Shown: positions 1 to 64,000 of the stretch, piece by piece
How the letters are laid out: each line of letters begins with the position of its first letter
How positions within the stretch are numbered: position 1 is the first letter of the stretch
Assembly: GCA_003282175.1 (NCBI GenBank)
Contig: QBZX01000001.1
Location: forward strand, 96,615 to 160,614
DNA: 64,000 nt
Reading direction: 5' to 3'
Source of the DNA: Pelagibacteraceae bacterium AG-337-G06
Lineage (GTDB): Bacteria; Pseudomonadota; Alphaproteobacteria; Pelagibacterales; AG-422-B15
Program-made: the position numbers and the translations under genes
Notes under the pieces: model-generated
What the model was told of the DNA's origin: nothing
The model's database searches: none
Seen by the model: the letters and a program-made list of their open reading frames with translations, nothing else

Positions 1-3000
1 CAAATGAATTAAATAGATATTTAAAAAATAAAAAAAATCTAGAAGATGCTTTTCTTTATAATCCTTTACATGAACATGACTCTTGTGGTGTAGGTTTTGT
101 AGCCTCTACAGATGGAAAACAAAGACGTGAAGTTGTTCAAGGGGGGATTGATGCCCTTAAGGCTGTGTGGCATCGGGGTGCCGTTGATGCCGACGGAAAG
201 ACTGGTGACGGGGCGGGCATACTTACCCAGATACCGTATAATTTTTTTGACGATGAGATAGCTAAGACAGGTCATGAAAAAAGAGGTGATCCTCTTGGGA
301 TTGGTATGATGTTTCTTCCAAGAAATGATTATGTGGCTCTCGAAAAATGTAGAACTATTATTGAGTCAGAATTGTTAGATCATGGTTATTACATCTATGG
401 TTGGAGGCAGGTTCCTATAAATAATAGTGTAATCGGTGAAAAAGCAAACTCTACTCGCCCTGAGATTGAACAGGTCATGTTCGTAAATAATATAGATAGA
501 GATAAAGACTTTGATTTTGCAAAAGAGTTATATCTTGTGAGAAGAAGACTTGAAAAAAGAATAGCTAAACAGCAAATTAATGGTTTTTATGTATGCTCAT
601 TGAGTTTCGAGTCAATTATTTACAAAGGACTTTTCTTAGCCGAACAACTATCAATTTTCTATCCTGACTTGGCGAATGAAGAATTTATTTCATCCTTTGC
701 TGTATTTCATCAGAGGTACTCGACAAATACTTTTCCATCTTGGGGCTTAGCACAACCTTTTAGAATGTTAGCTCATAACGGTGAAATTAATACAATATCA
801 GGAAATACTAATTGGATGAGGAATCACCAAACACGAATTACCACCGAAATTTTTGGAGATGACAGTGAGCAAGTTAAGCCAATTATTGAAAAAAACGTTT
901 CAGACTCTTCAGCTCTTGACGCAGCTTTTGAGTTGTATGTAAGAGCAGGAAGATCAGTCCCTCTTGTAAAAACCCTTTTAATACCTGAAGCCTGGTCAAA
1001 AAGAAGCGAACTTATGCCGATTAAGCACAGAAATATGTATGAATTTTCAAACGCCATAGTTGAACCTTGGGATGGTCCTGCAGCAATAGCAGCAGTTGAT
1101 GGAGATTGGATCGTTGGAGGTATGGACAGAAATGGATTAAGGCCTATGAGATTCTCAATTTCAAGAGATAATCTTATCTATGTAGGTTCTGAAACAGGAA
1201 TGGTGACAGTAGATGAATCTAAAATCGTTGAAAAAGGCAAACTAGGACCGGGTGAAATTATCGGTATTAATCTCAAAGAAGGTAAAATATTTAGAGACCA
1301 TGAAATGAAGGATCGTCTGGCATCTGAGGCACCATATGAAGAGTATGTAAAAAAAATAATACGATTAGATAAACGAGTTAAAATTTCAAAGGAAATAACC
1401 GTTACTGACCAAACTAAATTAAGAAAGAAAATGATTGCTGCAGGGTATACGATGGAAGAACTCGAACTCATTCTTCACCCAATGGTTTCGGATGCAAAAG
1501 AATCTACTGGCAGCATGGGCGATGATACACCAATAGCGGTATTGTCGGATAAGTACAGACCGTTGTCACACTTTTTTAGACAAAAATTTAGCCAAGTAAC
1601 AAATCCTCCTATTGATAGCCTAAGAGAGCAAAGTAGAATGAGTTTGAAAACGAGATTCGGAAACCTTCAAGATATTTTGAGTCCAAATCCATATGAAGAG
1701 AATGTTTTTGTAATAGATAGTCCTTTTATTACTAATGGCTTCTTTAAAAAAATTTCATCGCGCGGTCAACAGACAACAACAAGTATTGATTGCACTGTCG
1801 AAAAAAAGTCATTTGATTTAAAAAGAGAAATTAAGCGTATTCAATTAGAAGCTGAAACTGCAGTACTGAGTGGAAAGTCTCACATAGTCTTATCAGATAT
1901 TAATGCTGATGAAGAAAAAATCGCATTACCATTAATTCTCATTACTGCTGCAGTCCATACAGATCTTACTCGAAAAGGAATAAGATCTTTTGTTTCGTTA
2001 CATGTTAGATCCTCAGAATGTATTGATACTCATTACTTCGCAGTATTAATTGGCGTTGGGGCAACAACTGTAAATCCTTATTTGGCGCAAGACTGTATCT
2101 ATGAGAGGCACCAGAAAGGGTTATTTGGCGACATGTCCTATGAAGAATGTGTTGATCGATATAAAAAGGCCATCGATCAAGGACTACTGAAGGTAATGTC
2201 TAAGCTGGGCATATCAGTCATTAGCGCGTATAGAGGAGGTTTTAATTTTGAAGCAGTAGGTCTAAGTCGTTCTACAGTAAATGAATATTTTCTTGGTGTG
2301 CAAAGCCGTATGTCAGGAATAGGTCTTACTGGGATAGAGAAAAAGCTCACTGAATTGCATGATTATGCTTATTCAGACACTATTCAAACACTTCCTATAG
2401 GTGGAATATATCGATATAGAAGTGGAGGGGAAACTCATGCTTATGAAGGTAAATTAATACACCTTCTTCAAACGGCAGTGACTGAGGACTCTTATGATAT
2501 GTATAAAAAGTACTCTAGCTCAATGGGGAATTTTGCGCCAATCAATATAAGAGATCTTCTTGAATTTAAAGAAGCAGAAAATGATTTAAATCTCTCTGAA
2601 GTTGAGTCTATTACATCAATTAGAAAAAGGTTTGGAACAGGAAGCATGTCCCATGGTGCTTTGTCAAAAGAAGCCCATGAAACGCTTGCAATTGCAATGA
2701 ATAGAATTGGAGGAGCGTCTTGTTCGGGTGAAGGCGGTGAGTCGATTGAACGATCATATCCACTTGAGAACGGAGATAGTGCCAACTCTAGAGTTAAGCA
2801 AGTAGCCTCTGCAAGGTTTGGGGTGACCACAGAATATCTTAACAATTGTGAAGAAATTGAAATTAAGATCGCACAAGGTGCAAAGCCTGGAGAGGGAGGC
2901 CAATTACCAGGTTTTAAAGTCACAGCGGAAATTGCTAAATTAAGACATTCAACTCAAGGAGTAACTTTAATTAGCCCTCCTCCACATCACGATATCTACT

Positions 3001-4517
3001 CTATAGAAGATCTTGCACAGCTAATTTATGACTTGAAACAAGTAAACTCAAATGCAAGGGTATGTGTAAAATTAGTTGCTTCTTCTGGAATAGGAACAAT
3101 TGCTGCGGGTGTTGCTAAGGCAAAAGCTGATGTAATTCTAATTTCTGGTCACAATGGGGGCACTGGAGCGAGCCCACAAACAAGCATAAAATATGCAGGC
3201 ATTCCCTGGGAAATGGGCCTGACCGAAGTAAATCAAGTTCTGACATTAAATGGCTTGCGTCAGAACGTAGTACTTCGAACAGATGGTGGGATTAAGACTG
3301 GTCGAGATGTAGTAATCGCTGCGATGATGGGAGCTGAAGAGTTTGGAGTTGGCACAACATCTTTGGTGGCTATGGGATGTATTATGGTCAGGCAATGCCA
3401 TTCAAACACATGTCCAGTAGGTGTTTGTACGCAAGATGATGATTTGAGAGCGAGATTTTCAGGCAGTCCCGAAAAAGTGGTTAATTTGTTTAGCTTTATA
3501 GCAGAAGAAGTCAGAGAAATTTTAGCTGACTTAGGCGTGAAAAGTTTAAATCATGTTATCGGAAGAACAGATTTATTGTATCAAATATCAAGGGGATCAA
3601 CTCATTTAGATGATTTAGATTTGAATTCACTTTTAATTCAAGCTGAGAAGGATCCAGATGTTGAGTACTTCAACCACTCTACAATTAATGACGTAGGCTC
3701 TACGCTTGATGAAAAAATTGTTCAAGATGCCTCAAAATTTTTACAGACCGGACAGAAAACTGAATTAAATTATCCAATTAAAAATACTGATAGAGCGGTA
3801 GGTACTAGATTATCATCAACTATTTACCGAACATTCAAAAATACTGAAGTTAATAAGGAGCACTTGACTATCAATCTCACAGGATCAGCTGGACAATCAC
3901 TTGGCGCTTTTGGAATTAAAGGATTAAAAATAAACCTCTTTGGGGATTCAAACGACTATGTTGGAAAAGGCTTATCAGGAGCTACAATTTCAATTAGGCC
4001 TCACAAAAATAGTTCTTTAATTAGTAACGAAAATACAATCATTGGAAATACTGTGCTGTACGGCGCAACGTCTGGTGAATTATATGCGGCCGGTGAAGCA
4101 GGTGAAAGGTTTGCTGTTAGAAACTCAGGTGCAACAACTGTAGTGGAAGGATGTGGTTCAAATGGATGCGAATACATGACTGGTGGTACTGTTGTAATAT
4201 TAGGAAAAACAGGAGATAACTTTGGGGCCGGAATGACTGGTGGCATGGCGTTTATATATGATGAGGACCAAAATTTTAATTTAAGAGTAAATCCTGACAC
4301 TTTAATCTTTGATACAATTTCCTCGGATTATTGGACAAATGAGCTTTACCAAATTATTCTTAATCACCATCAAAATACATTAAGTTTGCATGCCAAAAAC
4401 ATATTAGATAACTGGGAAACAGAAAAATTAAAATTCATTCATGTATGTCCAAAAGAGATAGCCAACATATTAGTTCAACCTCTGGGTTTCGAAAAAAAAT
4501 TGAAGCAGGTCAATTAA
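1..4517 (+). CDS. gltB: Glutamate synthase large subunit (5' end outside window)
   Basis: Frame 3 is open from nt 3 with no ATG or stop before 165. 'LYNPLHEHDSCGVGFVA' (nt ~57-110) is the Ntn-amidotransferase Cys1 region. The FMN/Fe-S central domain and the C-terminal GXGXG beta-helix domain follow. The GVG 165 'start' in the ORF track is internal. Confidence 0.95.
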   Translation, partial: NELNRYLKNKKNLEDAFLYNPLHEHDSCGVGFVASTDGKQRREVVQGGIDALKAVWHRGAVDADGKTGDGAGILTQIPYNFFDDEIAKTGHEKRGDPLGIGMMFLPRNDYVALEKCRTIIESELLDHGYYIYGWRQVPINNSVIGEKANSTRPEIEQVMFVNNIDRDKDFDFAKELYLVRRRLEKRIAKQQINGFYVCSLSFESIIYKGLFLAEQLSIFYPDLANEEFISSFAVFHQRYSTNTFPSWGLAQPFRMLAHNGEINTISGNTNWMRNHQTRITTEIFGDDSEQVKPIIEKNVSDSSALDAAFELYVRAGRSVPLVKTLLIPEAWSKRSELMPIKHRNMYEFSNAIVEPWDGPAAIAAVDGDWIVGGMDRNGLRPMRFSISRDNLIYVGSETGMVTVDESKIVEKGKLGPGEIIGINLKEGKIFRDHEMKDRLASEAPYEEYVKKIIRLDKRVKISKEITVTDQTKLRKKMIAAGYTMEELELILHPMVSDAKESTGSMGDDTPIAVLSDKYRPLSHFFRQKFSQVTNPPIDSLREQSRMSLKTRFGNLQDILSPNPYEENVFVIDSPFITNGFFKKISSRGQQTTTSIDCTVEKKSFDLKREIKRIQLEAETAVLSGKSHIVLSDINADEEKIALPLILITAAVHTDLTRKGIRSFVSLHVRSSECIDTHYFAVLIGVGATTVNPYLAQDCIYERHQKGLFGDMSYEECVDRYKKAIDQGLLKVMSKLGISVISAYRGGFNFEAVGLSRSTVNEYFLGVQSRMSGIGLTGIEKKLTELHDYAYSDTIQTLPIGGIYRYRSGGETHAYEGKLIHLLQTAVTEDSYDMYKKYSSSMGNFAPINIRDLLEFKEAENDLNLSEVESITSIRKRFGTGSMSHGALSKEAHETLAIAMNRIGGASCSGEGGESIERSYPLENGDSANSRVKQVASARFGVTTEYLNNCEEIEIKIAQGAKPGEGGQLPGFKVTAEIAKLRHSTQGVTLISPPPHHDIYSIEDLAQLIYDLKQVNSNARVCVKLVASSGIGTIAAGVAKAKADVILISGHNGGTGASPQTSIKYAGIPWEMGLTEVNQVLTLNGLRQNVVLRTDGGIKTGRDVVIAAMMGAEEFGVGTTSLVAMGCIMVRQCHSNTCPVGVCTQDDDLRARFSGSPEKVVNLFSFIAEEVREILADLGVKSLNHVIGRTDLLYQISRGSTHLDDLDLNSLLIQAEKDPDVEYFNHSTINDVGSTLDEKIVQDASKFLQTGQKTELNYPIKNTDRAVGTRLSSTIYRTFKNTEVNKEHLTINLTGSAGQSLGAFGIKGLKINLFGDSNDYVGKGLSGATISIRPHKNSSLISNENTIIGNTVLYGATSGELYAAGEAGERFAVRNSGATTVVEGCGSNGCEYMTGGTVVILGKTGDNFGAGMTGGMAFIYDEDQNFNLRVNPDTLIFDTISSDYWTNELYQIILNHHQNTLSLHAKNILDNWETEKLKFIHVCPKEIANILVQPLGFEKKLKQVN

Positions 4518-5629
4518 TTACAGAGAGTAATAATAAAAAACTTGACCAATTAATTAAAGAAAATGGTTTTGATGTTTTTGGAGTTATACCAGTAAGCTTT
4601 AAATTAGATTTTAAAAAACAGCTTAATGAATTTTTAGATAACAACCATCATGGTGATATGAAATGGATGTATGAAAGATCGCATCTGAGATCTAATCCAA
4701 AATCACTTTGGGACAAAGCAAAATCAATAATAGTACTTGGGGTAAATTATAATTTTAACTGTAATTCACTTGAGCTTCTATCAAATAAGGAAAAAGGAAT
4801 TGTATCAGTATATTCAAGAAATAACGACTATCATAAAATTATCAAAAAAAACTTAAAACAGTTATCAGTAAAAATTTCAGACTCGTATGATTGTGATTAT
4901 AAATACTTCATTGATACAGCGCCAGTAATGGAAAAACCTATAGGTATGTTAGGAGGGATTGGTTGGCAAGGAAAGCACACAAATCTAGTTTCAAAAGACT
5001 TTGGATCATGGCTGTTCCTCTCAACAATATTTGTCGATAAAGAAATTGTATTTTCAGAACCCGAGGTAAATCATTGTGGCTCCTGTTCGGATTGTATAGA
5101 CATATGTCCTACTGGGGCAATAATTGAACCTTATAAGCTAGATGCAAGAAAATGCATTTCCTATCTCACCATAGAACATAAAGGTAATATAGATAAAAAT
5201 TTGAGATCTCTAATAGGAAATAGAATTTATGGATGTGATGACTGTTTAGCTGTGTGCCCATGGAATAAATTTGCCAAATTATCTAATGAAAAAAATTTTC
5301 ATCCTAAAGCAGAACTAATGGAACCTGATCTCAAATCCTTTATCAAACTTGATGATGCACAATTTAGAGAGAAATTTAGTGGATCAAGTATAAAAAGGAT
5401 TGGAAGGGATCGATTTATTAGAAATGTATTGATTGCAATGGGAAATAGTAAAAATAAGGTTTTTATTGAGGATATAAAAGACCTTCTTCATGACGAGTCA
5501 AGCTTAGTTAGGTCAATGGCCGTGTGGGCTCTTAAACAAATAGCAGATACTTATGATTTCAATAATTTCAGAAAAGAGCATATATCTTTAGAGGTAGATA
5601 AAGATGTAAAAGCAGAATGGTTAGATTAG
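4445..5629 (+). CDS. queG: Epoxyqueuosine reductase
   Basis: Two 4Fe-4S motifs (CGSCSDCIDICPTGA, CDDCLAVCPWN), 'DARKCISYLTIE' and a HEAT-like C-terminus. ATG 4445 gives a 73-nt overlap with gltB, so the true start may be later and is uncertain. Confidence 0.85.
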   Translation: MSKRDSQHISSTSGFRKKIEAGQLITESNNKKLDQLIKENGFDVFGVIPVSFKLDFKKQLNEFLDNNHHGDMKWMYERSHLRSNPKSLWDKAKSIIVLGVNYNFNCNSLELLSNKEKGIVSVYSRNNDYHKIIKKNLKQLSVKISDSYDCDYKYFIDTAPVMEKPIGMLGGIGWQGKHTNLVSKDFGSWLFLSTIFVDKEIVFSEPEVNHCGSCSDCIDICPTGAIIEPYKLDARKCISYLTIEHKGNIDKNLRSLIGNRIYGCDDCLAVCPWNKFAKLSNEKNFHPKAELMEPDLKSFIKLDDAQFREKFSGSSIKRIGRDRFIRNVLIAMGNSKNKVFIEDIKDLLHDESSLVRSMAVWALKQIADTYDFNNFRKEHISLEVDKDVKAEWLD

Positions 5630-5633
5630 CATC

Positions 5634-6476
5634 ATGATGTTTATTTATGGATATGGTTATACTTCTCAACATTTGTGTAAGCTATTAATTAGTAACAAGA
5701 TAATTGCAACTTCTCGGAATTGTGAAAAGAAAAAATCAATCAATGATAATATTGAACTTATTGCACCAAGCGAATCAAATTTAATAATAAAGGAACACAG
5801 TGATAAAATAACCCATCTATTGATTTCAGTCCCACCCAGTGATGATGGGGATCTGTTTTTAAATAATTTTAATAAAGATTTACAATCTCTTAAAAATTTA
5901 AAGTGGGTTGGATATTTATCAGCTACAAGTGTGTATGGAGATCATAAAGGTGAATTTGTAAATGAGAACTCTGAACTTCTTACAAAGTTTACTAGAGGTA
6001 TCAATAGAAAACTTGCAGAAGATCAATGGATTGATATTTCAAATAAATATAATCTTCCTCTTCATATATTCAGGATTGCAGGCATATATGGACCACAAAG
6101 AAGCATTATAGATAGAATGAGTTCAGGAAATTTTATTAATGTAATTAAAGATAATCATTTTTTTTCGAGAATTTATATTGATGACTTGGTTAATATAATT
6201 AATGCTTCAATGAATAAACCAAATCCCATAAGTATTTACAATGTTGCTGATGATCTACCATCACCTCTAAATGATGTTGTTAGATATATATCTGAGAAAA
6301 CAGGAATAATAATTGATCGAGAAGTGCAATACTCAGAATTAAGTGAAGATGAAAAAAGAGAAAGTTTCTTCACTGAAAATAAAAAGATTAATAATAAACT
6401 AATAAAGGAGGAATTAGGCGTAATATTAAAGTATCCAACATATATTGAGGGCTATAATAAAATTATTAATTGTTAA
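5634..6476 (+). CDS. NAD(P)-binding epimerase/dehydratase-family (extended SDR) protein
   Basis: N-terminal degenerate Rossmann motif 'IYGYGYTS', plus 'LSATSVYGD' and 'RIAGIYGPQR' motifs typical of this family. Substrate unknown. Confidence 0.6.
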   Translation: MMFIYGYGYTSQHLCKLLISNKIIATSRNCEKKKSINDNIELIAPSESNLIIKEHSDKITHLLISVPPSDDGDLFLNNFNKDLQSLKNLKWVGYLSATSVYGDHKGEFVNENSELLTKFTRGINRKLAEDQWIDISNKYNLPLHIFRIAGIYGPQRSIIDRMSSGNFINVIKDNHFFSRIYIDDLVNIINASMNKPNPISIYNVADDLPSPLNDVVRYISEKTGIIIDREVQYSELSEDEKRESFFTENKKINNKLIKEELGVILKYPTYIEGYNKIINC

Positions 6477-6480
6477 TTTC

Positions 6481-7371
6481 TTAAATTCCAGAATTTGTTT
6501 CAACTTGTAAACGGCTTATTGCGATACCAATCACGACTAAAATAACCCCAATTAATAGTGAATATTTCAAAGGTTCATTCATCAACGCCCACCCGTAAAA
6601 TATTCCAAAAACAGGTATTAAATATGCAACTTGCATCATGAATGTGGTGCCTGCAGAGCGTATTAAAACTTGCCTTAAGCTAAAAGCTAAACCCGTAGGA
6701 ATAATTCCTAAATAAATAACGGCAGTTATTGCTGCAGTGTTTACTTCATAACTCATTGGCTGTGCATAAAAGAACATAAACGGAATAAGCCATATGCTTC
6801 CCCACGCTAGCGTATTCATCGTTACCATGTCGGACGGCAAGTCCGAGACTTTTCTGATAATTAAATTTGATACCACATATGAACAACCTGCAAGATATAT
6901 AGCAAGAGCACCAATAAAACTTGACATATCTGTAACAAAAACCTGCACACCTACAGCAAATACGACTCCTGAAAAGCCTATAATCGTTCCAATTGTTTTT
7001 CTCAAATTGAGTTTTTCATCTTCAGTAAAGTAGTGTGCGAGTACAAGAGCTAAGAAAGGATTTGCAGACATGATTATCACTCCAATATTACTTGGCAGCG
7101 ACATAAGCCCATATGGAATTAATGTAAATGGTATTGCTGCATTAAATAATCCTATGATTGCATAAGTAAATGAATTTTTTTGAAAGAGTTCTAAATTTCC
7201 TGAACGAAAAAGAACAGCCAATAATAATATTAAAGCACCAATAAATGTTCTAAAAAAACCAACTTCAATTGGGTTAAACATTAAATTGCAAAATTTTATT
7301 GCAACAAATGATGCGCCCCATACAGCACCAAGAAAGATTAGAAGAAAATAATTATTTAATGTGGAATTCAC
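6481..7371 (-). CDS. EamA/DMT-family transporter
   Basis: About 10 hydrophobic segments in a duplicated EamA-like arrangement, 296 aa. Confidence 0.8.
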   Translation of the reverse strand: MNSTLNNYFLLIFLGAVWGASFVAIKFCNLMFNPIEVGFFRTFIGALILLLAVLFRSGNLELFQKNSFTYAIIGLFNAAIPFTLIPYGLMSLPSNIGVIIMSANPFLALVLAHYFTEDEKLNLRKTIGTIIGFSGVVFAVGVQVFVTDMSSFIGALAIYLAGCSYVVSNLIIRKVSDLPSDMVTMNTLAWGSIWLIPFMFFYAQPMSYEVNTAAITAVIYLGIIPTGLAFSLRQVLIRSAGTTFMMQVAYLIPVFGIFYGWALMNEPLKYSLLIGVILVVIGIAISRLQVETNSGI

Positions 7372-8117
7372 AGAGCTAACTCTGTGATTGTTTGGAATAA
7401 TATTTTTAGATCCTGATCTCTAGACAAACTATGATCACCATCTTCAATTATTTTCAATTGTTTATTTTCACTTTCGATCTTATTAATAATTTTTTCAGAA
7501 GTCTCAAAACTTACAACTTGGTCTAGTCGCCCATGAAGCAATCTTATTGGACACTTTACTTTAATGGGCTCGTGTAATATCATATTTTTCTTGCCGTCTT
7601 CCAAGAATTTATAAGTTATCGTATAATCTTCTGAATACTTGTCCCAATTGATAATGATTTTTCCATCTTTTTTAATTTGAGTTTTTTGTTCTTCACTCAA
7701 TCTATTCCACTCTCCAACTACAAAGTCAGGAGCTGATGCGATGCCTATTAATCCATTGATCGTTAAAGGATTTCTCTTAGCTACTATTAAAGAAATCCAA
7801 CCTCCCATACTTGACCCAATAATTATATTAATCTTTGATTTACATAAATTGAAAATTTCATGAGCTTCACCAGACCACTTGCTAATACCCCCATCTTCAA
7901 ACTCACCAGTTGACGATCCATGACCTGAATAATCGAATCTTATGAAATTTAAATTATTCGTTTTACACCATGCACTTAAAGCAGTTGCTTTTGTTCCAGT
8001 CATACTGGAGCTATAGCCTCCAAAAAAAAATATTGAGATCTCTGAATTCTGATTCTCATGCAAATATGCAATTTGATCGTTTAGAGATGATTTATGATAT
8101 TTTATATTATTGAGCAT
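7368..8117 (-). CDS. Alpha/beta-fold hydrolase
   Basis: Nucleophile elbow 'GSSMGG', a C-terminal 'DGDHSL' His motif, 249 aa. Shares a 4-nt overlap with the downstream EamA gene. Confidence 0.75.
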   Translation of the reverse strand: MLNNIKYHKSSLNDQIAYLHENQNSEISIFFFGGYSSSMTGTKATALSAWCKTNNLNFIRFDYSGHGSSTGEFEDGGISKWSGEAHEIFNLCKSKINIIIGSSMGGWISLIVAKRNPLTINGLIGIASAPDFVVGEWNRLSEEQKTQIKKDGKIIINWDKYSEDYTITYKFLEDGKKNMILHEPIKVKCPIRLLHGRLDQVVSFETSEKIINKIESENKQLKIIEDGDHSLSRDQDLKILFQTITELAL

Positions 8118-8157
8118 AATGATTTACTATTAAGCATTTAACTATTAGAAATACTAT

Positions 8158-9294
8158 ATGCAATCAAAAATTTGTGTATTGCAAGTTATACCTAATCTTG
8201 ACGTTAGTGGAGCTTCGCAAGGTTGTGTAGATGTTGCAAATTATTTGACAGAAAAAAATTATAATTCCTACATTGCAACAAATTCAGGACAAAATATAAA
8301 GAAAGTTAGTGAACATGAAACTAAAGTCATAAAAGTTCCTGTACATTCAAAGAACCCTTTAATCATAATTTTGAATATCTTTAGGCTTGCAAGGATTATT
8401 AAATTATTTGGTATAAATATTCTTCATGTACGAAGTAGGGCGCCTGCTTGGAGTTCGTATTTTGCTTGTTTAATGACGCGCACTAAATATGTTTCTACTT
8501 TTCATGGAACCTATAATTTTAATAATATTTTGAAAAAATATTACAATTCAGTCATGCTAATGACTGATGGCACAATTGCGATTTCCAAATTTATATATAA
8601 CGAGATCAAGACCAAATATCAAAAAATGCCAAAAGTAATTAAAATAATTCCAAGAGGCATTGACTTAGAATTTTTCAATGTAGCATCTATAGATCAACAA
8701 ATCAAAAATGACATTTTAACAGAGTTTAAAATAAATAAAGATGCAATCAAAATAATGTTGCCTGGGAGAATGACAGAATGGAAAGGTCATTTACTATTAC
8801 TAAAAGCGTTTGAGCAAGTAAGACAACAAACTGAGAAAAAACTTGAATTATTAATGGTAGGGCCTGACGAGAATACTTCACTTAAAAAAAGATTAACGAC
8901 TTTTGTTCAAGAAAAAGATATTGAAGGTAATGTGCATTTTATCAGTGCAAGAAACGATATTAATAACTTTTACAGCATTGCAGATATAGTTGTCTCACCA
9001 TCTACAGATCCCGAGGCTTTTGGTAGAATTTCTGTTGAAGCGCAAGCAATGGGCAAATTTGTTATAGCCTCTAATCATGGGGGTTCAACTGAAACTATTA
9101 TTAATAATGAAACAGGTTACTTATTTAATAACGCCGATGAGAATGATTTATCTGCTAAAATATTAAAAGCAATTAATGAAGATAAACACTGCTCAGAAAC
9201 AGTTAGACAGGCATGTATAACGAATGTTCAAAAAAATTATTCAGATAAAAAAATGTGTGACTCAACTTTAAATTTTTATAATGAAATAATCTGA
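8158..9294 (+). CDS. Glycosyltransferase family 4 (LPS/cell-envelope)
   Basis: GT-B fold C-terminal signature 'PEAFGRISVEAQAMGKFVIASNHGGSTETI'. Confidence 0.8.
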   Translation: MQSKICVLQVIPNLDVSGASQGCVDVANYLTEKNYNSYIATNSGQNIKKVSEHETKVIKVPVHSKNPLIIILNIFRLARIIKLFGINILHVRSRAPAWSSYFACLMTRTKYVSTFHGTYNFNNILKKYYNSVMLMTDGTIAISKFIYNEIKTKYQKMPKVIKIIPRGIDLEFFNVASIDQQIKNDILTEFKINKDAIKIMLPGRMTEWKGHLLLLKAFEQVRQQTEKKLELLMVGPDENTSLKKRLTTFVQEKDIEGNVHFISARNDINNFYSIADIVVSPSTDPEAFGRISVEAQAMGKFVIASNHGGSTETIINNETGYLFNNADENDLSAKILKAINEDKHCSETVRQACITNVQKNYSDKKMCDSTLNFYNEII

Positions 9295-9297
9295 TAA

Positions 9298-10224
9298 ATG
9301 ACCAACAAAATTTTAGTGATAAAACACGGATCATTTGGTGATATTATACAAATTAATGGTTGCTTGAGAGATATACGAGAAAATTACAATGATAATGAAA
9401 TTTATATTCTTACTACACCTGCGTTTAGATCTTATTTTGAAAGATGTCCCTACATTGATAAAGTTATAGTTGATGAAAGAAAATCTATGTGGAGTATTTT
9501 TTATTTACTAAAGATTAGAGATGTAATTATAAACTTAAAATTTCAAAAAATATTTGATTTGCAAAATTCACGTAGAACAGAGTTCTATAGAAAATATTTA
9601 TCGAATTCGATTGAATGGATTTCTTCAAGAACAATATTAAATCCAAATGAAAGAAAAGAAGAGTTTGATAAAAAAAGTATACTTGAGAGATTTAACATTC
9701 AATTATCTAGGGCTAATGTGAATGTAAAATTTACACATAAACCTCAAGTTACATGGATGATTGATCAAGAATTTGCTATACCCTCATCAATAAAAAAAAA
9801 TTATATTACACTTTTTCCATTTTGCTCCATTAAGCATCGTCAGAAACTATGGCCTCATTACCAGGATTTAATTACTAAATTAAAAATAAAATATCCAGAC
9901 ATCGATATCATTATTGTTCCAGGGCCAGGAGAATATGAAAAAGCAAGAAATTATGACGTCAAAATATTAATGAACAACAAAGATCATACGAATTTCTTTC
10001 AATTATCGAAGATATTGGCTGGCTCAAAATATGTAATCTCAAACGATACTGGACCTGCACACCTTGCGGCCCATTTGGGCTGTAAAGGCTTAGCTATATT
10101 TGGAAGCCATACATCTCCTGAGAAAGTAAGCATTCAGACAGATAATTTTCATAGTATTTCCAGTAAAAATTTACATGAACTAACTCCTGACATGGTCATT
10201 GAGAAAATAGATTCTCATTTGTAG
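9298..10224 (+). CDS. Glycosyltransferase family 9 (heptosyltransferase-like)
   Basis: 'ILVIKHGSFGDIIQ' N-terminus and the 'ISNDTGPAHLAAHLG' motif typical of GT9. Confidence 0.7.
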   Translation: MTNKILVIKHGSFGDIIQINGCLRDIRENYNDNEIYILTTPAFRSYFERCPYIDKVIVDERKSMWSIFYLLKIRDVIINLKFQKIFDLQNSRRTEFYRKYLSNSIEWISSRTILNPNERKEEFDKKSILERFNIQLSRANVNVKFTHKPQVTWMIDQEFAIPSSIKKNYITLFPFCSIKHRQKLWPHYQDLITKLKIKYPDIDIIIVPGPGEYEKARNYDVKILMNNKDHTNFFQLSKILAGSKYVISNDTGPAHLAAHLGCKGLAIFGSHTSPEKVSIQTDNFHSISSKNLHELTPDMVIEKIDSHL

Positions 10225-10242
10225 ATAGATGATATAGTAGTT

Positions 10243-11991
10243 ATGTCCTTTATGGAAAATGAAGAAAAATTTATAGACACATTACGTCATGATACGGCCC
10301 ATGTTCTTGCCATGGCTGTTCAAGAGTTATTCCCTGAAACACAAGTCACTATTGGACCTGTTATTGAGAATGGGTTCTACTATGACTTTGATCGCAAAGA
10401 CCCTTTTACTGATAAAGACCTTAGTGTCATCGAAAAGAAGATGAAAGAAATTGTGAATAGAGATGTGAAGACGTCCTTTAAAGTAATGAAAAGAGAAGAT
10501 GCAATTAAATTATTTTTAGATAAAGGTGAAAAATATAAAGTTGAAATTATTAAAGATTTACCTGAAAGTGAAGAGTTAAAAGTATACTACCATGGTGATT
10601 GGTTTGATTTATGTAAAGGTCCACACTTAGAATCAACTGGAAAGATTGGTAAGGCTTTTAAACTAACAAAAGTCGCAGGGGCATATTGGAGGGGTGACTC
10701 CAATAATCCAATGCTGCAAAGAATATATGGCACGGCATGGGAAACTGAAGAAGAATTAAAAAACCACTTAATGCTTTTAGAGGAAGCTGAAAAAAGAGAT
10801 CATAGAAAACTTGGTAAGCAACTTGATTTTTTTCATTTTCAAGAAGAAGCTCCAGGGTCTGTTTTCTGGCATGCAAAAGGATGGACTTTATTCAGAACAT
10901 TAATCGATTACATGAGACATCGCCAAGAGGAAGCTGGTTATGAAGAGATTAATACTCCTGATATTATGGACAAATCTCTATGGGAACTTTCGGGACATTT
11001 AGAAAAATTTGGTGATAACATGTTCACCACTGAAGCAAGGGAAGATAGAGTTTATGCATTAAAGCCTATGAATTGTCCAGGTTGTGTTCAAGTATACAAG
11101 CAGGGATTGAAAAGTTATCGAGATTTGCCATTAAGAGTTGCAGAATTTGGTAAAGTGCACAGATATGAACCATCTGGAGCCCTGCATGGTTTGATGCGAG
11201 TTAGAGCATTTACCCAGGATGATGCTCATATATTTTGTACTGAGGATCAAATTACTGAAGAAAGCAAAAAAGTTTGCGACCTTGTTCTCAGTATTTATAA
11301 AGATTTTGGATTTGATAAAGTTTCAATTAAATTTTCTGATAGACCAGAGAAAAGAGTTGGCAGTGATGCAATATGGGATAAGTCCGAAGAAGCTCTTCGA
11401 CAAGCCATGGAAGCTACAGGATTAGAATATTCATTGAATCCAGGTGAAGGGGCATTTTACGGTCCAAAGCTGGAATTCATTCTTAAAGATGCAATAGGTC
11501 GTGAATGGCAATGTGGTACTTTGCAAGTTGATTTGAATATGCCTGAAAGATTAGGCGGGCATTTTATTGCTGAGGATGGACAAAAATATAATCCAGTAAT
11601 GCTGCACAGAGCACTATTTGGATCATTAGAGCGTTTCACAGGAATATTAATAGAACATTATGCTGGTGCTCTCCCACTATGGCTTTCACCAGTACAAGCG
11701 GTAGTTACACCAATTACTACTGAAATAAATGAATACGGTGAAGAAGTTTATTCAAGTTTAAAAAACGCTGGAATAAGGGTTGAAAAAGATCTACGCAACG
11801 AAAAAATTAGTTATAAAATAAGAGAAAATTCACTCAAAAAAATTCCATTTCAATTAATTCTTGGAAAGAAAGAAATTGAAGAACGTTCTATAACAATGAG
11901 AGCGTTTGGAAGCGACAAACAAGAAAAAATAAAGTTTGAAAATTTAAATGATTTTTTTATAAAAAAATGTATGATGCCATCACAACAATAG
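10243..11991 (+). CDS. thrS: Threonyl-tRNA synthetase (lacks N-terminal TGS domain)
   Basis: Editing-domain '[12 protein letters not shown]', class II core '[17 protein letters not shown]', 'RDHRKLGK', '[10 protein letters not shown]', and an anticodon-binding C-terminus. The protein begins at the position equivalent to about residue 66 of E. coli ThrRS. Confidence 0.95.
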
Positions 11992-12006
11992 ACATAGGAG
12001 ATTAAA

Positions 12007-12555
12007 ATAGCACTTCAAAAGAAAAACAATAGATACAATCAATCTACTAAAGGCCCAAAATTTCGAATTAACGAATTCATAACCACTTCCACAGTTAGAC
12101 TAATTGATGAAAAAGGTAACAACCTTGGAGTTGTTGATACCGATGAAGCTATTAAAAAAGCTTTAGAGGTAGGATTAGATCTTGTTGAAGTATCCCCACA
12201 AGTTGACCCACCGGTATGTAAAATTCTAGACTTTGGAAAATTTAAATATGAGGCTCAAAAAAAAGCCAGTACTTCGAAGAAAAAACAAAAAGAAGTTACA
12301 ATAAAAGAAATAAAAATGCGGCCAGGGATAGATGTTCACGATTATGATTTTAAAGTAAGAGCGGCTCAAAAGTTTATTACTGCTGGAGACAAAGTAAAAT
12401 TTACCATTAGGTTTAAAGGGCGCGAATTCGAGCATCACGATATTGCCGAGAATTTGATGGAAAGAATAAGGGAGACTATGGGATCATCCAGTAAAATTGA
12501 GCAAGAGCCCAAACTAGAAGGCAGGCAATTTACAATGATTTTTACTCCTAACTAG
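12007..12555 (+). CDS. infC: Translation initiation factor IF-3 (non-canonical start)
   Basis: The reading frame is open from 11998 after an in-frame TAG. It translates as 'KFRINEFITTSTVRLIDEKGNNLGVV...VSPQVDPPVCKILDFGKFKYE...IKMRPGID', which is IF-3. There is no ATG/GTG/TTG upstream of codon 12316. The candidates are ATA 12007 (6 nt after AGGAG 11996-12000) or ATT 12001. Confidence 0.9.
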   Translation: MALQKKNNRYNQSTKGPKFRINEFITTSTVRLIDEKGNNLGVVDTDEAIKKALEVGLDLVEVSPQVDPPVCKILDFGKFKYEAQKKASTSKKKQKEVTIKEIKMRPGIDVHDYDFKVRAAQKFITAGDKVKFTIRFKGREFEHHDIAENLMERIRETMGSSSKIEQEPKLEGRQFTMIFTPN

Positions 12556-12634
12556 CATATTTTTTCATATTCTCTTCAATTATAAAAACCTTTGATTTTT
12601 TCCGATCCAGGGGATATAACCCTGCTCATTCATT

Positions 12635-12832
12635 ATGACAAAACTCAAAACAAAAAAGGGCGCTAATAAAAGGTTCAGAGTTACTGCATCTGGGAAAGTT
12701 AAATCTTACCAAAGTGGTAAAAAGCACGGCATGATTAAAAGGACTAATAAGCAGATAAGGAATCAGAGAGGGTCAACTATTCTGTCTGATCAAGATGCCC
12801 GCATTGTTAAAAAGTTTCTACCATATGCATAG
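12635..12832 (+). CDS. rpmI: 50S ribosomal protein L35
   Basis: '[21 protein letters not shown]', 65 aa, in the infC-rpmI-rplT order. Confidence 0.95.
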
Positions 12833-12845
12833 ATAGGTTTTTATT

Positions 12846-13202
12846 ATGGCAAGAGTTAAAAGAGGAGTTACTGCACACGCAAGACACAAGAAGGTGATCA
12901 AGCAAGCTAAAGGTTACAGAGGTCGACGAAAAAACACCTTTAAAGTTGCAAAGCAGGCAGTTGAAAAATCTCTACAATACGCATATCGTGATCGCCGGGC
13001 CAAAAAGAGAGACTTTAGGTCTTTATGGACTCAAAGAATAAATGCTGGGGCAAGAGAGTACGGTATATCATACTCAGTTTTTATAAGCGGATTGAAAAAA
13101 TTGAATATCTCACTTGATAGAAAGATCCTAGCTGATTTAGCAATGAATGAACCATCGTCGTTTAAGCATTTGGCCGAACAAGTTCAATCTGTCGCTAAAT
13201 AA
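12846..13202 (+). CDS. rplT: 50S ribosomal protein L20
   Basis: '[17 protein letters not shown]...YRDRR' signature, 118 aa. Confidence 0.95.
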
Positions 13203-13273
13203 CTGGCCTATTAGCTTTTACACAAATATATTCTTATTACAGAAAAAACTAAATCTGATATTGTTGTATTGTT

Positions 13274-14344
13274 ATGGTTGATTTTACAAAACTAGAGCAA
13301 GAAATTACAAATTCTTTATCTAAAGTTACAGATCTAGAAAGCTTGAATGAATGCCGTATAAAATATCTTGGTAAAAAAGGAGAGATCTCTCTTTTAATGA
13401 AGAAGCTTGCTAATCTCTCAGGCGAAGATAGAAAAAAACAAGCTGAAATACTAAATACTCTTAAAAATAAAACATTAAGTCTTATTGAAGACAAGACAGA
13501 AGAACTAAACGATAGGAATTTAAATGAAAAATTATCCTCTGAGACACTCGATGTAACATTACCAGTATCAAGTTCTTTTGGATCAATTCACCCTATAACT
13601 CAAGTCATTGAGGAAGTAGTAACAATATTTGGTGACTTAGATTTTTATGTTGCAGAGGGGCCAGAAGTCGAAACGGACTATAATAATTTCACTGCGCTAA
13701 ATACATCAGAACATCATCCGGCAAGGCAAATGCATGATACATTTTATGTAGAAACGCAAACAGACAATATGCAGAATGTATTAAGAACGCATACATCACC
13801 TGTACAAATCAGGAGCATGCTTGAGCATAAACCTCCTATTAGACTGATTGCTCCTGGGAAAACATTTAGGTGCGATAATGACCAAACACATTCTCCAATG
13901 TTTCATCAAGTTGAGGGATTAGTAATCGATCAAGAAAGCAATATGAGTCATCTCAAGGGATGTCTTGAAATATTTCTTAAAACTTTTTTTGAAACAGATA
14001 AACTTAAAATGAGATTTCGACCAAGTCATTTTCCGTTCACAGAGCCGTCAGCAGAAGTTGATATAGGTTATACAAAAAAAAGGAATCAATTAGTTATTGG
14101 TGAAGGTGATGACTGGCTAGAAATATTAGGCTGCGGGATGGTGCACCCAAAAGTTTTACAAAATGTAAATATTGATCCGAATAGTTTTCAAGGGTATGCC
14201 TTTGGCATGGGCATAGAACGCCTTGCAATGCTTAAGTATGGTATAAGCGATTTAAGGACTTTTTTTGAGTGCGATTTGAGATGGAATAAGCACTATGGCT
14301 TTTCTCCACTGAACTTTCCTTCTCTCATCAGGGACTTAAGCTAA
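13274..14344 (+). CDS. pheS: Phenylalanyl-tRNA synthetase alpha subunit
   Basis: Class II motifs 'HPARQMHDTFY', 'FRPSHFPFTEPSAEVD', 'GFAFGMGIERLAML'. Confidence 0.95.
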   Translation: MVDFTKLEQEITNSLSKVTDLESLNECRIKYLGKKGEISLLMKKLANLSGEDRKKQAEILNTLKNKTLSLIEDKTEELNDRNLNEKLSSETLDVTLPVSSSFGSIHPITQVIEEVVTIFGDLDFYVAEGPEVETDYNNFTALNTSEHHPARQMHDTFYVETQTDNMQNVLRTHTSPVQIRSMLEHKPPIRLIAPGKTFRCDNDQTHSPMFHQVEGLVIDQESNMSHLKGCLEIFLKTFFETDKLKMRFRPSHFPFTEPSAEVDIGYTKKRNQLVIGEGDDWLEILGCGMVHPKVLQNVNIDPNSFQGYAFGMGIERLAMLKYGISDLRTFFECDLRWNKHYGFSPLNFPSLIRDLS

Positions 14345-16731
14345 TGAAGTTCACTTACTCATGGCTAAAAGAGCATCTAGAAACAGAGCATCAATATAAT
14401 GAAGTGGTTGATAAATTAACGGCAATTGGATTGGAGGTAGAGAGTGTTCAAGATACAGGCCTAGCCTATAAAGACTTTATTGTTGGACAGGTTGTGGAAG
14501 AAGAAAAACACCCTAATGCAGATAAACTAAAATTATGCAAAGTAGATACCGGTAGAGAAAAAGTTGATGTAGTATGCGGAGCTCCCAATGTTACAAAAGG
14601 GATGAAAGTTGTTTATGCACCTGTTGGATGTGTCATTCCTGTAAACCAAATGAAAATAAAAGCAGCCAAGATTCGTGGCGTAGAGTCCTATGGAATGATG
14701 TGCTCTGAGTATGAACTTGGAATTTCAAATGAGCACGACGGCATTATCAGTTTAGAGCAAGATACAGAGGTTGGCAGCTCATACGCAGACTTGTCGGGAA
14801 TGAATGATATTTTAATTGAAATAGGTATTACTCCCAACCGTCAAGACTGTTTGGGGGTTTTGGGAGTTGCACGGGATTTAGCCGCAGCAGGTGTTGGGAA
14901 GTTAAAGAATCGAGAGTTCAAGACAGAAAAAGGTTCGTTCGAATCCCCAATTAAAATTGAAATACATGATAATGATATATGCCCAGCATTCGCAGGAAGC
15001 TATATTAAAAATGTAAAAAATGAAGCAAGTCCTGACTGGCTACAGAAAAAATTAAAGTCAATTGGCTTAAGGCCCATTTCCGCTTTAGTTGATATTACAA
15101 ATTATGTAATGTTTGACCTAAATAGACCATTGCATGTCTACGATGCTGATAAAGTTAAAGGAAAAATTATAGTTCGATCAGCTCAAGACGGTGAAAGCTT
15201 TAAAGCTTTAGATGAAAAGACCTATGATTTAAAAAAGGGTATGTGCACAATTTCGGATGAAGAAAAGGTTTTAGGTCTGGGAGGCATTATGGGTGGTGAA
15301 AGTACGGGGTGTAATTTTGATACCATTAATGTCCTTTTAGAATCTGCACTTTTTGATAACGTAAATACAGCAAGAACAGGAAGAGATTTATCAATATTAA
15401 GCGATGCAAGATATAGATTTGAAAGAGGAATTGATCCAAGGTCAACTTTAGAGGGGATTAACTATGCAACTCAACTAATACTTGAAATATGTGGAGGTGA
15501 GTGCAGTGAAATTGTATTAGCCGGACAAATATCTGAAACTCTAAATACAATTCCTATTTCAGGTAAAAATATAGTTAAAAGATTGGGACTAGAGATCACA
15601 GATGATGAAATTATTTTAATTTTGAATTCTTTAGGCTTCGGAGCAAAGAAAAGTGGTGAGAGTATTCAATGTACAATTCCATCATGGCGGCAGGATATCC
15701 ACGGAGAAGCAGATATAAGTGAGGAAATTATTCGTATCAAAGGGTATGAAAATATTCCAACTTCAAATATTAGAGCTATCAGTAAGGTCAACAAAGATAT
15801 ACTAAATAGTACACAAAAAATTATTTCAAAGGCAAAGCATTTCATAGCGTCAGAGGGATATAATGAATTTATTACATTCTCTTTTTCAGATTCTAAGAAA
15901 AGTATTTTTTTTGGAGAAGTTGAAAAATTAAAAATAATCAATCCGATTTCAGAGGATTTAGATATATTAAGACCTAGCCTTATTCCTAACTTATTAGCAT
16001 CAATTAAAAAAAATACAGCACGAGGAATTGATTCTTTGTCTATTTTTGAAGCTGGCAGTCAGTACAGTTCAACCACTCCTGAAGATCAAATTAATTCAAT
16101 ATGCGGGGTAAAATATGGCTTAAGCAATAGTAAGACTTGGAGAAGTGAAAAAAAAGAATTTGATATTTTTGATGTTAAAAATGATCTATTAAACGTTATA
16201 AATTATTTAGTACAAGGAAATAAGAAAATTTCAATCTCTGATGAAGCCCCTTCATGGTATCATCCAGGACGTTCAGGTAAGATTATCCTAAACAAGAAAA
16301 TAGAGATTGGTTACTTTGGCGAATTACATCCAAGAATTGCAAATAAATTTAAAATAAAAACAAGAGTAAACTTATTTGAGCTAATGATCGATAATGTTCC
16401 CTTGACCGAAAAGAAGACCACGAACAAACCACAACTAATTTTAAGTGATTTTCAAAGTGTAACTAGAGATTTTGCGTTTATACTTGATAAGGATGTCAAA
16501 AGTAGTGATTTAATCAAAGCTGCATTAAATGTTGATACAAAAATAATAAAGAGTGCAGAAATATTTGACTTATTTGAGGACAAAAGTTTGGGAGATGATA
16601 AAAAATCAATAGCAATAAAAGTTGTTTTGCAGTCTGAAGAAAAGACATTAAATGAAAACGATATTAATAGCTTGAGTTCAAAAATAGTTGAGGCTATTGA
16701 AAAATCTACTTCTGGAACTGTTCGATCATAA
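14344..16731 (+). CDS. pheT: Phenylalanyl-tRNA synthetase beta subunit
   Basis: '[12 protein letters not shown]', a tRNA-binding OB domain '[13 protein letters not shown]', and B3/4, B5 and FDX-ACB domains. Its start shares 1 nt with the pheS stop. Confidence 0.95.
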
Positions 16732-16744
16732 AAAATTATATTCT

Positions 16745-18544
16745 ATGACTGGAACCAAAAATATCAGAAACTTCTCAATTATTGCGCACATTGATCACGG
16801 TAAATCTACACTAGCGGATAGGTTAATACAATTTTGTGGCGGTCTGTCAGATCGAGAGATGAAGTCCCAAGTGCTTGATTCAATGGATATAGAACGAGAA
16901 AGAGGAATTACGATTAAAGCACAGACAGTCCAATTAAAGTACAAGGCTAAAGATGGAGAAATCTATACATTAAATATCATAGACACCCCGGGACATGTGG
17001 ACTTCAGCTACGAAGTTAACCGTTCACTTTCAGCTTGTGAAGGCTCACTTCTTGTTGTTGACGCAAGTCAAGGCGTAGAAGCTCAAACATTAGCAAATTT
17101 ATATCAAGCAGTTGAGAATGATCATGTTATTATTCCTGTCTTAAATAAGATTGATTTACCTGCAGCAGATCCTGAGAGAGTAAAAGGACAAATTGATGAT
17201 ATTCTCGGAATCGATACAAGCAATGTACTAGAAATTTCTGCAAAATCTGGAATAGGTATTGAAGATGTACTTGAAACTATTGTAAATGATCTCCCAGCTC
17301 CCGTTGGGAGTATAACGGAACCTTTAAAAGCATTACTTGTTGATAGTTGGTACGACGCTTACTTAGGAGTTATAGTTTTGGTAAGAGTTATTAATGGTAC
17401 ATTAAAAAAAGGCATGGAAGTCAGGTTCCATCAAACTGATACCAAGCATTTAATTGAAAGAATTGGATGCTTTACCCCCAAAATGATTATCAATGAAGAG
17501 ATTAAGACAGGCGAACTCGGATTTATTACTGCTGCAATTAAAGAGGTTTCTCAAACCAAAGTAGGAGACACTATTATTTTATCAAATGATAAGAAAACCC
17601 AGCCATTGCCTGGCTTCAAACCCAGTCAACCAGTGGTATTTTGTGGTCTTTTTCCAACTAATGCAGCAGACTTTAAATTCTTAAAAGATGCTCTCGCAAA
17701 ATTAAAGCTAAATGATTCAAGTTTTCATTATGAGCAAGAAACTTCAGCTGCATTAGGCATGGGCTTTAGATGTGGTTTCTTAGGATTACTTCACCTTGAG
17801 ATTATTGTTGAAAGATTGGATAGAGAATTTGATTTAGATTTAATCACAACAGCTCCGAGTGTAATTTATGACATCTTACTTACTGATGATAGTAAAATTG
17901 AGCTTCATAATCCAGCAGACATGCCTGAGATAATGAAAATCAAAACAATTTCTGAGCCTTGGATTAAAGCAACGATAATATGTCCAGATGATTATTTAGG
18001 CAGTATCATTTCACTTTGTGAGGACAAAAGAGGCATTCAGAATGAACTGACTTATTCAGGATCAAGAGTAATACTTTCTTATAGGCTACCACTTAATGAA
18101 ATTGTTTTTGATTTTTATGACAAACTAAAATCAATATCAAGTGGATACGCAAGCTTTGATTATGAAATTGATCAGTATATGGAAAGTGATCTTGTTCGTT
18201 TAAGCATTCTAGTTAATGATGAACCTGTTGATGCCTTATCAATTATTGTTCATAGAAACTTTTCTGAGAAGAAGGGTAGAGCAGTGTGTGAAAAACTTAA
18301 GGAATTAATACCAAGACATCAGTTTCATATACCTATTCAAGCAGCAATTGGGGGAAAAATAATCGCTCGAGAAACAGTTCGTGGATACAGAAAAAACGTG
18401 ATTGATAGAATACACGGTGGTGGAGCTACGGACAGAAAAAGAAAACTATTAGATAAGCAAAAAAAGGGTAAGCAAAGACTTAGAACCTACGGAAAAGTAG
18501 ATATTCCTCAAGAAGCATTTATCGCTGCTTTGAAGGTCGAATAA
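16745..18544 (+). CDS. lepA: Elongation factor 4 (LepA)
   Basis: '[20 protein letters not shown]', 'DTPGHVDF', 'NKID' and the LepA C-terminal domain. ATG 16745 is preferred over the 16688 alternative start, which overlaps pheT. Confidence 0.95.
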
Positions 18545-18634
18545 GGAAAGGTGGCCGAGTGGTTGAAGGCGCACGCTTGGAAAGCGTGTATGCGGGTGAC
18601 CGTATCGTGGGTTCGAATCCCATCCTTTCCGCCA
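18545..18634 (+). tRNA. tRNA-Ser (anticodon GGA)
   Basis: Acceptor GGAAAGG/CCTTTCC, D-loop 'GCCGAGTGGTTGAAGGC', anticodon stem CACGC/GCGTG with loop TT-GGA-AA, a long variable arm, T-loop GGTTCGAATCC, and an encoded CCA. It starts immediately after the lepA stop. Confidence 0.9.
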
Positions 18635-18682
18635 TTTTTATAATTTAAATGCATTATATTTATATAATGATAATTTAACTAC

Positions 18683-19336
18683 ATGAAGCTGTACAAAAAA
18701 ATAATAAGAGAATTATTTAGAAACAAGATTACAAAAAGATTTATAAACTCTGCTCAGTACTGGGAAGATAGATACTATTATGGCGGTAATTCTGGAAGTG
18801 GTTCATATTATAAAAATGCCTTAGAAAAGGCTGATTACCTTAATGCTAAAATAGATCAATTTGATATAGATACCATAGTAGACATTGGGTGTGGTGATGG
18901 GAATAATTTGAAACTCTTTAAGATTCAAAATTATTATGGTTTTGACGTGAGCAAGACGATTATATTGCATAATAAAAGGGAATTTAAAAATGACCAGAGT
19001 AAACAATTTGCAATTATTGATAAAAATTTTGAGGAAGAATTATCTAATATCAAAAATAAAAAAAATGTAGAAAAAATAGTATGTGTCAGTTTTGATGTCA
19101 TTGGTCATTTAGTTGAAGATAATATTTATGAAAATCATTTAAGAAGTTTTGATTTAGTAAATCCTGATTATTTAATAATATCTAATTTTGATGTAGACCA
19201 AGAATATGATTTATCGACTCCACATATAAAGGCAAGAAATTATTCCAAAGATTTGTTAAATATGGGTTGGGAATTAGTTGATGTTCATACCGAAAATAAT
19301 AATCTCAAACTTTTTAAAAAAACGTTTAATCAATGA
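18683..19336 (+). CDS. Putative class I SAM-dependent methyltransferase
   Basis: Motif I 'VDIGCGDGNN' and an acidic post-I residue 'YGFDVS'. No further specificity is discernible. Confidence 0.55.
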   Translation: MKLYKKIIRELFRNKITKRFINSAQYWEDRYYYGGNSGSGSYYKNALEKADYLNAKIDQFDIDTIVDIGCGDGNNLKLFKIQNYYGFDVSKTIILHNKREFKNDQSKQFAIIDKNFEEELSNIKNKKNVEKIVCVSFDVIGHLVEDNIYENHLRSFDLVNPDYLIISNFDVDQEYDLSTPHIKARNYSKDLLNMGWELVDVHTENNNLKLFKKTFNQ

Positions 19337-19374
19337 AACATATTTTGATTACAAAATTTATCTATTTAAATAAA

Positions 19375-19515
19375 TTATTCATCTAACTTATTTTCAATGT
19401 AATCCAACTTTATACCCAATTTTTCAACTTTAGATTTGATTTTTAAGATATTAAAAAAAATTAAAAAAATAATTATTATTAATAAAAATACAAAGGCAAT
19501 GATAAGTGTATTCAC
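19375..19515 (-). CDS. Hypothetical 46-aa single-TM mini-protein (GTG start)
   Basis: Hand translation: (M)NTLIIAFVFLLIIIIFLIFFNILKIKSKVEKLGIKLDYIENKLDE. It has a hydrophobic N-terminus and a charged tail. AT-rich DNA yields such ORFs by chance. Confidence 0.2.
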   Translation of the reverse strand: MNTLIIAFVFLLIIIIFLIFFNILKIKSKVEKLGIKLDYIENKLDE

Positions 19516-19573
19516 AGTAAAATGAATTTATTTTTTTATAAAAAAATTAAACTATTTAAAATTGATAATAATT

Positions 19574-19738
19574 TTATAAACCACCAGTTATTAGCCCTAC
19601 CATTCCAAGAATTAACCATAAAATAAGCATAGCCTTTTCATCAAACTTTTTAGTACTTTCAATCCCTTTAATTTGCTTTCTAGCAAATAGGCTTAGTAGT
19701 AATACAAGAACTATCAGATATACTATAGTAAACGCCAT
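19574..19738 (-). CDS. Hypothetical 54-aa two-TM mini-protein
   Basis: Hand translation from the ATG: MAFTIVYLIVLVLLLSLFARKQIKGIESTKKFDEKAMLILWLILGMVGLITGGL. Two hydrophobic helices flank a basic loop. Confidence 0.3.
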   Translation of the reverse strand: MAFTIVYLIVLVLLLSLFARKQIKGIESTKKFDEKAMLILWLILGMVGLITGGL

Positions 19739-19787
19739 AAGTGATTAGTGTAGCAAGTAAGAAATAATTGTATATAAATTATATGCA

Positions 19788-20990
19788 ATGAAATTTTTTA
19801 GACATTCTTCTTCCTTATTAGTGATAGTCGGTGGATGTGTTCTTTTATTAATATCGTTTGGAATAAGACACTCATCTGGATTGTATTTAATACCTATTTC
19901 AAACCATATACAAACTGGACGAGAGGTGTTTGGGTTCGCTATTGCAATTCAGTTCTTAATGATAGGGATTGGGTCTCCAATCTTTGGGGCAATCGCTGAT
20001 AAATACAGTTCTTCTATTGCAGGTCTTTACGGGGCAATCTTTTTCTTAATTGGTCTTTATATGATGTCTCTCGTTGAAGGATCCGGTCTTCTAATAGTTT
20101 CGCAAGTAGTTTTTGGTTTTGGTTGCGCTGGTTGTGGAACAGCAGTAATTCTTGGAGCTGTAGGTAAAGCGATTACAGGAAAATATCAGACATTGTCATT
20201 AGGTATTGTAATGGCCGCAGGATCTTTAGGGCAATTTTTAATTGTTCCACTTACTGGATTTATGATTGAAGCAACTGATTGGCAAAAATCAATTGTATAT
20301 CTGTGTTTTATATCTTTGATAATGATCTTGTTTGCTCTGACTCTAACAAAATCGTCTTTTAATTCAGGAAAGAATGATCAAGCTGCTCAATCATTGGCGT
20401 CTGTACTCAACGAAGCTTTTGCAAATAAAAGCTATGTATTATTAACAATAGGGTTTTTTGTATGTGGCTTTCATGTATCATTCGTAGCGACGCATTTGCC
20501 AGCTTACTTAACTGATCTCTCTTTGCCTTTATGGATTGGTTCTTGGTCTCTCGCTTTGATTGGTTTATTTAATGTATTTGGAACATTATATTTTGGTCAT
20601 TTAGGTGATAAAAATTCAAAAAAGAATCTTCTAGTAATACTATACACGCTTCGTGCTCTTTTATTCTTGGTATTTATTTTTCTTCCCAAAACTGAGGTCA
20701 CTGTTCTAATTTTTGCTGCATCGCTCGGTATTCTTTGGCTTTCAACTGTTCCTCTTACGAGTGGTATTATTTCCGTAATTTTTGGTACTAAATATATGTC
20801 TATGTTGTATGGCTTTGCATTTCTCTCTCATCAAGTGGGTTCATTTATGGGTTCTTGGTTTGGAGGCCGTTTTTATGATTTTTATGGTTCATACGATATC
20901 ATGTGGTGGGTATGTGTAGTTCTTGGTTTTGTTTCTGCATTAATGCATTTTCCAATTACTGAAAAACCACTTAAAAAAAGAATTGCTTAA
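19788..20990 (+). CDS. MFS transporter
   Basis: 400 aa with about 12 TM segments and an MFS-like 6+6 layout with a central hydrophilic loop. Confidence 0.85.
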   Translation: MKFFRHSSSLLVIVGGCVLLLISFGIRHSSGLYLIPISNHIQTGREVFGFAIAIQFLMIGIGSPIFGAIADKYSSSIAGLYGAIFFLIGLYMMSLVEGSGLLIVSQVVFGFGCAGCGTAVILGAVGKAITGKYQTLSLGIVMAAGSLGQFLIVPLTGFMIEATDWQKSIVYLCFISLIMILFALTLTKSSFNSGKNDQAAQSLASVLNEAFANKSYVLLTIGFFVCGFHVSFVATHLPAYLTDLSLPLWIGSWSLALIGLFNVFGTLYFGHLGDKNSKKNLLVILYTLRALLFLVFIFLPKTEVTVLIFAASLGILWLSTVPLTSGIISVIFGTKYMSMLYGFAFLSHQVGSFMGSWFGGRFYDFYGSYDIMWWVCVVLGFVSALMHFPITEKPLKKRIA

Positions 20991-21137
20991 ACATATTTTA
21001 AATTTATGGATTATTTTATTGATTCTATTGCTAAATAAGTTTTCCACTTATCCACAAGTTAACAAATGAAAATAATTTTTTTTTTATTTAAAAATTTTTT
21101 TTACTAATCTAAACTTCAATTATCGGAAAAACAAAGA

Positions 21138-21231
21138 TCGAAAGCCTTTCGGGGAGTTTGTTTGGAGTTAGTCCGGAATTTCGGGGTGAGATGGAGACCT
21201 TTTGGGGTTTTTGTCACGCCCCGTTTTTTTT
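21138..21231 (+). promoter_or_regulatory. Candidate structured 5' leader / attenuator upstream of the LysE exporter
   Basis: This is a GC-rich island in an AT-rich spacer. There is a hairpin at 21139-21151 (CGAAA/TTTCG). The motif TTT[CT]GGGG occurs three times (about 21147, 21178, 21200). A terminator-like stem pairs 21182-21188 (CGGGGTG) with 21217-23 (CGCCCCG) and is followed by T8 (21224-21231), 35 nt before the ATG at 21267. Confidence 0.35.
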
Positions 21232-21266
21232 GTGCTTTGTGTCTAAAAATCGGATACAAATTTCTT

Positions 21267-21893
21267 ATGTTTTTAGACTTTACCCTTCTTTATTTTTTTA
21301 TTCCTTTGTTTTTTGTTATTTCTATAACCCCAGGTCTTTGCATGACTCTTGCTTTAACTATGGGCATTACCATTGGGCTAAAAAATACGATGAAAATGAT
21401 GGTTGGGGAACTCATGGGGGTACTATTAGTTGCTGGAAGCGCAGTTATTGGAGGTGGTGCAATTATTTCATCATATCCAATGACATTTCTTTTTTTTAAA
21501 TATGGAGGGGGAATTTATTTGATGTTTGTTGGCTATCAAATGTTCAATTCAAAAGGATCATTAGCATTAAATTTAGACGGAACACATTCTTTTGAAATTA
21601 ATTTTTTAAAGCTCGCAAGTCAGGGATTTATTACTGCAGTTGCCAACCCTAAAGGATGGGCTTTTTTTATTGCTATGGTACCTGCGTTCATCAATTATGA
21701 ATTAGCACTCATGCCTCAGATGTCAGCATTGGTTGTCATCATATTGATAATAGAATTCATATCTTTGATGATTTATGCAACTGGAGGACAGATGCTTGGA
21801 ATTATCTTGAAGAAACAAAAAAATATTAAATTAATTAATCGTTTAGCTGGCTTACTAATGGTAGGCGTTGGAATTTGGCTAGCTTTTAGTTAG
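21267..21893 (+). CDS. LysE/RhtB-family amino-acid exporter
   Basis: 'MFLDFTLLYFFIPLFFVISITPGLCMTLALTMG' is the typical LysE N-terminus, and the protein is about 208 aa. The upstream extension from 21162 (TTG) runs through the structured leader and was rejected. Confidence 0.85.
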   Translation: MFLDFTLLYFFIPLFFVISITPGLCMTLALTMGITIGLKNTMKMMVGELMGVLLVAGSAVIGGGAIISSYPMTFLFFKYGGGIYLMFVGYQMFNSKGSLALNLDGTHSFEINFLKLASQGFITAVANPKGWAFFIAMVPAFINYELALMPQMSALVVIILIIEFISLMIYATGGQMLGIILKKQKNIKLINRLAGLLMVGVGIWLAFS

Positions 21894-22625
21894 ACTCTGC
21901 TTAAAAAGCATCCCCGGTCCTTTAGTTGAGTCATGCCCAGAACCGCGAAACATATGCCATATCATTGCCTGGTTTGAAGATATAACAGGTTTACTCAGTA
22001 AACGTTCTGCCTCATCTATTATTTTAAATGTTTTCAAATTTGTGCACGAAATAAATACTGCATCACAATCATTTTTCCCAATTTCTAATATTGCTCTTAA
22101 ACAATCTTTATCAGATATTCTTGCAACTACTGTGTCATCAGACTCATTAAATGATTTCTCGTTTGATATATTAAAATTATCACTCTGAAGATTTTGTTTG
22201 AGTTTTTGAGTTACAGATTGTTCATAAGGAGAAACAAATGCAATATTCTTACATCCAAAGCTATTAAGCGCTTCCTTAACTGCTCTTATAGGATCTGTTA
22301 TAAAAGCATTTGTATGCTGCTCATTAATTAATTTATTTATTTTTTCAGAGCCAATTACTGTTGCACCTGAGGTACAAGCATATCCGATACTGTTAAAGTT
22401 GATTTTTGGAAGCAGTCCCACCGCAATTGGTAAATCATTTTCCATTTTTGCAAGGTTTTCATTATTTACAGATTGGTCACACGGAATCCTTGAGTGATAA
22501 ATGGCCATACTTTCATCAAGTGTGCTTCTAATTTCTTGCTCAATTGTCTCATCACTTTGCAGTACGATTAATCCAAATTTCATACTGTAATAGTTTGGAT
22601 CATCCAGCTCAAAATTCGTCTCCAT
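21879..22625 (-). CDS. Asp/Glu/hydantoin-racemase superfamily protein, maleate cis-trans isomerase-like
   Basis: Two-Cys signature 'GYACTSGA' and 'FISCTNLKT', plus 'SSNQAMIWH'. Its 3' end overlaps the lysE 3' end by 15 nt in convergent orientation. Confidence 0.75.
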   Translation of the reverse strand: METNFELDDPNYYSMKFGLIVLQSDETIEQEIRSTLDESMAIYHSRIPCDQSVNNENLAKMENDLPIAVGLLPKINFNSIGYACTSGATVIGSEKINKLINEQHTNAFITDPIRAVKEALNSFGCKNIAFVSPYEQSVTQKLKQNLQSDNFNISNEKSFNESDDTVVARISDKDCLRAILEIGKNDCDAVFISCTNLKTFKIIDEAERLLSKPVISSNQAMIWHMFRGSGHDSTKGPGMLFKQSLTKS

Positions 22626-22630
22626 AAAAC

Positions 22631-24139
22631 TTATCTCGCTGCTTTTGATATTACACTTCTAGTTTCTGCAGGATCAATCACCGCATCAATCTCAAGGTGA
22701 GCTGCGGCTTCAATTGCTTTCCCTTTTTCGTACAATTGATCGACTAACTTATTAAACATTTCTTCTCTCTTTTTTTCGTCTTTTATTTCATCAAGTTCTT
22801 TTTTGAATCCAAGCTTGATGGCACCTTCTAATCCCATTGCTCCAAATTCTCCAGTAGGCCATGCAGCTGAGTATACTGGTTGATGAAAGCTCCCCCCAGC
22901 TAATGCTTGCGCACCCAGTCCGTAACCTTTTCTTAAAAAAATTGTGATTAAAGGTATTTTTATTTGCGAACCTACTTTAAAAAGAGCAGACATTCTTCTA
23001 ACTGCCCCTTCTTCCTCACTATTAGGTCCTACCATAAAACCAGGGGTATCGACTAAAGAAATGATAGGAAGATTTTGAAGATTGCAAAGTTCAATAAAAC
23101 TTGCAGCTTTATCGGCTGACTCTGAATCGATTGCCCCACCTAAATGTTGACTGTCGCTCGCCATCAATCCAAACGCTTTTCCTTCAATGCGAATAAATCC
23201 TGTTACAATACTCTTCCCATACATCTGTTTGAGTTCTATAAAGGTATCTTTATCAGAAATGATGTTAATAATATTTCTGATTGGATAAGACCACTTTCTA
23301 TTTTTTGGCATGATATCTTTTAATTGAGCCTGATCTTCAACTTTCCAATCAACTAAATCACCTTGAAAGTAAGAAAGTATTTTCTTTGCAAAATCTGTTG
23401 CTTCGGCTTCATCTTTTGCCACTAAATCAATGACACCATTTTTTTCATTTACTTCTGATGGACCTATTTCTTTTGGGCTATAGGATCCAAGCCCCCCTCC
23501 CTCAATCATTGCAGGACCTGCCATACCAATCCATGAATTTTTAGTAGCTATTCTAATATCTGCACACCCAAATAGAGCAGCATTGCCTGCAAAACAAAAA
23601 CCATTATTTATGGCAATTCGCAAGCACCTTCCAGTGAGACCCCCCCATAAAGCAAAAGTAGGGACATGCAATCCGGCAATGCTTGTAGTGATGTCTGTAT
23701 CGCCTGGTCTACCCCCTCCACCCTCAGTAAATATAACAATAGGTAGTTTGTATTTTTTTGCTTTCTCGCAAATCCTATCAAGCTTCATATGATGAAAATA
23801 ACCTTGTGTTCCCGCTAAGACAGAATAATCGTATACAATAGCAACAGCATCAGTTGACTCATTGTCTATTATTTTACTATTAATTTTACAGAATCCAGTG
23901 ATAACACCATCACCAGACGTTTCCATCAAAAGTTCTTCTTGGCTTTTACGACTTTTTTGAGCCGCTACAGCAAATGCTCCGTACTCAAGAAAGCTATCTT
24001 TATCGACAAGATCAAAAAGATTTTCCCTTGCAGTTCTTAAATTGAGTTTATGTCGTTTATTTTTTGCATTTTCTCTAAAATTATCAGTTGTTTTATTGAG
24101 CCGTTCAATAAATTCAGCAAAGTGTTTTTTTTCTTCCAT
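22631..24139 (-). CDS. Acyl-CoA carboxylase carboxyltransferase (beta) subunit family
   Basis: Duplicated crotonase-like CT domains with 'GGGGRPGD', 'GPAMIEGGGLG' and 'DTPGFMVG'. 502 aa. Confidence 0.85.
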   Translation of the reverse strand: MEEKKHFAEFIERLNKTTDNFRENAKNKRHKLNLRTARENLFDLVDKDSFLEYGAFAVAAQKSRKSQEELLMETSGDGVITGFCKINSKIIDNESTDAVAIVYDYSVLAGTQGYFHHMKLDRICEKAKKYKLPIVIFTEGGGGRPGDTDITTSIAGLHVPTFALWGGLTGRCLRIAINNGFCFAGNAALFGCADIRIATKNSWIGMAGPAMIEGGGLGSYSPKEIGPSEVNEKNGVIDLVAKDEAEATDFAKKILSYFQGDLVDWKVEDQAQLKDIMPKNRKWSYPIRNIINIISDKDTFIELKQMYGKSIVTGFIRIEGKAFGLMASDSQHLGGAIDSESADKAASFIELCNLQNLPIISLVDTPGFMVGPNSEEEGAVRRMSALFKVGSQIKIPLITIFLRKGYGLGAQALAGGSFHQPVYSAAWPTGEFGAMGLEGAIKLGFKKELDEIKDEKKREEMFNKLVDQLYEKGKAIEAAAHLEIDAVIDPAETRSVISKAAR

Positions 24140-24147
24140 AACTAGCT

Positions 24148-24678
24148 CTAAAGCATTTTTCTCAAAATCTTATCCTTTTGAAAAGCATGATGATATATGA
24201 CGGCGCTTAAATGGATAGAGAAAAGAATTAAAAGAAAATAAGCTGACAAAGCGTGAATTGCATAAAATCTATCAGCGAAATCAAAGTTGTAGTAATCAAT
24301 TGATGCTTTCATAATGATAAAATTGACTTCCTCACCGGATAATAAAAGCTTAGCTATGCCACTTATAGTGATGACTAATAAAGTCATATAGAAAAGTCCA
24401 TGCACAATCCGAGAGACAATAATCTGGATTTTGCTCATTGATATATTATCAATGGGCTTTGCATTAATTGATTTCCATATTAATCTTAGAAGAGTTATGT
24501 AAAAAATAGCCATGCCAATGATTGTATGAATATTTTCAATAGAAAGTTTAAATTCTGAAAATTCAAGATTATCTAAATATATTCCTAAAGGGAGTTGTAA
24601 CAATAATATAATAAAAGTAATCCAGTGAAAAAAACGTGCAAGAAATCCATAAGAATTAGTGTCATTTGTAATTTTCAT
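24148..24678 (-). CDS. Cytochrome b561 family protein
   Basis: Four TM helices with conserved His residues ('RFFHWITF', 'ENIHTIIG', 'RIVHGLFY', 'AIHALSAY'). Confidence 0.8.
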   Translation of the reverse strand: MKITNDTNSYGFLARFFHWITFIILLLQLPLGIYLDNLEFSEFKLSIENIHTIIGMAIFYITLLRLIWKSINAKPIDNISMSKIQIIVSRIVHGLFYMTLLVITISGIAKLLLSGEEVNFIIMKASIDYYNFDFADRFYAIHALSAYFLLILFSIHLSAVIYHHAFQKDKILRKML

Positions 24679-24695
24679 ATTATATAATTAAGTGC

Positions 24696-25148
24696 ATGAT
24701 TAATTTTTTTCAATTTCTTGTCTCCACAATTCTATCGATATTAATCTTAATTGTAATTGCTTTTGCAGACGATCATGGAAATATTATTAAAGAGAGGAAA
24801 TCACTATTTAAGCAGAATTATAGCCATGCTAAGAGAATGAGCGCTGAAATTACTAAAGGGAATAATGAGAAAGTTATTGAGCTATCACAAAAGATGAGCA
24901 CAAATTATGACAGGCTTTTAGATTTATTCCCAGATAACGCCAAAACAGGCTACGATACAGAGGCTTTGCCAACGATATGGCTACAAAAAGAAGAGTTTAA
25001 TACTCTCATGATAGAGACTTCAAATAAGGTTAAAGAATTTACAGTTCTTGCATCCGAACTAACCGGCAACGAGTTGAAAGATGCCCAAAAGAAACTAATC
25101 TGGTCAAGTTGTAAGACTTGTCACGATAAGTTTAGAATGCCTCATTAA
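24696..25148 (+). CDS. Class II cytochrome c (c'/c-556 type)
   Basis: Signal/anchor peptide, a helical body, and a C-terminal haem site 'CKTCHDKFR'. Divergent from the cytochrome b561 gene. Confidence 0.75.
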   Translation: MINFFQFLVSTILSILILIVIAFADDHGNIIKERKSLFKQNYSHAKRMSAEITKGNNEKVIELSQKMSTNYDRLLDLFPDNAKTGYDTEALPTIWLQKEEFNTLMIETSNKVKEFTVLASELTGNELKDAQKKLIWSSCKTCHDKFRMPH

Positions 25149-25150
25149 AC

Positions 25151-25573
25151 TTAAGCTACAATTGTCATACTAATTATTCTTCTTATACCAGGATCATTGT
25201 TTTTATAACGATGCTCAAAAATAAAAACTCCTTGCCATGTTCCCAAATCAAGCTTTTTTTCTTTGATAGGTATATTAATGCTTGTATTTGTTAAAGCTGA
25301 CTTAATATGGGCTGGCATATCGTCAGGCCCTTCTTCCCTGTGCGCATAATTTTCTGATTCAGGGACTACACGATCAAAAAAATCTAATATGTCCTTCAGA
25401 ACATTTGGATCCGCATTTTCTTGAATAATAAGTGATGCTGAAGTGTGCTTAATAAATAATGTACACAAACCTTTTGCAATTCTGTGTTTTGCGATAGCCT
25501 GGTTTATTATTTCAGTGATATTATAAAGCCCTTTTCCATCAATAGTTATCTCGAGTTCTTTTTGGATTAACAT
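25151..25573 (-). CDS. YjbQ/UPF0047-family protein (secondary thiamine-phosphate synthase-like)
   Basis: 'HTSASLIIQENADPNV...DMPAHIKS...G.WQGVFIFEHR' signature. The start was moved to ATG 25573 (MLIQKELEI...), which removes the overlap with selO. Confidence 0.85.
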   Translation of the reverse strand: MLIQKELEITIDGKGLYNITEIINQAIAKHRIAKGLCTLFIKHTSASLIIQENADPNVLKDILDFFDRVVPESENYAHREEGPDDMPAHIKSALTNTSINIPIKEKKLDLGTWQGVFIFEHRYKNNDPGIRRIISMTIVA

Positions 25574-25615
25574 TTTAGATATCAATAAGTAGGAATTTAA
25601 ATTAAATTTATAATA

Positions 25616-27079
25616 ATGATAAATCATAATGAGTCATTTTCAAATATTGGATTAAAGCTGAAGGCAACTTATACCCAATTGCCTGAGATTCTTTTCTCTA
25701 AACTAATGCCTATAAGTGTTAAAGACCCCAAAACTGTAGCTCTCAATGAAGCATTATCTACAGAATTGGGAATTGATTTTTCGAAACTGTCTAGTGAAGA
25801 CCTCTCTAATTTTTTATCTGGTAATACAATACCCAGTGGAATTGGTCCTTTCGCACAAGCATACGCTGGTCATCAATTTGGAAATTTTACAATTCTTGGC
25901 GATGGAAGAGCTCTAACTATAGGAGAGCAAAGCACACCTAAAGGCGAACTTTATGATATTCAGTTTAAGGGATCAGGAAGAACACCATACTCAAGGGGAG
26001 GCGATGGAAGAGCTGCTTTGGGTCCTATGCTTCGCGAATATTTAATTAGTGAAGCCATGTTCTATTTAAATATTCCTACCACAAGAAGTCTTGCTGTTGT
26101 TGAAACAGGAGAAAAAGTTTTTAGAGAGACTCCTTTAAAAGGAGCCATCTTAACAAGAGTTGCAGCTAGTCATGTTAGGTTTGGCACATTCCAATTCTTA
26201 GCAGCACATAAAGACATCGATGCTATGTCAAAGTTACTTGACTACTGCATCAAAAGACATTTTCCGGATATCTTAGATAGTCCAAATAAAGTAATTAAAT
26301 TTATAGAGTTAGTGATGTCAAAACAAATTGATTTGATTGTAAACTGGATGAGGGTTGGATTTATACATGGTGTTATGAATACTGATAATTCAACCATTTG
26401 TGGAGAAACTATAGACTACGGTCCATGCGCATTTATGGATCAGTATGATCATAAAGCAGTGTTTAGTTCTATTGATTTTCAAGGAAGGTACGCCTATGGT
26501 AATCAACCTACTACTATTCATTGGAATTTAATTAGACTTGCTGAAAGTTTGCTACCTTTAATTGATAAAGATGAGTCAAGATCAATAGAAATCGCCCAGA
26601 AAACAATCGACTCATTCAGTAAAATTTTTAACAAAAAATGGCAAAAAATGATGAGATCAAAACTTGGAATAAATAATCGAAGCGGAGAGGATGATGTTTT
26701 AGTCAAAGATTTGCTTACATGGATGCAATCAAAAAAACCAGACTTCACTAATACTTTTTGTAACTTGATGGGCAGTAAACATGCAAATGATAGGGAGTTT
26801 GAGGATGAAGACTTCATATTATGGAAAAAAAATTGGAAAGAAAGGGTCAATAATATTGATTATCTAAATATCATGAAAAAAACAAATCCTATTTTAATTC
26901 CTAGAAATTATTTAGTTGAAGAAGCTTTAACTGAAGCTGAAGCAGAAGGCAAATTCACTAAATTTAATGAACTACTTGTTGTTCTTTCAAAGCCATATGA
27001 GCAACTAGACATCGATGAAAAATATTCGAAAACCCCTCAAATTCAAGCTGAACCTTACAGGACTTTCTGCGGAACATAG
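25616..27079 (+). CDS. selO: Protein adenylyltransferase SelO (YdiU)
   Basis: 'YAGHQFGNFTILGDGRA', 'QFKGSGRTPYSRGGDGRA', 'GFIHGVMNTDN' and 'DYGPCAFMD' motifs. Confidence 0.9.
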   Translation: MINHNESFSNIGLKLKATYTQLPEILFSKLMPISVKDPKTVALNEALSTELGIDFSKLSSEDLSNFLSGNTIPSGIGPFAQAYAGHQFGNFTILGDGRALTIGEQSTPKGELYDIQFKGSGRTPYSRGGDGRAALGPMLREYLISEAMFYLNIPTTRSLAVVETGEKVFRETPLKGAILTRVAASHVRFGTFQFLAAHKDIDAMSKLLDYCIKRHFPDILDSPNKVIKFIELVMSKQIDLIVNWMRVGFIHGVMNTDNSTICGETIDYGPCAFMDQYDHKAVFSSIDFQGRYAYGNQPTTIHWNLIRLAESLLPLIDKDESRSIEIAQKTIDSFSKIFNKKWQKMMRSKLGINNRSGEDDVLVKDLLTWMQSKKPDFTNTFCNLMGSKHANDREFEDEDFILWKKNWKERVNNIDYLNIMKKTNPILIPRNYLVEEALTEAEAEGKFTKFNELLVVLSKPYEQLDIDEKYSKTPQIQAEPYRTFCGT

Positions 27080-27111
27080 ACGAAAATTGCCATAAATTAT
27101 CTACATTTCTT

Positions 27112-27137
27112 AAGCAAATAAAATTTGCTTTTTTATT
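27112..27137 (+). terminator. Rho-independent terminator after selO
   Basis: AAGCAAAT (27112-19) and ATTTGCTT (27123-30) form an 8-bp stem with a 3-nt loop, followed by TTTTATT. The stem is AT-rich, so it is weak. Confidence 0.5.
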
Positions 27138-27229
27138 AGATATCACTATAAGATCGTTTTAAAGATTGAGTGCTTGTTCCTAACTGGACTTGAACGAAGT
27201 CTAATTTTAAACAAAGGAATAAGAATAAT

Positions 27230-27436
27230 ATGGCTACTGGTACTGTTAAATGGTTTAATCCAAAAAAAGGTTATGGTTTTGTTGCACCTGATGAGGGCGA
27301 AAAGGACATCTTTGTTCACATCACTGCTGTTCAAGCAGCTGGTATAAATAGATTGGATGAAGGCCAAAAAATAAGCTATGAAGCTGAAGAAAAAAACGGA
27401 AAAGTATCTGCAGTAAATTTGCAGATTTCTGATTAA
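27230..27436 (+). CDS. cspA: Cold-shock protein (CspA family)
   Basis: '[15 protein letters not shown]' (RNP1) and 'IFVHITAV' (RNP2), 68 aa. Confidence 0.95.
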
Positions 27437-27438
27437 AT

Positions 27439-27816
27439 TTAAGCAGCTCTATAAATTATATCTAGCCACATTGTGAATTCGTCTATCAATTCACTAGAGG
27501 GCTGGATAATTTTAACTCTCTTATCTTTTAAACTCACCTGAGTTGTTAGTGATCCTTTACTGATTTCATCATTAATGAAATTTATGATAGTTGCTCTGGA
27601 TGCTAATTCAGCCATGTTTTTTGTTAAGTATTCTTTTGTGCATTCAATTTTATTTTTATCTTCGTCAAAATACAATTTCATTATTTCAAAACAAATTCTG
27701 ATACCGTAAACAGAGCGTCTAAAATGACTTAGTCGTCCAAATACTCTCTTGTCACCTGCAGAATCAAAAACTTTAATCTGTTGACTGACACCCTTGAAAA
27801 TTTTTTCTGATCTCAT
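27439..27816 (-). CDS. Hypothetical protein, possible winged-helix DNA-binding protein
   Basis: 125 aa. The C-terminal half 'NMAELASRATIINFINDEISKGSLTTQVSLKDKRVKIIQPS' has a MarR-like HTH-wing pattern. This is a by-eye call with no family recognised. Confidence 0.4.
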   Translation of the reverse strand: MRSEKIFKGVSQQIKVFDSAGDKRVFGRLSHFRRSVYGIRICFEIMKLYFDEDKNKIECTKEYLTKNMAELASRATIINFINDEISKGSLTTQVSLKDKRVKIIQPSSELIDEFTMWLDIIYRAA

Positions 27817-27840
27817 TTTAAGTTTCCCTATTAAACGTTA

Positions 27841-27880
27841 AATTATTATTAATTTTTATAGATAAAAATTAATAATAATT
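27841..27880. repeat. Perfect inverted repeat (19-bp arms, 2-bp centre) in a divergent promoter region
   Basis: The sequence is AATTATTATTAATTTTTAT-AG-ATAAAAATTAATAATAATT. The arms at 27841-59 and 27862-80 are exact reverse complements. It lies between the starts of the 27816(-) and 27965(+) ORFs. Confidence 0.9.
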
Positions 27881-27964
27881 ACCTGCCACATTGGCGTTTT
27901 ATACTAGATTGATGCTATTTTGAAGCATATGTGCTAATTATTAGTATTAATAGATTTACTTATC

Positions 27965-28192
27965 TTGAATAAAAAAAACTCATCTGCAATTTGGAAACTT
28001 ATTCAAGAAACTGGTGATTTTCTGAAAGGTAAACTGCCACCTCATCCTAACCATCCAACAGGAAGAAATCCATATGCTCATGTGGCTCTTATGGTTAAAA
28101 ATCATTTTGGAATGTCCTATAAGGATGTTTCAGATGATAAGAAGGAAGAGATAATAAAATATTTAGATTATTTGAGAGATAATCCAGAGTGA
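27965..28192 (+). CDS. Hypothetical 75-aa protein (TTG start per ORF track)
   Basis: Non-low-complexity sequence with a GC-costly Pro/His-rich stretch, 'PPHPNHPTGRNPYAHVALMVKNHFG', in an AT-rich genome. That suggests real coding sequence. No family recognised. Confidence 0.4.
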   Translation: MNKKNSSAIWKLIQETGDFLKGKLPPHPNHPTGRNPYAHVALMVKNHFGMSYKDVSDDKKEEIIKYLDYLRDNPE

Positions 28193-28202
28193 ATAAATTG
28201 CT

Positions 28203-29027
28203 TTAAGGTTTCCATTCTGGCGTTCCAAAAAAAGACAAAAGTTTATTTTTTAAACCTGAAGATTTTTTAAAATGAGTATACATTAAATACCAAAACATAA
28301 AGGTTATTTTTAAAGGGTTAAAAGTCTTGACATTTTCTCGTATTCCGTAGGTAACCTCTTCATCTTCAGCAGCAAAAGTTCCAAATATTTTATCCCAGAC
28401 GATTAGAAGATTTCCATAATTTTTATCAATATAAAATTCATTGCTGCCATGGTGCACGCGGTGATGTGATGGGGTAATAAATAAATACTCAAGTATGCCT
28501 AGTTTGCCAACCCATTTTGTATGCGTTAATAGTCCATAAAGAGTTGATATGGCCCCCGCAACTGCGGTAATAATTGGATCAAAGCCAATAAGTGGCATTA
28601 TGGCAAAAAAGGGTACTTTCGTTAACGAACCAAACCATGGTTGTCTAAGGGCTACAGAGAAATTCATTTCTTCACTTGAGTGATGATTCATATGTACTGC
28701 CCATAAAAATCTTACTCTGTGCGAGCATCGGTGGTACCAATAATAGACGAAGTCAATAATTATAAATGTCAAAGCCCAAACAGCCCAAGAAGGCAACAAT
28801 TCATTTATCGTTAACAATTTATATTGATAAAGATAAAGTGAGAAAAAAAAGATAGAACTTTTTGTTAAAAGGGAAATTGTGACATTGCCAAACAATAGTC
28901 CAAAACCTGCAAGCGAGTCTTTTAACTTATAGTATCCTAAATTATTGATCGTTGAGTAAGCCACTTCAGCAATAATAAGCGATAGAACTATAGGAATACC
29001 GTATAAATATATATCTAATTCATTCAT
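28203..29027 (-). CDS. Fatty acid hydroxylase / sterol desaturase-family membrane di-iron enzyme
   Basis: Three His boxes: 'HRCSHR', 'HMNHH', 'HHRVHH'. Four or more TM helices. Confidence 0.85.
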   Translation of the reverse strand: MNELDIYLYGIPIVLSLIIAEVAYSTINNLGYYKLKDSLAGFGLLFGNVTISLLTKSSIFFFSLYLYQYKLLTINELLPSWAVWALTFIIIDFVYYWYHRCSHRVRFLWAVHMNHHSSEEMNFSVALRQPWFGSLTKVPFFAIMPLIGFDPIITAVAGAISTLYGLLTHTKWVGKLGILEYLFITPSHHRVHHGSNEFYIDKNYGNLLIVWDKIFGTFAAEDEEVTYGIRENVKTFNPLKITFMFWYLMYTHFKKSSGLKNKLLSFFGTPEWKP

Positions 29028-29073
29028 GTTTTTTCTATTGAAATATATAACATTAGATTTAATTGATAAAAGT

Positions 29074-29643
29074 ATGAAAAATATATTATTTATAACAATT
29101 ATTACATTTACCCTAATTTGCTCAGCTTTTTCAGCAGGAGGCGGTGGATCAGGAGGTAGTTCAGGCGGTGGATCAGGAGGTAGTTCAGGCGGTGGATCAG
29201 GAGGTAGTTCAGGCGGTTCGGGAGGTAGCTCTGGTGAATCAGATGGTACTGGCTATCGTGGTTCTACTGGTTTTGATGCAGAATTAAAAAAAATTGTTCA
29301 TGAAATTGAGAAGATGCAGAATTACGAGTTTGCCCTAAAAGAATTAGAGGTATATGTCTATGAAAATCCTGAAAATGCACATGGTTGGAATTTTATTGGA
29401 TTTACTAGTAGAAAATTAAGTAGGTATGAGGAAGCCGAGATTTATTATAAAACTGGCCTCGAGATCGACCCAAATCACGAAGGGATATTAGCTTATCAGG
29501 GTGAGCTTTTCCTTGAAACTGAAAGATATGAGAAGGCTCTAGCGAACTATGCCCAGCTTTCAGATCTTTGCAATTTTAATTGTACCGAAAAAAAAGAGTT
29601 GGGTGATGCAATTGCTCAATATGAGATAGATAATAATCTCTAA
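29074..29643 (+). CDS. Secreted TPR-repeat protein with Gly/Ser-repeat linker
   Basis: Signal peptide 'MKNILFITIITFTLICSAFSA', then (GGGSGGSS)x3 plus a degenerate copy, then about 3 TPR units ('AHGWNFIGFTSRKLSRYEEAEIYYKTGLEIDPNH...'). The start was moved from 29026 to ATG 29074. Confidence 0.7.
   Translation: MKNILFITIITFTLICSAFSAGGGGSGGSSGGGSGGSSGGGSGGSSGGSGGSSGESDGTGYRGSTGFDAELKKIVHEIEKMQNYEFALKELEVYVYENPENAHGWNFIGFTSRKLSRYEEAEIYYKTGLEIDPNHEGILAYQGELFLETERYEKALANYAQLSDLCNFNCTEKKELGDAIAQYEIDNNL
29140..29211 (+). repeat. Perfect 24-bp tandem repeat x3 (encodes GGGSGGSS)
   Basis: GGCGGTGGATCAGGAGGTAGTTCA occurs at 29140-63, 29164-87 and 29188-211 with no mismatch. A degenerate fourth copy follows to about 29232. 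Confidence 0.95.
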
Positions 29644-29691
29644 ATTGTTGATTTCTCTGAAATCCCTCATTATTCTCACTAATTAGTAAGT

Positions 29692-29910
29692 ATGATTAAA
29701 TTTTTAGTATTTTTCGTTTTAGGTGCAGCTACTTTATATTTTATTATCCGCGCATTTGTTAACAGTGAACCAGGAAAAGTTGGACGATTTTTGAAGGTTA
29801 TTTTCATAGCAGCTATAATCTTTGGAACAATTTATTTATTGTTTCGAGGTAATCTTGGTTTTCTCGCACCGCTTGTTGGCTTAGCTAGAAGATTGTTAGT
29901 TGGCTTTTAA
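29692..29910 (+). CDS. Hypothetical 72-aa membrane protein (2-3 TM)
   Basis: Hydrophobic segments 'FLVFFVLGAATLYFII' and 'VIFIAAIIFGTIYLLF'. It lies in operon position between the TPR and beta-helix genes. Confidence 0.45.
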   Translation: MIKFLVFFVLGAATLYFIIRAFVNSEPGKVGRFLKVIFIAAIIFGTIYLLFRGNLGFLAPLVGLARRLLVGF

Positions 29911-29911
29911 A

Positions 29912-31573
29912 ATGGAACAAACTTTCAAAAAGATATTTATAATCTCTTTCTTCTTTGTCTCATCCTTAATTTTTTTCACATCTTGCGATAATGGCGTAGA
30001 GCAGTCCGCAGCTTTTACCGGAGTAAGGGTAATTGATAATTCTTATTCGCCTCCTGTTGTGCGTATCAATCCAGGGGGTAAAGTAAGGTTTAATAACTGG
30101 GGCAATAACCCCCACAATGTTATAGCGGTCGATGAAAGTTGGGGCTCCTTGGCAGAAATTCCAAAGGGCGACTATCTTGATATAAATTATGAAAATGAAG
30201 GACTGTACAAATATTTGTGCTCATTCCATGCATCTCCTGATGGAAAATGGGGTATGGTTGGTTCTGTTGTTGTCGGTGATATAAATTATGAAGACTATAC
30301 CAACTTTTCAAAAAAAGATGTGGTTTCAAGGTTTACTGGAAATGTAAGGAATGTGCCAGATCAATATGAAACAATTCAAGACGCTGTTAATGCCTCAAAC
30401 CCAGGTGACCTCGTTTTAATTAAGCCAGGAATTTACTATGAAGAAGTAGTTGTGAATGTTCCCTCAATTACCATTAGAGGTTGGGACAGAAATACAACAA
30501 TCATCGATGGTGAGTTTGAGAGAGGTAATGGTATTTTAGTTGCAGGCGTTGATGGAGTAGTCATAGAAAATTTAACTGCAAGGAATGCATTACTGAATGG
30601 TTTTTATTGGGCAACAGTAAAAGGATATAGGGGATCTTATTTAACAGCGTATAACAATGGTGATTATGGAGTATACGCTTTTGATGCAGTCGATGGAGTT
30701 TTAGATCATTCTTATGCCTCTGGCTCACCAGATGCAGGTTTCTATATTGGCCAATGTTACCCATGTGATGCAATTGTTAATAATGTCATCTCTGAAAATA
30801 ATGGTCTAGGTTACTCAGGAACAAACTCAGGTGGATCATTGTATATTATAAGTTCAGTTTTTAAAAATAATAAAGGTGGATTAGCGCCCAACACTTTAGA
30901 CTCGGAACTTCTACCGCCAGAAAGAGAAACTTTTATTATTGGGAATCTTATTAAAAACAATAACAACATAGATGCCCCTGCAACCCAAGCAACCAATTTG
31001 TCTCTTGGAAATGGAGTTGTCATAGCAGGAGGAAATAATAATATTATTAAAAATAATGTTATAGCTAATCATAACCTTTATGGTGTTATTATAACAGCCA
31101 CTGCAGATGTGAATTACTGGCCTGCTCATGGCAACAGGGTTGAAAGCAATTTAATCATAAATTCTAAAAGAGCTGATATAGCATCTAGTGGTCTCTCAAA
31201 TTTAGGTAATTGTTTTGAAAATAATTATTTCAATACTTCAATTCCACCAGGCTTACAAACACTCAATAATTGTGACTCTTCCTTTTATCCCTTAAGTGCA
31301 GATTTGTCAGGTATGTGGTCATCTTTAGCACGTGTAATTCAGACAAGTGATGGAAACTATAATCAAGGTGATTGGCGTACATTTGAAGCGCCAACCAATC
31401 AACCTAATATGCCCATTATGGAGGAATTAATAGACCTTGGTTACGATAAAACAACATTGCCTGTTTTAAAAATATGGAGCTCAGTTAAGCCTGCAGTTGA
31501 GGTTTTTAGTCAATATGATGATGTTTTGGAGGAAATAGAGCTGCCTCAAGAGGCCAGAAACTATTTGAACTAA
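29912..31573 (+). CDS. Lipoprotein with N-terminal cupredoxin domain fused to a right-handed beta-helix (NosD/CASH-like) domain
   Basis: Lipobox-like 'LIFFTSC'. Plastocyanin-like segment 'GGKVRFNNWGNNPHNV...GLYKYLCSFHASPDGKWGMVGSVVV' with candidate His/Cys/His/Met ligands. Repetitive 'G..I....N.I.NN' beta-helix turns follow ('NVISENNGLGYSG', 'IGNLIKNNNN', 'NNIIKNNVIANHN'). ATG 29912 is preferred over TTG 29900. Confidence 0.7.
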   Translation: MEQTFKKIFIISFFFVSSLIFFTSCDNGVEQSAAFTGVRVIDNSYSPPVVRINPGGKVRFNNWGNNPHNVIAVDESWGSLAEIPKGDYLDINYENEGLYKYLCSFHASPDGKWGMVGSVVVGDINYEDYTNFSKKDVVSRFTGNVRNVPDQYETIQDAVNASNPGDLVLIKPGIYYEEVVVNVPSITIRGWDRNTTIIDGEFERGNGILVAGVDGVVIENLTARNALLNGFYWATVKGYRGSYLTAYNNGDYGVYAFDAVDGVLDHSYASGSPDAGFYIGQCYPCDAIVNNVISENNGLGYSGTNSGGSLYIISSVFKNNKGGLAPNTLDSELLPPERETFIIGNLIKNNNNIDAPATQATNLSLGNGVVIAGGNNNIIKNNVIANHNLYGVIITATADVNYWPAHGNRVESNLIINSKRADIASSGLSNLGNCFENNYFNTSIPPGLQTLNNCDSSFYPLSADLSGMWSSLARVIQTSDGNYNQGDWRTFEAPTNQPNMPIMEELIDLGYDKTTLPVLKIWSSVKPAVEVFSQYDDVLEEIELPQEARNYLN

Positions 31574-31576
31574 TTC

Positions 31577-31601
31577 CCTAATTGTTTAACCTGCAATTAG
31601 G
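31577..31601 (+). promoter_or_regulatory. Hairpin overlapping the Shine-Dalgarno of the PLDc_N gene
   Basis: CCTAATTG (31577-84) pairs with CAATTAGG (31594-601) around a 9-nt loop. The 3' arm overlaps AGGAG (31599-603), 10 nt upstream of ATG 31614. No U-tract follows, so it is not a classical terminator. Confidence 0.3.
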
Positions 31602-31613
31602 AGATAAAAATAA

Positions 31614-31934
31614 ATGCCTGGAGTTACTTTCTTTCCATTAGAGGATGTTCCGTTCTTATCGCTTTTTTTTAATTTTTATGGGTATTATCTTCCTATCTTT
31701 TTATATGCAACTTGGACAGCAACAGCTTTATTTGACTTACATATCGGAAAATACAGGAGTATTCCTTCTAAAATAGCTTGGACAATGGTACTGATGTTCA
31801 TTCCTTTAGTTGGCCCACTTATTTATCATATGTTTGCTGCCAGGGAATTGGACGTTGTGATTAGAGCTACAATGATTTTCGGTGGTATTGCTGTCATGAC
31901 TATTGTTTTTTTATATCTTGGTTTTGCGCTCTAA
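31614..31934 (+). CDS. PLDc_N-domain small membrane protein
   Basis: 'WTATALFDLHIGKYRSIPSKIAWTMVLMFIPLVGPLIYHMF' fits the W..D...K..W...P..G...Y pattern of the cardiolipin-synthase N-terminal (PLDc_N) domain. Confidence 0.6.
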   Translation: MPGVTFFPLEDVPFLSLFFNFYGYYLPIFLYATWTATALFDLHIGKYRSIPSKIAWTMVLMFIPLVGPLIYHMFAARELDVVIRATMIFGGIAVMTIVFLYLGFAL

Positions 31935-31940
31935 ATAAAA

Positions 31941-32771
31941 GTGAAGTTCGACCCACGAATAACTCCCATCAAGAGTAATTTAGCTGCTTCCACTTATAAA
32001 TATATCGTTAAAAGGAAAAAATTCTCTAAAGGCAAAAAATATACAGTAACCTCTTCGTTTGCTCCATTGTACTCAAATAAAAAATCTAAATTAAGCACTC
32101 AACTTTTATTTGGAGAAGAATGTACCGCATATGAAGTATCTAGGGATTGGTCTTGGGTTCAATCATCAAGAGATCAATATGTGGGATATGTACCCTCAGC
32201 AAATCTATCAAAAAAATTATTTAAACCTACTCACAAAGTAACGTCCCTTCGTACATACCTTTACAAGGAACCTGATATCAAAAGCAAAGATCTATTTCAC
32301 TTAAGCTTTAATTCGGTTTTAGAAGTAAAAAAAACTAAAGGAAAGTTTTCTCTAATCAACGGAATAGGTTGGTGTCCAACAAGTGATTTGTCTGCAATTA
32401 ATGAAATTGAGTTAGATGTAGTTAAATGTGCAAATCAGTATCTAAATACCCCTTATTTATGGGGAGGAAGAAGTTCTGTAGGTATTGATTGTTCAGGACT
32501 TGTTCAAAATTTAATGCAAATTAATAATAAAATTTTCCCAAGAGATACGGATATGCAAGAAAATTTTATAACTAAAGAGATTTTGAGTGAAAAGAAACTT
32601 AAAGCAGGTGATTTAATTTTTTGGAAAGGTCATGTAGCCATGATGATAGATAATAAATATATTATTCACGCTAATGCTTATCATATGAAAACTGCAATTG
32701 AGTTATTAAGTTTTGCAAAAAAAAGAATATTCAAAACGAATGGTAAAATAAGAAAAATGGGCAGACTTTAA
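31941..32771 (+). CDS. NlpC/P60 (C40) peptidase with SH3b-like N-domain, no signal peptide
   Basis: 'YLWGGRSSVGIDCSGLVQ' holds the catalytic Cys, and 'GHVAMMIDNKYIIHA' the His. GTG start. The hydrophilic N-terminus suggests a cytoplasmic location. Confidence 0.85.
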   Translation: MKFDPRITPIKSNLAASTYKYIVKRKKFSKGKKYTVTSSFAPLYSNKKSKLSTQLLFGEECTAYEVSRDWSWVQSSRDQYVGYVPSANLSKKLFKPTHKVTSLRTYLYKEPDIKSKDLFHLSFNSVLEVKKTKGKFSLINGIGWCPTSDLSAINEIELDVVKCANQYLNTPYLWGGRSSVGIDCSGLVQNLMQINNKIFPRDTDMQENFITKEILSEKKLKAGDLIFWKGHVAMMIDNKYIIHANAYHMKTAIELLSFAKKRIFKTNGKIRKMGRL

Positions 32772-32772
32772 A

Positions 32773-34104
32773 CTAACTGAAATTAATTTTATTTCTAATA
32801 AACCATAAAAGTATTAATGAGGGGATTACCATTAAGGCGGTAATTATAAAGAATGTTCCCCAATCACCCTGCAACCAATCTACCAGCGAACCTGATGAAG
32901 ATGCCATCAACGTTCTTCCAGCCGTTCCAAGAGAAGCAAGAAGTGCATACTGTGTTGCTGTATAGGTCCTGTCCACAAGTAACGAAATAAATGTAACAAA
33001 GGCAACGGTTGCAAATGCAGCAGCAAGATCATCAAGAAGAACAGCGGCAGCAAATAATAATTCAGATTTATCTGACCATGCCATAAAGCTAAACATAATA
33101 TTTGTTACAGCCATTGCTATACCTGATAGAAATAAAGCCCTGACAACGCCAGATTTAATTGCAAACCATCCACCCAATAGAGTGAACGTAATAGTTGTAA
33201 TCCATCCAAGACCTTTTGAATAAATTGCAATATCAGATTTTGAAAATCCCATCTCGTCATAAAATATGATGGACATTCTTCCAAGAAAAGCCTCCCCTAT
33301 TTTAAAGAGGAAAATAAATCCGATAATTAAAAAGCTTATGGTTATGCCGTTTTTCTTAAAGAAGCTTATCAATGGACTTATAATTGTGCTTATAAACCAT
33401 GCTATAAATCCAGCAGCTTTAAAATTTTCTTGATCCTTATTTTGTGCTTTTTGTCTTTCATTGGAGGTATCTTCAGGAATAAAAAGTAATCCAACATTAA
33501 ATAAAAGAATTAATAGGCAAAGAAATATAAAAGTCAGTTGCCAATAATTTGCAAATCCAACTGCTTCTAAATAATCAGCAACAAATAACGTTAACATTCC
33601 TCCAATTTTATAACCTGTCCACCATCCAACTACAGTAATAGAAGCGCCTGCAGCCATTGATGCTTTTTCATTTGTAGATATTTGTTCAATTCTAAGAGCG
33701 TCAATTGTTATATCTTGTGATGCTGATGAGATTGCAATTAATAAACCTAAGAAAATAATGATCTCAAGATTATTTACTGGATTGAGAAAACTCCAAAAAA
33801 TAAGACTACATAAGATTATAAATTGAAGAGAAATTATCCAAGATTTTCTATGACCTATTTTATCTGTTAGAAAGGGTATTTTTATTCTATCAATTAAAGG
33901 AGCCCATAAAAAGTTAATTGCGTAAACTCCAAAAATTAATCCTGCCCAACCAATAGTGCTTCTAGAAAGTTCAAAGTCTTTTAACCAAAGTGAAAGTGCG
34001 CTGCCAATTATTACCCACGGGAAACCACTGATAGCACCTAAAAGTAAAATGCGAAGCATTCTGTTATCAAAATAAATTGATAAGCCAACATTTTCTTTTG
34101 TCAT
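32773..34104 (-). CDS. ampG: AmpG-family muropeptide/MFS permease
   Basis: 443 aa. 'RMLRILLLGAISGFPWVIIGSALSLWL' and 'WAPLIDR' are typical AmpG N-terminal motifs. Confidence 0.8.
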   Translation of the reverse strand: MTKENVGLSIYFDNRMLRILLLGAISGFPWVIIGSALSLWLKDFELSRSTIGWAGLIFGVYAINFLWAPLIDRIKIPFLTDKIGHRKSWIISLQFIILCSLIFWSFLNPVNNLEIIIFLGLLIAISSASQDITIDALRIEQISTNEKASMAAGASITVVGWWTGYKIGGMLTLFVADYLEAVGFANYWQLTFIFLCLLILLFNVGLLFIPEDTSNERQKAQNKDQENFKAAGFIAWFISTIISPLISFFKKNGITISFLIIGFIFLFKIGEAFLGRMSIIFYDEMGFSKSDIAIYSKGLGWITTITFTLLGGWFAIKSGVVRALFLSGIAMAVTNIMFSFMAWSDKSELLFAAAVLLDDLAAAFATVAFVTFISLLVDRTYTATQYALLASLGTAGRTLMASSSGSLVDWLQGDWGTFFIITALMVIPSLILLWFIRNKINFS

Positions 34105-34165
34105 ACTAGACGAGAATAAGGTTTAGTACCTGCAACCGTCAATTAATATATTAAGTAATATTGAT

Positions 34166-34720
34166 TTATTCAATTGGAGCGGGATTATCGCTGAAACTTC
34201 TTAAATAAAGAATAACATTTGCGCGGTCCTTAGCTTTTTTGAGACCGACAAAAGACATCTTTGTACCTTGAATATATTTTTTTGGATTAATTAAATAACT
34301 ATTTAATTGCTCATATGTCCAATCACCCTCAAAGGCTGCCATTGCACTAGAATATTTATAATCATCTTTTGAACCAATATCTTTATTTACAATATTCCAT
34401 AAAGCTGGGCCAATTTTATTAGCACCGCCTTTTTCCATAACATGACACTGTGAACATTTCTTAAATACTTTTTTGCCCTTATCTAGATCAGCGCTAGCTA
34501 GAAGAACTTGAATAGGGTCTTCGGTGGGGGCTTGGGCAACTGCCTCAGTTGAAGTTGCAGCCGCATCCATTAATATTTCATCACCGCCATCAACTTGATA
34601 AGCAGCAACCTTTGGCTTTTCAACATGATAGAGAATTTCACTAAAGTTTGCTAATCCAATAAACACAAGAGCTACCACTAAAATACAGGCAACAATTTTG
34701 TTAATTTCGAATGAATCCAT
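34166..34720 (-). CDS. Membrane-anchored class I cytochrome c (CycM-like)
   Basis: N-terminal TM anchor, haem site 'CSQCH', distal 'GTKMSF' Met, and 'ILYLRS' C-terminus. Confidence 0.85.
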   Translation of the reverse strand: MDSFEINKIVACILVVALVFIGLANFSEILYHVEKPKVAAYQVDGGDEILMDAAATSTEAVAQAPTEDPIQVLLASADLDKGKKVFKKCSQCHVMEKGGANKIGPALWNIVNKDIGSKDDYKYSSAMAAFEGDWTYEQLNSYLINPKKYIQGTKMSFVGLKKAKDRANVILYLRSFSDNPAPIE

Positions 34721-34809
34721 AATGTTTTCTCGCAGAATATATGATATTAATTAAACATTATTCTAATTTATTCAAGTTATTATGCGTCTTCTAGTCGCAT
34801 AAAAGCATT

Positions 34810-35553
34810 ATGATTACTCAAGAAAATACAGCAATTATTATACCCGCAAGACTTCAAGCTAGCAGACTTCCAAACAAGCCTTTGCTTGAAATCCATGGCA
34901 AGCCAATGATCCAACATGTTTGGGAAAAAGCTGTTTTATCCCAACTAGGTGAGGTTCTTATTGCCACGGATAGTGAAGATATTAAAAATTTAATTGAAGG
35001 CTTAGGGGGTAATGCATGTATGACATCAACCAAACATACATCTGGTACTGATCGAATATTTGAGGCCTTAAATAAAGTTGATCTTGATCAAAGAATTGAA
35101 TTTATAATTAATTTACAAGGTGATCTTCCTACAATCAATACCGGGGCACTGAGTACTGTGCTTAGTTTAATTGAAGATGATAGCTCTGAAATAGGCACGT
35201 TAGCTTGTGTTTTTAGAAATAAGTCTGAAATAAGGAAAAACCAAGTTGTTAAAGCCTATTGTGACTATAAAGAAAATGAAATCTCTACTCTGGGACTAGA
35301 CTTTACAAGGAAAAGCGATAGCTACGATCATAAAAAATTATATCATCACATTGGAATCTATTCTTTCAGAAAAGAGTCTCTTAAAAAGTTTGTTTCTTTA
35401 TCTCAAACTGAAAGAGAAAAAAATGAAAAACTTGAACAATTAAGAGCCTTAGATAATGACATGAAAATAAAAGTTGGTTTAATTGACTTTTTGCCTTTGG
35501 GAGTGGATACTCCTGAGGATTTAGAGGAAATTAAAGAAATCTTAAAGAAATGA
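34810..35553 (+). CDS. kdsB: 3-deoxy-manno-octulosonate cytidylyltransferase
   Basis: 'IIPARLQASRLPNKPL', 'GTDR' and 'NLQGDLP' motifs. Confidence 0.9.
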   Translation: MITQENTAIIIPARLQASRLPNKPLLEIHGKPMIQHVWEKAVLSQLGEVLIATDSEDIKNLIEGLGGNACMTSTKHTSGTDRIFEALNKVDLDQRIEFIINLQGDLPTINTGALSTVLSLIEDDSSEIGTLACVFRNKSEIRKNQVVKAYCDYKENEISTLGLDFTRKSDSYDHKKLYHHIGIYSFRKESLKKFVSLSQTEREKNEKLEQLRALDNDMKIKVGLIDFLPLGVDTPEDLEEIKEILKK

Positions 35554-36383
35554 AAAAAATATCTTACCAGGGAGAACTAGGTGCTTATTCACATTTAGCA
35601 TGTAAAGAAGCAATGACAGACTATGAATCTGTCCCCTGCAGAACATTTGAAGCAGCGTTAAATTGTGTAAGAGAAGAGAAAGCAGATTTAGCGATGATAC
35701 CTGTTGAAAACTCCGTCGCTGGTCGAGTTGCTGATATTCATTACTTATTAGGAGATTATGATCTTAAAATTTATGCCGAACATTTTCAGGAAGTCAAGCA
35801 TCAGCTACTTGCAAAAAAAGGAACCACCATTGATGAGATAAAATTTGTAAGAAGTCACTCAATGGCTATTGGTCAATGTCAATCAGTAATTCAGAGATTA
35901 AATCTTACCCCCATTGTAATGGCTGATACTGCTGGGTCCGCTAAACATATAAGTGAAATAGTTACAAATGAGGATTCTGCGATAGCCTCCCACTTAGCTG
36001 CAGAAATTTATGGATTAGAGATTATAAAGTCAGATATTCAAGATATGAAACACAACACGACAAGATTTCTTATTATGTCAAAAGGTGCACAGCAGGAGAG
36101 AGATGAAAAATTGTTATATTTAACAAGCTGTATTTTTGAAGTTCGAAGTGTGCCATCGGCATTATATAAAGCTCTTGGAGGCTTTGCGACTAATGGCGTT
36201 AATCTAACGAAGCTCGAGAGCTTTATAGTAGATGGTGATTTTAATAAAGCACAGTTTTACATTGACCTTGACGGACATGTTGATGACTCTTCTGTTAAAG
36301 GAGCTCTTGATGAATTATCATTTTACACAGAAAAACTTCAGGTTCTTGGCGTTTATCCAAAACATTCTTACAGGAACCAGTAG
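35550..36383 (+). CDS. pheA: Prephenate dehydratase
   Basis: 'ISYQGELGAYSHLA', 'ENSVAGRV' and 'TRFLIM', plus a C-terminal ACT domain. Shares a 4-nt overlap with kdsB. Confidence 0.9.
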   Translation: MKKISYQGELGAYSHLACKEAMTDYESVPCRTFEAALNCVREEKADLAMIPVENSVAGRVADIHYLLGDYDLKIYAEHFQEVKHQLLAKKGTTIDEIKFVRSHSMAIGQCQSVIQRLNLTPIVMADTAGSAKHISEIVTNEDSAIASHLAAEIYGLEIIKSDIQDMKHNTTRFLIMSKGAQQERDEKLLYLTSCIFEVRSVPSALYKALGGFATNGVNLTKLESFIVDGDFNKAQFYIDLDGHVDDSSVKGALDELSFYTEKLQVLGVYPKHSYRNQ

Positions 36384-36384
36384 T

Positions 36385-37320
36385 TTATTTATTGTGCAAC
36401 CATTCTACAATAAGTTGATGCGCTACAGCCATAGCGGGGGGTATCCAAATTCTATCTGGGCTTTTCCCAACAAAAATTCGATTTATATCCTCACGTGATA
36501 ACCACACAGCATGTTCAATCTCATCTTCATCGAGATTAGTTTTGTCATCATCAACATTTGAAAAACAGCCAATCATTAACTGAGAAGAAAAAGGCCATGG
36601 CTGTGTAAATTTATATTCAACACTTTTTACATTAAGTCCCACTTCTTCTTTCACTTCCCTCACAACTGCATCTTCAATGGTTTCTCCTGGTTCGAGAAAA
36701 CCCGCGAGGGCAGAGTACATTCTTGGAGGAAAAATTTTCTGACGTCCTAAAAGACATTTTTCATTAAAAATAGGTAACATGATAACAACAGGATCCACGC
36801 GAGGAAATAATTCCGTTTTACATTTATCACAAACCTTTTTAGATCCTGCATCAACTGTTCTGAGCTTTGAGTTTTCACACCGACTACAAAAAATATTAGT
36901 GGCATTCCATTCCACCATTGATTTGGCTTGGGCAAGAATTCCTGTATCTTCAGGGGACAGACTTTGGGCTATAGATCTTAAATCGATAAATTTACATCTA
37001 ATAAAGATTTCAATATCAAAATGAATACGCTCCCTAGTAATATCGATAGCATAATATTTAATATTTTTCATTTCACCAAGAAAAATAATCTGACACGTTT
37101 TAATGTGTTTCTTAATCGACTCGAACTTTGACAAATATATTTCGGATTTACTTCCTGGTTCTTTGCTTACTTGAATGAGAGGTTTACCAGAATCAAAAAT
37201 AATATATCTCGCGTCAGAGCTGCTCATTGAGGTTTTTTGCCACTCTTCATCACCTCTTATACTAGACATTCTGTCCAGAGGATTATTTGCAAATACAATT
37301 TTACTCATGATTTTTTTCAT
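36385..37320 (-). CDS. nudC: NADH pyrophosphatase (Nudix, zinc-ribbon)
   Basis: Zn ribbon 'CSRCENS...CDKC' and Nudix box 'GFLEPGETIEDAVVREVKEEVG'. Confidence 0.85.
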   Translation of the reverse strand: MKKIMSKIVFANNPLDRMSSIRGDEEWQKTSMSSSDARYIIFDSGKPLIQVSKEPGSKSEIYLSKFESIKKHIKTCQIIFLGEMKNIKYYAIDITRERIHFDIEIFIRCKFIDLRSIAQSLSPEDTGILAQAKSMVEWNATNIFCSRCENSKLRTVDAGSKKVCDKCKTELFPRVDPVVIMLPIFNEKCLLGRQKIFPPRMYSALAGFLEPGETIEDAVVREVKEEVGLNVKSVEYKFTQPWPFSSQLMIGCFSNVDDDKTNLDEDEIEHAVWLSREDINRIFVGKSPDRIWIPPAMAVAHQLIVEWLHNK

Positions 37321-37360
37321 TTAATAAACAACATTTAATGATCGTATGCTACAATATTTT

Positions 37361-37450
37361 GGGAGATTGAGTAGACAAGTTATTCGCCAATCCGGTCAGG
37401 TCTGAAAAGAAGCAGCCGCAACGATGATATTTGGGTTACTTTAATCTCCC
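37361..37450 (+). ncRNA. ffs: Signal recognition particle RNA (4.5S, small bacterial type)
   Basis: Conserved domain IV core 'CCGGTCAGGTCTGAAAAGAAGCAGCC' (compare E. coli GGUCAGGUCCGGAAGGAAGCAGCC). The terminal helix pairs GGGAGATT with AATCTCCC. It sits immediately upstream of dnaX, as in many bacteria. The ends are good to about 5 nt. Confidence 0.85.
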
Positions 37451-37469
37451 ACAGTATTAATATATATAG

Positions 37470-38741
37470 ATGTCAGAGCAAAAAAACTTACCAATCCCTC
37501 TAAAATATCGACCATTAAAGTTTAGTGAACTTATTGGTCAGGATCTTATGTCTCAAACAATTCAAAAAGCAATTGAGACAGACCGCGTTGCCAATGCTTA
37601 TTTGCTTACAGGTGTAAGGGGCGTTGGGAAAACAACAACAGCGAGGATTATTGCTAAATCACTAAATTGTTTGAATATAGACTCTAATGGTGAAAAAGAG
37701 CCCTGCGGTATGTGTGAAAATTGTATTGCTATTACTGAGTCAAGAAGTGTTGATGTATATGAAATGGATGCAGCGTCACGAACGGGTATTGCTGACATAA
37801 GAGAATTGATTGAAGGCGTCCAATACTCACCTGTATCTTCCAAGTATAAAGTTTATATTATTGATGAAGTTCATATGTTATCTACAGCAGCTTTTAATGG
37901 ATTGCTTAAAACCTTAGAAGAACCACCACCGCATGTAAAATTTATTTTTGCGACGACTGAAGTGAGAAAGATTCCAACAACAATCTTATCTAGATGTCAA
38001 AGATACGATTTAAAACGGGTTGAGCCTGAAGATTTAATTTCTTTCCTAAAGAAAATTTGCGATATGGAAGGTGTACAATTTGACCAGGGCTCATTAAAAA
38101 TTATTGCACGTGCAGCTGACGGTTCAGTTAGAGATGGATTATCAATTTTAGATCAATCAATTACATTTTCTGATAAAGAGTTAACAGAAAGCAAAGTAAA
38201 AGAAATGATAGGATTAAACGATCCTACAGAAATAATCGATTTTATAAAATTATTGACTTCAGGTGAGACGATCAAGTGTATTGAAATGATTAATTCTTTT
38301 TATGATAATGGAGCTGATCCTTCTGTAATTGTTCGTGATTTAATTTCATCCATTCATGACATATCCATGGTAAAGATAAATGCTGATCAAGGCGTAAAAA
38401 ACTCACTGACTGAAGCGGAGTATAAAGAAGTTAATGAAATTGCAGATAATGTTGACTTACCAACACTCTCAATGTTTTGGCAAATGCTCAATAAAGGACT
38501 GGGTGAGGTATCGGACTCATTTTCTCCAATTTCTGCTCTCGAAATGCTGATAATTAGAATTATTTATTTCAATGATATTCCAAAACCCGATCAGCTGATT
38601 GGTGATTTAAACAATTTGGTTGAAAATCAGGTCAATAACGTAGAAAGTATAAAAGTTAAAGAAGCTAAAGAAATGGATCCAAAACTAAAGGAAATTGTTG
38701 ACTTTTTTCCTGGCACAAAAGTAGAGAATTTAGAAGAATAG
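37470..38741 (+). CDS. dnaX: DNA polymerase III subunit tau/gamma (short, 423 aa)
   Basis: Walker A 'GVRGVGKTT', Zn module 'CLN...CGMCENC', 'IIDEVHML' and SRC 'LSRCQRY'. It ends 5 nt before ybaB. Confidence 0.9.
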   Translation: MSEQKNLPIPLKYRPLKFSELIGQDLMSQTIQKAIETDRVANAYLLTGVRGVGKTTTARIIAKSLNCLNIDSNGEKEPCGMCENCIAITESRSVDVYEMDAASRTGIADIRELIEGVQYSPVSSKYKVYIIDEVHMLSTAAFNGLLKTLEEPPPHVKFIFATTEVRKIPTTILSRCQRYDLKRVEPEDLISFLKKICDMEGVQFDQGSLKIIARAADGSVRDGLSILDQSITFSDKELTESKVKEMIGLNDPTEIIDFIKLLTSGETIKCIEMINSFYDNGADPSVIVRDLISSIHDISMVKINADQGVKNSLTEAEYKEVNEIADNVDLPTLSMFWQMLNKGLGEVSDSFSPISALEMLIIRIIYFNDIPKPDQLIGDLNNLVENQVNNVESIKVKEAKEMDPKLKEIVDFFPGTKVENLEE

Positions 38742-38745
38742 TAGC

Positions 38746-39069
38746 ATGAATAATTTTAACAATATGATCAAACAAGCCCAAGAGCTGCAACAGAAAATGG
38801 CAGATGCGCAACAGAAAGTTGAGACACTTGAGGCAGAAGGTATTGCTGGTGGTGGAATTGTAAAGGTTATAATTAATGGAAAGAACAATGTAACCTCAAT
38901 TAATATCAATGACAGTGTCATTGATAAAAATGAAAAAGAAATATTAGAAGATCTTATTATGGCAGCATTTAATGATGCTAAAGAAAAAATACAGAAAAAG
39001 ATAGCCGATGAAATGAGTTCAGTTACTGGAGGATTAAAGCTACCCCCAGGAATGAAATTGCCTTTTTAA
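38746..39069 (+). CDS. ybaB: Nucleoid-associated protein YbaB/EbfC
   Basis: 'MIKQAQELQQKM...' and 'GGGIVKVIINGK...I.I', 107 aa, in dnaX-ybaB-recR synteny. Confidence 0.9.
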   Translation: MNNFNNMIKQAQELQQKMADAQQKVETLEAEGIAGGGIVKVIINGKNNVTSININDSVIDKNEKEILEDLIMAAFNDAKEKIQKKIADEMSSVTGGLKLPPGMKLPF

Positions 39070-39070
39070 A

Positions 39071-39676
39071 ATGCGATCCCGATCTTCGAATCCAGAAATT
39101 GATAAACTGATATTATTAATAAGTAAGTTACCTGGCTTTGGTCCTAAGTCAGCGAGTAGGGCAGCTTTACACCTTTTAAAAAAAAAGGAACAGTTAATGA
39201 TACCTCTGGCAGAAGCACTTCTATCCTCCAGTGAAAAAATTATCACCTGTGAAGTTTGTGGAAACATTGATTTATATAGCCCATGCAGTATTTGTAATGA
39301 TGAGAAACGATCAAAAAAACAAATTTGTGTAGTAGAGAATATTGCTGACCTATGGGCACTAGAAAAAGCAGAAGTATTTAACGGAATGTACCATATTCTT
39401 GGAGGCAATTTATCTGCAATAAATAGTATAGGTCCTGAGGATCTAAATTTAAAAAAATTAATCGATAGGGTGCGTGGTGATGAAGTGGAAGAGGTAATAT
39501 TAGCTCTAAGTGCAACCGTAGATGGCCAAACAACAGCACATTATGTTGCAGATACTTTGTCTCAAAAAGATATAGTTGTAAGCCGTTTAGGACATGGCGT
39601 TCCAGTAGGCGGAGAACTAGATTATATGGATGAAGGCACTATTGCAGCTGCCTTGAGTGCTCGCCAGAAAATATAG
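39071..39676 (+). CDS. recR: Recombination protein RecR
   Basis: HhH 'LPGFGPKSASRAA', C4 zinc finger 'CEVCGN...CSIC', Toprim 'ICVVENIADLWALE'. Confidence 0.95.
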   Translation: MRSRSSNPEIDKLILLISKLPGFGPKSASRAALHLLKKKEQLMIPLAEALLSSSEKIITCEVCGNIDLYSPCSICNDEKRSKKQICVVENIADLWALEKAEVFNGMYHILGGNLSAINSIGPEDLNLKKLIDRVRGDEVEEVILALSATVDGQTTAHYVADTLSQKDIVVSRLGHGVPVGGELDYMDEGTIAAALSARQKI

Positions 39677-39746
39677 TTGTGTCAGTTTTTCAGTCATTTT
39701 TCTATTCAATCTTGACCTTGTAACTAAGTTAGCCTATCTAAGTTTT

Positions 39747-40283
39747 ATGGCTATAAAGAAAATCCTTACTGCTCCAGATCCTTTTTTAAAGCAGGTATCA
39801 ACTCCAGTGAAGGAAGTAACAAAAGATATCCAATTATTAATGGATGATATGCTTGATACTATGTATGACGCTCCTGGTATTGGTTTAGCTGCTGTACAAA
39901 TAGGAGTTCCTTTGAGAGTAATAGTGATGGATATCAGCTGGAGAAATGAAGATGGTAAGAAAGAACCTTATTTTTTTGTAAATCCTGAAATCAAAGTAAA
40001 GACAAAGAACATGTCAACCTACGAAGAGGGTTGCCTCTCAGTTCCTGATCAGTATGCTGAAATTGATAGACCTGAGGAATGTGAGGTAAGCTACCTAGAT
40101 TACAATGGAAAGAAGGCAACATTGCACGCGGAGGGACTCCTCGCTACCTGTATCCAACATGAAATGGATCATCTTGAAGGCATTCTATTTATTGATTATT
40201 TGTCAAATTTGAAAAAAAACATGATTGTTAAAAAATTAATCAAATCAAAAAAACAATCGAGTAAAGAGCGTATCGTCGCTTAA
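39747..40283 (+). CDS. def: Peptide deformylase
   Basis: 'GIGLAAVQIG', 'EGCLSVP' and 'QHEMDHLEG'. ATG 39747 is used; the 39657 extension overlaps recR and is not Def-like. Confidence 0.9.
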   Translation: MAIKKILTAPDPFLKQVSTPVKEVTKDIQLLMDDMLDTMYDAPGIGLAAVQIGVPLRVIVMDISWRNEDGKKEPYFFVNPEIKVKTKNMSTYEEGCLSVPDQYAEIDRPEECEVSYLDYNGKKATLHAEGLLATCIQHEMDHLEGILFIDYLSNLKKNMIVKKLIKSKKQSSKERIVA

Positions 40284-40288
40284 TCAAA

Positions 40289-41209
40289 ATGACCAATTTT
40301 CGAATTCTTTTTATGGGTACAGCCCCTTTTTCTATACCTACTCTGAAAAAAATTACTACTAGTGGATACGAGATCAAAGGTGTCTATACGTCGCCGTCAA
40401 AGAAAGCAAATCGTGGAATGAAAATTTCAAAGTCACCAGTAGCATTATATGCAGAAGAAAATAACTTAAAGTTATATTCGCCAAAAGAATTACGCTCTCC
40501 AGAAGAAATTAAATTCATCAAAGATATGAAGCTTGATTTTATAGTTGTTATCGCCTATGGCCTTATACTGCCTGAAGAGATTCTTAATCTTCCAAAATTT
40601 GGCTGCTATAATCTGCATGCCTCGGTTTTACCACGATGGAGAGGGGCAGCACCAATTCAAAGATCAATGATTGAAGGAGATGAAATGACTGGGGTGACCA
40701 TTATGAAAATGAATAAGGGATTAGATACCGGAGATATTGTTTTACAAGATAAAATCAAAATTAATATTTCAGAGAGTTACACAGAATTAGAAACAAAGCT
40801 TTCATTAATGGGAGCTGGTTTATTTGAAAAATTTTTCAAAGACTCTCTATTCAAAAATATTATGCAGAAGCAAGATGATACTCTTTCTTGTTATGCAGAA
40901 AAAATATCTAAGCAAGAAACTAAGATAGATTGGAAAGAGGATGCTTTAAAAATAGTAAGACGAATTAATGCATACAATCCCAATCCAGGCGCCTGGTTTA
41001 TGTGGAAAAATAAAAGAGTAAAAATATTAAAAGCGATGGAGGTTGATATTGATGCTAAACCAGGAAAAGTTGTTGATGATGATCTGACTATTGGTTGTGG
41101 AAATAAATCAATTAGACCATTAATTTTAAAGGTAGAAGGCAAACAAAATTGCGGTATAGAAGAATTTTTACTGGGAAATAAAATATCAGTAGGCTCAATA
41201 CTTGAATGA
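40289..41209 (+). CDS. fmt: Methionyl-tRNA formyltransferase
   Basis: 'ILFMGTAPFS', 'NLHASVLPRWRGAAPIQR' and 'MKMNKGLDTGDI'. Confidence 0.9.
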   Translation: MTNFRILFMGTAPFSIPTLKKITTSGYEIKGVYTSPSKKANRGMKISKSPVALYAEENNLKLYSPKELRSPEEIKFIKDMKLDFIVVIAYGLILPEEILNLPKFGCYNLHASVLPRWRGAAPIQRSMIEGDEMTGVTIMKMNKGLDTGDIVLQDKIKINISESYTELETKLSLMGAGLFEKFFKDSLFKNIMQKQDDTLSCYAEKISKQETKIDWKEDALKIVRRINAYNPNPGAWFMWKNKRVKILKAMEVDIDAKPGKVVDDDLTIGCGNKSIRPLILKVEGKQNCGIEEFLLGNKISVGSILE

Positions 41210-41946
41210 AGAGATATAAAATAAAAATTGAATACGATGGCACTCCATTTATCGGTTGGCAAAGGCAAGACAAAGGACAATCGATACAAGGGGCAATAGA
41301 AGATTCGATTAAAAATTTATTTGAAGAAACTGTGACCATTTTCGGAGCCGGAAGAACAGATGCTGGCGTTCATGCTATGGGACAGGTCGCTCATTTTGAT
41401 ATCAATAACAAAAAGCTTGAACCTTATGTAATTAAAAATGCACTTAATGATCATCTACGCCCTTTTCCAATAGCTATCTTAGAAGTTGATGAAGTTGATA
41501 ATACATTTCATGCCCGTTTTAATGCACGTCAAAGAAAATATTTATATCGAATAGTTAATCGCAAATCTCCCTTAACAATTGAAAAGGGTAGAGCATGGCA
41601 TGTGCATAAAGAGATAGACGTAAATATTATGAAGGAATGCATTTCATTAATTGAAGGCAAACATGACTTTACAACGTTTCGTTCTGCTCATTGCCAGTCA
41701 GACAGTCCTATAAAGACAATTGATAGCCTTCAAATTACAAAATCAGAGGAAAATATTTACTTCGGATTTTCAGCAAAATCATTCTTACATCACCAAGTAA
41801 GGTCAATTGTAGGAAGCCTTAAATTGGTCGGTGAACAAAGCTGGCTGGTAAGTGATTTTCATGATGCTCTCAATTCTAGGGAAAGATCGAAATGTGGTGC
41901 AGTTGCCCCTCCAGATGGCTTGTATTTTATGGAAGTAAAATATTAG
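41206..41946 (+). CDS. truA: tRNA pseudouridine38-40 synthase
   Basis: 'YKIKIEYDGTPFIGWQRQ' and 'GAGRTDAGVHAMGQVAHF'. Shares a 4-nt overlap with fmt. Confidence 0.9.
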   Translation: MKRYKIKIEYDGTPFIGWQRQDKGQSIQGAIEDSIKNLFEETVTIFGAGRTDAGVHAMGQVAHFDINNKKLEPYVIKNALNDHLRPFPIAILEVDEVDNTFHARFNARQRKYLYRIVNRKSPLTIEKGRAWHVHKEIDVNIMKECISLIEGKHDFTTFRSAHCQSDSPIKTIDSLQITKSEENIYFGFSAKSFLHHQVRSIVGSLKLVGEQSWLVSDFHDALNSRERSKCGAVAPPDGLYFMEVKY

Positions 41947-41950
41947 GTTT

Positions 41951-41972
41951 AAGAGGCCTGGTTTGGCCTCTT
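41951..41972. terminator. GC-rich hairpin between convergent truA and the transglutaminase gene (shared terminator)
   Basis: AAGAGGCC (41951-58) pairs with GGCCTCTT (41965-72) around a 6-nt loop, followed by TTATTTATT on the + strand. It sits 5 nt after the truA stop and 3 nt after the minus-strand stop. Confidence 0.55.
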
Positions 41973-41974
41973 AT

Positions 41975-42796
41975 TTATTGGGGGGAATTCTCGATTGTCT
42001 GAACACTTATTTCTAAGTTTTCATTGCTATTTCCGTAATAAACACCTCTGATCGGAGCTGCAAAACTTGCATCAAGTCCACAAGAAACTCTGATGTACCT
42101 CTCATCAGGGGAGCAGCGATTTGTAGGATCAAATCCAACCCAACCTAGATCATTTATATATACTTCAGCCCAGGCATGAGTTGCTTGAAACTCAGAATCG
42201 TTTTCGTTTTTGTGCATATAACCACTTACATATCTTGAGGGTAAACCAATTGATTTAGCAGCAGAGATCATAATATGAGCCTGGTCTTGGCACACTCCTT
42301 TTTTTTGTTCCATAGCCATTGCAGCAGTAGTTTGTGTATTTGTGGTATATGGAACATAATCAATTTTCTCAGAAACAAGTCCGAGAATATTATGTGCCAT
42401 TTTTAATATCTCGTTATCGTTACAACTCTCTTTCGCTTCTAAGCCAAGTTCATAAATCTCCTTATTTGGCTGAGTAAGTCTTGTATTTCTCATGTAAACC
42501 AAGGGATTAACTTTATCATTTACACTTTTGTAAACACCATCAGTATTAAATGTCTCTACAATTCCTTTAACAAGAAAGTAAACATTAGTTTCTTTCTCTT
42601 CACTTTTAAAATTTACTACATTGTTTCCTTCTGCGTCTCTAAAGATATCACCACCCTTCTTTTCGTTTCTTGTAACTTCCCAATCAATAATTTTTAAACC
42701 ATTGTATGAAGAGGGTATAAGCTTAGTGGTTTGTATTAATCCTAAAAGATTATCATCATAATGGTAATTTGTTGTATGATTAACAGTAAGGTGCAT
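41975..42796 (-). CDS. Transglutaminase-like cysteine peptidase-fold protein
   Basis: Catalytic triad context 'KKGVCQDQAHIM' (Cys), 'ATHAWAEVY' (His), 'GWVGFDPTN' (Asp). Confidence 0.8.
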   Translation of the reverse strand: MHLTVNHTTNYHYDDNLLGLIQTTKLIPSSYNGLKIIDWEVTRNEKKGGDIFRDAEGNNVVNFKSEEKETNVYFLVKGIVETFNTDGVYKSVNDKVNPLVYMRNTRLTQPNKEIYELGLEAKESCNDNEILKMAHNILGLVSEKIDYVPYTTNTQTTAAMAMEQKKGVCQDQAHIMISAAKSIGLPSRYVSGYMHKNENDSEFQATHAWAEVYINDLGWVGFDPTNRCSPDERYIRVSCGLDASFAAPIRGVYYGNSNENLEISVQTIENSPQ

Positions 42797-42797
42797 A

Positions 42798-43733
42798 TTA
42801 TCTAAAAAAATGTGTTTGAATTTGATTGTCTAAAAACGATATCTTGGAAACAAAATTTGTAACATACTCATGCAGTCCGAAACTAATTATTGAATCAACG
42901 GTTTCTGTTTTGACTGAGTCATGGACATCTTTGAGTCCCATATATATATCTGTAATTTTTTCTGGACTACATTTTAGGCTGTTTAAATGATAGACAATAT
43001 TATTAATACAGAAACTAAGCGATCTTGAGCAGTCATTATTGAGTATAAAAAAATGAGCAATTTTAGTTGATGTTACATCTCCATCATAAGCCCAACGAAA
43101 TGCCCTAAAAGAGGATAGTGACCTTAAAAGTATGATCCATTGTAAATTATCTAGATTACCTCCAATGTAATCGGCCGTTGGCAAAAGAACAAAATATTTT
43201 ACGTCAAGTAATCTTGCTGAATTATCTGCTCTTTCAATAAATGTTCCAAGAAATATAAAATGATAACCATCATTTCTAAGAAGTGAATTAGCCGATCCTC
43301 GAAACATATTCACCTGTTGTATTGTCCACTCAGTAAAATTCGGTAAGTCTGATCGAGAATATTTATTTTTTTTAAATTCAAGCATTTCTTGGTAAGATTT
43401 ATTAATTGCAACCCACGCCTCAGGTGTAAAAGCAGTTCGTACAACTAGTGCGTTGTTTCTTGCGTTTAAAATACAGCTGTAAACTGAAGAGGGATTATCT
43501 TCATCAAAGAAAAGATAATCCTCAACATTTACTTGATTAATTTCATTATATTTTTGAAAATATCCTTGAGAAGCACCTGCTGCTGACAAAACAGAGTCCC
43601 ATTCATTATGATACCCTTTTGGGTTCGGAAATAGAGACATGCGATACCCTACATCTAATAGGCGTGCCATTGTTTCAGCTCTTTCCATGTATCTACTGAT
43701 CCAATATAAATTTTCGGCTGTTCTACTTAACAT
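42798..43733 (-). CDS. Alpha-E domain protein
   Basis: 'MLSRTAENLYWISRYMERAETMARLLDV' and the second half 'GTFIERADNSARLLDVKY' form the duplicated alpha-E signature. Confidence 0.75.
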   Translation of the reverse strand: MLSRTAENLYWISRYMERAETMARLLDVGYRMSLFPNPKGYHNEWDSVLSAAGASQGYFQKYNEINQVNVEDYLFFDEDNPSSVYSCILNARNNALVVRTAFTPEAWVAINKSYQEMLEFKKNKYSRSDLPNFTEWTIQQVNMFRGSANSLLRNDGYHFIFLGTFIERADNSARLLDVKYFVLLPTADYIGGNLDNLQWIILLRSLSSFRAFRWAYDGDVTSTKIAHFFILNNDCSRSLSFCINNIVYHLNSLKCSPEKITDIYMGLKDVHDSVKTETVDSIISFGLHEYVTNFVSKISFLDNQIQTHFFR

Positions 43734-43738
43734 CTTAA

Positions 43739-45160
43739 TTAATCAGCAAGAACCCAAGTGTCCTTGACTCCTCCTCCTTGTGATGAATTCACGACGTATG
43801 ATCCTTTATTTAGCGCAACTCTTGTAAGGCCACCTGGGCATAGTTGAGCTTGCTTACCTATCAAGCAGTATGGTCTCAAGTCCACACGCCTTCCTGTAAT
43901 TTCATTATCAATGAGAGTAGGTGATGATGAAAGATCCAAAGTTGGTTGGGCAATGTAGCCTTTAGGATTATTTTTTAATTTAAGAGAGAATTGCTCAATA
44001 GTTTTTTTTGTGGATTTTGGACCAATTAACATTCCATAGCCACCAGAGCCATCAACCTCTTTAACAACAAGATTTTTAATATTTTCTAAAACAAATTTTA
44101 ATTCATCATCTTTTTCGCATCGCCAAGTCTCAACATTTTCAAGAATAGGCATCTCACCTAAATAAAATTTTATCATTTCAGGAACATAAATATAAATAGC
44201 TTTATCGTCTGCAATACCGCAGCCTGGTGCAGAGCAAATATTAACCCCACCAGTTCGATATGCGTGGATAATACCTGGTACACCAATAACTGAGTTAGGA
44301 TTATAAAATAATGGATCTATGTAATCATCATCAATGCGTCGATATATAACATCAACTTTTTTTGGTCCATCAACAGTTTTCATATAAACAAGATCGTTTT
44401 CTACATAAAGGTCACTGGCCTCGACCATCTCTATCCCCATTTGATCAGATAGAAAAGTATGTTCATAATAAGCGCTATTCAAATGTCCAGGAGTTAAAAG
44501 TACAACTGTGGGGATGGAGCTATCACATTTCTTAGGAGCCAAGCTCATTAGTGTTTGCAGCAGTCTAGTAGGATAATCATCGACTCTTTGAACACGGTTT
44601 GAATGAAACAAATCTGGAAACATTTTCATCATAATTTCCCTGTTCTCCAACATGTATGATACACCTGAAGGTGTTCGACAGTTATCTTCCAGAACATAAA
44701 ATTGATCTCTTCCAGTTCTAACTAAATCAACTCCTACAATGGGACTATATATTTTACGCGGCGGTGAAAAACCTACCATTGATTGGTCAAACGATGCTTT
44801 CTTATAAACAATTTCTTCAGGAATTATCTTTGCTTTAAAAATTTCTCCACTGCTATAAATATCTGCTAAGAATGCATTGAGAGCTTTAGTTCTTTGGATT
44901 ACACCTTTCTCAATTTTAGACCATTCATGGTTAGTTAATATTCTGGGTATTAAGTCAAAGGGTATGATTCTTTCTGACATTGAATCATCTTGAACTGAAA
45001 ATGTTATCCCTATTCTTTTAAAATGACTTTCTGCTTCTACATTTTTTTTACTTATGGCTGTAGAAGACATAGTTCTTAGCCATGAATTAACATTTAGGTA
45101 GTGTTCTCTTATCTCAGCGTTATCGCTGTACATTTCATCAAACATGAAGTTAACATACAT
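43739..45160 (-). CDS. Circularly permuted ATP-grasp (type 2) protein
   Basis: 'FYVLEDNCRTPSGVSYMLENR', 'VVKEVDGSGGYGMLIGP' and 'GGLTRVAL..GSYVVNSSQGGGVKDTWV' are typical of this family. The start may instead be Met6 (45145). Confidence 0.8.
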   Translation of the reverse strand: MYVNFMFDEMYSDNAEIREHYLNVNSWLRTMSSTAISKKNVEAESHFKRIGITFSVQDDSMSERIIPFDLIPRILTNHEWSKIEKGVIQRTKALNAFLADIYSSGEIFKAKIIPEEIVYKKASFDQSMVGFSPPRKIYSPIVGVDLVRTGRDQFYVLEDNCRTPSGVSYMLENREIMMKMFPDLFHSNRVQRVDDYPTRLLQTLMSLAPKKCDSSIPTVVLLTPGHLNSAYYEHTFLSDQMGIEMVEASDLYVENDLVYMKTVDGPKKVDVIYRRIDDDYIDPLFYNPNSVIGVPGIIHAYRTGGVNICSAPGCGIADDKAIYIYVPEMIKFYLGEMPILENVETWRCEKDDELKFVLENIKNLVVKEVDGSGGYGMLIGPKSTKKTIEQFSLKLKNNPKGYIAQPTLDLSSSPTLIDNEITGRRVDLRPYCLIGKQAQLCPGGLTRVALNKGSYVVNSSQGGGVKDTWVLAD

Positions 45161-45249
45161 AAACAGTGTAATTATTTAATTTTATGCAATTGCCAAATTG
45201 ACAGATTAATTTTCTATTAAAGGTCAAAAAATTTGAGTAACTACATTTC

Positions 45250-45351
45250 ATGAGAAAAAAATTAGAAAAAAGCTTTAATTTTTCCCTTAAATACTTTCCT
45301 GGGTTAATCGTTGTTTACTTCATTTTTCTCATTTTTGGGGCGATTCTGTAG
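45250..45351 (+). CDS. Hypothetical 33-aa TM mini-ORF
   Basis: MRKKLEKSFNFSLKYFPGLIVVYFIFLIFGAIL*. It is in the same frame as the next mini-ORF, separated from it by TAG plus 2 codons. Confidence 0.2.
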   Translation: MRKKLEKSFNFSLKYFPGLIVVYFIFLIFGAIL

Positions 45352-45357
45352 GTTTTT

Positions 45358-45450
45358 ATGTTTGGAACAAAATGGAACTTTAACCCATCTCCTGTGAAGT
45401 TAGATATAGCACTAACAATATTCTTAATGCTACTGATTATACCCAAGTAG
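45358..45450 (+). CDS. Hypothetical 30-aa TM mini-ORF
   Basis: MFGTKWNFNPSPVKLDIALTIFLMLLIIPK*. Hand-translated, with no family recognised. Confidence 0.2.
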   Translation: MFGTKWNFNPSPVKLDIALTIFLMLLIIPK

Positions 45451-45475
45451 TTACTATTAGAATTTGATAATTATT

Positions 45476-46621
45476 CTAATTAAAATATTTACTTAAAATA
45501 AGTAAATAGATATTTCTGAGATTTTTAATATCTTGTAATTCTACATGCTCATCTATCTGGTGAGCCGTTTCACCAATGAGACCAAATTCGGCGACCTCAC
45601 AATAATCTTTAAAAAACCTTGCATCAGAAGTACCCCCTGTTGTTGTAAGTTCTGCGCTTAAGCCAGTGATTTCATCAGATGAACTTTTTATAATTTCTGT
45701 AAAATTTCCCTTTTTAGTGAGAAAGGGTTCTGCTGAATTATTATACTCAACATTGGATACATAATCAGTATTTTTAACTTGTTCACTGATAATCGTATCA
45801 ATGGTTTTCATTAAACTTTCCTTACTATGCTTAATATTATATCTAATGTTAAATGTACCTTCTGCACTTTGAGGCACTACATTTGAAGCACCATCACTTG
45901 AATTTATTTTGACAATTTCTACGTTTGAAGGAGGAAAGTCTTCAGCCCCCTCATCTAATTCTAAACTAATTATATTGTTCAAAATTTTAGTAAGAGGGTC
46001 GATCGGATTCAGTGTCCATTGAGGGTATGCAACATGACCTTGTTTACCAGTAATGCTTATTTTAGCTGTAAAGCTTCCTCGTCTGCCAATTTTAACCATC
46101 TCACCCAACTTACTCGGACAAGTTGGTTCACCAACAATACAAGAGTCTATTTTTTCTCCATTATTGTATATTTCCTCTAATACTTTTTTAGTACCATTTA
46201 TTGCTGGCCCTTCTTCATCATTAGTTATTAGCAGACTTATAGTACCTTTGAGTTCATTATTATTAATATAATCTTTCACAGCACAAACAAATGCAGCAAT
46301 TGCAGACTTCATGTCGCTCGCTCCACGGCCATAAACTTTTCCATCTTTTTCAGTTGCATTAAACGGGTCACAGCTCCATGCGTTTATATCACCAACTGGA
46401 ACAACATCTGTATGCCCACCAAAACAGATATGAGGTGTACCATTTCCAATTTTAGCAAAGAGATTGTCTACATCTGGCGTATCGCTATCACTAAATAAAT
46501 ATCGCTTACAATTAAAACCAATGTTTGATAACTCTTTTTCAAGTAAATCTAGTACACCATCATTTTTAGGAGTCACACTCTGACAAGATATCAACGCCTT
46601 TGTTAATTCGATAACTTCCAT
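45476..46621 (-). CDS. dapE: Succinyl-diaminopimelate desuccinylase
   Basis: M20 peptidase motifs 'GHTDVVP', 'YGRGASDMK', 'NDEEG'. Adjacent to dapD. Confidence 0.9.
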   Translation of the reverse strand: MEVIELTKALISCQSVTPKNDGVLDLLEKELSNIGFNCKRYLFSDSDTPDVDNLFAKIGNGTPHICFGGHTDVVPVGDINAWSCDPFNATEKDGKVYGRGASDMKSAIAAFVCAVKDYINNNELKGTISLLITNDEEGPAINGTKKVLEEIYNNGEKIDSCIVGEPTCPSKLGEMVKIGRRGSFTAKISITGKQGHVAYPQWTLNPIDPLTKILNNIISLELDEGAEDFPPSNVEIVKINSSDGASNVVPQSAEGTFNIRYNIKHSKESLMKTIDTIISEQVKNTDYVSNVEYNNSAEPFLTKKGNFTEIIKSSSDEITGLSAELTTTGGTSDARFFKDYCEVAEFGLIGETAHQIDEHVELQDIKNLRNIYLLILSKYFN

Positions 46622-46627
46622 AATACT

Positions 46628-47452
46628 TTACTCTCTTAATAGATCATTAATGGAGGTTTTTTTTCTTGTATTTTCATCAACTGTCTTAACAATGACTACA
46701 CAATAAAGACTTGGTTTTGTTGGATCTTCATTTGGCATTGTCCCAGGAACAACGACAGAGTATGCAGGAACTTCACCATACAGTATTTCACCAGTTGCAC
46801 GATTAACTATTTTTGTGGAGGCGCCGAGATAAACACCCATGGACAAAACTGATCCTTCTCGAACAATAACACCCTCTGCAACCTCGGCTCGAGCGCCTAC
46901 AAAACAATTATCTTCAATTATTACAGGATTTGCTTGTAGAGGTTCAAGGACACCGCCGATGCCAACCCCCCCAGAAAGATGACAATTCTTGCCGATCTGA
47001 GCGCATGAACCTACAGTTGCCCATGTATCAACCATAGTTCCTTCGTCAATATAGGCACCAATGTTTACAAATGAAGGCATCAAGACAACTCCCTTGCCAA
47101 TAAATGAACCCTCTCGTACTGTTCCATTGGGCACGTGCCGATAACCGGCTGCTTTCCATTGATCTTCATCCCAATCAACAGTTTTGCCTTTGACTTTGTC
47201 AAACCATGATGTGTAAGGGCCTCGAAGGATTGTATTTTCATTAATTCTGAATGAAATAAGAACAGCTTTTTTTAACCATTGATTTACAGTCCACTGATTA
47301 TCAACTTTTTCAGCAATTCGGAGCTCACCACTGTCTAGTTTCTTAATTACTTGATATACTGCTTGAGAAACATCCGTATCACTTGGTGATAAGTTTGCTA
47401 TATTCTCCCAAGCGCTTTCAATACTCTCTTTTAATTTTTGATTTTCACTCAT
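46628..47452 (-). CDS. dapD: Tetrahydrodipicolinate N-succinyltransferase
   Basis: Hexapeptide-repeat LbH core '[40 protein letters not shown]', 274 aa. Confidence 0.9.
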
Positions 47453-47456
47453 AAGT

Positions 47457-48344
47457 TTACTTTTTTATTAATGTCCCAGCTCCTTGCGTTGTTAGGAGCT
47501 CCATGGCAACAGCGTTTTGTTTTCTCCCATCAATTAAGGCGACCCCTTTTGCGCCATTTTTTAAGGTATTAAAGCATGCTTTGATCTTAGGTATCATACC
47601 GCTTTTTATAGTGCCTTTTTTTATGTATTGAAATGCTTTTTTACGATCGAGCTCTGTTATCAATTTCTTATTGTTATCCAGCACTCCTGCTACATCGGTT
47701 AAAAGCAATAACCTCTCAGCTTTTACTGACTCAGCGATGTAAGCGGCTGCTGTGTCTGCATTAATATTCAATGTATTTTTATTTGTATCAATTCCAAGTG
47801 GTGCGATAATTGGAATATGATTACTTTTAAGGGCTTTCATTATCAAATTTTTATCAATACCTCTTGGCTCCCCCACGAAACCAATATTACCATTCATCGC
47901 AATCTTTGCCTTAAGTACTCTTGTAATTACTCCATTAAATCTTTTTGTTTTACCCCCATTTTTTTTGATTTCATCAGATATTAGTTTATTCAAATCGTGA
48001 GACAAAATTCTTTTGACAACTCCAAGCACACTTTTTGTAGTCACCCTTAATCCTTGATACTCTTCATTATTAATTTTTCTTTTTTTCAATTCTTTTTCTA
48101 TTTGAGGACCACCACCGTGCACTACAATAACTTTAAAACCCAATTGATTTAATAAGGATATATTTTTTGCAAATGATTTTAAAAGTGCAGGTTTAGTCAG
48201 AGCGTATCCTCCATACTTTATAACGATAATTTTATTCTGATATTTTTTTATAAAGGAAAAAGTTTTGGTATGGAATTTTTTACCAGATATCCAATATTTT
48301 TCTAAAAGCTCTTTGCTTTCAGGCTGTTTATTTTGAAGAGACAT
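47457..48344 (-). CDS. argB: Acetylglutamate kinase
   Basis: 'IVIKYGG', 'VVHGGGPQI', 'NINADTAA' and 'LTDVAGV'. Confidence 0.9.
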
Positions 48345-48348
48345 TTTA

Positions 48349-50070
48349 TTAATTTGTTTTTATTGTGGTTCTTTTAGTAATAATCCACTGCTGGATGATT
48401 GAAAGAACGTTATTCGTAGTCCAATAAATCACTAGTCCAGCTGCAAATTGTGCCAGTAGAACTGTTATGAAAAATGGAAAAAACATAAATATTCTTGCTT
48501 GAATTGGATCAGGTGGTGCTGGGTTTAATTTTTGTTGCATATACATTGTAACGCCCATTAATACAGGCCAAATGCCAATAATCATAAAAGAAGGGGGATC
48601 CCAGGGAATTAAGCCAAATAAATTAAAGATAGTTGTGGGATCTTTTGCCGCCAAGTCTTGAATCCAACCATAAAAAGGCGCATGCCTCATTTCAATTGAT
48701 ACAAAAAGCATTTTGTAAATCGCAAAGAAGAAAGGGATTTGAATCAGTATAGGTAAACATCCTGATATCGGATTCACTTTTTCTTTTTTGTATAATGCCA
48801 TCAACGCTTGTTGTTGTTGGGTTCTATCATCTTTATAGAGATCTTTTATTCGAGTCATTTCTGGTTGAAGCATTTTCATTTTTGCCATTGAAACGAATGA
48901 CCAGTTTGCAAGTGGGAAAAAGACTATTCTTGTTATGACTGTTAGGTAAATAATAGCCAAGCCGAAATTACCTGACAATTGAGAGAAGAAGTAAATAACA
49001 TTAAACAATGGTTTGGTTAGGAAGTAAAACCAACCCCAATCAATGGCAAGATCAAAATTATAGATGCCATAATCTTCCTTGTATCTATCGATTAATTTAG
49101 CTTCTTTGGCTCCAATAAAAATTTGACTATCAACGGTATGCGTTTCACCACCAGGCACATTCGTAGCGTTTAAAGATCTATAATAAGCAATATAGCCATT
49201 GTCATACGTATAAATGGCTTTGAAAGATTTTTCTTGATCAGGTATCAATGCAGCCAGCCAGTATTTATCAGTTATACCAACCCAGCCATTATCACTTTCA
49301 AAATTAAGTGTTTCTTGATCATTTTTCAAATCACTATAGTCGATAAGTTCAAGTTTTTCTTTGAGAACCCCAAGCAATCCTTCGTGAAGAATAAACATTC
49401 CTGATAAAGATGGTGATTGTTTCCGAGTTACTTTGCTTGCATTGTTAATAACTATATTATCAGTTGAGTCATTTATGACTTTTTGAGTGACATCGAACAT
49501 GTAATCTTCATCAAGAGTTATGCTTGTGATAAAAGTTTGTCCGGTTTTATTTGACCATTCAAATTCAACTTCATTTGAAGTATTTAAAACTGAAACATTA
49601 TTTTTGATTTTCCACACTGTTTCAGCATTCGGTGTTTCAAATGCAGCATCTTGATTTTTTATCCATCCAAAAGTTACTTCGTATCCGTTAAAGGTATCTA
49701 AGGGTTGAAGAAGTCTAATATTTTCTGATCCTTCTTCCTGTGTTTCGTTATATTTCTTTAAAACAATGTCATCGATTTTAAGACCTTTTAAATTAATTGA
49801 ACCAGAAATACTCTGAGTATTTATATTAACTCTTTGATCTTTGCTTAGGGCTTCACTTAAATCAATAGTATTCCCATTATCTATGCCAAGTGAGTCTTCA
49901 ATCTCGGCTATTGCTTCCATGTCTAGTTCGTCTGAGTTAACTTCAGATACTTCTTCATCAAGACTAAACTCATCTAAATTTTGCTGCTCAGGAGCTTCAA
50001 AAAAGAAACTCCATATGAAAAGTACTCCAATTGAGAGAATTATCGCAAAAATTAAGTTTCTGCTTTCCAT
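48349..50070 (-). CDS. yidC: Membrane protein insertase YidC
   Basis: N-terminal TM, a large periplasmic domain, and a C-terminal 60-kDa insertase core 'GLAIIYLTVITRIVFFPL...NPISGCLPILIQIPFFFA'. Confidence 0.95.
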   Translation of the reverse strand: MESRNLIFAIILSIGVLFIWSFFFEAPEQQNLDEFSLDEEVSEVNSDELDMEAIAEIEDSLGIDNGNTIDLSEALSKDQRVNINTQSISGSINLKGLKIDDIVLKKYNETQEEGSENIRLLQPLDTFNGYEVTFGWIKNQDAAFETPNAETVWKIKNNVSVLNTSNEVEFEWSNKTGQTFITSITLDEDYMFDVTQKVINDSTDNIVINNASKVTRKQSPSLSGMFILHEGLLGVLKEKLELIDYSDLKNDQETLNFESDNGWVGITDKYWLAALIPDQEKSFKAIYTYDNGYIAYYRSLNATNVPGGETHTVDSQIFIGAKEAKLIDRYKEDYGIYNFDLAIDWGWFYFLTKPLFNVIYFFSQLSGNFGLAIIYLTVITRIVFFPLANWSFVSMAKMKMLQPEMTRIKDLYKDDRTQQQQALMALYKKEKVNPISGCLPILIQIPFFFAIYKMLFVSIEMRHAPFYGWIQDLAAKDPTTIFNLFGLIPWDPPSFMIIGIWPVLMGVTMYMQQKLNPAPPDPIQARIFMFFPFFITVLLAQFAAGLVIYWTTNNVLSIIQQWIITKRTTIKTN

Positions 50071-50310
50071 TTACTTATTTCTTTCTTTCGGTACTGGATC
50101 ATATCCCTCAGAGCCACCAAGAAATTTTATCGGATGGCACTTGCTAATTCTTTTAATTCCAAGGTATGTTCCTCTGAGTGCACCGTGATATTGAATAGCT
50201 TCTTTTGTATATTCAGAACATGTTGGCAGAAAGCGACAAGAGCTTGGAAAATAAGGAGAGATTAACCTTTGATAAATGGTAATTAAAAATAGGAAACAAT
50301 GTTTTATCAT
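50071..50310 (-). CDS. yidD: Membrane protein insertion efficiency factor YidD
   Basis: 'YQRLISP....SCRF.PTCSEY...A...HG' signature, 79 aa. Confidence 0.9.
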
Positions 50311-50314
50311 AAAA

Positions 50315-50647
50315 TTATCTGTGTATTTTTTTTAATGCTGTAAGCATTTCATTTTCTAATTTTTCAAAATCTTCAACCATTGCATTTTTTTTTCCAATGA
50401 TGACATAATTCCATTTTTTAATGCCATAGTTCGCTAATACTGTATTTGCTAGCACTCTTAATCTTCTTTTAATTTTATTACGTACTACCGCATTTCCATT
50501 TTGTTTTGAGACGGTATAGCCAACCTTTATTTCATTGCTATTCTTAACCTCAAATGCTTGTAAAAGAAAGGATCTACTCCGATAAAATAGACCTTTTTTA
50601 GCCTCTAGAAAATCCTTAGAGGATTTAAGTGTAACTAGACTTTTCAT
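50315..50647 (-). CDS. rnpA: RNase P protein component
   Basis: '[22 protein letters not shown]' is the RNR motif region. It sits between rpmH and yidD. Confidence 0.85.
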
Positions 50648-50661
50648 GATGGACTGATTAT

Positions 50662-50796
50662 TTAGGCTGAAAGAACTTTTCTACCTTTAGAGCGACGTCT
50701 AGCCAAGATTATACGACCATCCTTAGTAGCAGACCGGGCTCTAAAACCATGTCGTCTCTTCTTCACTAGATTACTGGGCTGAAACGTTCTTTTCAT
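50662..50796 (-). CDS. rpmH: 50S ribosomal protein L34
   Basis: Hand translation gives [44 protein letters not shown] (44 aa). It is below the ORF-track length cut-off. Confidence 0.95.
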
Positions 50797-50880
50797 AATA
50801 AATTAATTAGATTGAATTAGTGAAATGGCTTATAAATTGCATTCATTATATAGTCAATTAATATTCATTAATTTAGTTAA

Positions 50881-51570
50881 ATGTTCAAAAACAAGATAAT
50901 AAACATCATCGTTGGCATCTCCTTATTTGTGAGCGCTCTTTATTTACTAGGCAAATATAACCCCATATCAATGGAATTTTTAATTAATCAACATGGTTTA
51001 ATACAAGATTTTATTATTGCACATCCAGTTTTATCTGTATTTCTCTGCACATTGATTATAGCGATGATGATCTCAATTATGGGACCAATTACACCAGTGT
51101 GTATTTTGGCAGGTTTCTACTTTGGTATATACATTGGATTGATCATTGCAATCATAGGAGAGGTGATCGGGGCAATGGTTGTATTTGTTTATGCACGGTA
51201 TTTCTTTAAAGAATATATTCTGAGACAGTTTGGTTCAAGATTTGATAAGTTTAAAGATGGCTTTAACCGCAATGCAATAAGTTATCTTCTTTTTATAAGA
51301 GTAATTGGTGGAGTACCTTTTGGAATACAGAACTTACTTCCTGCAGTATTGGACATGAAATTAAGAGACTACTTTATTGCAACTATATTTGGAGTAATCC
51401 CCTGGGCATATATTCTTGTTAGTATTGGAAATGGCATTCAAAATATAGTTGATACACAAAGTTTCTCTAGTGAAGATATTCTTAAAGTAGAGTATTTGCT
51501 TCCAGTACTTTTAATTAGTGTAATTGTGATAATACCTGTGATTTATAAATTTATAAAAAAAAGATTTTAG
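50881..51570 (+). CDS. TVP38/TMEM64 (DedA-related) family membrane protein
   Basis: 229 aa with 5-6 TM segments. 'LFIRVIGGVPFGIQNLLPAVLDMKLRDYFIATIFGVIPW' fits the family core. Confidence 0.75.
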   Translation: MFKNKIINIIVGISLFVSALYLLGKYNPISMEFLINQHGLIQDFIIAHPVLSVFLCTLIIAMMISIMGPITPVCILAGFYFGIYIGLIIAIIGEVIGAMVVFVYARYFFKEYILRQFGSRFDKFKDGFNRNAISYLLFIRVIGGVPFGIQNLLPAVLDMKLRDYFIATIFGVIPWAYILVSIGNGIQNIVDTQSFSSEDILKVEYLLPVLLISVIVIIPVIYKFIKKRF

Positions 51571-51608
51571 TTTATTAATAAAAGAGTAGCTTATAAATAA
51601 TTCTACAT

Positions 51609-51685
51609 GCGCCGGTGGCTCAGCTGGATAGAGCACCAGACTACGAATCTGGGGGTCGGGAGTTCGAATCTCTCCCGGCGCGCCA
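51609..51685 (+). tRNA. tRNA-Arg (anticodon ACG)
   Basis: Acceptor GCGCCGG/CCGGCGC, D-arm 'GCTCAGCTGGATAGAGC', anticodon stem CCAGA/TCTGG with loop CT-ACG-AA, T-loop 'GGTTCGAATCT...' and an encoded CCA. 77 nt. Confidence 0.9.
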
Positions 51686-51695
51686 AAAAAATATT

Positions 51696-52577
51696 ATGTT
51701 TGAAAAACTATCAAATAAACAAAAAGGAACATTACTTGCTTTTATAGGTGTCATGATTATTACTCCAGATGCGCTTATTATAAGATCTGTGAGTATTGAG
51801 ACATGGGATCTTTTATTTTACCGCTCACTTTTACCAGGCTTTACTCTCTTAGTAGGATATTTTGTTTTTTTTAATCATAGAGCCTTAGACGATTTTATGG
51901 GCATTGGAATGCCAGGCATTATCAATGCACTATTAGTTCTTGGTGCTAATGTGACTTTTGTAATGGCACTGGCAAACACAGATGTAGCAAATGCACTAAT
52001 CATGATTAGTTTAGTGCCAATAATTGCAGCAATTTTTTCTTTTATTTTCTTAAATGAAAAGCCTGAGATAATTACATGGTTTTGTTCTTTTGGATGCCTA
52101 TTAGCAGTAGTTTTCATTTTTTATGAGTCATATGAACTCAATAAATATTTAGGAGACTTCTATGGTTTACTATGCGCAATTTTTGTTGGCGCTAGTCTCA
52201 CGGTAATGAGAAGATCACCTGAAATAAATTTTGTACCCTCATATATTCTAGGTAAATTAGCTACCGCTGTACTATCAGCATTTTTTGTCTCGTCATTTGT
52301 CATTGAAACTTATGATTTATTATTGATATCTCTTATGATTATAACTGTGGGAGTATCGTTTGTATTTATTAGTATAGCGCCTCAATATATAAGTTCGCCA
52401 GAAGTTGGAATATTTTTTCTTCTTGAAACTTCGCTGGGTCCTTTATGGGTATGGCTGTTTATATTTGAACAACCTACTCAGAAAACCTTGATAGGAGGTA
52501 TATTAATTATACTTATAGTATTTGGACATTCTTACTACATGATAAAAAAAGAAAATATTGATAGGGTATCTCTATGA
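51696..52577 (+). CDS. EamA/DMT-family transporter
   Basis: 10 TM segments in a duplicated EamA pattern. The start was set to ATG 51696 because the ORF-track extension from 51615 is the tRNA-Arg read as protein. Confidence 0.75.
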   Translation: MFEKLSNKQKGTLLAFIGVMIITPDALIIRSVSIETWDLLFYRSLLPGFTLLVGYFVFFNHRALDDFMGIGMPGIINALLVLGANVTFVMALANTDVANALIMISLVPIIAAIFSFIFLNEKPEIITWFCSFGCLLAVVFIFYESYELNKYLGDFYGLLCAIFVGASLTVMRRSPEINFVPSYILGKLATAVLSAFFVSSFVIETYDLLLISLMIITVGVSFVFISIAPQYISSPEVGIFFLLETSLGPLWVWLFIFEQPTQKTLIGGILIILIVFGHSYYMIKKENIDRVSL

Positions 52578-53638
52578 GAGTCTTAATACTGTTTTCTTTT
52601 TTATTAATTTTTTCCTGTGCTCAGCCTCAAACGAAGCTTCCAGAATACAGTACTGTCCTTACCGATAAAGAACGAGATATTCAAAATCAGATGTTTGCAG
52701 AGTCATGGTTAAATACATACATTCCATTTTCTGAAATGGGCACTAATATTTTATTTAGCGCTGCAGACCTTTGCGCGGAGGACGACCGTATTTACTCGCT
52801 TGGTATGAACTTAGGAAATGAAAATTCAGCCTATGAAAGTATTCGAGAAGAGATCAATCAATCATTAGGATTAGGATCTAAATTAAAAGTTGTAAGTGTT
52901 GGCTCAGATACACCAGCTGGAAAATCTGGAATTTTGACTGGAGATGAGATTCTTGAAATTGATGGGGAAAAAATCAAACAAGGTAAGGACGCATTTTCGT
53001 CTTATGTAGAAAAGATAGATAGAAAATATAGAAAATTGTATGATTTAAAAATCTTGAGAAATAGTGAGATTATTAATTTTCAAGTTCGAAGTGAGCAGAG
53101 ATGTAGATTTGATTTTGTGATAGATCTCGATAACAATACATTTAATGCATTTGCAAATGGTGACATCATGGTCTTTTCATTAAGGATGGCCAAATGGTTA
53201 ATGATGAATGAAACAGGAGCAGCAATTGTTTTTGCTCATGAATTAGGTCATAACGCAAATAAGCATGTTGCAGATAAAATTGAAAATGCTCAGGCAGGAG
53301 CACTTATTGGATTGCTCTTAGGTATTTATGTTGGTCTTCCCCAAGATATGATGGAAATAGGTCAAAGTATGGGAGCTTCTGCTTATTCGATAGATTATGA
53401 GAATGAGGCAGATTACTTAAGCATGTATATTCTACAGAAATCCGGTTATAATCTTGATGAAGCTGTTGATTTTTGGAGGAGATTTGCAGTAGAAGTTCCA
53501 AATTCAATTTATTCAGTGGGAGGAACTCACCCATCAACAGCCGAGAGATATGTCAGAATGGAAGCGACAATTCAAGAAATTAAGAATAAAATAAACAATA
53601 ATGAAGCACTAATTCCCACTTATGAGAAAACTAATTAA
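52574..53638 (+). CDS. Lipoprotein: PDZ domain + M48-family zinc metallopeptidase
   Basis: Lipobox 'LLIFSC', PDZ 'VVSVGSDTPAGKSGILTGDEILEIDGEKI', 'AHELGHNANKH' (HExxH) and 'ENEADYLSMY'. Shares a 4-nt overlap with the EamA gene. Confidence 0.75.
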   Translation: MRVLILFSFLLIFSCAQPQTKLPEYSTVLTDKERDIQNQMFAESWLNTYIPFSEMGTNILFSAADLCAEDDRIYSLGMNLGNENSAYESIREEINQSLGLGSKLKVVSVGSDTPAGKSGILTGDEILEIDGEKIKQGKDAFSSYVEKIDRKYRKLYDLKILRNSEIINFQVRSEQRCRFDFVIDLDNNTFNAFANGDIMVFSLRMAKWLMMNETGAAIVFAHELGHNANKHVADKIENAQAGALIGLLLGIYVGLPQDMMEIGQSMGASAYSIDYENEADYLSMYILQKSGYNLDEAVDFWRRFAVEVPNSIYSVGGTHPSTAERYVRMEATIQEIKNKINNNEALIPTYEKTN

Positions 53639-53721
53639 AAAATGAGTTTAATGAATGCTGTGATATGTGTAGTGGTAATTTTATTGGTATTTTCTTTTAG
53701 CTTAAGTTTAATTTTTATTCT

Positions 53722-54180
53722 TTAATTAGTGATCCTGAACTTTTTTTTGGCCTTTCTTCTTTCGCGAACTTTACTTAATGGCTGATAAGCCTGTTTATAG
53801 TGGGACTGACAATAAACGAAACCTTCTTGAGTATTCCTGCCGCAAAACTTGAATTCTATTTCTTCTGGCTCGCCTAAGGGCCACCGACACAGTCCATCTT
53901 TTATATCCTCAAAAGCCGTTGGATTCATGGGTTCATCAATAATGGGAGAGATATTTATGATTTTTTGATTTTGTGAGATATTTACTCTTTTCTTTCTTAT
54001 GATCGATATACCACCACTAGACTTCTTATTTGCCATCCTTCCAGATAGCCCAAGTCTATGAGCTTTACCAATAACGGCATTTCTAGTTACCTCTCCAAGT
54101 TCAGCCGCAATTCTACTTGCAGTAAGTCCTTCTTCCCACAATTGCTTAAGTTTTTCCACTCTTTCATAAGTCCAAGACAT
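53722..54180 (-). CDS. gcrA: Cell-cycle transcriptional regulator GcrA
   Basis: 'MSWTYERVEKLKQLWEEGLTASRIAAELG..TRNAVIGKAHRLGL' and C-terminal 'CRWPLGEP....FCG'. ATG 54180 is preceded by AAGGTGAT. Confidence 0.85.
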   Translation of the reverse strand: MSWTYERVEKLKQLWEEGLTASRIAAELGEVTRNAVIGKAHRLGLSGRMANKKSSGGISIIRKKRVNISQNQKIINISPIIDEPMNPTAFEDIKDGLCRWPLGEPEEIEFKFCGRNTQEGFVYCQSHYKQAYQPLSKVRERRKAKKKFRITN

Positions 54181-54370
54181 AGTAATCACCTTAATCAATA
54201 AAATCTTACCACTACATTTTGATTAATTTCAATAGAAATATACTAAATATTGAATTATTTTAAAATTTCTTGTGAGTAGAAATAAATTTTCATTCAATTT
54301 CAGGTAAATAGTTATCTTATTGAAATTTAAATATTAATGACATTTTATGAAATATATTTAAATAGTCGCT

Positions 54371-55138
54371 ATGAATTACAACCCTACTGGTTTTGTTACT
54401 CTTTACAAAAAGGAAGTCCAAAGGTTTACAAAAATACCTTTGCAGACAATTGCCGCACCTGCTTTAACAAGCTTGTTATTTTTAATCATATTCACAACAG
54501 CTATTGGCTCTGTGAGAGCAGACTATCCATTAGATAGCTTTAAAAATTTTCTTTTTCCAGGACTTATCATGATGACTATTATTCAGAATGCGTTTATGAA
54601 TAATTCATCATCAATTTTAATGTCTAAGGTACAAGGGAATATTGTAGATTTGCTTATGCCTCCACTTAGTAACGTTGAAATTATTTTGGCATTCACTCTT
54701 GCTGGAATAACCCGAGGTCTCGCGTCAGCTGTTGCGTGTGCTTTAGTTATGATGCCATTTATTGAGGTTACTGTTTATAATTTATGGATTATTTTAATCT
54801 TTGCTATTCTAGCATCAGCTATAATGGCGTTGATTGGGATGATATCTGGTATCTGGGCTGAAAAATGGGACCATCTAGGTACAGTTGGTAATTTTGTGAT
54901 CGTACCACTATCTTTTTTGTCCGGAACTTTTTATTCAATTACAGTTCTACCGGATGTAATCCAAAGGGCAAGTCTCATTAACCCATTCTTTTATATGATA
55001 GATGGTTTCAGGTTTGGATTCTTAGGGGCAAGCGACTCTTCAATTTTGCATGCATTTACTATCTTGATTATGGTTTTGATATCTCTAATAGTTATTAATT
55101 ATTTAATGTTAAAAACTGGGTATAAATTAAGAGCTTAA
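54371..55138 (+). CDS. ABC-2 type transporter permease (YadH-like)
   Basis: 'LYKKEVQRFTKIPLQTIAAPALTSLLFLIIF' with 6 TM segments, 255 aa. No ATPase gene is adjacent. Confidence 0.8.
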   Translation: MNYNPTGFVTLYKKEVQRFTKIPLQTIAAPALTSLLFLIIFTTAIGSVRADYPLDSFKNFLFPGLIMMTIIQNAFMNNSSSILMSKVQGNIVDLLMPPLSNVEIILAFTLAGITRGLASAVACALVMMPFIEVTVYNLWIILIFAILASAIMALIGMISGIWAEKWDHLGTVGNFVIVPLSFLSGTFYSITVLPDVIQRASLINPFFYMIDGFRFGFLGASDSSILHAFTILIMVLISLIVINYLMLKTGYKLRA

Positions 55139-55140
55139 AA

Positions 55141-56310
55141 ATGAATAATATATTACCAACATACCCAAGGTCTGAATTAGTTTTTACTCACGGCGAAGGT
55201 AGTTATTTATATGAAAAATCAGGTAAAAAATACTTAGATTTCGGAACAGGTATAGCAGTAAATTCGTTAGGATATTCTCATCCTTATCTAAATCAAAAAC
55301 TAAGGGAACAATCAGAAAAACTCTGGCACCTTTCAAATGTATATCAAATTCCTGAGCAAGAACTATTAGCTTCACGTTTATGTGAATTATGTTTTGCAGA
55401 CTATGCTTTCTTTTGTAACTCAGGCACAGAAGCAGTAGAGGCAAGCATTAAAATTGCTAGAAGATATTTTCATAAAACTAAAAATTCTAGAGTAAAAAAA
55501 GAGATTATTAGTTTTAGTGGTTCTTTTCATGGAAGAACTATAGGTGCGCTTGCAGCTCAAGGGCCTGAAAAAATGAAAATATTTAATACAGCTGTGAATG
55601 ATTTTAAGTTTCTTGAGTTCGGTGATCATGAATTATTAAAAAGTTCAATTAATGAAAATACTGCAGCGGTTATTATAGAACCCATTCAAGGTGAAGGGGG
55701 AGTAAGAGAAGTTCCAACATTTTGCCTAGATGCGATTAGGCGATTGTGCGATGAAAATGAAGTTTTGCTTATATTTGATGAAGTGCAATGTGGAATGGGT
55801 CGGACAGGCAAAATGTTCGCTTATCAGTGGTCAAATGTAGAACCAGATATAATGACTATAGCGAAAGCAATTGGTAACGGTTTTCCAATAGGAGCATGTT
55901 TAACTTCAAAAAAGGTGGGTGACGCTATGGAGTTTGGGTCACACGGATCTACCTTTGGCGGAAATCCGTTAGCATGTAGTGTTGGAAATGCAGTGCTAGA
56001 TTTGATGACTTCTCCTAAATTCTTTAATGAAGTTATTACTGTCTCTGAAAAATTATTATTAGATCTAAATAAAGTTGCTAATGATTATCCAGATATTATT
56101 GAGGGTATAAGAGGAAAGGGTTTTATTCTAGGATTAAAATGTAACATTAATAATGAAGATTTTGTTAAACAAGCACGTAAAAATTTCATTTTAACAGTTA
56201 AAGCCTCTGATAATGTTGTAAGGCTTCTTCCTCCAATAAATTTATCTAATTCAGAATGCGATGAAGCAATTGATAAAATTAGATCGACTTGTAAAGAGCT
56301 ATCCTTGTGA
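55141..56310 (+). CDS. argD: Acetylornithine (possibly also succinyl-DAP) aminotransferase
   Basis: Class III aminotransferase motifs 'FCNSGTEAVEA', 'DEVQCGMGRTGK' and 'TIAKAIGNGFPIGA' (the PLP Lys). Confidence 0.9.
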   Translation: MNNILPTYPRSELVFTHGEGSYLYEKSGKKYLDFGTGIAVNSLGYSHPYLNQKLREQSEKLWHLSNVYQIPEQELLASRLCELCFADYAFFCNSGTEAVEASIKIARRYFHKTKNSRVKKEIISFSGSFHGRTIGALAAQGPEKMKIFNTAVNDFKFLEFGDHELLKSSINENTAAVIIEPIQGEGGVREVPTFCLDAIRRLCDENEVLLIFDEVQCGMGRTGKMFAYQWSNVEPDIMTIAKAIGNGFPIGACLTSKKVGDAMEFGSHGSTFGGNPLACSVGNAVLDLMTSPKFFNEVITVSEKLLLDLNKVANDYPDIIEGIRGKGFILGLKCNINNEDFVKQARKNFILTVKASDNVVRLLPPINLSNSECDEAIDKIRSTCKELSL

Positions 56311-57215
56311 AAAACTTTATAGACATTAAAGATTTTACTGCAGAAGAAATTAATGCATTACTTAATTCGGCTATAGAAAAGAAAAATCATAACTTAAGCT
56401 CAAAAGAAATATTGTCTGGAAAAAACCTAATCTTATTTTTTGAGAAAAACTCTACAAGAACAAGGCTTTCATTTGATCTTGCGGTTAAACAACTCGGTGG
56501 TTCATCAATTATACTTAACGGCTCAGATATACACTTGAGCAGTGGCAAGGAGAGTCTCTCAGATACGATCAAAACATTCAGTCTTTATTCTGATGGGGTT
56601 GTTATGCGAGTAAATAAACACCAGACTATATTGGACACTATAGAAGTTTCAAGTGTGCCTATTATTAATGGACTTTCAAATTTATCTCATCCATGCCAAT
56701 GTATGGCGGGTTTAATGACCATTATTGAAGAAAAAGGTTCTTTAGAAAATTTAAATATTACTTGGTTTGGTCCTATAACCAATGTAGCACATTCATGGAT
56801 TGAAGCTTATTCCAAAAATTTAGGATTTAAATTCAGTATTTTTTCACCCGATAGATCGAGAGATTTATACTTATCTAAAATTACTAAATACAAAGAAAAC
56901 TTAAATTTAGAAAGTATTATTCATAATCAAATTGATGATGAAATTTTATCTACAGCCGATGTAATTATGACAGACACATGGCAGTCCATGGGTGAAGAAA
57001 CTGATGAACAAGTGATTAGAGAGTTACACGATTTTAGAGTGACAAAAACTTTAATGAATATGGCAAAAAAAGATTGTATTTTTATGCACTGCTTACCAGC
57101 AAATAGGGGTCAAGAAGTTGAAGAGACTGTAATTGATGGAGCAAACTCAAGAATTTGGGAAGAGGCATCAAATAGACTCCATGTCCAAAAACAAATCCTT
57201 AGAATATTAATATAG
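56307..57215 (+). CDS. argF: Ornithine carbamoyltransferase
   Basis: 'STRTRLSF', 'HPCQ', 'DTWQSMG' and 'FMHCLPANRGQEV'. Shares a 4-nt overlap with argD. Confidence 0.9.
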   Translation: MKNFIDIKDFTAEEINALLNSAIEKKNHNLSSKEILSGKNLILFFEKNSTRTRLSFDLAVKQLGGSSIILNGSDIHLSSGKESLSDTIKTFSLYSDGVVMRVNKHQTILDTIEVSSVPIINGLSNLSHPCQCMAGLMTIIEEKGSLENLNITWFGPITNVAHSWIEAYSKNLGFKFSIFSPDRSRDLYLSKITKYKENLNLESIIHNQIDDEILSTADVIMTDTWQSMGEETDEQVIRELHDFRVTKTLMNMAKKDCIFMHCLPANRGQEVEETVIDGANSRIWEEASNRLHVQKQILRILI

Positions 57216-58667
57216 TTATTTTTTCCAAAAAGCGGGATGAAGTATCACTAGAACAGTGAGAATCTCAAGTCTTCCTAATAACATTGAAAAAATCAGTACC
57301 CATTTTGCAAATGTACTAATTTCATAAAACGAATTTTCAGGACCAATCATTTCGCCAAGACCAGGTCCAACATTTGCAAGTGATGTTGCAGCAGCTGACA
57401 AACTGGTTACAAAATCTAGCTCTGTTGTAGAAAGTAATAATGTAATAACGATAAAACTCAAAATAAATATGAAGAAAAAACTCATTACTGACGAAGTTAC
57501 ATCTTCTTCAATTTTTTTATGATTATAGTGAGGAACAAAAACTCCATGAGGATGAAGTAGTTTTTGAATTTGCATTTTTAGTGTTTGGAACAAGATTTGG
57601 AATCTAAATACTTTTATTCCACATGTTGTTGAACCAGCACATCCTCCAATAAACATTCCAAAAAATAAAAGATAAATTGGAAAAGGTCCCCATAAATTAT
57701 AATTATCAGATGTATAACCAGTGCCAGTAATTATAGAAATAACGTTAAATGCTCCACTTCTAATTGACTCTTCAATATTCTTTATATCCGTGATCCATAA
57801 GTATAATATTACCAACAGGGAGCTAAATAATATTATTCCAAGAAATGTAATTATCTGTGTGTCTGAAATTATTCGTTTGAATCCATCCTTGAATGCTTCA
57901 AGATAAATTAATATTGGAAGACTACTCAGTATCATAAAAACTATTGCAGTATATTCCAACGATTTACTGTTAAAACTAGCAAATGAATTATTTTGAGTTG
58001 AAAATCCACCAGTAGCAATTGTTGTCATTGAGTGAACTAGTGCATCAAAAAAGTTCATCCCACCCAACCAATATGCAACTAAGCAAACTAATGTGAGTAT
58101 CAAATAAATTATGATAACAGCAGAGGCTATCTGCGTTGTTCTGGGAAGAATTTTATCTGTTGTATCTGAGTTTTCTGCTCTGAATACCTGCATTCCTCCA
58201 ACACGTAGAACGGGCAAAATACTTACAGCCATTACAATAATTCCGATGCCACCCATCCATTGCAATAAACCTCTCCATATTAACATTCCCTCCGTTAATG
58301 ACTCAACATTCTGAATAACACTGGATCCAGTTGTTGTAATTCCTGACATTGACTCAAATATTGAGTTGGTAAAATTTAATCCTTCTTCAGCGAAATAAAA
58401 GGGAAAAGCAGAAAATATACTAATTGAAAGCCATGATAATGATGTAATTAAAAATGCGTCCTGCATCAAAATTTTACTATTTTCTTCATTTCGAGTAGAA
58501 ATTAGGAATGTAACTCCAAATCCAAGTGTTATGATCGCACTGGTAATAAAAGACTTCCACGTATGATTACCCATTCCAAGATCAATCATCATTGGGATAA
58601 GCATTACTAGACTAAGGGCAATTAAAAGGAACCCTAATACATTAAGTATTATCTTAAAATTTATCAT
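57216..58667 (-). CDS. trkH: Trk-type K+ uptake protein TrkH
   Basis: 483 aa with repeated pore-loop motifs ('MSGITTTGSS', 'TIATGGFST', 'TGTGYTS', 'LANVGPGLG'). Confidence 0.9.
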   Translation of the reverse strand: MINFKIILNVLGFLLIALSLVMLIPMMIDLGMGNHTWKSFITSAIITLGFGVTFLISTRNEENSKILMQDAFLITSLSWLSISIFSAFPFYFAEEGLNFTNSIFESMSGITTTGSSVIQNVESLTEGMLIWRGLLQWMGGIGIIVMAVSILPVLRVGGMQVFRAENSDTTDKILPRTTQIASAVIIIYLILTLVCLVAYWLGGMNFFDALVHSMTTIATGGFSTQNNSFASFNSKSLEYTAIVFMILSSLPILIYLEAFKDGFKRIISDTQIITFLGIILFSSLLVILYLWITDIKNIEESIRSGAFNVISIITGTGYTSDNYNLWGPFPIYLLFFGMFIGGCAGSTTCGIKVFRFQILFQTLKMQIQKLLHPHGVFVPHYNHKKIEEDVTSSVMSFFFIFILSFIVITLLLSTTELDFVTSLSAAATSLANVGPGLGEMIGPENSFYEISTFAKWVLIFSMLLGRLEILTVLVILHPAFWKK

Positions 58668-58679
58668 TAAATTAAATTA

Positions 58680-59285
58680 TTAATTCTTTTTAAGAATAGA
58701 TCCTTGATTGATCATACTATAAAACTCTCTCCTTGTAGAGGAGTCAGTTCTAAATTTGCCTAAAAGCTGACTTGTGACCATAGAAATACCTGGGGTACCA
58801 ATTCCTCTTGTCGTCATACATTGGTGTTGCGCTTCAATAACAACCGCCACACCTTTTGGTTTAAGGACATCTTGTATACAATTGGCAATTTGAGCAGTTA
58901 GCTTTTCCTGGATTTGCATTCTTTTCATATAAATACGCGTAATCCTTGCAAGTTTACTTATTCCTACTACTCTTTTGTTGGGTAAATATGCTACATGCGC
59001 CGAACCTATAAAAGGGGCGATATGGTGTTCACAGTGCGATTCAATCCTGATGTCACGTAGCATAATAATTTCATCATAACCTTCAAGTTCGTCAAAAGTT
59101 TTTGATAAAACTTCGTTAGGGTCATCATTGTAGCCTGAAAACCAATCTTCATAGGCCCTTACAACTCTTTTAGGAGTCTCTAGTAAGCCTGGTCTATCAG
59201 CATTCTCTCCAACAAAAGATAACAGGGTTTTAACCGCTGCCTCAGCTTCCTGACGAGTAGGCTTTATATTTTTCTTTTTTTTCAT
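58680..59285 (-). CDS. folE: GTP cyclohydrolase I
   Basis: 'ETPKRV', '[10 protein letters not shown]', 'QERLT' and '[10 protein letters not shown]' motifs. Confidence 0.95.
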
Positions 59286-59419
59286 GATTTTGAAGTCAGA
59301 TTACTATATGAAAAACTATAAAATATATAGTTTTATTATTTACGAAAAAAACTAATAAATTATCTAAATAGACAATAATATATTAAATTTGTTAATTTTT
59401 CAGTGATTTAAAGAATAAT

Positions 59420-60994
59420 ATGGTAATGTCCAAAAATATGCCTTCAATACGTGAAATTAGTAAAGATGCGAAAGCATGGCCATTTGTTGAGGCGATGAAA
59501 ATAATAAAAAAAGCTCAAACCAATAATAAGCAAACAATTAGATTGCAGACTGGATATGGTCCAAGTGGATTACCTCATATTGGTACATTTGGTGAGGTCG
59601 CAAGAACCACAATGATTTTAAATGCCATAAAATCGTTATCAGATATTGAAGTTGAACTTATTGCCTTCTCTGATGATATGGACGGACTTCGCAAAGTGCC
59701 CGACAATGTTCCTAACCAAAAAATATTAGAAGAAAATCTTCATAAGCCGCTTACGTCAATTCCAGATCCATTTGAGACAAGTAAGAGTTTTGGTGACCAT
59801 AATAATGAAATGTTACAAGAATTTTTAGATAAATTCGATTTTAAGTATACATTTAAAAGTGCGACTGAGCTTTATACTTCAGGGTATTTTGATGATCAAC
59901 TTGTCAATGTGTTGAATAATTATGAGTCGATTAAAAATATTATTCTACCAACATTAGGAGAAGAGAGAAAAAAAACATACAGCCCATTCCTTCCAATTTG
60001 TCCCAAAACCGGACATGTGCTTGAAGTTGAAATTATTTCAATTAATCCTGATAACAATTCAATTACATATATAAGTGAAAATAAAGAAGTTGAGCAATCT
60101 ATTTTAAAAGGAAAATGTAAACTTCAATGGAAAGTTGATTGGGCAATGCGATGGGGTGCCCTTGACATTGATTATGAAATGTATGGTAAAGATTTAATAC
60201 CTACGTTCCAGCTTTCTGCAAAAGTAAGCCGAGCACTTGGCCATCCTCCCCCAGAGAACTATTTTTACGAATTGTTTCTAGATCAAAATGGAGAAAAAAT
60301 ATCAAAGTCTAAAGGCAATGGATTAACAATAGAGGAATGGCTGTCATATGCACCTAAAGAAACATTAAGTTATTTTATGTATCAAAACCCAAGAAGAGCT
60401 AAGAAACTCTTTCATGACATCATTCCAAAGTCATCTGACGAGTTCTTAAGTCATTTAAACAAATTTAATACTCAATCTGATCATGAGAAAATTGAAAATC
60501 CGGTTTGGCACATTATGAATGGTGAGAACTCTATAGGAAATGTAAATGTAACATATAATCTTATATTAAATCTTGTTGCCGCGAGTGGAAAAAATGATCC
60601 TGAAATTATTTTAGATTTTGTTAAGAAATATGATAAAAATATTATTAGTTCTAATACTCATTTTATTAATGATTTAATTAAAGGGGCAATTAATTTTGAA
60701 AGAGATATTACCTCAGAGCAAAAAAATTACAAAACCCCGTCTAGCCAAGAAAGAAAAATCTTTGAGGATCTAATAACTAGATTGCGTAATCAGGCAGAAA
60801 ATGCAGATGCTGAAACCATTCAAACTGAGATATATCAAATAGGGAAAGATCACAAATTTGAAAACCTCAGGGATTGGTTTAAGCTTATTTATCAAGTGCT
60901 TTTTGGCAAAGAGGATGGACCTAGATTTGGTACTTTTATCGCGATATATGGAATAAAACCGACAATTAAATTGATCGAAGAAAAGTTAAAATAA
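59420..60994 (+). CDS. lysS: Lysyl-tRNA synthetase, class I
   Basis: Class I signatures 'GPSGLPHIGTFGEV' (HIGH-type) and 'KISKSKG' (KMSKS-type). 524 aa. Confidence 0.9.
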   Translation: MVMSKNMPSIREISKDAKAWPFVEAMKIIKKAQTNNKQTIRLQTGYGPSGLPHIGTFGEVARTTMILNAIKSLSDIEVELIAFSDDMDGLRKVPDNVPNQKILEENLHKPLTSIPDPFETSKSFGDHNNEMLQEFLDKFDFKYTFKSATELYTSGYFDDQLVNVLNNYESIKNIILPTLGEERKKTYSPFLPICPKTGHVLEVEIISINPDNNSITYISENKEVEQSILKGKCKLQWKVDWAMRWGALDIDYEMYGKDLIPTFQLSAKVSRALGHPPPENYFYELFLDQNGEKISKSKGNGLTIEEWLSYAPKETLSYFMYQNPRRAKKLFHDIIPKSSDEFLSHLNKFNTQSDHEKIENPVWHIMNGENSIGNVNVTYNLILNLVAASGKNDPEIILDFVKKYDKNIISSNTHFINDLIKGAINFERDITSEQKNYKTPSSQERKIFEDLITRLRNQAENADAETIQTEIYQIGKDHKFENLRDWFKLIYQVLFGKEDGPRFGTFIAIYGIKPTIKLIEEKLK

Positions 60995-61002
60995 AAAACT
61001 AA

Positions 61003-62046
61003 ATGAGAAGGATATTTTTTAATATACTTAAGACCCTTGACCCTGAAGTTGCTCACAACTTAACAATAAATGCCCTTAAACTTCCAAACCCATTTATTGA
61101 AAGCAATAATGATTTCCCTATTTTAAATAATGATATTAATGGACTCAGTTTTAAGAATCCTATCGGAATGGCTGCAGGATTTGATAAAAATGCTGAAGTT
61201 ATAAATTCATTATTCAATTTAGGATTTGGTTTCACTGAGTGTGGAACTGTCACACCAAGACCTCAATTTGGAAATGTTAAGCCAAGGGTATTTCGGCTAG
61301 CATCAGATAAAGCTATTATAAATAGACTAGGCTTTAACAATAATGGCATTGAAAAATTTTTGACGAACATGAGTAAATCAAACAAAAATGGAGTCCTTGG
61401 AGCAAATATTGGACCCAACAAAGACACAGAAAATTTCTTAGATGATTATATTAATTTGTACACTAAAGTAGTTGATTATTCAGATTACGTTACAGTAAAT
61501 GTCTCTTCACCTAATACCAAGAATTTAAGAGAGATACAAGAGCACGATACATTGAATGCACTGCTCAGAGAATTGTCTCAATTACGAGAAAATATGAAGA
61601 CACAAAAAAAGATTATTCTAAAAATTGATCCTGATAGCACTAAACAGCACTACAGCATGATACTCAATTTAGTTCAAAAATATAAAATTGACGGCATAAT
61701 TGCTACTAATACTACTATATCGCGTCCACAAGATTTAATGGACGAGTATAAAGATGAAGAAGGAGGCATTTCAGGACAGCCACTTAAAGAATTATCAAAT
61801 AAAGTGTTGAGTTTCCTCTCAAAAGAAACAAATGGAGAATTGCTTCTTATTGGCGTTGGAGGAATTTCTAATGCGAAAGATGTTTATACTAAAATTAAGT
61901 TAGGCGCATCATTAGTTCAATTGTATACAGCCCTTACTTTCAATGGACCACAAATGATAAATAAGATTAAAAAAGATTTATCATTACTTTTGCAAAGTGA
62001 TGGATATAAAAGTATCTCAGATGCAGTAGGGATTATTCATTCATGA
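61003..62046 (+). CDS. pyrD: Dihydroorotate dehydrogenase (quinone), class 2
   Basis: 'GMAAGFDKNAE', 'NRLGFNN', 'NVSSPNT', 'GIIATNTT' and 'GVGGI'. Confidence 0.9.
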   Translation: MRRIFFNILKTLDPEVAHNLTINALKLPNPFIESNNDFPILNNDINGLSFKNPIGMAAGFDKNAEVINSLFNLGFGFTECGTVTPRPQFGNVKPRVFRLASDKAIINRLGFNNNGIEKFLTNMSKSNKNGVLGANIGPNKDTENFLDDYINLYTKVVDYSDYVTVNVSSPNTKNLREIQEHDTLNALLRELSQLRENMKTQKKIILKIDPDSTKQHYSMILNLVQKYKIDGIIATNTTISRPQDLMDEYKDEEGGISGQPLKELSNKVLSFLSKETNGELLLIGVGGISNAKDVYTKIKLGASLVQLYTALTFNGPQMINKIKKDLSLLLQSDGYKSISDAVGIIHS

Positions 62047-62657
62047 ATAAAATAATGGATATTCCATTTCATCAAAGAAAAAGACAAATTAATAAAAAAA
62101 ATAATCGAGAATCTATAATAACTTCCTCAAGAAAGATTCTTACAGAAAAAGGGATCGATAATGCGAGTGTTAGAGAAATCGTGTCAATCGCTAAACTTGG
62201 CTCTGGTACATTTTATAATTACTTTGATGACAAAAATGCGGTTTTTTTAATAATTATTGAAAGGCTAGTAAATGAATTCAGCGATTATTTCATGAAAAAA
62301 ATAAACGAAGCTCAAACTTTTGATCAGATTGTTGAGATAGCGTTTAGTAGTTGGTTTAATTGGATTTTAGATGAAGAGGAAAATTACTTATTTATAAAAA
62401 ATAACAGAAAATACATACTAGACTTAAAGTGGCTTTCGGCTCATTCAAAGGAGTTTGCGAGATTTAATAATAATTTATATGAATTCGTAATTAATCTCTC
62501 AAAAAAAACAAAATTTCCTCAAAACGATATTTCTTTTATGATTACATCTGTCATGGCAGTATGTATTAATCTTGGTGATGAAATGTTGACACGCAGTGAT
62601 GTATCTCCCGATGATGCTTCAAACTTTGCGACTAAACTTTTTTTGAAGGGCTTATAA
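62043..62657 (+). CDS. TetR-family transcriptional regulator
   Basis: N-terminal HTH 'GIDNASVREIVSIAKLGSGTFYNYF'. Shares a 4-nt overlap with pyrD. Confidence 0.75.
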   Translation: MNKIMDIPFHQRKRQINKKNNRESIITSSRKILTEKGIDNASVREIVSIAKLGSGTFYNYFDDKNAVFLIIIERLVNEFSDYFMKKINEAQTFDQIVEIAFSSWFNWILDEEENYLFIKNNRKYILDLKWLSAHSKEFARFNNNLYEFVINLSKKTKFPQNDISFMITSVMAVCINLGDEMLTRSDVSPDDASNFATKLFLKGL

Positions 62658-62660
62658 TTT

Positions 62661-63464
62661 ATGGCAAAAAGTATATTTATTACTGGGGCAGCCTCTGGCA
62701 TTGGCAAAGCAACCGCAATATCATTTGCTGAAAAAGGTTGGAATGTTGGTTTGTTTGATATCAATGAGGAAGGTCTCAAAGAAGTAGCTAATGAAATTGG
62801 ACATAACAAATGCATGTATCAGAAGCTAGATGTAACCAGTATTCAGGAGTGGAAAGAAGCTGAAAAAAGTTTCTCAGAATATACATCTGGAACATGCAAT
62901 ATTTTTTTTAATAATGCGGGCATAGCAAATTTTGCTGGAGCTTTTGAAGACGTACCTGTCGAAGAAATTTATAAAATAATAGATGTTAATTTTAAAGGAG
63001 TTGCAAATGGATGTATTTCGATGCTGAGTTTATTAAAGAATACAGAGAATAGTCTTCTTTTAAATACCAGTTCCGTAGCAGGGCTAGTGCCTACACCTGG
63101 TATTGCTATCTATGGAGCAACCAAGCATGCAGTAAGTTCACTAACTGAGTCCTTAAGAATTGAATATGAAAGACATGGTATAAGAGTTTCTGAAATTAAT
63201 CCATGGTTTACAGAAACGCCAATACTTGAGGCGAGAAACGTGTCATCTGATATGCAAAGTCAATGGGAACGAGACTTTGTAAATGAGCGAACTAAGATAT
63301 ACCCGGTCTCAAAAGTCGTTGATAAAGTCTGGCTAGCTTATAAAAGTAAGAAAATCCATCATACTGTAGGATTAGAAGCAAATCTTGCTTCATTCTTTAT
63401 GCGTTTTATTCCCTCTTTCATAAGAAGAATGAGTAATAAACTTTTCAAAGATACTTTTATTTAA
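62661..63464 (+). CDS. Short-chain dehydrogenase/reductase (classical SDR)
   Basis: 'TGAASGIGKA', 'NNAG' and 'YGATKHA'. Confidence 0.85.
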   Translation: MAKSIFITGAASGIGKATAISFAEKGWNVGLFDINEEGLKEVANEIGHNKCMYQKLDVTSIQEWKEAEKSFSEYTSGTCNIFFNNAGIANFAGAFEDVPVEEIYKIIDVNFKGVANGCISMLSLLKNTENSLLLNTSSVAGLVPTPGIAIYGATKHAVSSLTESLRIEYERHGIRVSEINPWFTETPILEARNVSSDMQSQWERDFVNERTKIYPVSKVVDKVWLAYKSKKIHHTVGLEANLASFFMRFIPSFIRRMSNKLFKDTFI

Positions 63465-64000
63465 ACTGATCTTTTTGCCTTATCGGCATCATTTGATGAT
63501 TTAATCATATTTCTTAGCATTTCCCACTCCTGATCAGTTACATCTTTTAACATTTCATAGAAATTTCCTGCATGGTTTAGCCATTGAGCACCATCTATGG
63601 CAACAATTTCACCTGTTAAATACTCACAACCATCTGCCATTAAAAAAGTTGCAAGATTTGCAAGTTCACTTAATTCACCAGTTCTCTTCATGGGAACTGA
63701 ATTCATTAAGTCTGCTCCCTTACCTCCAGGTGCCAATCGATCCCAAGCTCCTTTAGTAGGAAATGGACCTGGAGCAATTCCATTTAGTCTTATTCCTCTA
63801 TTTCCCCATTCAGCAGCTAGTGACCTTGTCATTGTCGCTAAGCCAGATTTTGACATCGCCGATGGAACTGTATAAGGCCCACTACTGTCAACCCAAGTAG
63901 TTAGAATAGAAATAATACTTCCTTTTAGATTTTCTTTTAACCATCTTTTACCAATGGCATTAGTCATATAAAACGTTCCATTAAAAACTATATTAGAGAT
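63461..64000 (-). CDS. SDR-family oxidoreductase (N-terminus beyond window)
   Basis: 'SAMSKSGLATMTRSLAAEWGNRGIRLNGIAPGP' is the SDR active-site/post-catalytic region. The minus-strand frame stays open through nt 64000 (…ISNIVFNGTFYMTNAIG…), so Met 63967 is internal. Confidence 0.8.
   Translation of the reverse strand: MSNIVFNGTFYMTNAIGKRWLKENLKGSIISILTTWVDSSGPYTVPSAMSKSGLATMTRSLAAEWGNRGIRLNGIAPGPFPTKGAWDRLAPGGKGADLMNSVPMKRTGELSELANLATFLMADGCEYLTGEIVAIDGAQWLNHAGNFYEMLKDVTDQEWEMLRNMIKSSNDADKAKRSV

Follow-up and report, generated by a model that had tools for sequence, protein, structure and literature searches.

Plastocyanin, pseudoazurin and amicyanin (Copper-bind, PF00127) are free soluble carriers that share a Greek-key fold and hold a type-1 (T1) copper with homologous His-Cys-His-Met ligands. 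The second His and the Met are separated by four residues in plastocyanin and pseudoazurin and by two in amicyanin, and Gln is a known axial ligand in place of Met. NosD is a beta-helix protein of the periplasm that belongs to the machinery assembling N2O reductase. Cupredoxins tethered to a copper enzyme are found in the Nitrosopumilus protein Nmar_1354 (9cck) and in the nitrite reductase 6hbe. In Nmar_1354, the T1 copper of the tethered cupredoxin lies 13.5 Å from that of the oxidase (PMC11761707).

We analyzed a gene located in a 64-kb stretch of DNA (the window) from SAR11 (Pelagibacteraceae). In contrast to the free carriers, its predicted cupredoxin makes up the N-terminal ~90 residues of a 553-aa lipoprotein and, unlike the tethered domains of Nmar_1354 and 6hbe, is fused to a beta-helix instead of a copper enzyme. 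A literature search on the cupredoxin/beta-helix fusion, on a Leptospira plastocyanin with a multicopper oxidase and on NosD with a cupredoxin found nothing relevant. A SAR11 "plastocyanin-like gene" (ISME J, 2025) was considered as a prior description and rejected; it is of the petE type, occurs in three coastal genomes and belongs to a copper island with multicopper oxidases.

Gene structure and lipoprotein signal

The open reading frame list allows two starts, TTG at 29900 and ATG at 29912, of which the latter is more plausible. Counted from this ATG, the product has the same length as database homologs that are 95% identical to it, and an identical protein is already deposited in NCBI. The features of the gene and of its neighbours are listed in Table 1. 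A scan for promoters and terminators gave counts no different from those in shuffled sequence.

At least 90% of the sequences in a 36-sequence alignment have the lipobox Cys25. Of 150 members that bear a cupredoxin, 120 contain a lipobox, and Asp occupies +2 in 81. The AlphaFold2 model of the whole protein (pLDDT 85.2, pTM 0.83) places a helix at aa 2-23, in the signal region. With its signal peptide and lipobox, the product is likely a bacterial lipoprotein, which agrees with the lipid anchor proposed by the first-pass annotation. It is probably periplasmic and tethered to the inner membrane of SAR11.

Table 1. Position of the gene, its predicted parts and its neighbours in the window
Feature	Position	Strand	Basis
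Whole gene, 553-aa cupredoxin/beta-helix lipoprotein (predicted)	29912..31573	+	ORF list; homologs of equal length; stop 31571-31573
Predicted lipoprotein signal peptide, lipobox FFTSC at end	29912..29986	+	Sequence; Cys25 = 29984-29986, Asp at +2
Predicted plastocyanin-type cupredoxin, aa ~35-122	30014..30277	+	PF00127, family profile, Foldseek, invariant ligands
Interdomain linker, aa 123-143	30278..30340	+	pLDDT low at aa 130-133, little secondary structure
Predicted right-handed parallel beta-helix, aa ~144-460, ~9 rungs	30341..31291	+	PF13229, TIGR03805 below cutoff, Foldseek, strand pattern
Most conserved beta-helix stretch, aa 248-336, rungs 3-6	30653..30919	+	Invariant alignment columns on predicted strands
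C-terminal helical tail, aa 461-553	31292..31570	+	AlphaFold2 helices aa 466-552
Partner gene, 106-aa PLDc_N small membrane protein, ~3 hydrophobic segments	31614..31934	+	PF13396, orthology, synteny, hydropathy
72-aa two-helix membrane ORF, upstream	29692..29910	+	Stop 1 nt before ATG of main gene
TPR protein with Gly/Ser-rich linker, upstream	29026..29643	+	Pfam TPR; synteny SAR11-specific
NlpC/P60 + SH3 peptidase, downstream	31941..32771	+	Pfam; 6 nt after PLDc_N gene

The N-terminal domain is a predicted plastocyanin-type cupredoxin

As a single sequence, the protein passes the Pfam Copper-bind cutoff marginally (21.8 bits vs 21.2, aa 44-121), while its homologs score 23-38 bits. The family profile compared with solved structures matches the cupredoxin 5fc9 (E = 9e-11), plastocyanin 1bxu (1.9e-8) and pseudoazurin 1pmy (1.3e-7). 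According to Foldseek, the N-domain of the AlphaFold2 model superimposes on 5fc9 with a TM score of 0.77, an rmsd of 2.1 Å and 29% identity, and further matches are pseudoazurin, plastocyanin and amicyanin. The closest solved relative is the Nitrosopumilus maritimus cupredoxin Nmar_1307 (PDB 5fc9); the cupredoxin domain of 9cck and the cupredoxin-tethered 6hbe are also among the best.

Of the candidate ligands, H68 (codon 30113-30115) lies within 'GGKVRFNNWGNNPHNV', and 'YKYLCSFHASPDGKWGM' holds C103 (30218-30220), H106 (30227-30229) and M115 (30254-30256) in a Cys-x2-His-x8-Met arrangement. All four are invariant across 36 aligned homologs, at identities down to 48%. They align on the copper ligands of plastocyanin and pseudoazurin, with a 4-residue insertion ahead of the Met, and the PHN and C-x2-H motifs of those proteins are shared as well. 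Of 120 close homologs, 118 have the HCHM set; the distant representatives in which the whole domain can be aligned comprise 27 with HCHM and 4 with HCHQ. The spacer between His and Met counts 8 residues in most members (n=114), 7 or 6 in others (n=10 and n=7, respectively) and 11 in one. The cupredoxin, both ligand motifs and the unusually long loop had all been called by the first-pass annotation, and these results bear it out on each; judging from the alignments, the long loop (6-8 residues in nearly all members, against 4 in plastocyanin and pseudoazurin) is a trait of the family.

Since the His2-Cys-Met set, together with the PHN motif, falls on the ligands of plastocyanin and pseudoazurin in the alignments, the site is predicted to serve electron transfer rather than to be a chaperone site, and the N-domain to be a true plastocyanin-type T1 copper domain with H68, C103, H106 and M115 as ligands. 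The marginal Pfam score of the single sequence would also suit a degenerate cupredoxin, that is, a relic domain that does not bind copper and whose ligand-like residues are coincidental. We consider this very improbable, given the profile and fold matches above and ligands that stay invariant from SAR11 through Leptospira to high-GC lineages, with Met to Gln as the sole substitution seen.

The beta-helix belongs to a clade distinct from NosD

The rest of the protein matches Pfam Beta_helix (PF13229, 1.1e-10), shows periodic strands at aa 187-436 in the AlphaFold2 model and retrieves AlgE4/AlgE6, PL6, GH87 and Pel9A by Foldseek. The right-handed parallel beta-helix proposed earlier is therefore well founded, as is the claim that the window has no nos genes: within its 64 kb we found no ORF with a CuA motif and no ABC ATPase signature, and its sole ABC-2 permease is 23 kb away from the gene. 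The description "NosD-like", by contrast, has to be dropped. With the NosD model TIGR04247 (cutoff 300 bits) the score is 28.2 bits, and the match covers only model positions 1-66, the N-terminal cap. The window protein is not reported by Pfam NosD (PF05048), a profile of the beta-helix alone reaches E = 0.22 with the solved NosD 7o0y, and NosD is missing among the best 50 Foldseek matches of the AlphaFold2 model. The annotated contexts of the relatives examined contain no ABC ATPase or permease of the NosF/NosY type. By these comparisons the beta-helix is not NosD, and the resemblance comes down to a generic beta-helix fold and an N-terminal cap that is also found in pectinesterases.

Some likeness to NosD (TIGR04247, PF05048, 7o0y) is nevertheless apparent. 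Both are periplasmic right-handed beta-helices with a similar cap, and in some lineages of our family the neighbouring genes specify, as for NosD, a copper enzyme exported by TAT and a chaperone for copper. The differences are scores far under the family thresholds, the lack of NosF, NosY, NosL and NosZ partners, the fused T1 copper domain and a PLDc_N membrane protein as partner in place of an ABC transporter.

The best-scoring curated beta-helix model for the window protein is TIGR03805 (1e-19, aa 155-400), which the cupredoxin-less relatives match too. The window protein (70.9 bits) and its relatives (55-123 bits) all fall below its cutoff of 141.5. On these scores the beta-helix represents a large clade that is related to TIGR03805 and NosD but distinct from them. 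The genes of TIGR03805 proteins typically lie next to one for a dihaem cytochrome c; if this adjacency holds, it would offer a parallel to the present protein, again a beta-helix together with an electron carrier.

Conservation in the beta-helix is highest in rungs 3-6, where D251, Y252, Y255, D274, Y278, Q281, C282, C285, E295, Y301, S302, N305, N327, D330 and E332 are invariant. The C282-x2-C285 pair is encoded at 30755-30766. These rung 3-6 residues are kept in members with and without a cupredoxin, and the region may form a ligand or partner groove.

The gene and a PLDc_N gene form a conserved pair

The small ORF downstream scores 33.9 bits with PF13396 (cutoff 23.3) and is orthologous to the downstream genes of Leptospira and Rhodospirillaceae (E 1e-13 to 1e-14). 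Of ~80 loci, every one that reaches far enough downstream has a PLDc_N gene directly 3' of the beta-helix gene, and in four members from Leptospira and an actinobacteria-like relative (P0088, P0095, P0106 and P0168) PLDc_N is fused to the C-terminus of the beta-helix protein. The two genes are a strictly conserved pair. Because the N-terminus carries the predicted lipid anchor and the C-terminus is paired or fused with PLDc_N, both ends of the protein would be held at the membrane surface.

Other neighbours are confined to SAR11. The upstream 72-aa ORF is kept in most SAR11 loci but missing from divergent SAR11 and from every locus outside SAR11; it is a possible operon member specific to a SAR11 subclade. 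The NlpC/P60 peptidase is a same-strand neighbour in all SAR11 loci and only there, and an AmpG-like MFS transporter adjoins the gene in SAR11.

A copper oxidase is linked to the gene in other lineages

All Leptospira, Leptospiraceae and Rhodospirillaceae loci have a two-domain multicopper oxidase directly downstream, accompanied by Sco1 in Leptospira. The first-pass annotation had called the gene an orphan, which cannot be maintained in view of this copper operon elsewhere and of the PLDc_N gene that always follows. Homologs of this oxidase are 3gdc (4.5e-60) and Nmar_1354/9cck (4e-38), and HxH and HCH motifs were recognized in it by eye. We also considered nitrite reductase as its identity and rejected it, as the NirK model gives 80-97 bits against a cutoff of 296 and two-domain multicopper oxidases match best.

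Neither this oxidase nor Sco1 was found by tblastn in the window, and both are absent within 8 kb in ~45 SAR11 loci; no multicopper oxidase occurs near the genes of P0132 or P0168 either. The window locus is not a copper operon of the Leptospira type (beta-helix, PLDc_N, oxidase, Sco1). Compared with Nmar_1354, the family thus has a related cupredoxin and, in the Leptospira and Rhodospirillaceae operons, a homologous two-domain oxidase, which SAR11 lacks at this locus.

The family is large

The window protein has more than 5,250 database matches, and 389 loci were found in species-representative genomes. Among the best 150 representatives at 50% identity, 31 carry a cupredoxin with the ligand set. 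SAR11, Leptospira, Rhodospirillaceae and actinobacteria-like genomes encode cupredoxin and beta-helix as a fusion, and in P0183 two neighbouring genes on the same strand, separated by 19 bp, encode them; since they are fused in four groups and adjacent when split, the two domains appear to be a functional unit. Three of the four cupredoxin-less relatives examined (P0150, P0194 and P0237) have no cupredoxin gene nearby, so the beta-helix can evidently work without the electron carrier. In SAR11, ~45 species-level lineages keep the gene and its small membrane partner in conserved synteny, at 64-96% identity. The nearest relatives outside SAR11 are those of Leptospira, pathogenic species included, with ~50% identity.

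The architecture had been described as unusual. This is true among characterised proteins and does not extend to sequence space, as the numbers above indicate. The current database labels, "plastocyanin" or "right-handed parallel beta-helix repeat-containing protein", hide the architecture, and "plastocyanin" is misleading.

Possible functions

A tethered and invariant T1 copper site implies an exchange of electrons with something held by the beta-helix. Our leading reading, which we propose tentatively and at slightly under an even chance, is that the protein relays single electrons at the membrane surface for whatever is bound by the beta-helix at its conserved, CxxC-bearing region. The T1 copper would pass electrons one at a time between a redox partner, periplasmic or respiratory, and the substance bound at rungs 3-6, where the Asp, Tyr and Glu residues and the invariant C282-x2-C285 pair are located. 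In Leptospira and Rhodospirillaceae the redox partner would most likely be the co-encoded TAT-exported two-domain multicopper oxidase, with the cupredoxin as a separately encoded equivalent of the one tethered in Nmar_1354. In SAR11, where the oxidase is missing locally, a c-type cytochrome or the respiratory chain is the more likely partner; cytochrome c is suggested by the general presence of c-type cytochromes, among them one encoded at 34166-34720 on the strand opposite to the main gene. Several observations speak against such a relay: no redox cofactor or metal site is identifiable in the beta-helix, the multicopper oxidase is absent from the SAR11 loci and from those of P0132 and P0168, and some beta-helix members have neither a cupredoxin nor a cupredoxin gene nearby.

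Another reading is an enzyme acting on carbohydrate, in which the beta-helix is a lyase, epimerase or hydrolase of a periplasmic or cell-envelope glycan and the cupredoxin is an accessory, giving electrons to or taking them from an oxidative step, or with a part in regulation or structure. Among solved structures, those matched best are indeed mannuronan C5-epimerases (AlgE4/AlgE6), PL6 alginate lyases, the GH87 glucanase and Pel9A, whose overall fold the protein shares, and its N-terminal cap motif is like that of CE8 pectinesterases; conserved Asp, Tyr and Glu cluster in rungs 3-6, cupredoxin-less members keep these same residues, and in SAR11 the gene lies on the same strand as the NlpC/P60 peptidase and adjoins the AmpG-like transporter. 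However, identity to the enzymes matched by Foldseek is 12-16% (E 1e-6 to 1e-4), sequence profiles match pectinesterases in the cap only, and the cell-wall neighbours reflect a SAR11-specific synteny that is absent in all other lineages. Moreover, those enzymes have no redox domain, and we know of no role for an invariant electron-transfer copper site in lyase, epimerase or hydrolase chemistry. We regard a carbohydrate enzyme as unlikely. An assembly factor working in the manner of NosD appears quite unlikely. Here the beta-helix would assist, as a scaffold in the periplasm, in loading copper (or sulfur) into a cuproenzyme, with Sco1 as copper donor and the PLDc_N protein as membrane anchor; the client would be the neighbouring multicopper oxidase where present, and in SAR11 a different cuproenzyme, for example cytochrome oxidase. 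The TAT-exported multicopper oxidase and Sco1/SenC of all Leptospira-type loci do parallel NosZ, NosD and NosL, two relatives weakly pass the Pfam NosD threshold of 23.6 bits (P0117 with 32.5, P0095 with 24.1) and the invariant CxxC pair could bind Cu(I). Against this stand the comparisons with TIGR04247 and 7o0y and the Foldseek ranking, the lack of any NosF/NosY-type ATPase or permease in the contexts examined, the absence of oxidase and Sco1 near the genes of SAR11, P0132 and P0168, and an N-domain site that is of the electron-transfer type (His2CysMet), not of the chaperone type.

The relay might be taken further. On a more speculative and doubtful proposal, the cupredoxin/beta-helix protein and its PLDc_N partner would together form a novel type of copper-dependent oxidoreductase in the periplasm, whose conserved CxxC-bearing region oxidises or reduces a substrate of the envelope or periplasm, for example a glycan, a muropeptide or thiols of proteins or small molecules. 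Electrons would pass singly through the tethered T1 copper to the multicopper oxidase in Leptospira or to the cytochrome chain in SAR11. If true, the beta-helix fold would gain a role as redox enzyme that is so far not known for it, and the SAR11 respiratory chain a conserved and unrecognised point of electron entry or exit.

SAR11 is the most abundant heterotroph of the ocean and its genomes are extremely streamlined, yet it retains a copper-protein gene of ~1.7 kb. SAR11 is known to require copper and the oceans are copper-poor; a function for the cupredoxin/beta-helix protein would add to this requirement, and once the partner of the beta-helix is identified, a new copper-dependent function of the periplasm would be defined. 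For genetic work, the operon of Leptospira that includes the multicopper oxidase and Sco1 is a tractable system. A putative family member of L. interrogans, "petE" LIC12217, is listed in a transcriptome table, the only mention in the literature that we found.

Gene and N-terminal cupredoxin domain

On the forward strand, the ORF call gives the cupredoxin/beta-helix gene a TTG start at 29900 or an ATG at 29912, with the stop at 31571-31573. The ATG is more plausibly the start; from it the protein has 553 aa, the length of its 95%-identical database homologs, and the exact protein is already on record at NCBI. A scan of species-representative genomes found the same gene in about 45 Pelagibacteraceae single-cell or metagenome-assembled genomes (64-96% identity), with synteny kept. 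The window comes from a SAR11 (Pelagibacteraceae) genome and has a G+C content of about 33%. Both copper-ligand motifs quoted in the first-pass annotation occur in this ORF, and we located their codons.

Coordinates of the genes and codons discussed (window positions, except the last two rows, which are positions in JGI 3300047160)
Feature	Position	Strand	Remarks
tRNA-Ser(GGA)	18545-18634		
Cytochrome b561	24148-24678	-	PF01292
Cytochrome c'	24696-25148	+	PF01322, CxxCH
SelO/YdiU-family protein	25616-27079	+	487 aa (ORF call); PF02696 in syntenic locus L006
TPR protein	29026-29643	+	long low-complexity (GGGSGGS)n linker after signal sequence
72-aa ORF	29692-29910	+	two hydrophobic helices; no family match; conserved in same SAR11 subclade as TPR gene
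H68 codon	30113-30115	+	Cu-ligand residue, motif check
C103 codon	30218-30220	+	Cu-ligand residue, motif check
H106 codon	30227-30229	+	Cu-ligand residue, motif check
M115 codon	30254-30256	+	Cu-ligand residue, motif check
PLDc_N membrane protein	31614-31934	+	106 aa; PF13396 33.9 bits vs cutoff 23.3; ~3 hydrophobic segments
tRNA-Arg(ACG)	51609-51685	+	
320-aa GTG ORF	51615-52577	+	start overlapped by tRNA-Arg
ABC-2 permease	54371-55138		sole one in window
P0183 context, cupredoxin	5323-5763	same strand	stand-alone, 146 aa
P0183 context, beta-helix	5782-7107	same strand	no cupredoxin domain

Pfam Copper-bind matched the protein with 21.8 bits (cutoff 21.2), which is marginal for a single sequence, and the halocyanin, pseudoazurin and plastocyanin NCBIfam models matched the N-domain below threshold. 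A profile of 36 family members reached the Nitrosopumilus cupredoxin 5fc9 (E=9e-11), plastocyanin 1bxu (1.9e-8), pseudoazurin 1pmy (1.3e-7) and amicyanins. In the plastocyanin and pseudoazurin alignments, H68 corresponds to the histidine of PHN, C103 and H106 to the two residues of C-x2-H, and M115, after a four-residue insertion, to the axial Met of the "GM" motif. None of the four varies in the alignment of 36 sequences, which extends down to 48% identity. The HCHM set was complete in 118 of 120 close homologs, the remaining two being truncated; among the 150 best 50%-identity cluster representatives, 27 carry HCHM and 4 HCHQ. Gln is a known alternative axial ligand. The unusually long His-to-Met loop first noted is indeed present and is a family trait, since the spacer is 8, 7 or 6 residues in 131 of 132 scored sequences.

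An alignment-based AlphaFold2 model of the whole protein (mean pLDDT 85.2, pTM 0.83) places the N-domain on 5fc9 with a TM-score of 0.77 and an rmsd of 2.1 A; many pseudoazurins, plastocyanins and amicyanins also superpose in Foldseek. Family profile, ligand invariance and model match bear out the cupredoxin originally proposed, and by these predictions the N-domain is a real type-1 copper cupredoxin of the electron-transfer type.

A beta-helix outside the NosD family

The right-handed beta-helix was likewise recovered, by Pfam Beta_helix (1.1e-10) and in the model, where three-strand rungs recur over aa ~187-436 before a helical tail. Its description as NosD-like did not hold. The protein reached 28.2 bits with the NosD NCBIfam model, whose cutoff is 300, and the match was confined to the first 66 model positions; NosD was not among the top 50 Foldseek matches of the model. 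A beta-helix-only profile (alignment A2) matched pectinesterases over the same N-terminal cap (best E=3e-7) and reached the solved NosD 7o0y only at E=0.22. The top Foldseek matches of the beta-helix were AlgE4/AlgE6 mannuronan epimerases, PL6 lyases, a GH87 glucanase, Pel9A and phage tailspikes (E 1e-6 to 1e-4, identity 12-16%). TIGR03805, the best curated model, gave 70.9 bits, below its cutoff of 141.5, and cupredoxin-less relatives also fall below this cutoff; with even the best curated model below cutoff, this is a clade without a dedicated one.

As first reported, the 64-kb window holds no nos genes: our scan of its ORFs found none with a CuA motif and none with an ABC ATPase signature. 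The only ABC-2 permease lies 23 kb from the gene.

Non-structural invariant residues of the beta-helix concentrate at aa 248-336 (rungs 3-6); past aa ~340, Asn and Gly make up most of the invariant positions. Strand register in the model appears to put the conserved residues of rungs 3-6 on a single sheet face and the turns beside it, where beta-helix enzymes usually have their ligand groove.

Family extent

An exhaustive search of 1.84 billion representatives returned 6,382 relatives at E<=1e-3 and 345 at E<=1e-30. The cupredoxin is absent in 115 of the best 150, and these 115 still keep Y252, Y255, D274, Y278, C282, C285, N305, E332, D422, C434 and C454. Some cupredoxin-less relatives have a second beta-helix or a C-terminal PD40 propeller; the distant P0229, P0237, P0241 and P0122 carry either a PD40/TolB-like propeller at the C-terminus or a tandem beta-helix. 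The gene of the cupredoxin-less homolog P0183 is preceded on the same strand, at a distance of 19 bp, by a separate gene for a 146-aa cupredoxin, and this pair is a split version of the fusion. No neighbouring cupredoxin gene was found in the contexts of P0150, P0194 and P0237. Since cupredoxin-less members keep these residues, three of them without a cupredoxin neighbour, the beta-helix would have a function of its own. Judged by sequence, a sizeable subfamily couples it to a T1 copper carrier.

Outside SAR11, the SAR11 protein has its nearest relatives (~50% identity) in Leptospira and Leptospiraceae, not in other Alphaproteobacteria, a patchy distribution that hints at possible horizontal transfer.

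Conserved membrane partner and gene neighbourhood

The gene had been called an orphan, which our comparison contradicts. The PLDc_N ORF begins 40 nt downstream. We compared 86 loci from SAR11, Leptospira, Leptospiraceae, Spirochaetaceae and Rhodospirillaceae, and wherever the sequence reaches far enough past the beta-helix gene, PLDc_N is the next gene, with orthology across lineages at E ~1e-13. The Leptospira protein (~668 aa) has an extra PLDc_N domain fused at its C-terminus and a second, free copy as the next gene; the fusion is also present in P0168, an actinobacteria-like relative. At L089, from a high-GC lineage, the cupredoxin/beta-helix gene (P0132) is overlapped at its downstream end by a DUF1996 gene (7559-8485), which takes the place of PLDc_N, and a separate Cupredoxin_1 protein is encoded 5 kb upstream.

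In SAR11 the order is TPR protein, 72-aa membrane ORF, beta-helix gene, PLDc_N and NlpC/P60, with an AmpG-like MFS gene and a membrane cytochrome c gene nearby on the opposite strand. The TPR gene is directly upstream in most SAR11 loci; in divergent SAR11 and in other lineages it is not conserved at this place. Only 1 nt separates the stop of the 72-aa ORF from the ATG of the cupredoxin/beta-helix gene, a spacing that suggests translational coupling.

The lipid anchor also stands, as a prediction: the N-terminus, MEQTFKKIFIISFFFVSSLIFFTSC followed by D, is a signal peptide with a terminal lipobox, the Cys25 of which is conserved in at least 90% of the family alignment, and a lipobox occurs in 120 of the 150 members that carry the cupredoxin. 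In SAR11 members the +2 residue is Asp, which favours inner-membrane retention in E. coli, a rule that may not be SAR11's. With the anchor Cys ~10 residues ahead of the cupredoxin and a membrane protein either fused to the C-terminal tail or paired with it, the lipoprotein probably lies flat on the periplasmic face of the inner membrane.

Co-encoded oxidase and proposed function

At all Leptospira-type loci, PLDc_N is followed by a TAT-signal two-domain multicopper oxidase and Sco1/SenC; the alphaproteobacterial loci L003 and L072 also have the oxidase. Neither oxidase nor Sco1 was found in the window or, within 8 kb, at any of the ~45 SAR11 loci. The oxidase was rejected as a nitrite reductase (80-97 bits, cutoff 296) and matches the two-domain oxidases 3gdc (4.5e-60), 7rab and Nitrosopumilus Nmar_1354/9cck (4e-38). 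In this last homolog, an enzyme in which the oxidation of hydroxylamine is coupled to the reduction of O2, a cupredoxin is tethered to the oxidase and the two T1 coppers are 13.5 A apart (PMC11761707). The window domain counts 5fc9 and the cupredoxin domains of 9cck and 6hbe among its nearest solved relatives.

In Leptospira chreensis (NZ_JAFFPS010000071.1), one contig carries the whole four-gene operon (beta-helix, PLDc_N, multicopper oxidase, Sco1) twice in identical layout, at L084 (337415-355022) and L085 (64405-82012). In Leptospira alexanderi (L052, 10517-11355), tblastn matched the oxidase as two pieces, 10517-10840 and 10846-11355, which suggests a frameshift or pseudogene.

We tentatively propose, giving it slightly less than an even chance, that the cupredoxin is a single-electron relay linking a redox partner with whatever sits at the conserved region of the beta-helix. 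Lineages that encode the multicopper oxidase would use it as this partner, and SAR11 probably a c-type cytochrome. A carbohydrate-active enzyme with an accessory cupredoxin, in line with the fold matches to beta-helix enzymes and the cell-wall neighbours at SAR11 loci, seems unlikely: identity to these enzymes is very low, the cell-wall synteny is lineage-specific and a T1 site has no role in such chemistry. We regard as quite unlikely a NosD-like role in copper assembly, for which the operons pairing multicopper oxidase with a copper chaperone in some lineages offer an analogy, because the NosD comparisons placed the protein outside that family, the ABC partner is missing and some lineages lack the oxidase. 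A degenerate, copper-free cupredoxin is contradicted by ligand invariance and very improbable.

Existing names and other features of the window

No description of the cupredoxin/beta-helix architecture was found in the literature searched. JGI labels members of the protein's own cluster "plastocyanin", and NCBI labels the Leptospira proteins "plastocyanin" or "right-handed parallel beta-helix repeat-containing protein". LIC12217, "petE plastocyanin" in a Leptospira transcriptome table where it is mildly repressed by serum, is probably the Leptospira ortholog. The petE-like gene of a 2025 SAR11 pangenome paper (three coastal genomes) is a different gene. The component parts and tethered cupredoxins are already known; the combination of a beta-helix-tethered cupredoxin and a PLDc_N protein is uncharacterised.

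About 5 kb upstream of the gene, cytochrome b561 and cytochrome c' form a divergently transcribed pair; cytochrome c' is a gas (NO/CO)-binding haem protein. The upstream SelO/YdiU gene belongs to the conserved SAR11 synteny block. The N-terminus of the 320-aa ORF, AQLDRAPDYESGGREFESLPARQ, is translated tRNA-Arg, so the true gene start lies further downstream.
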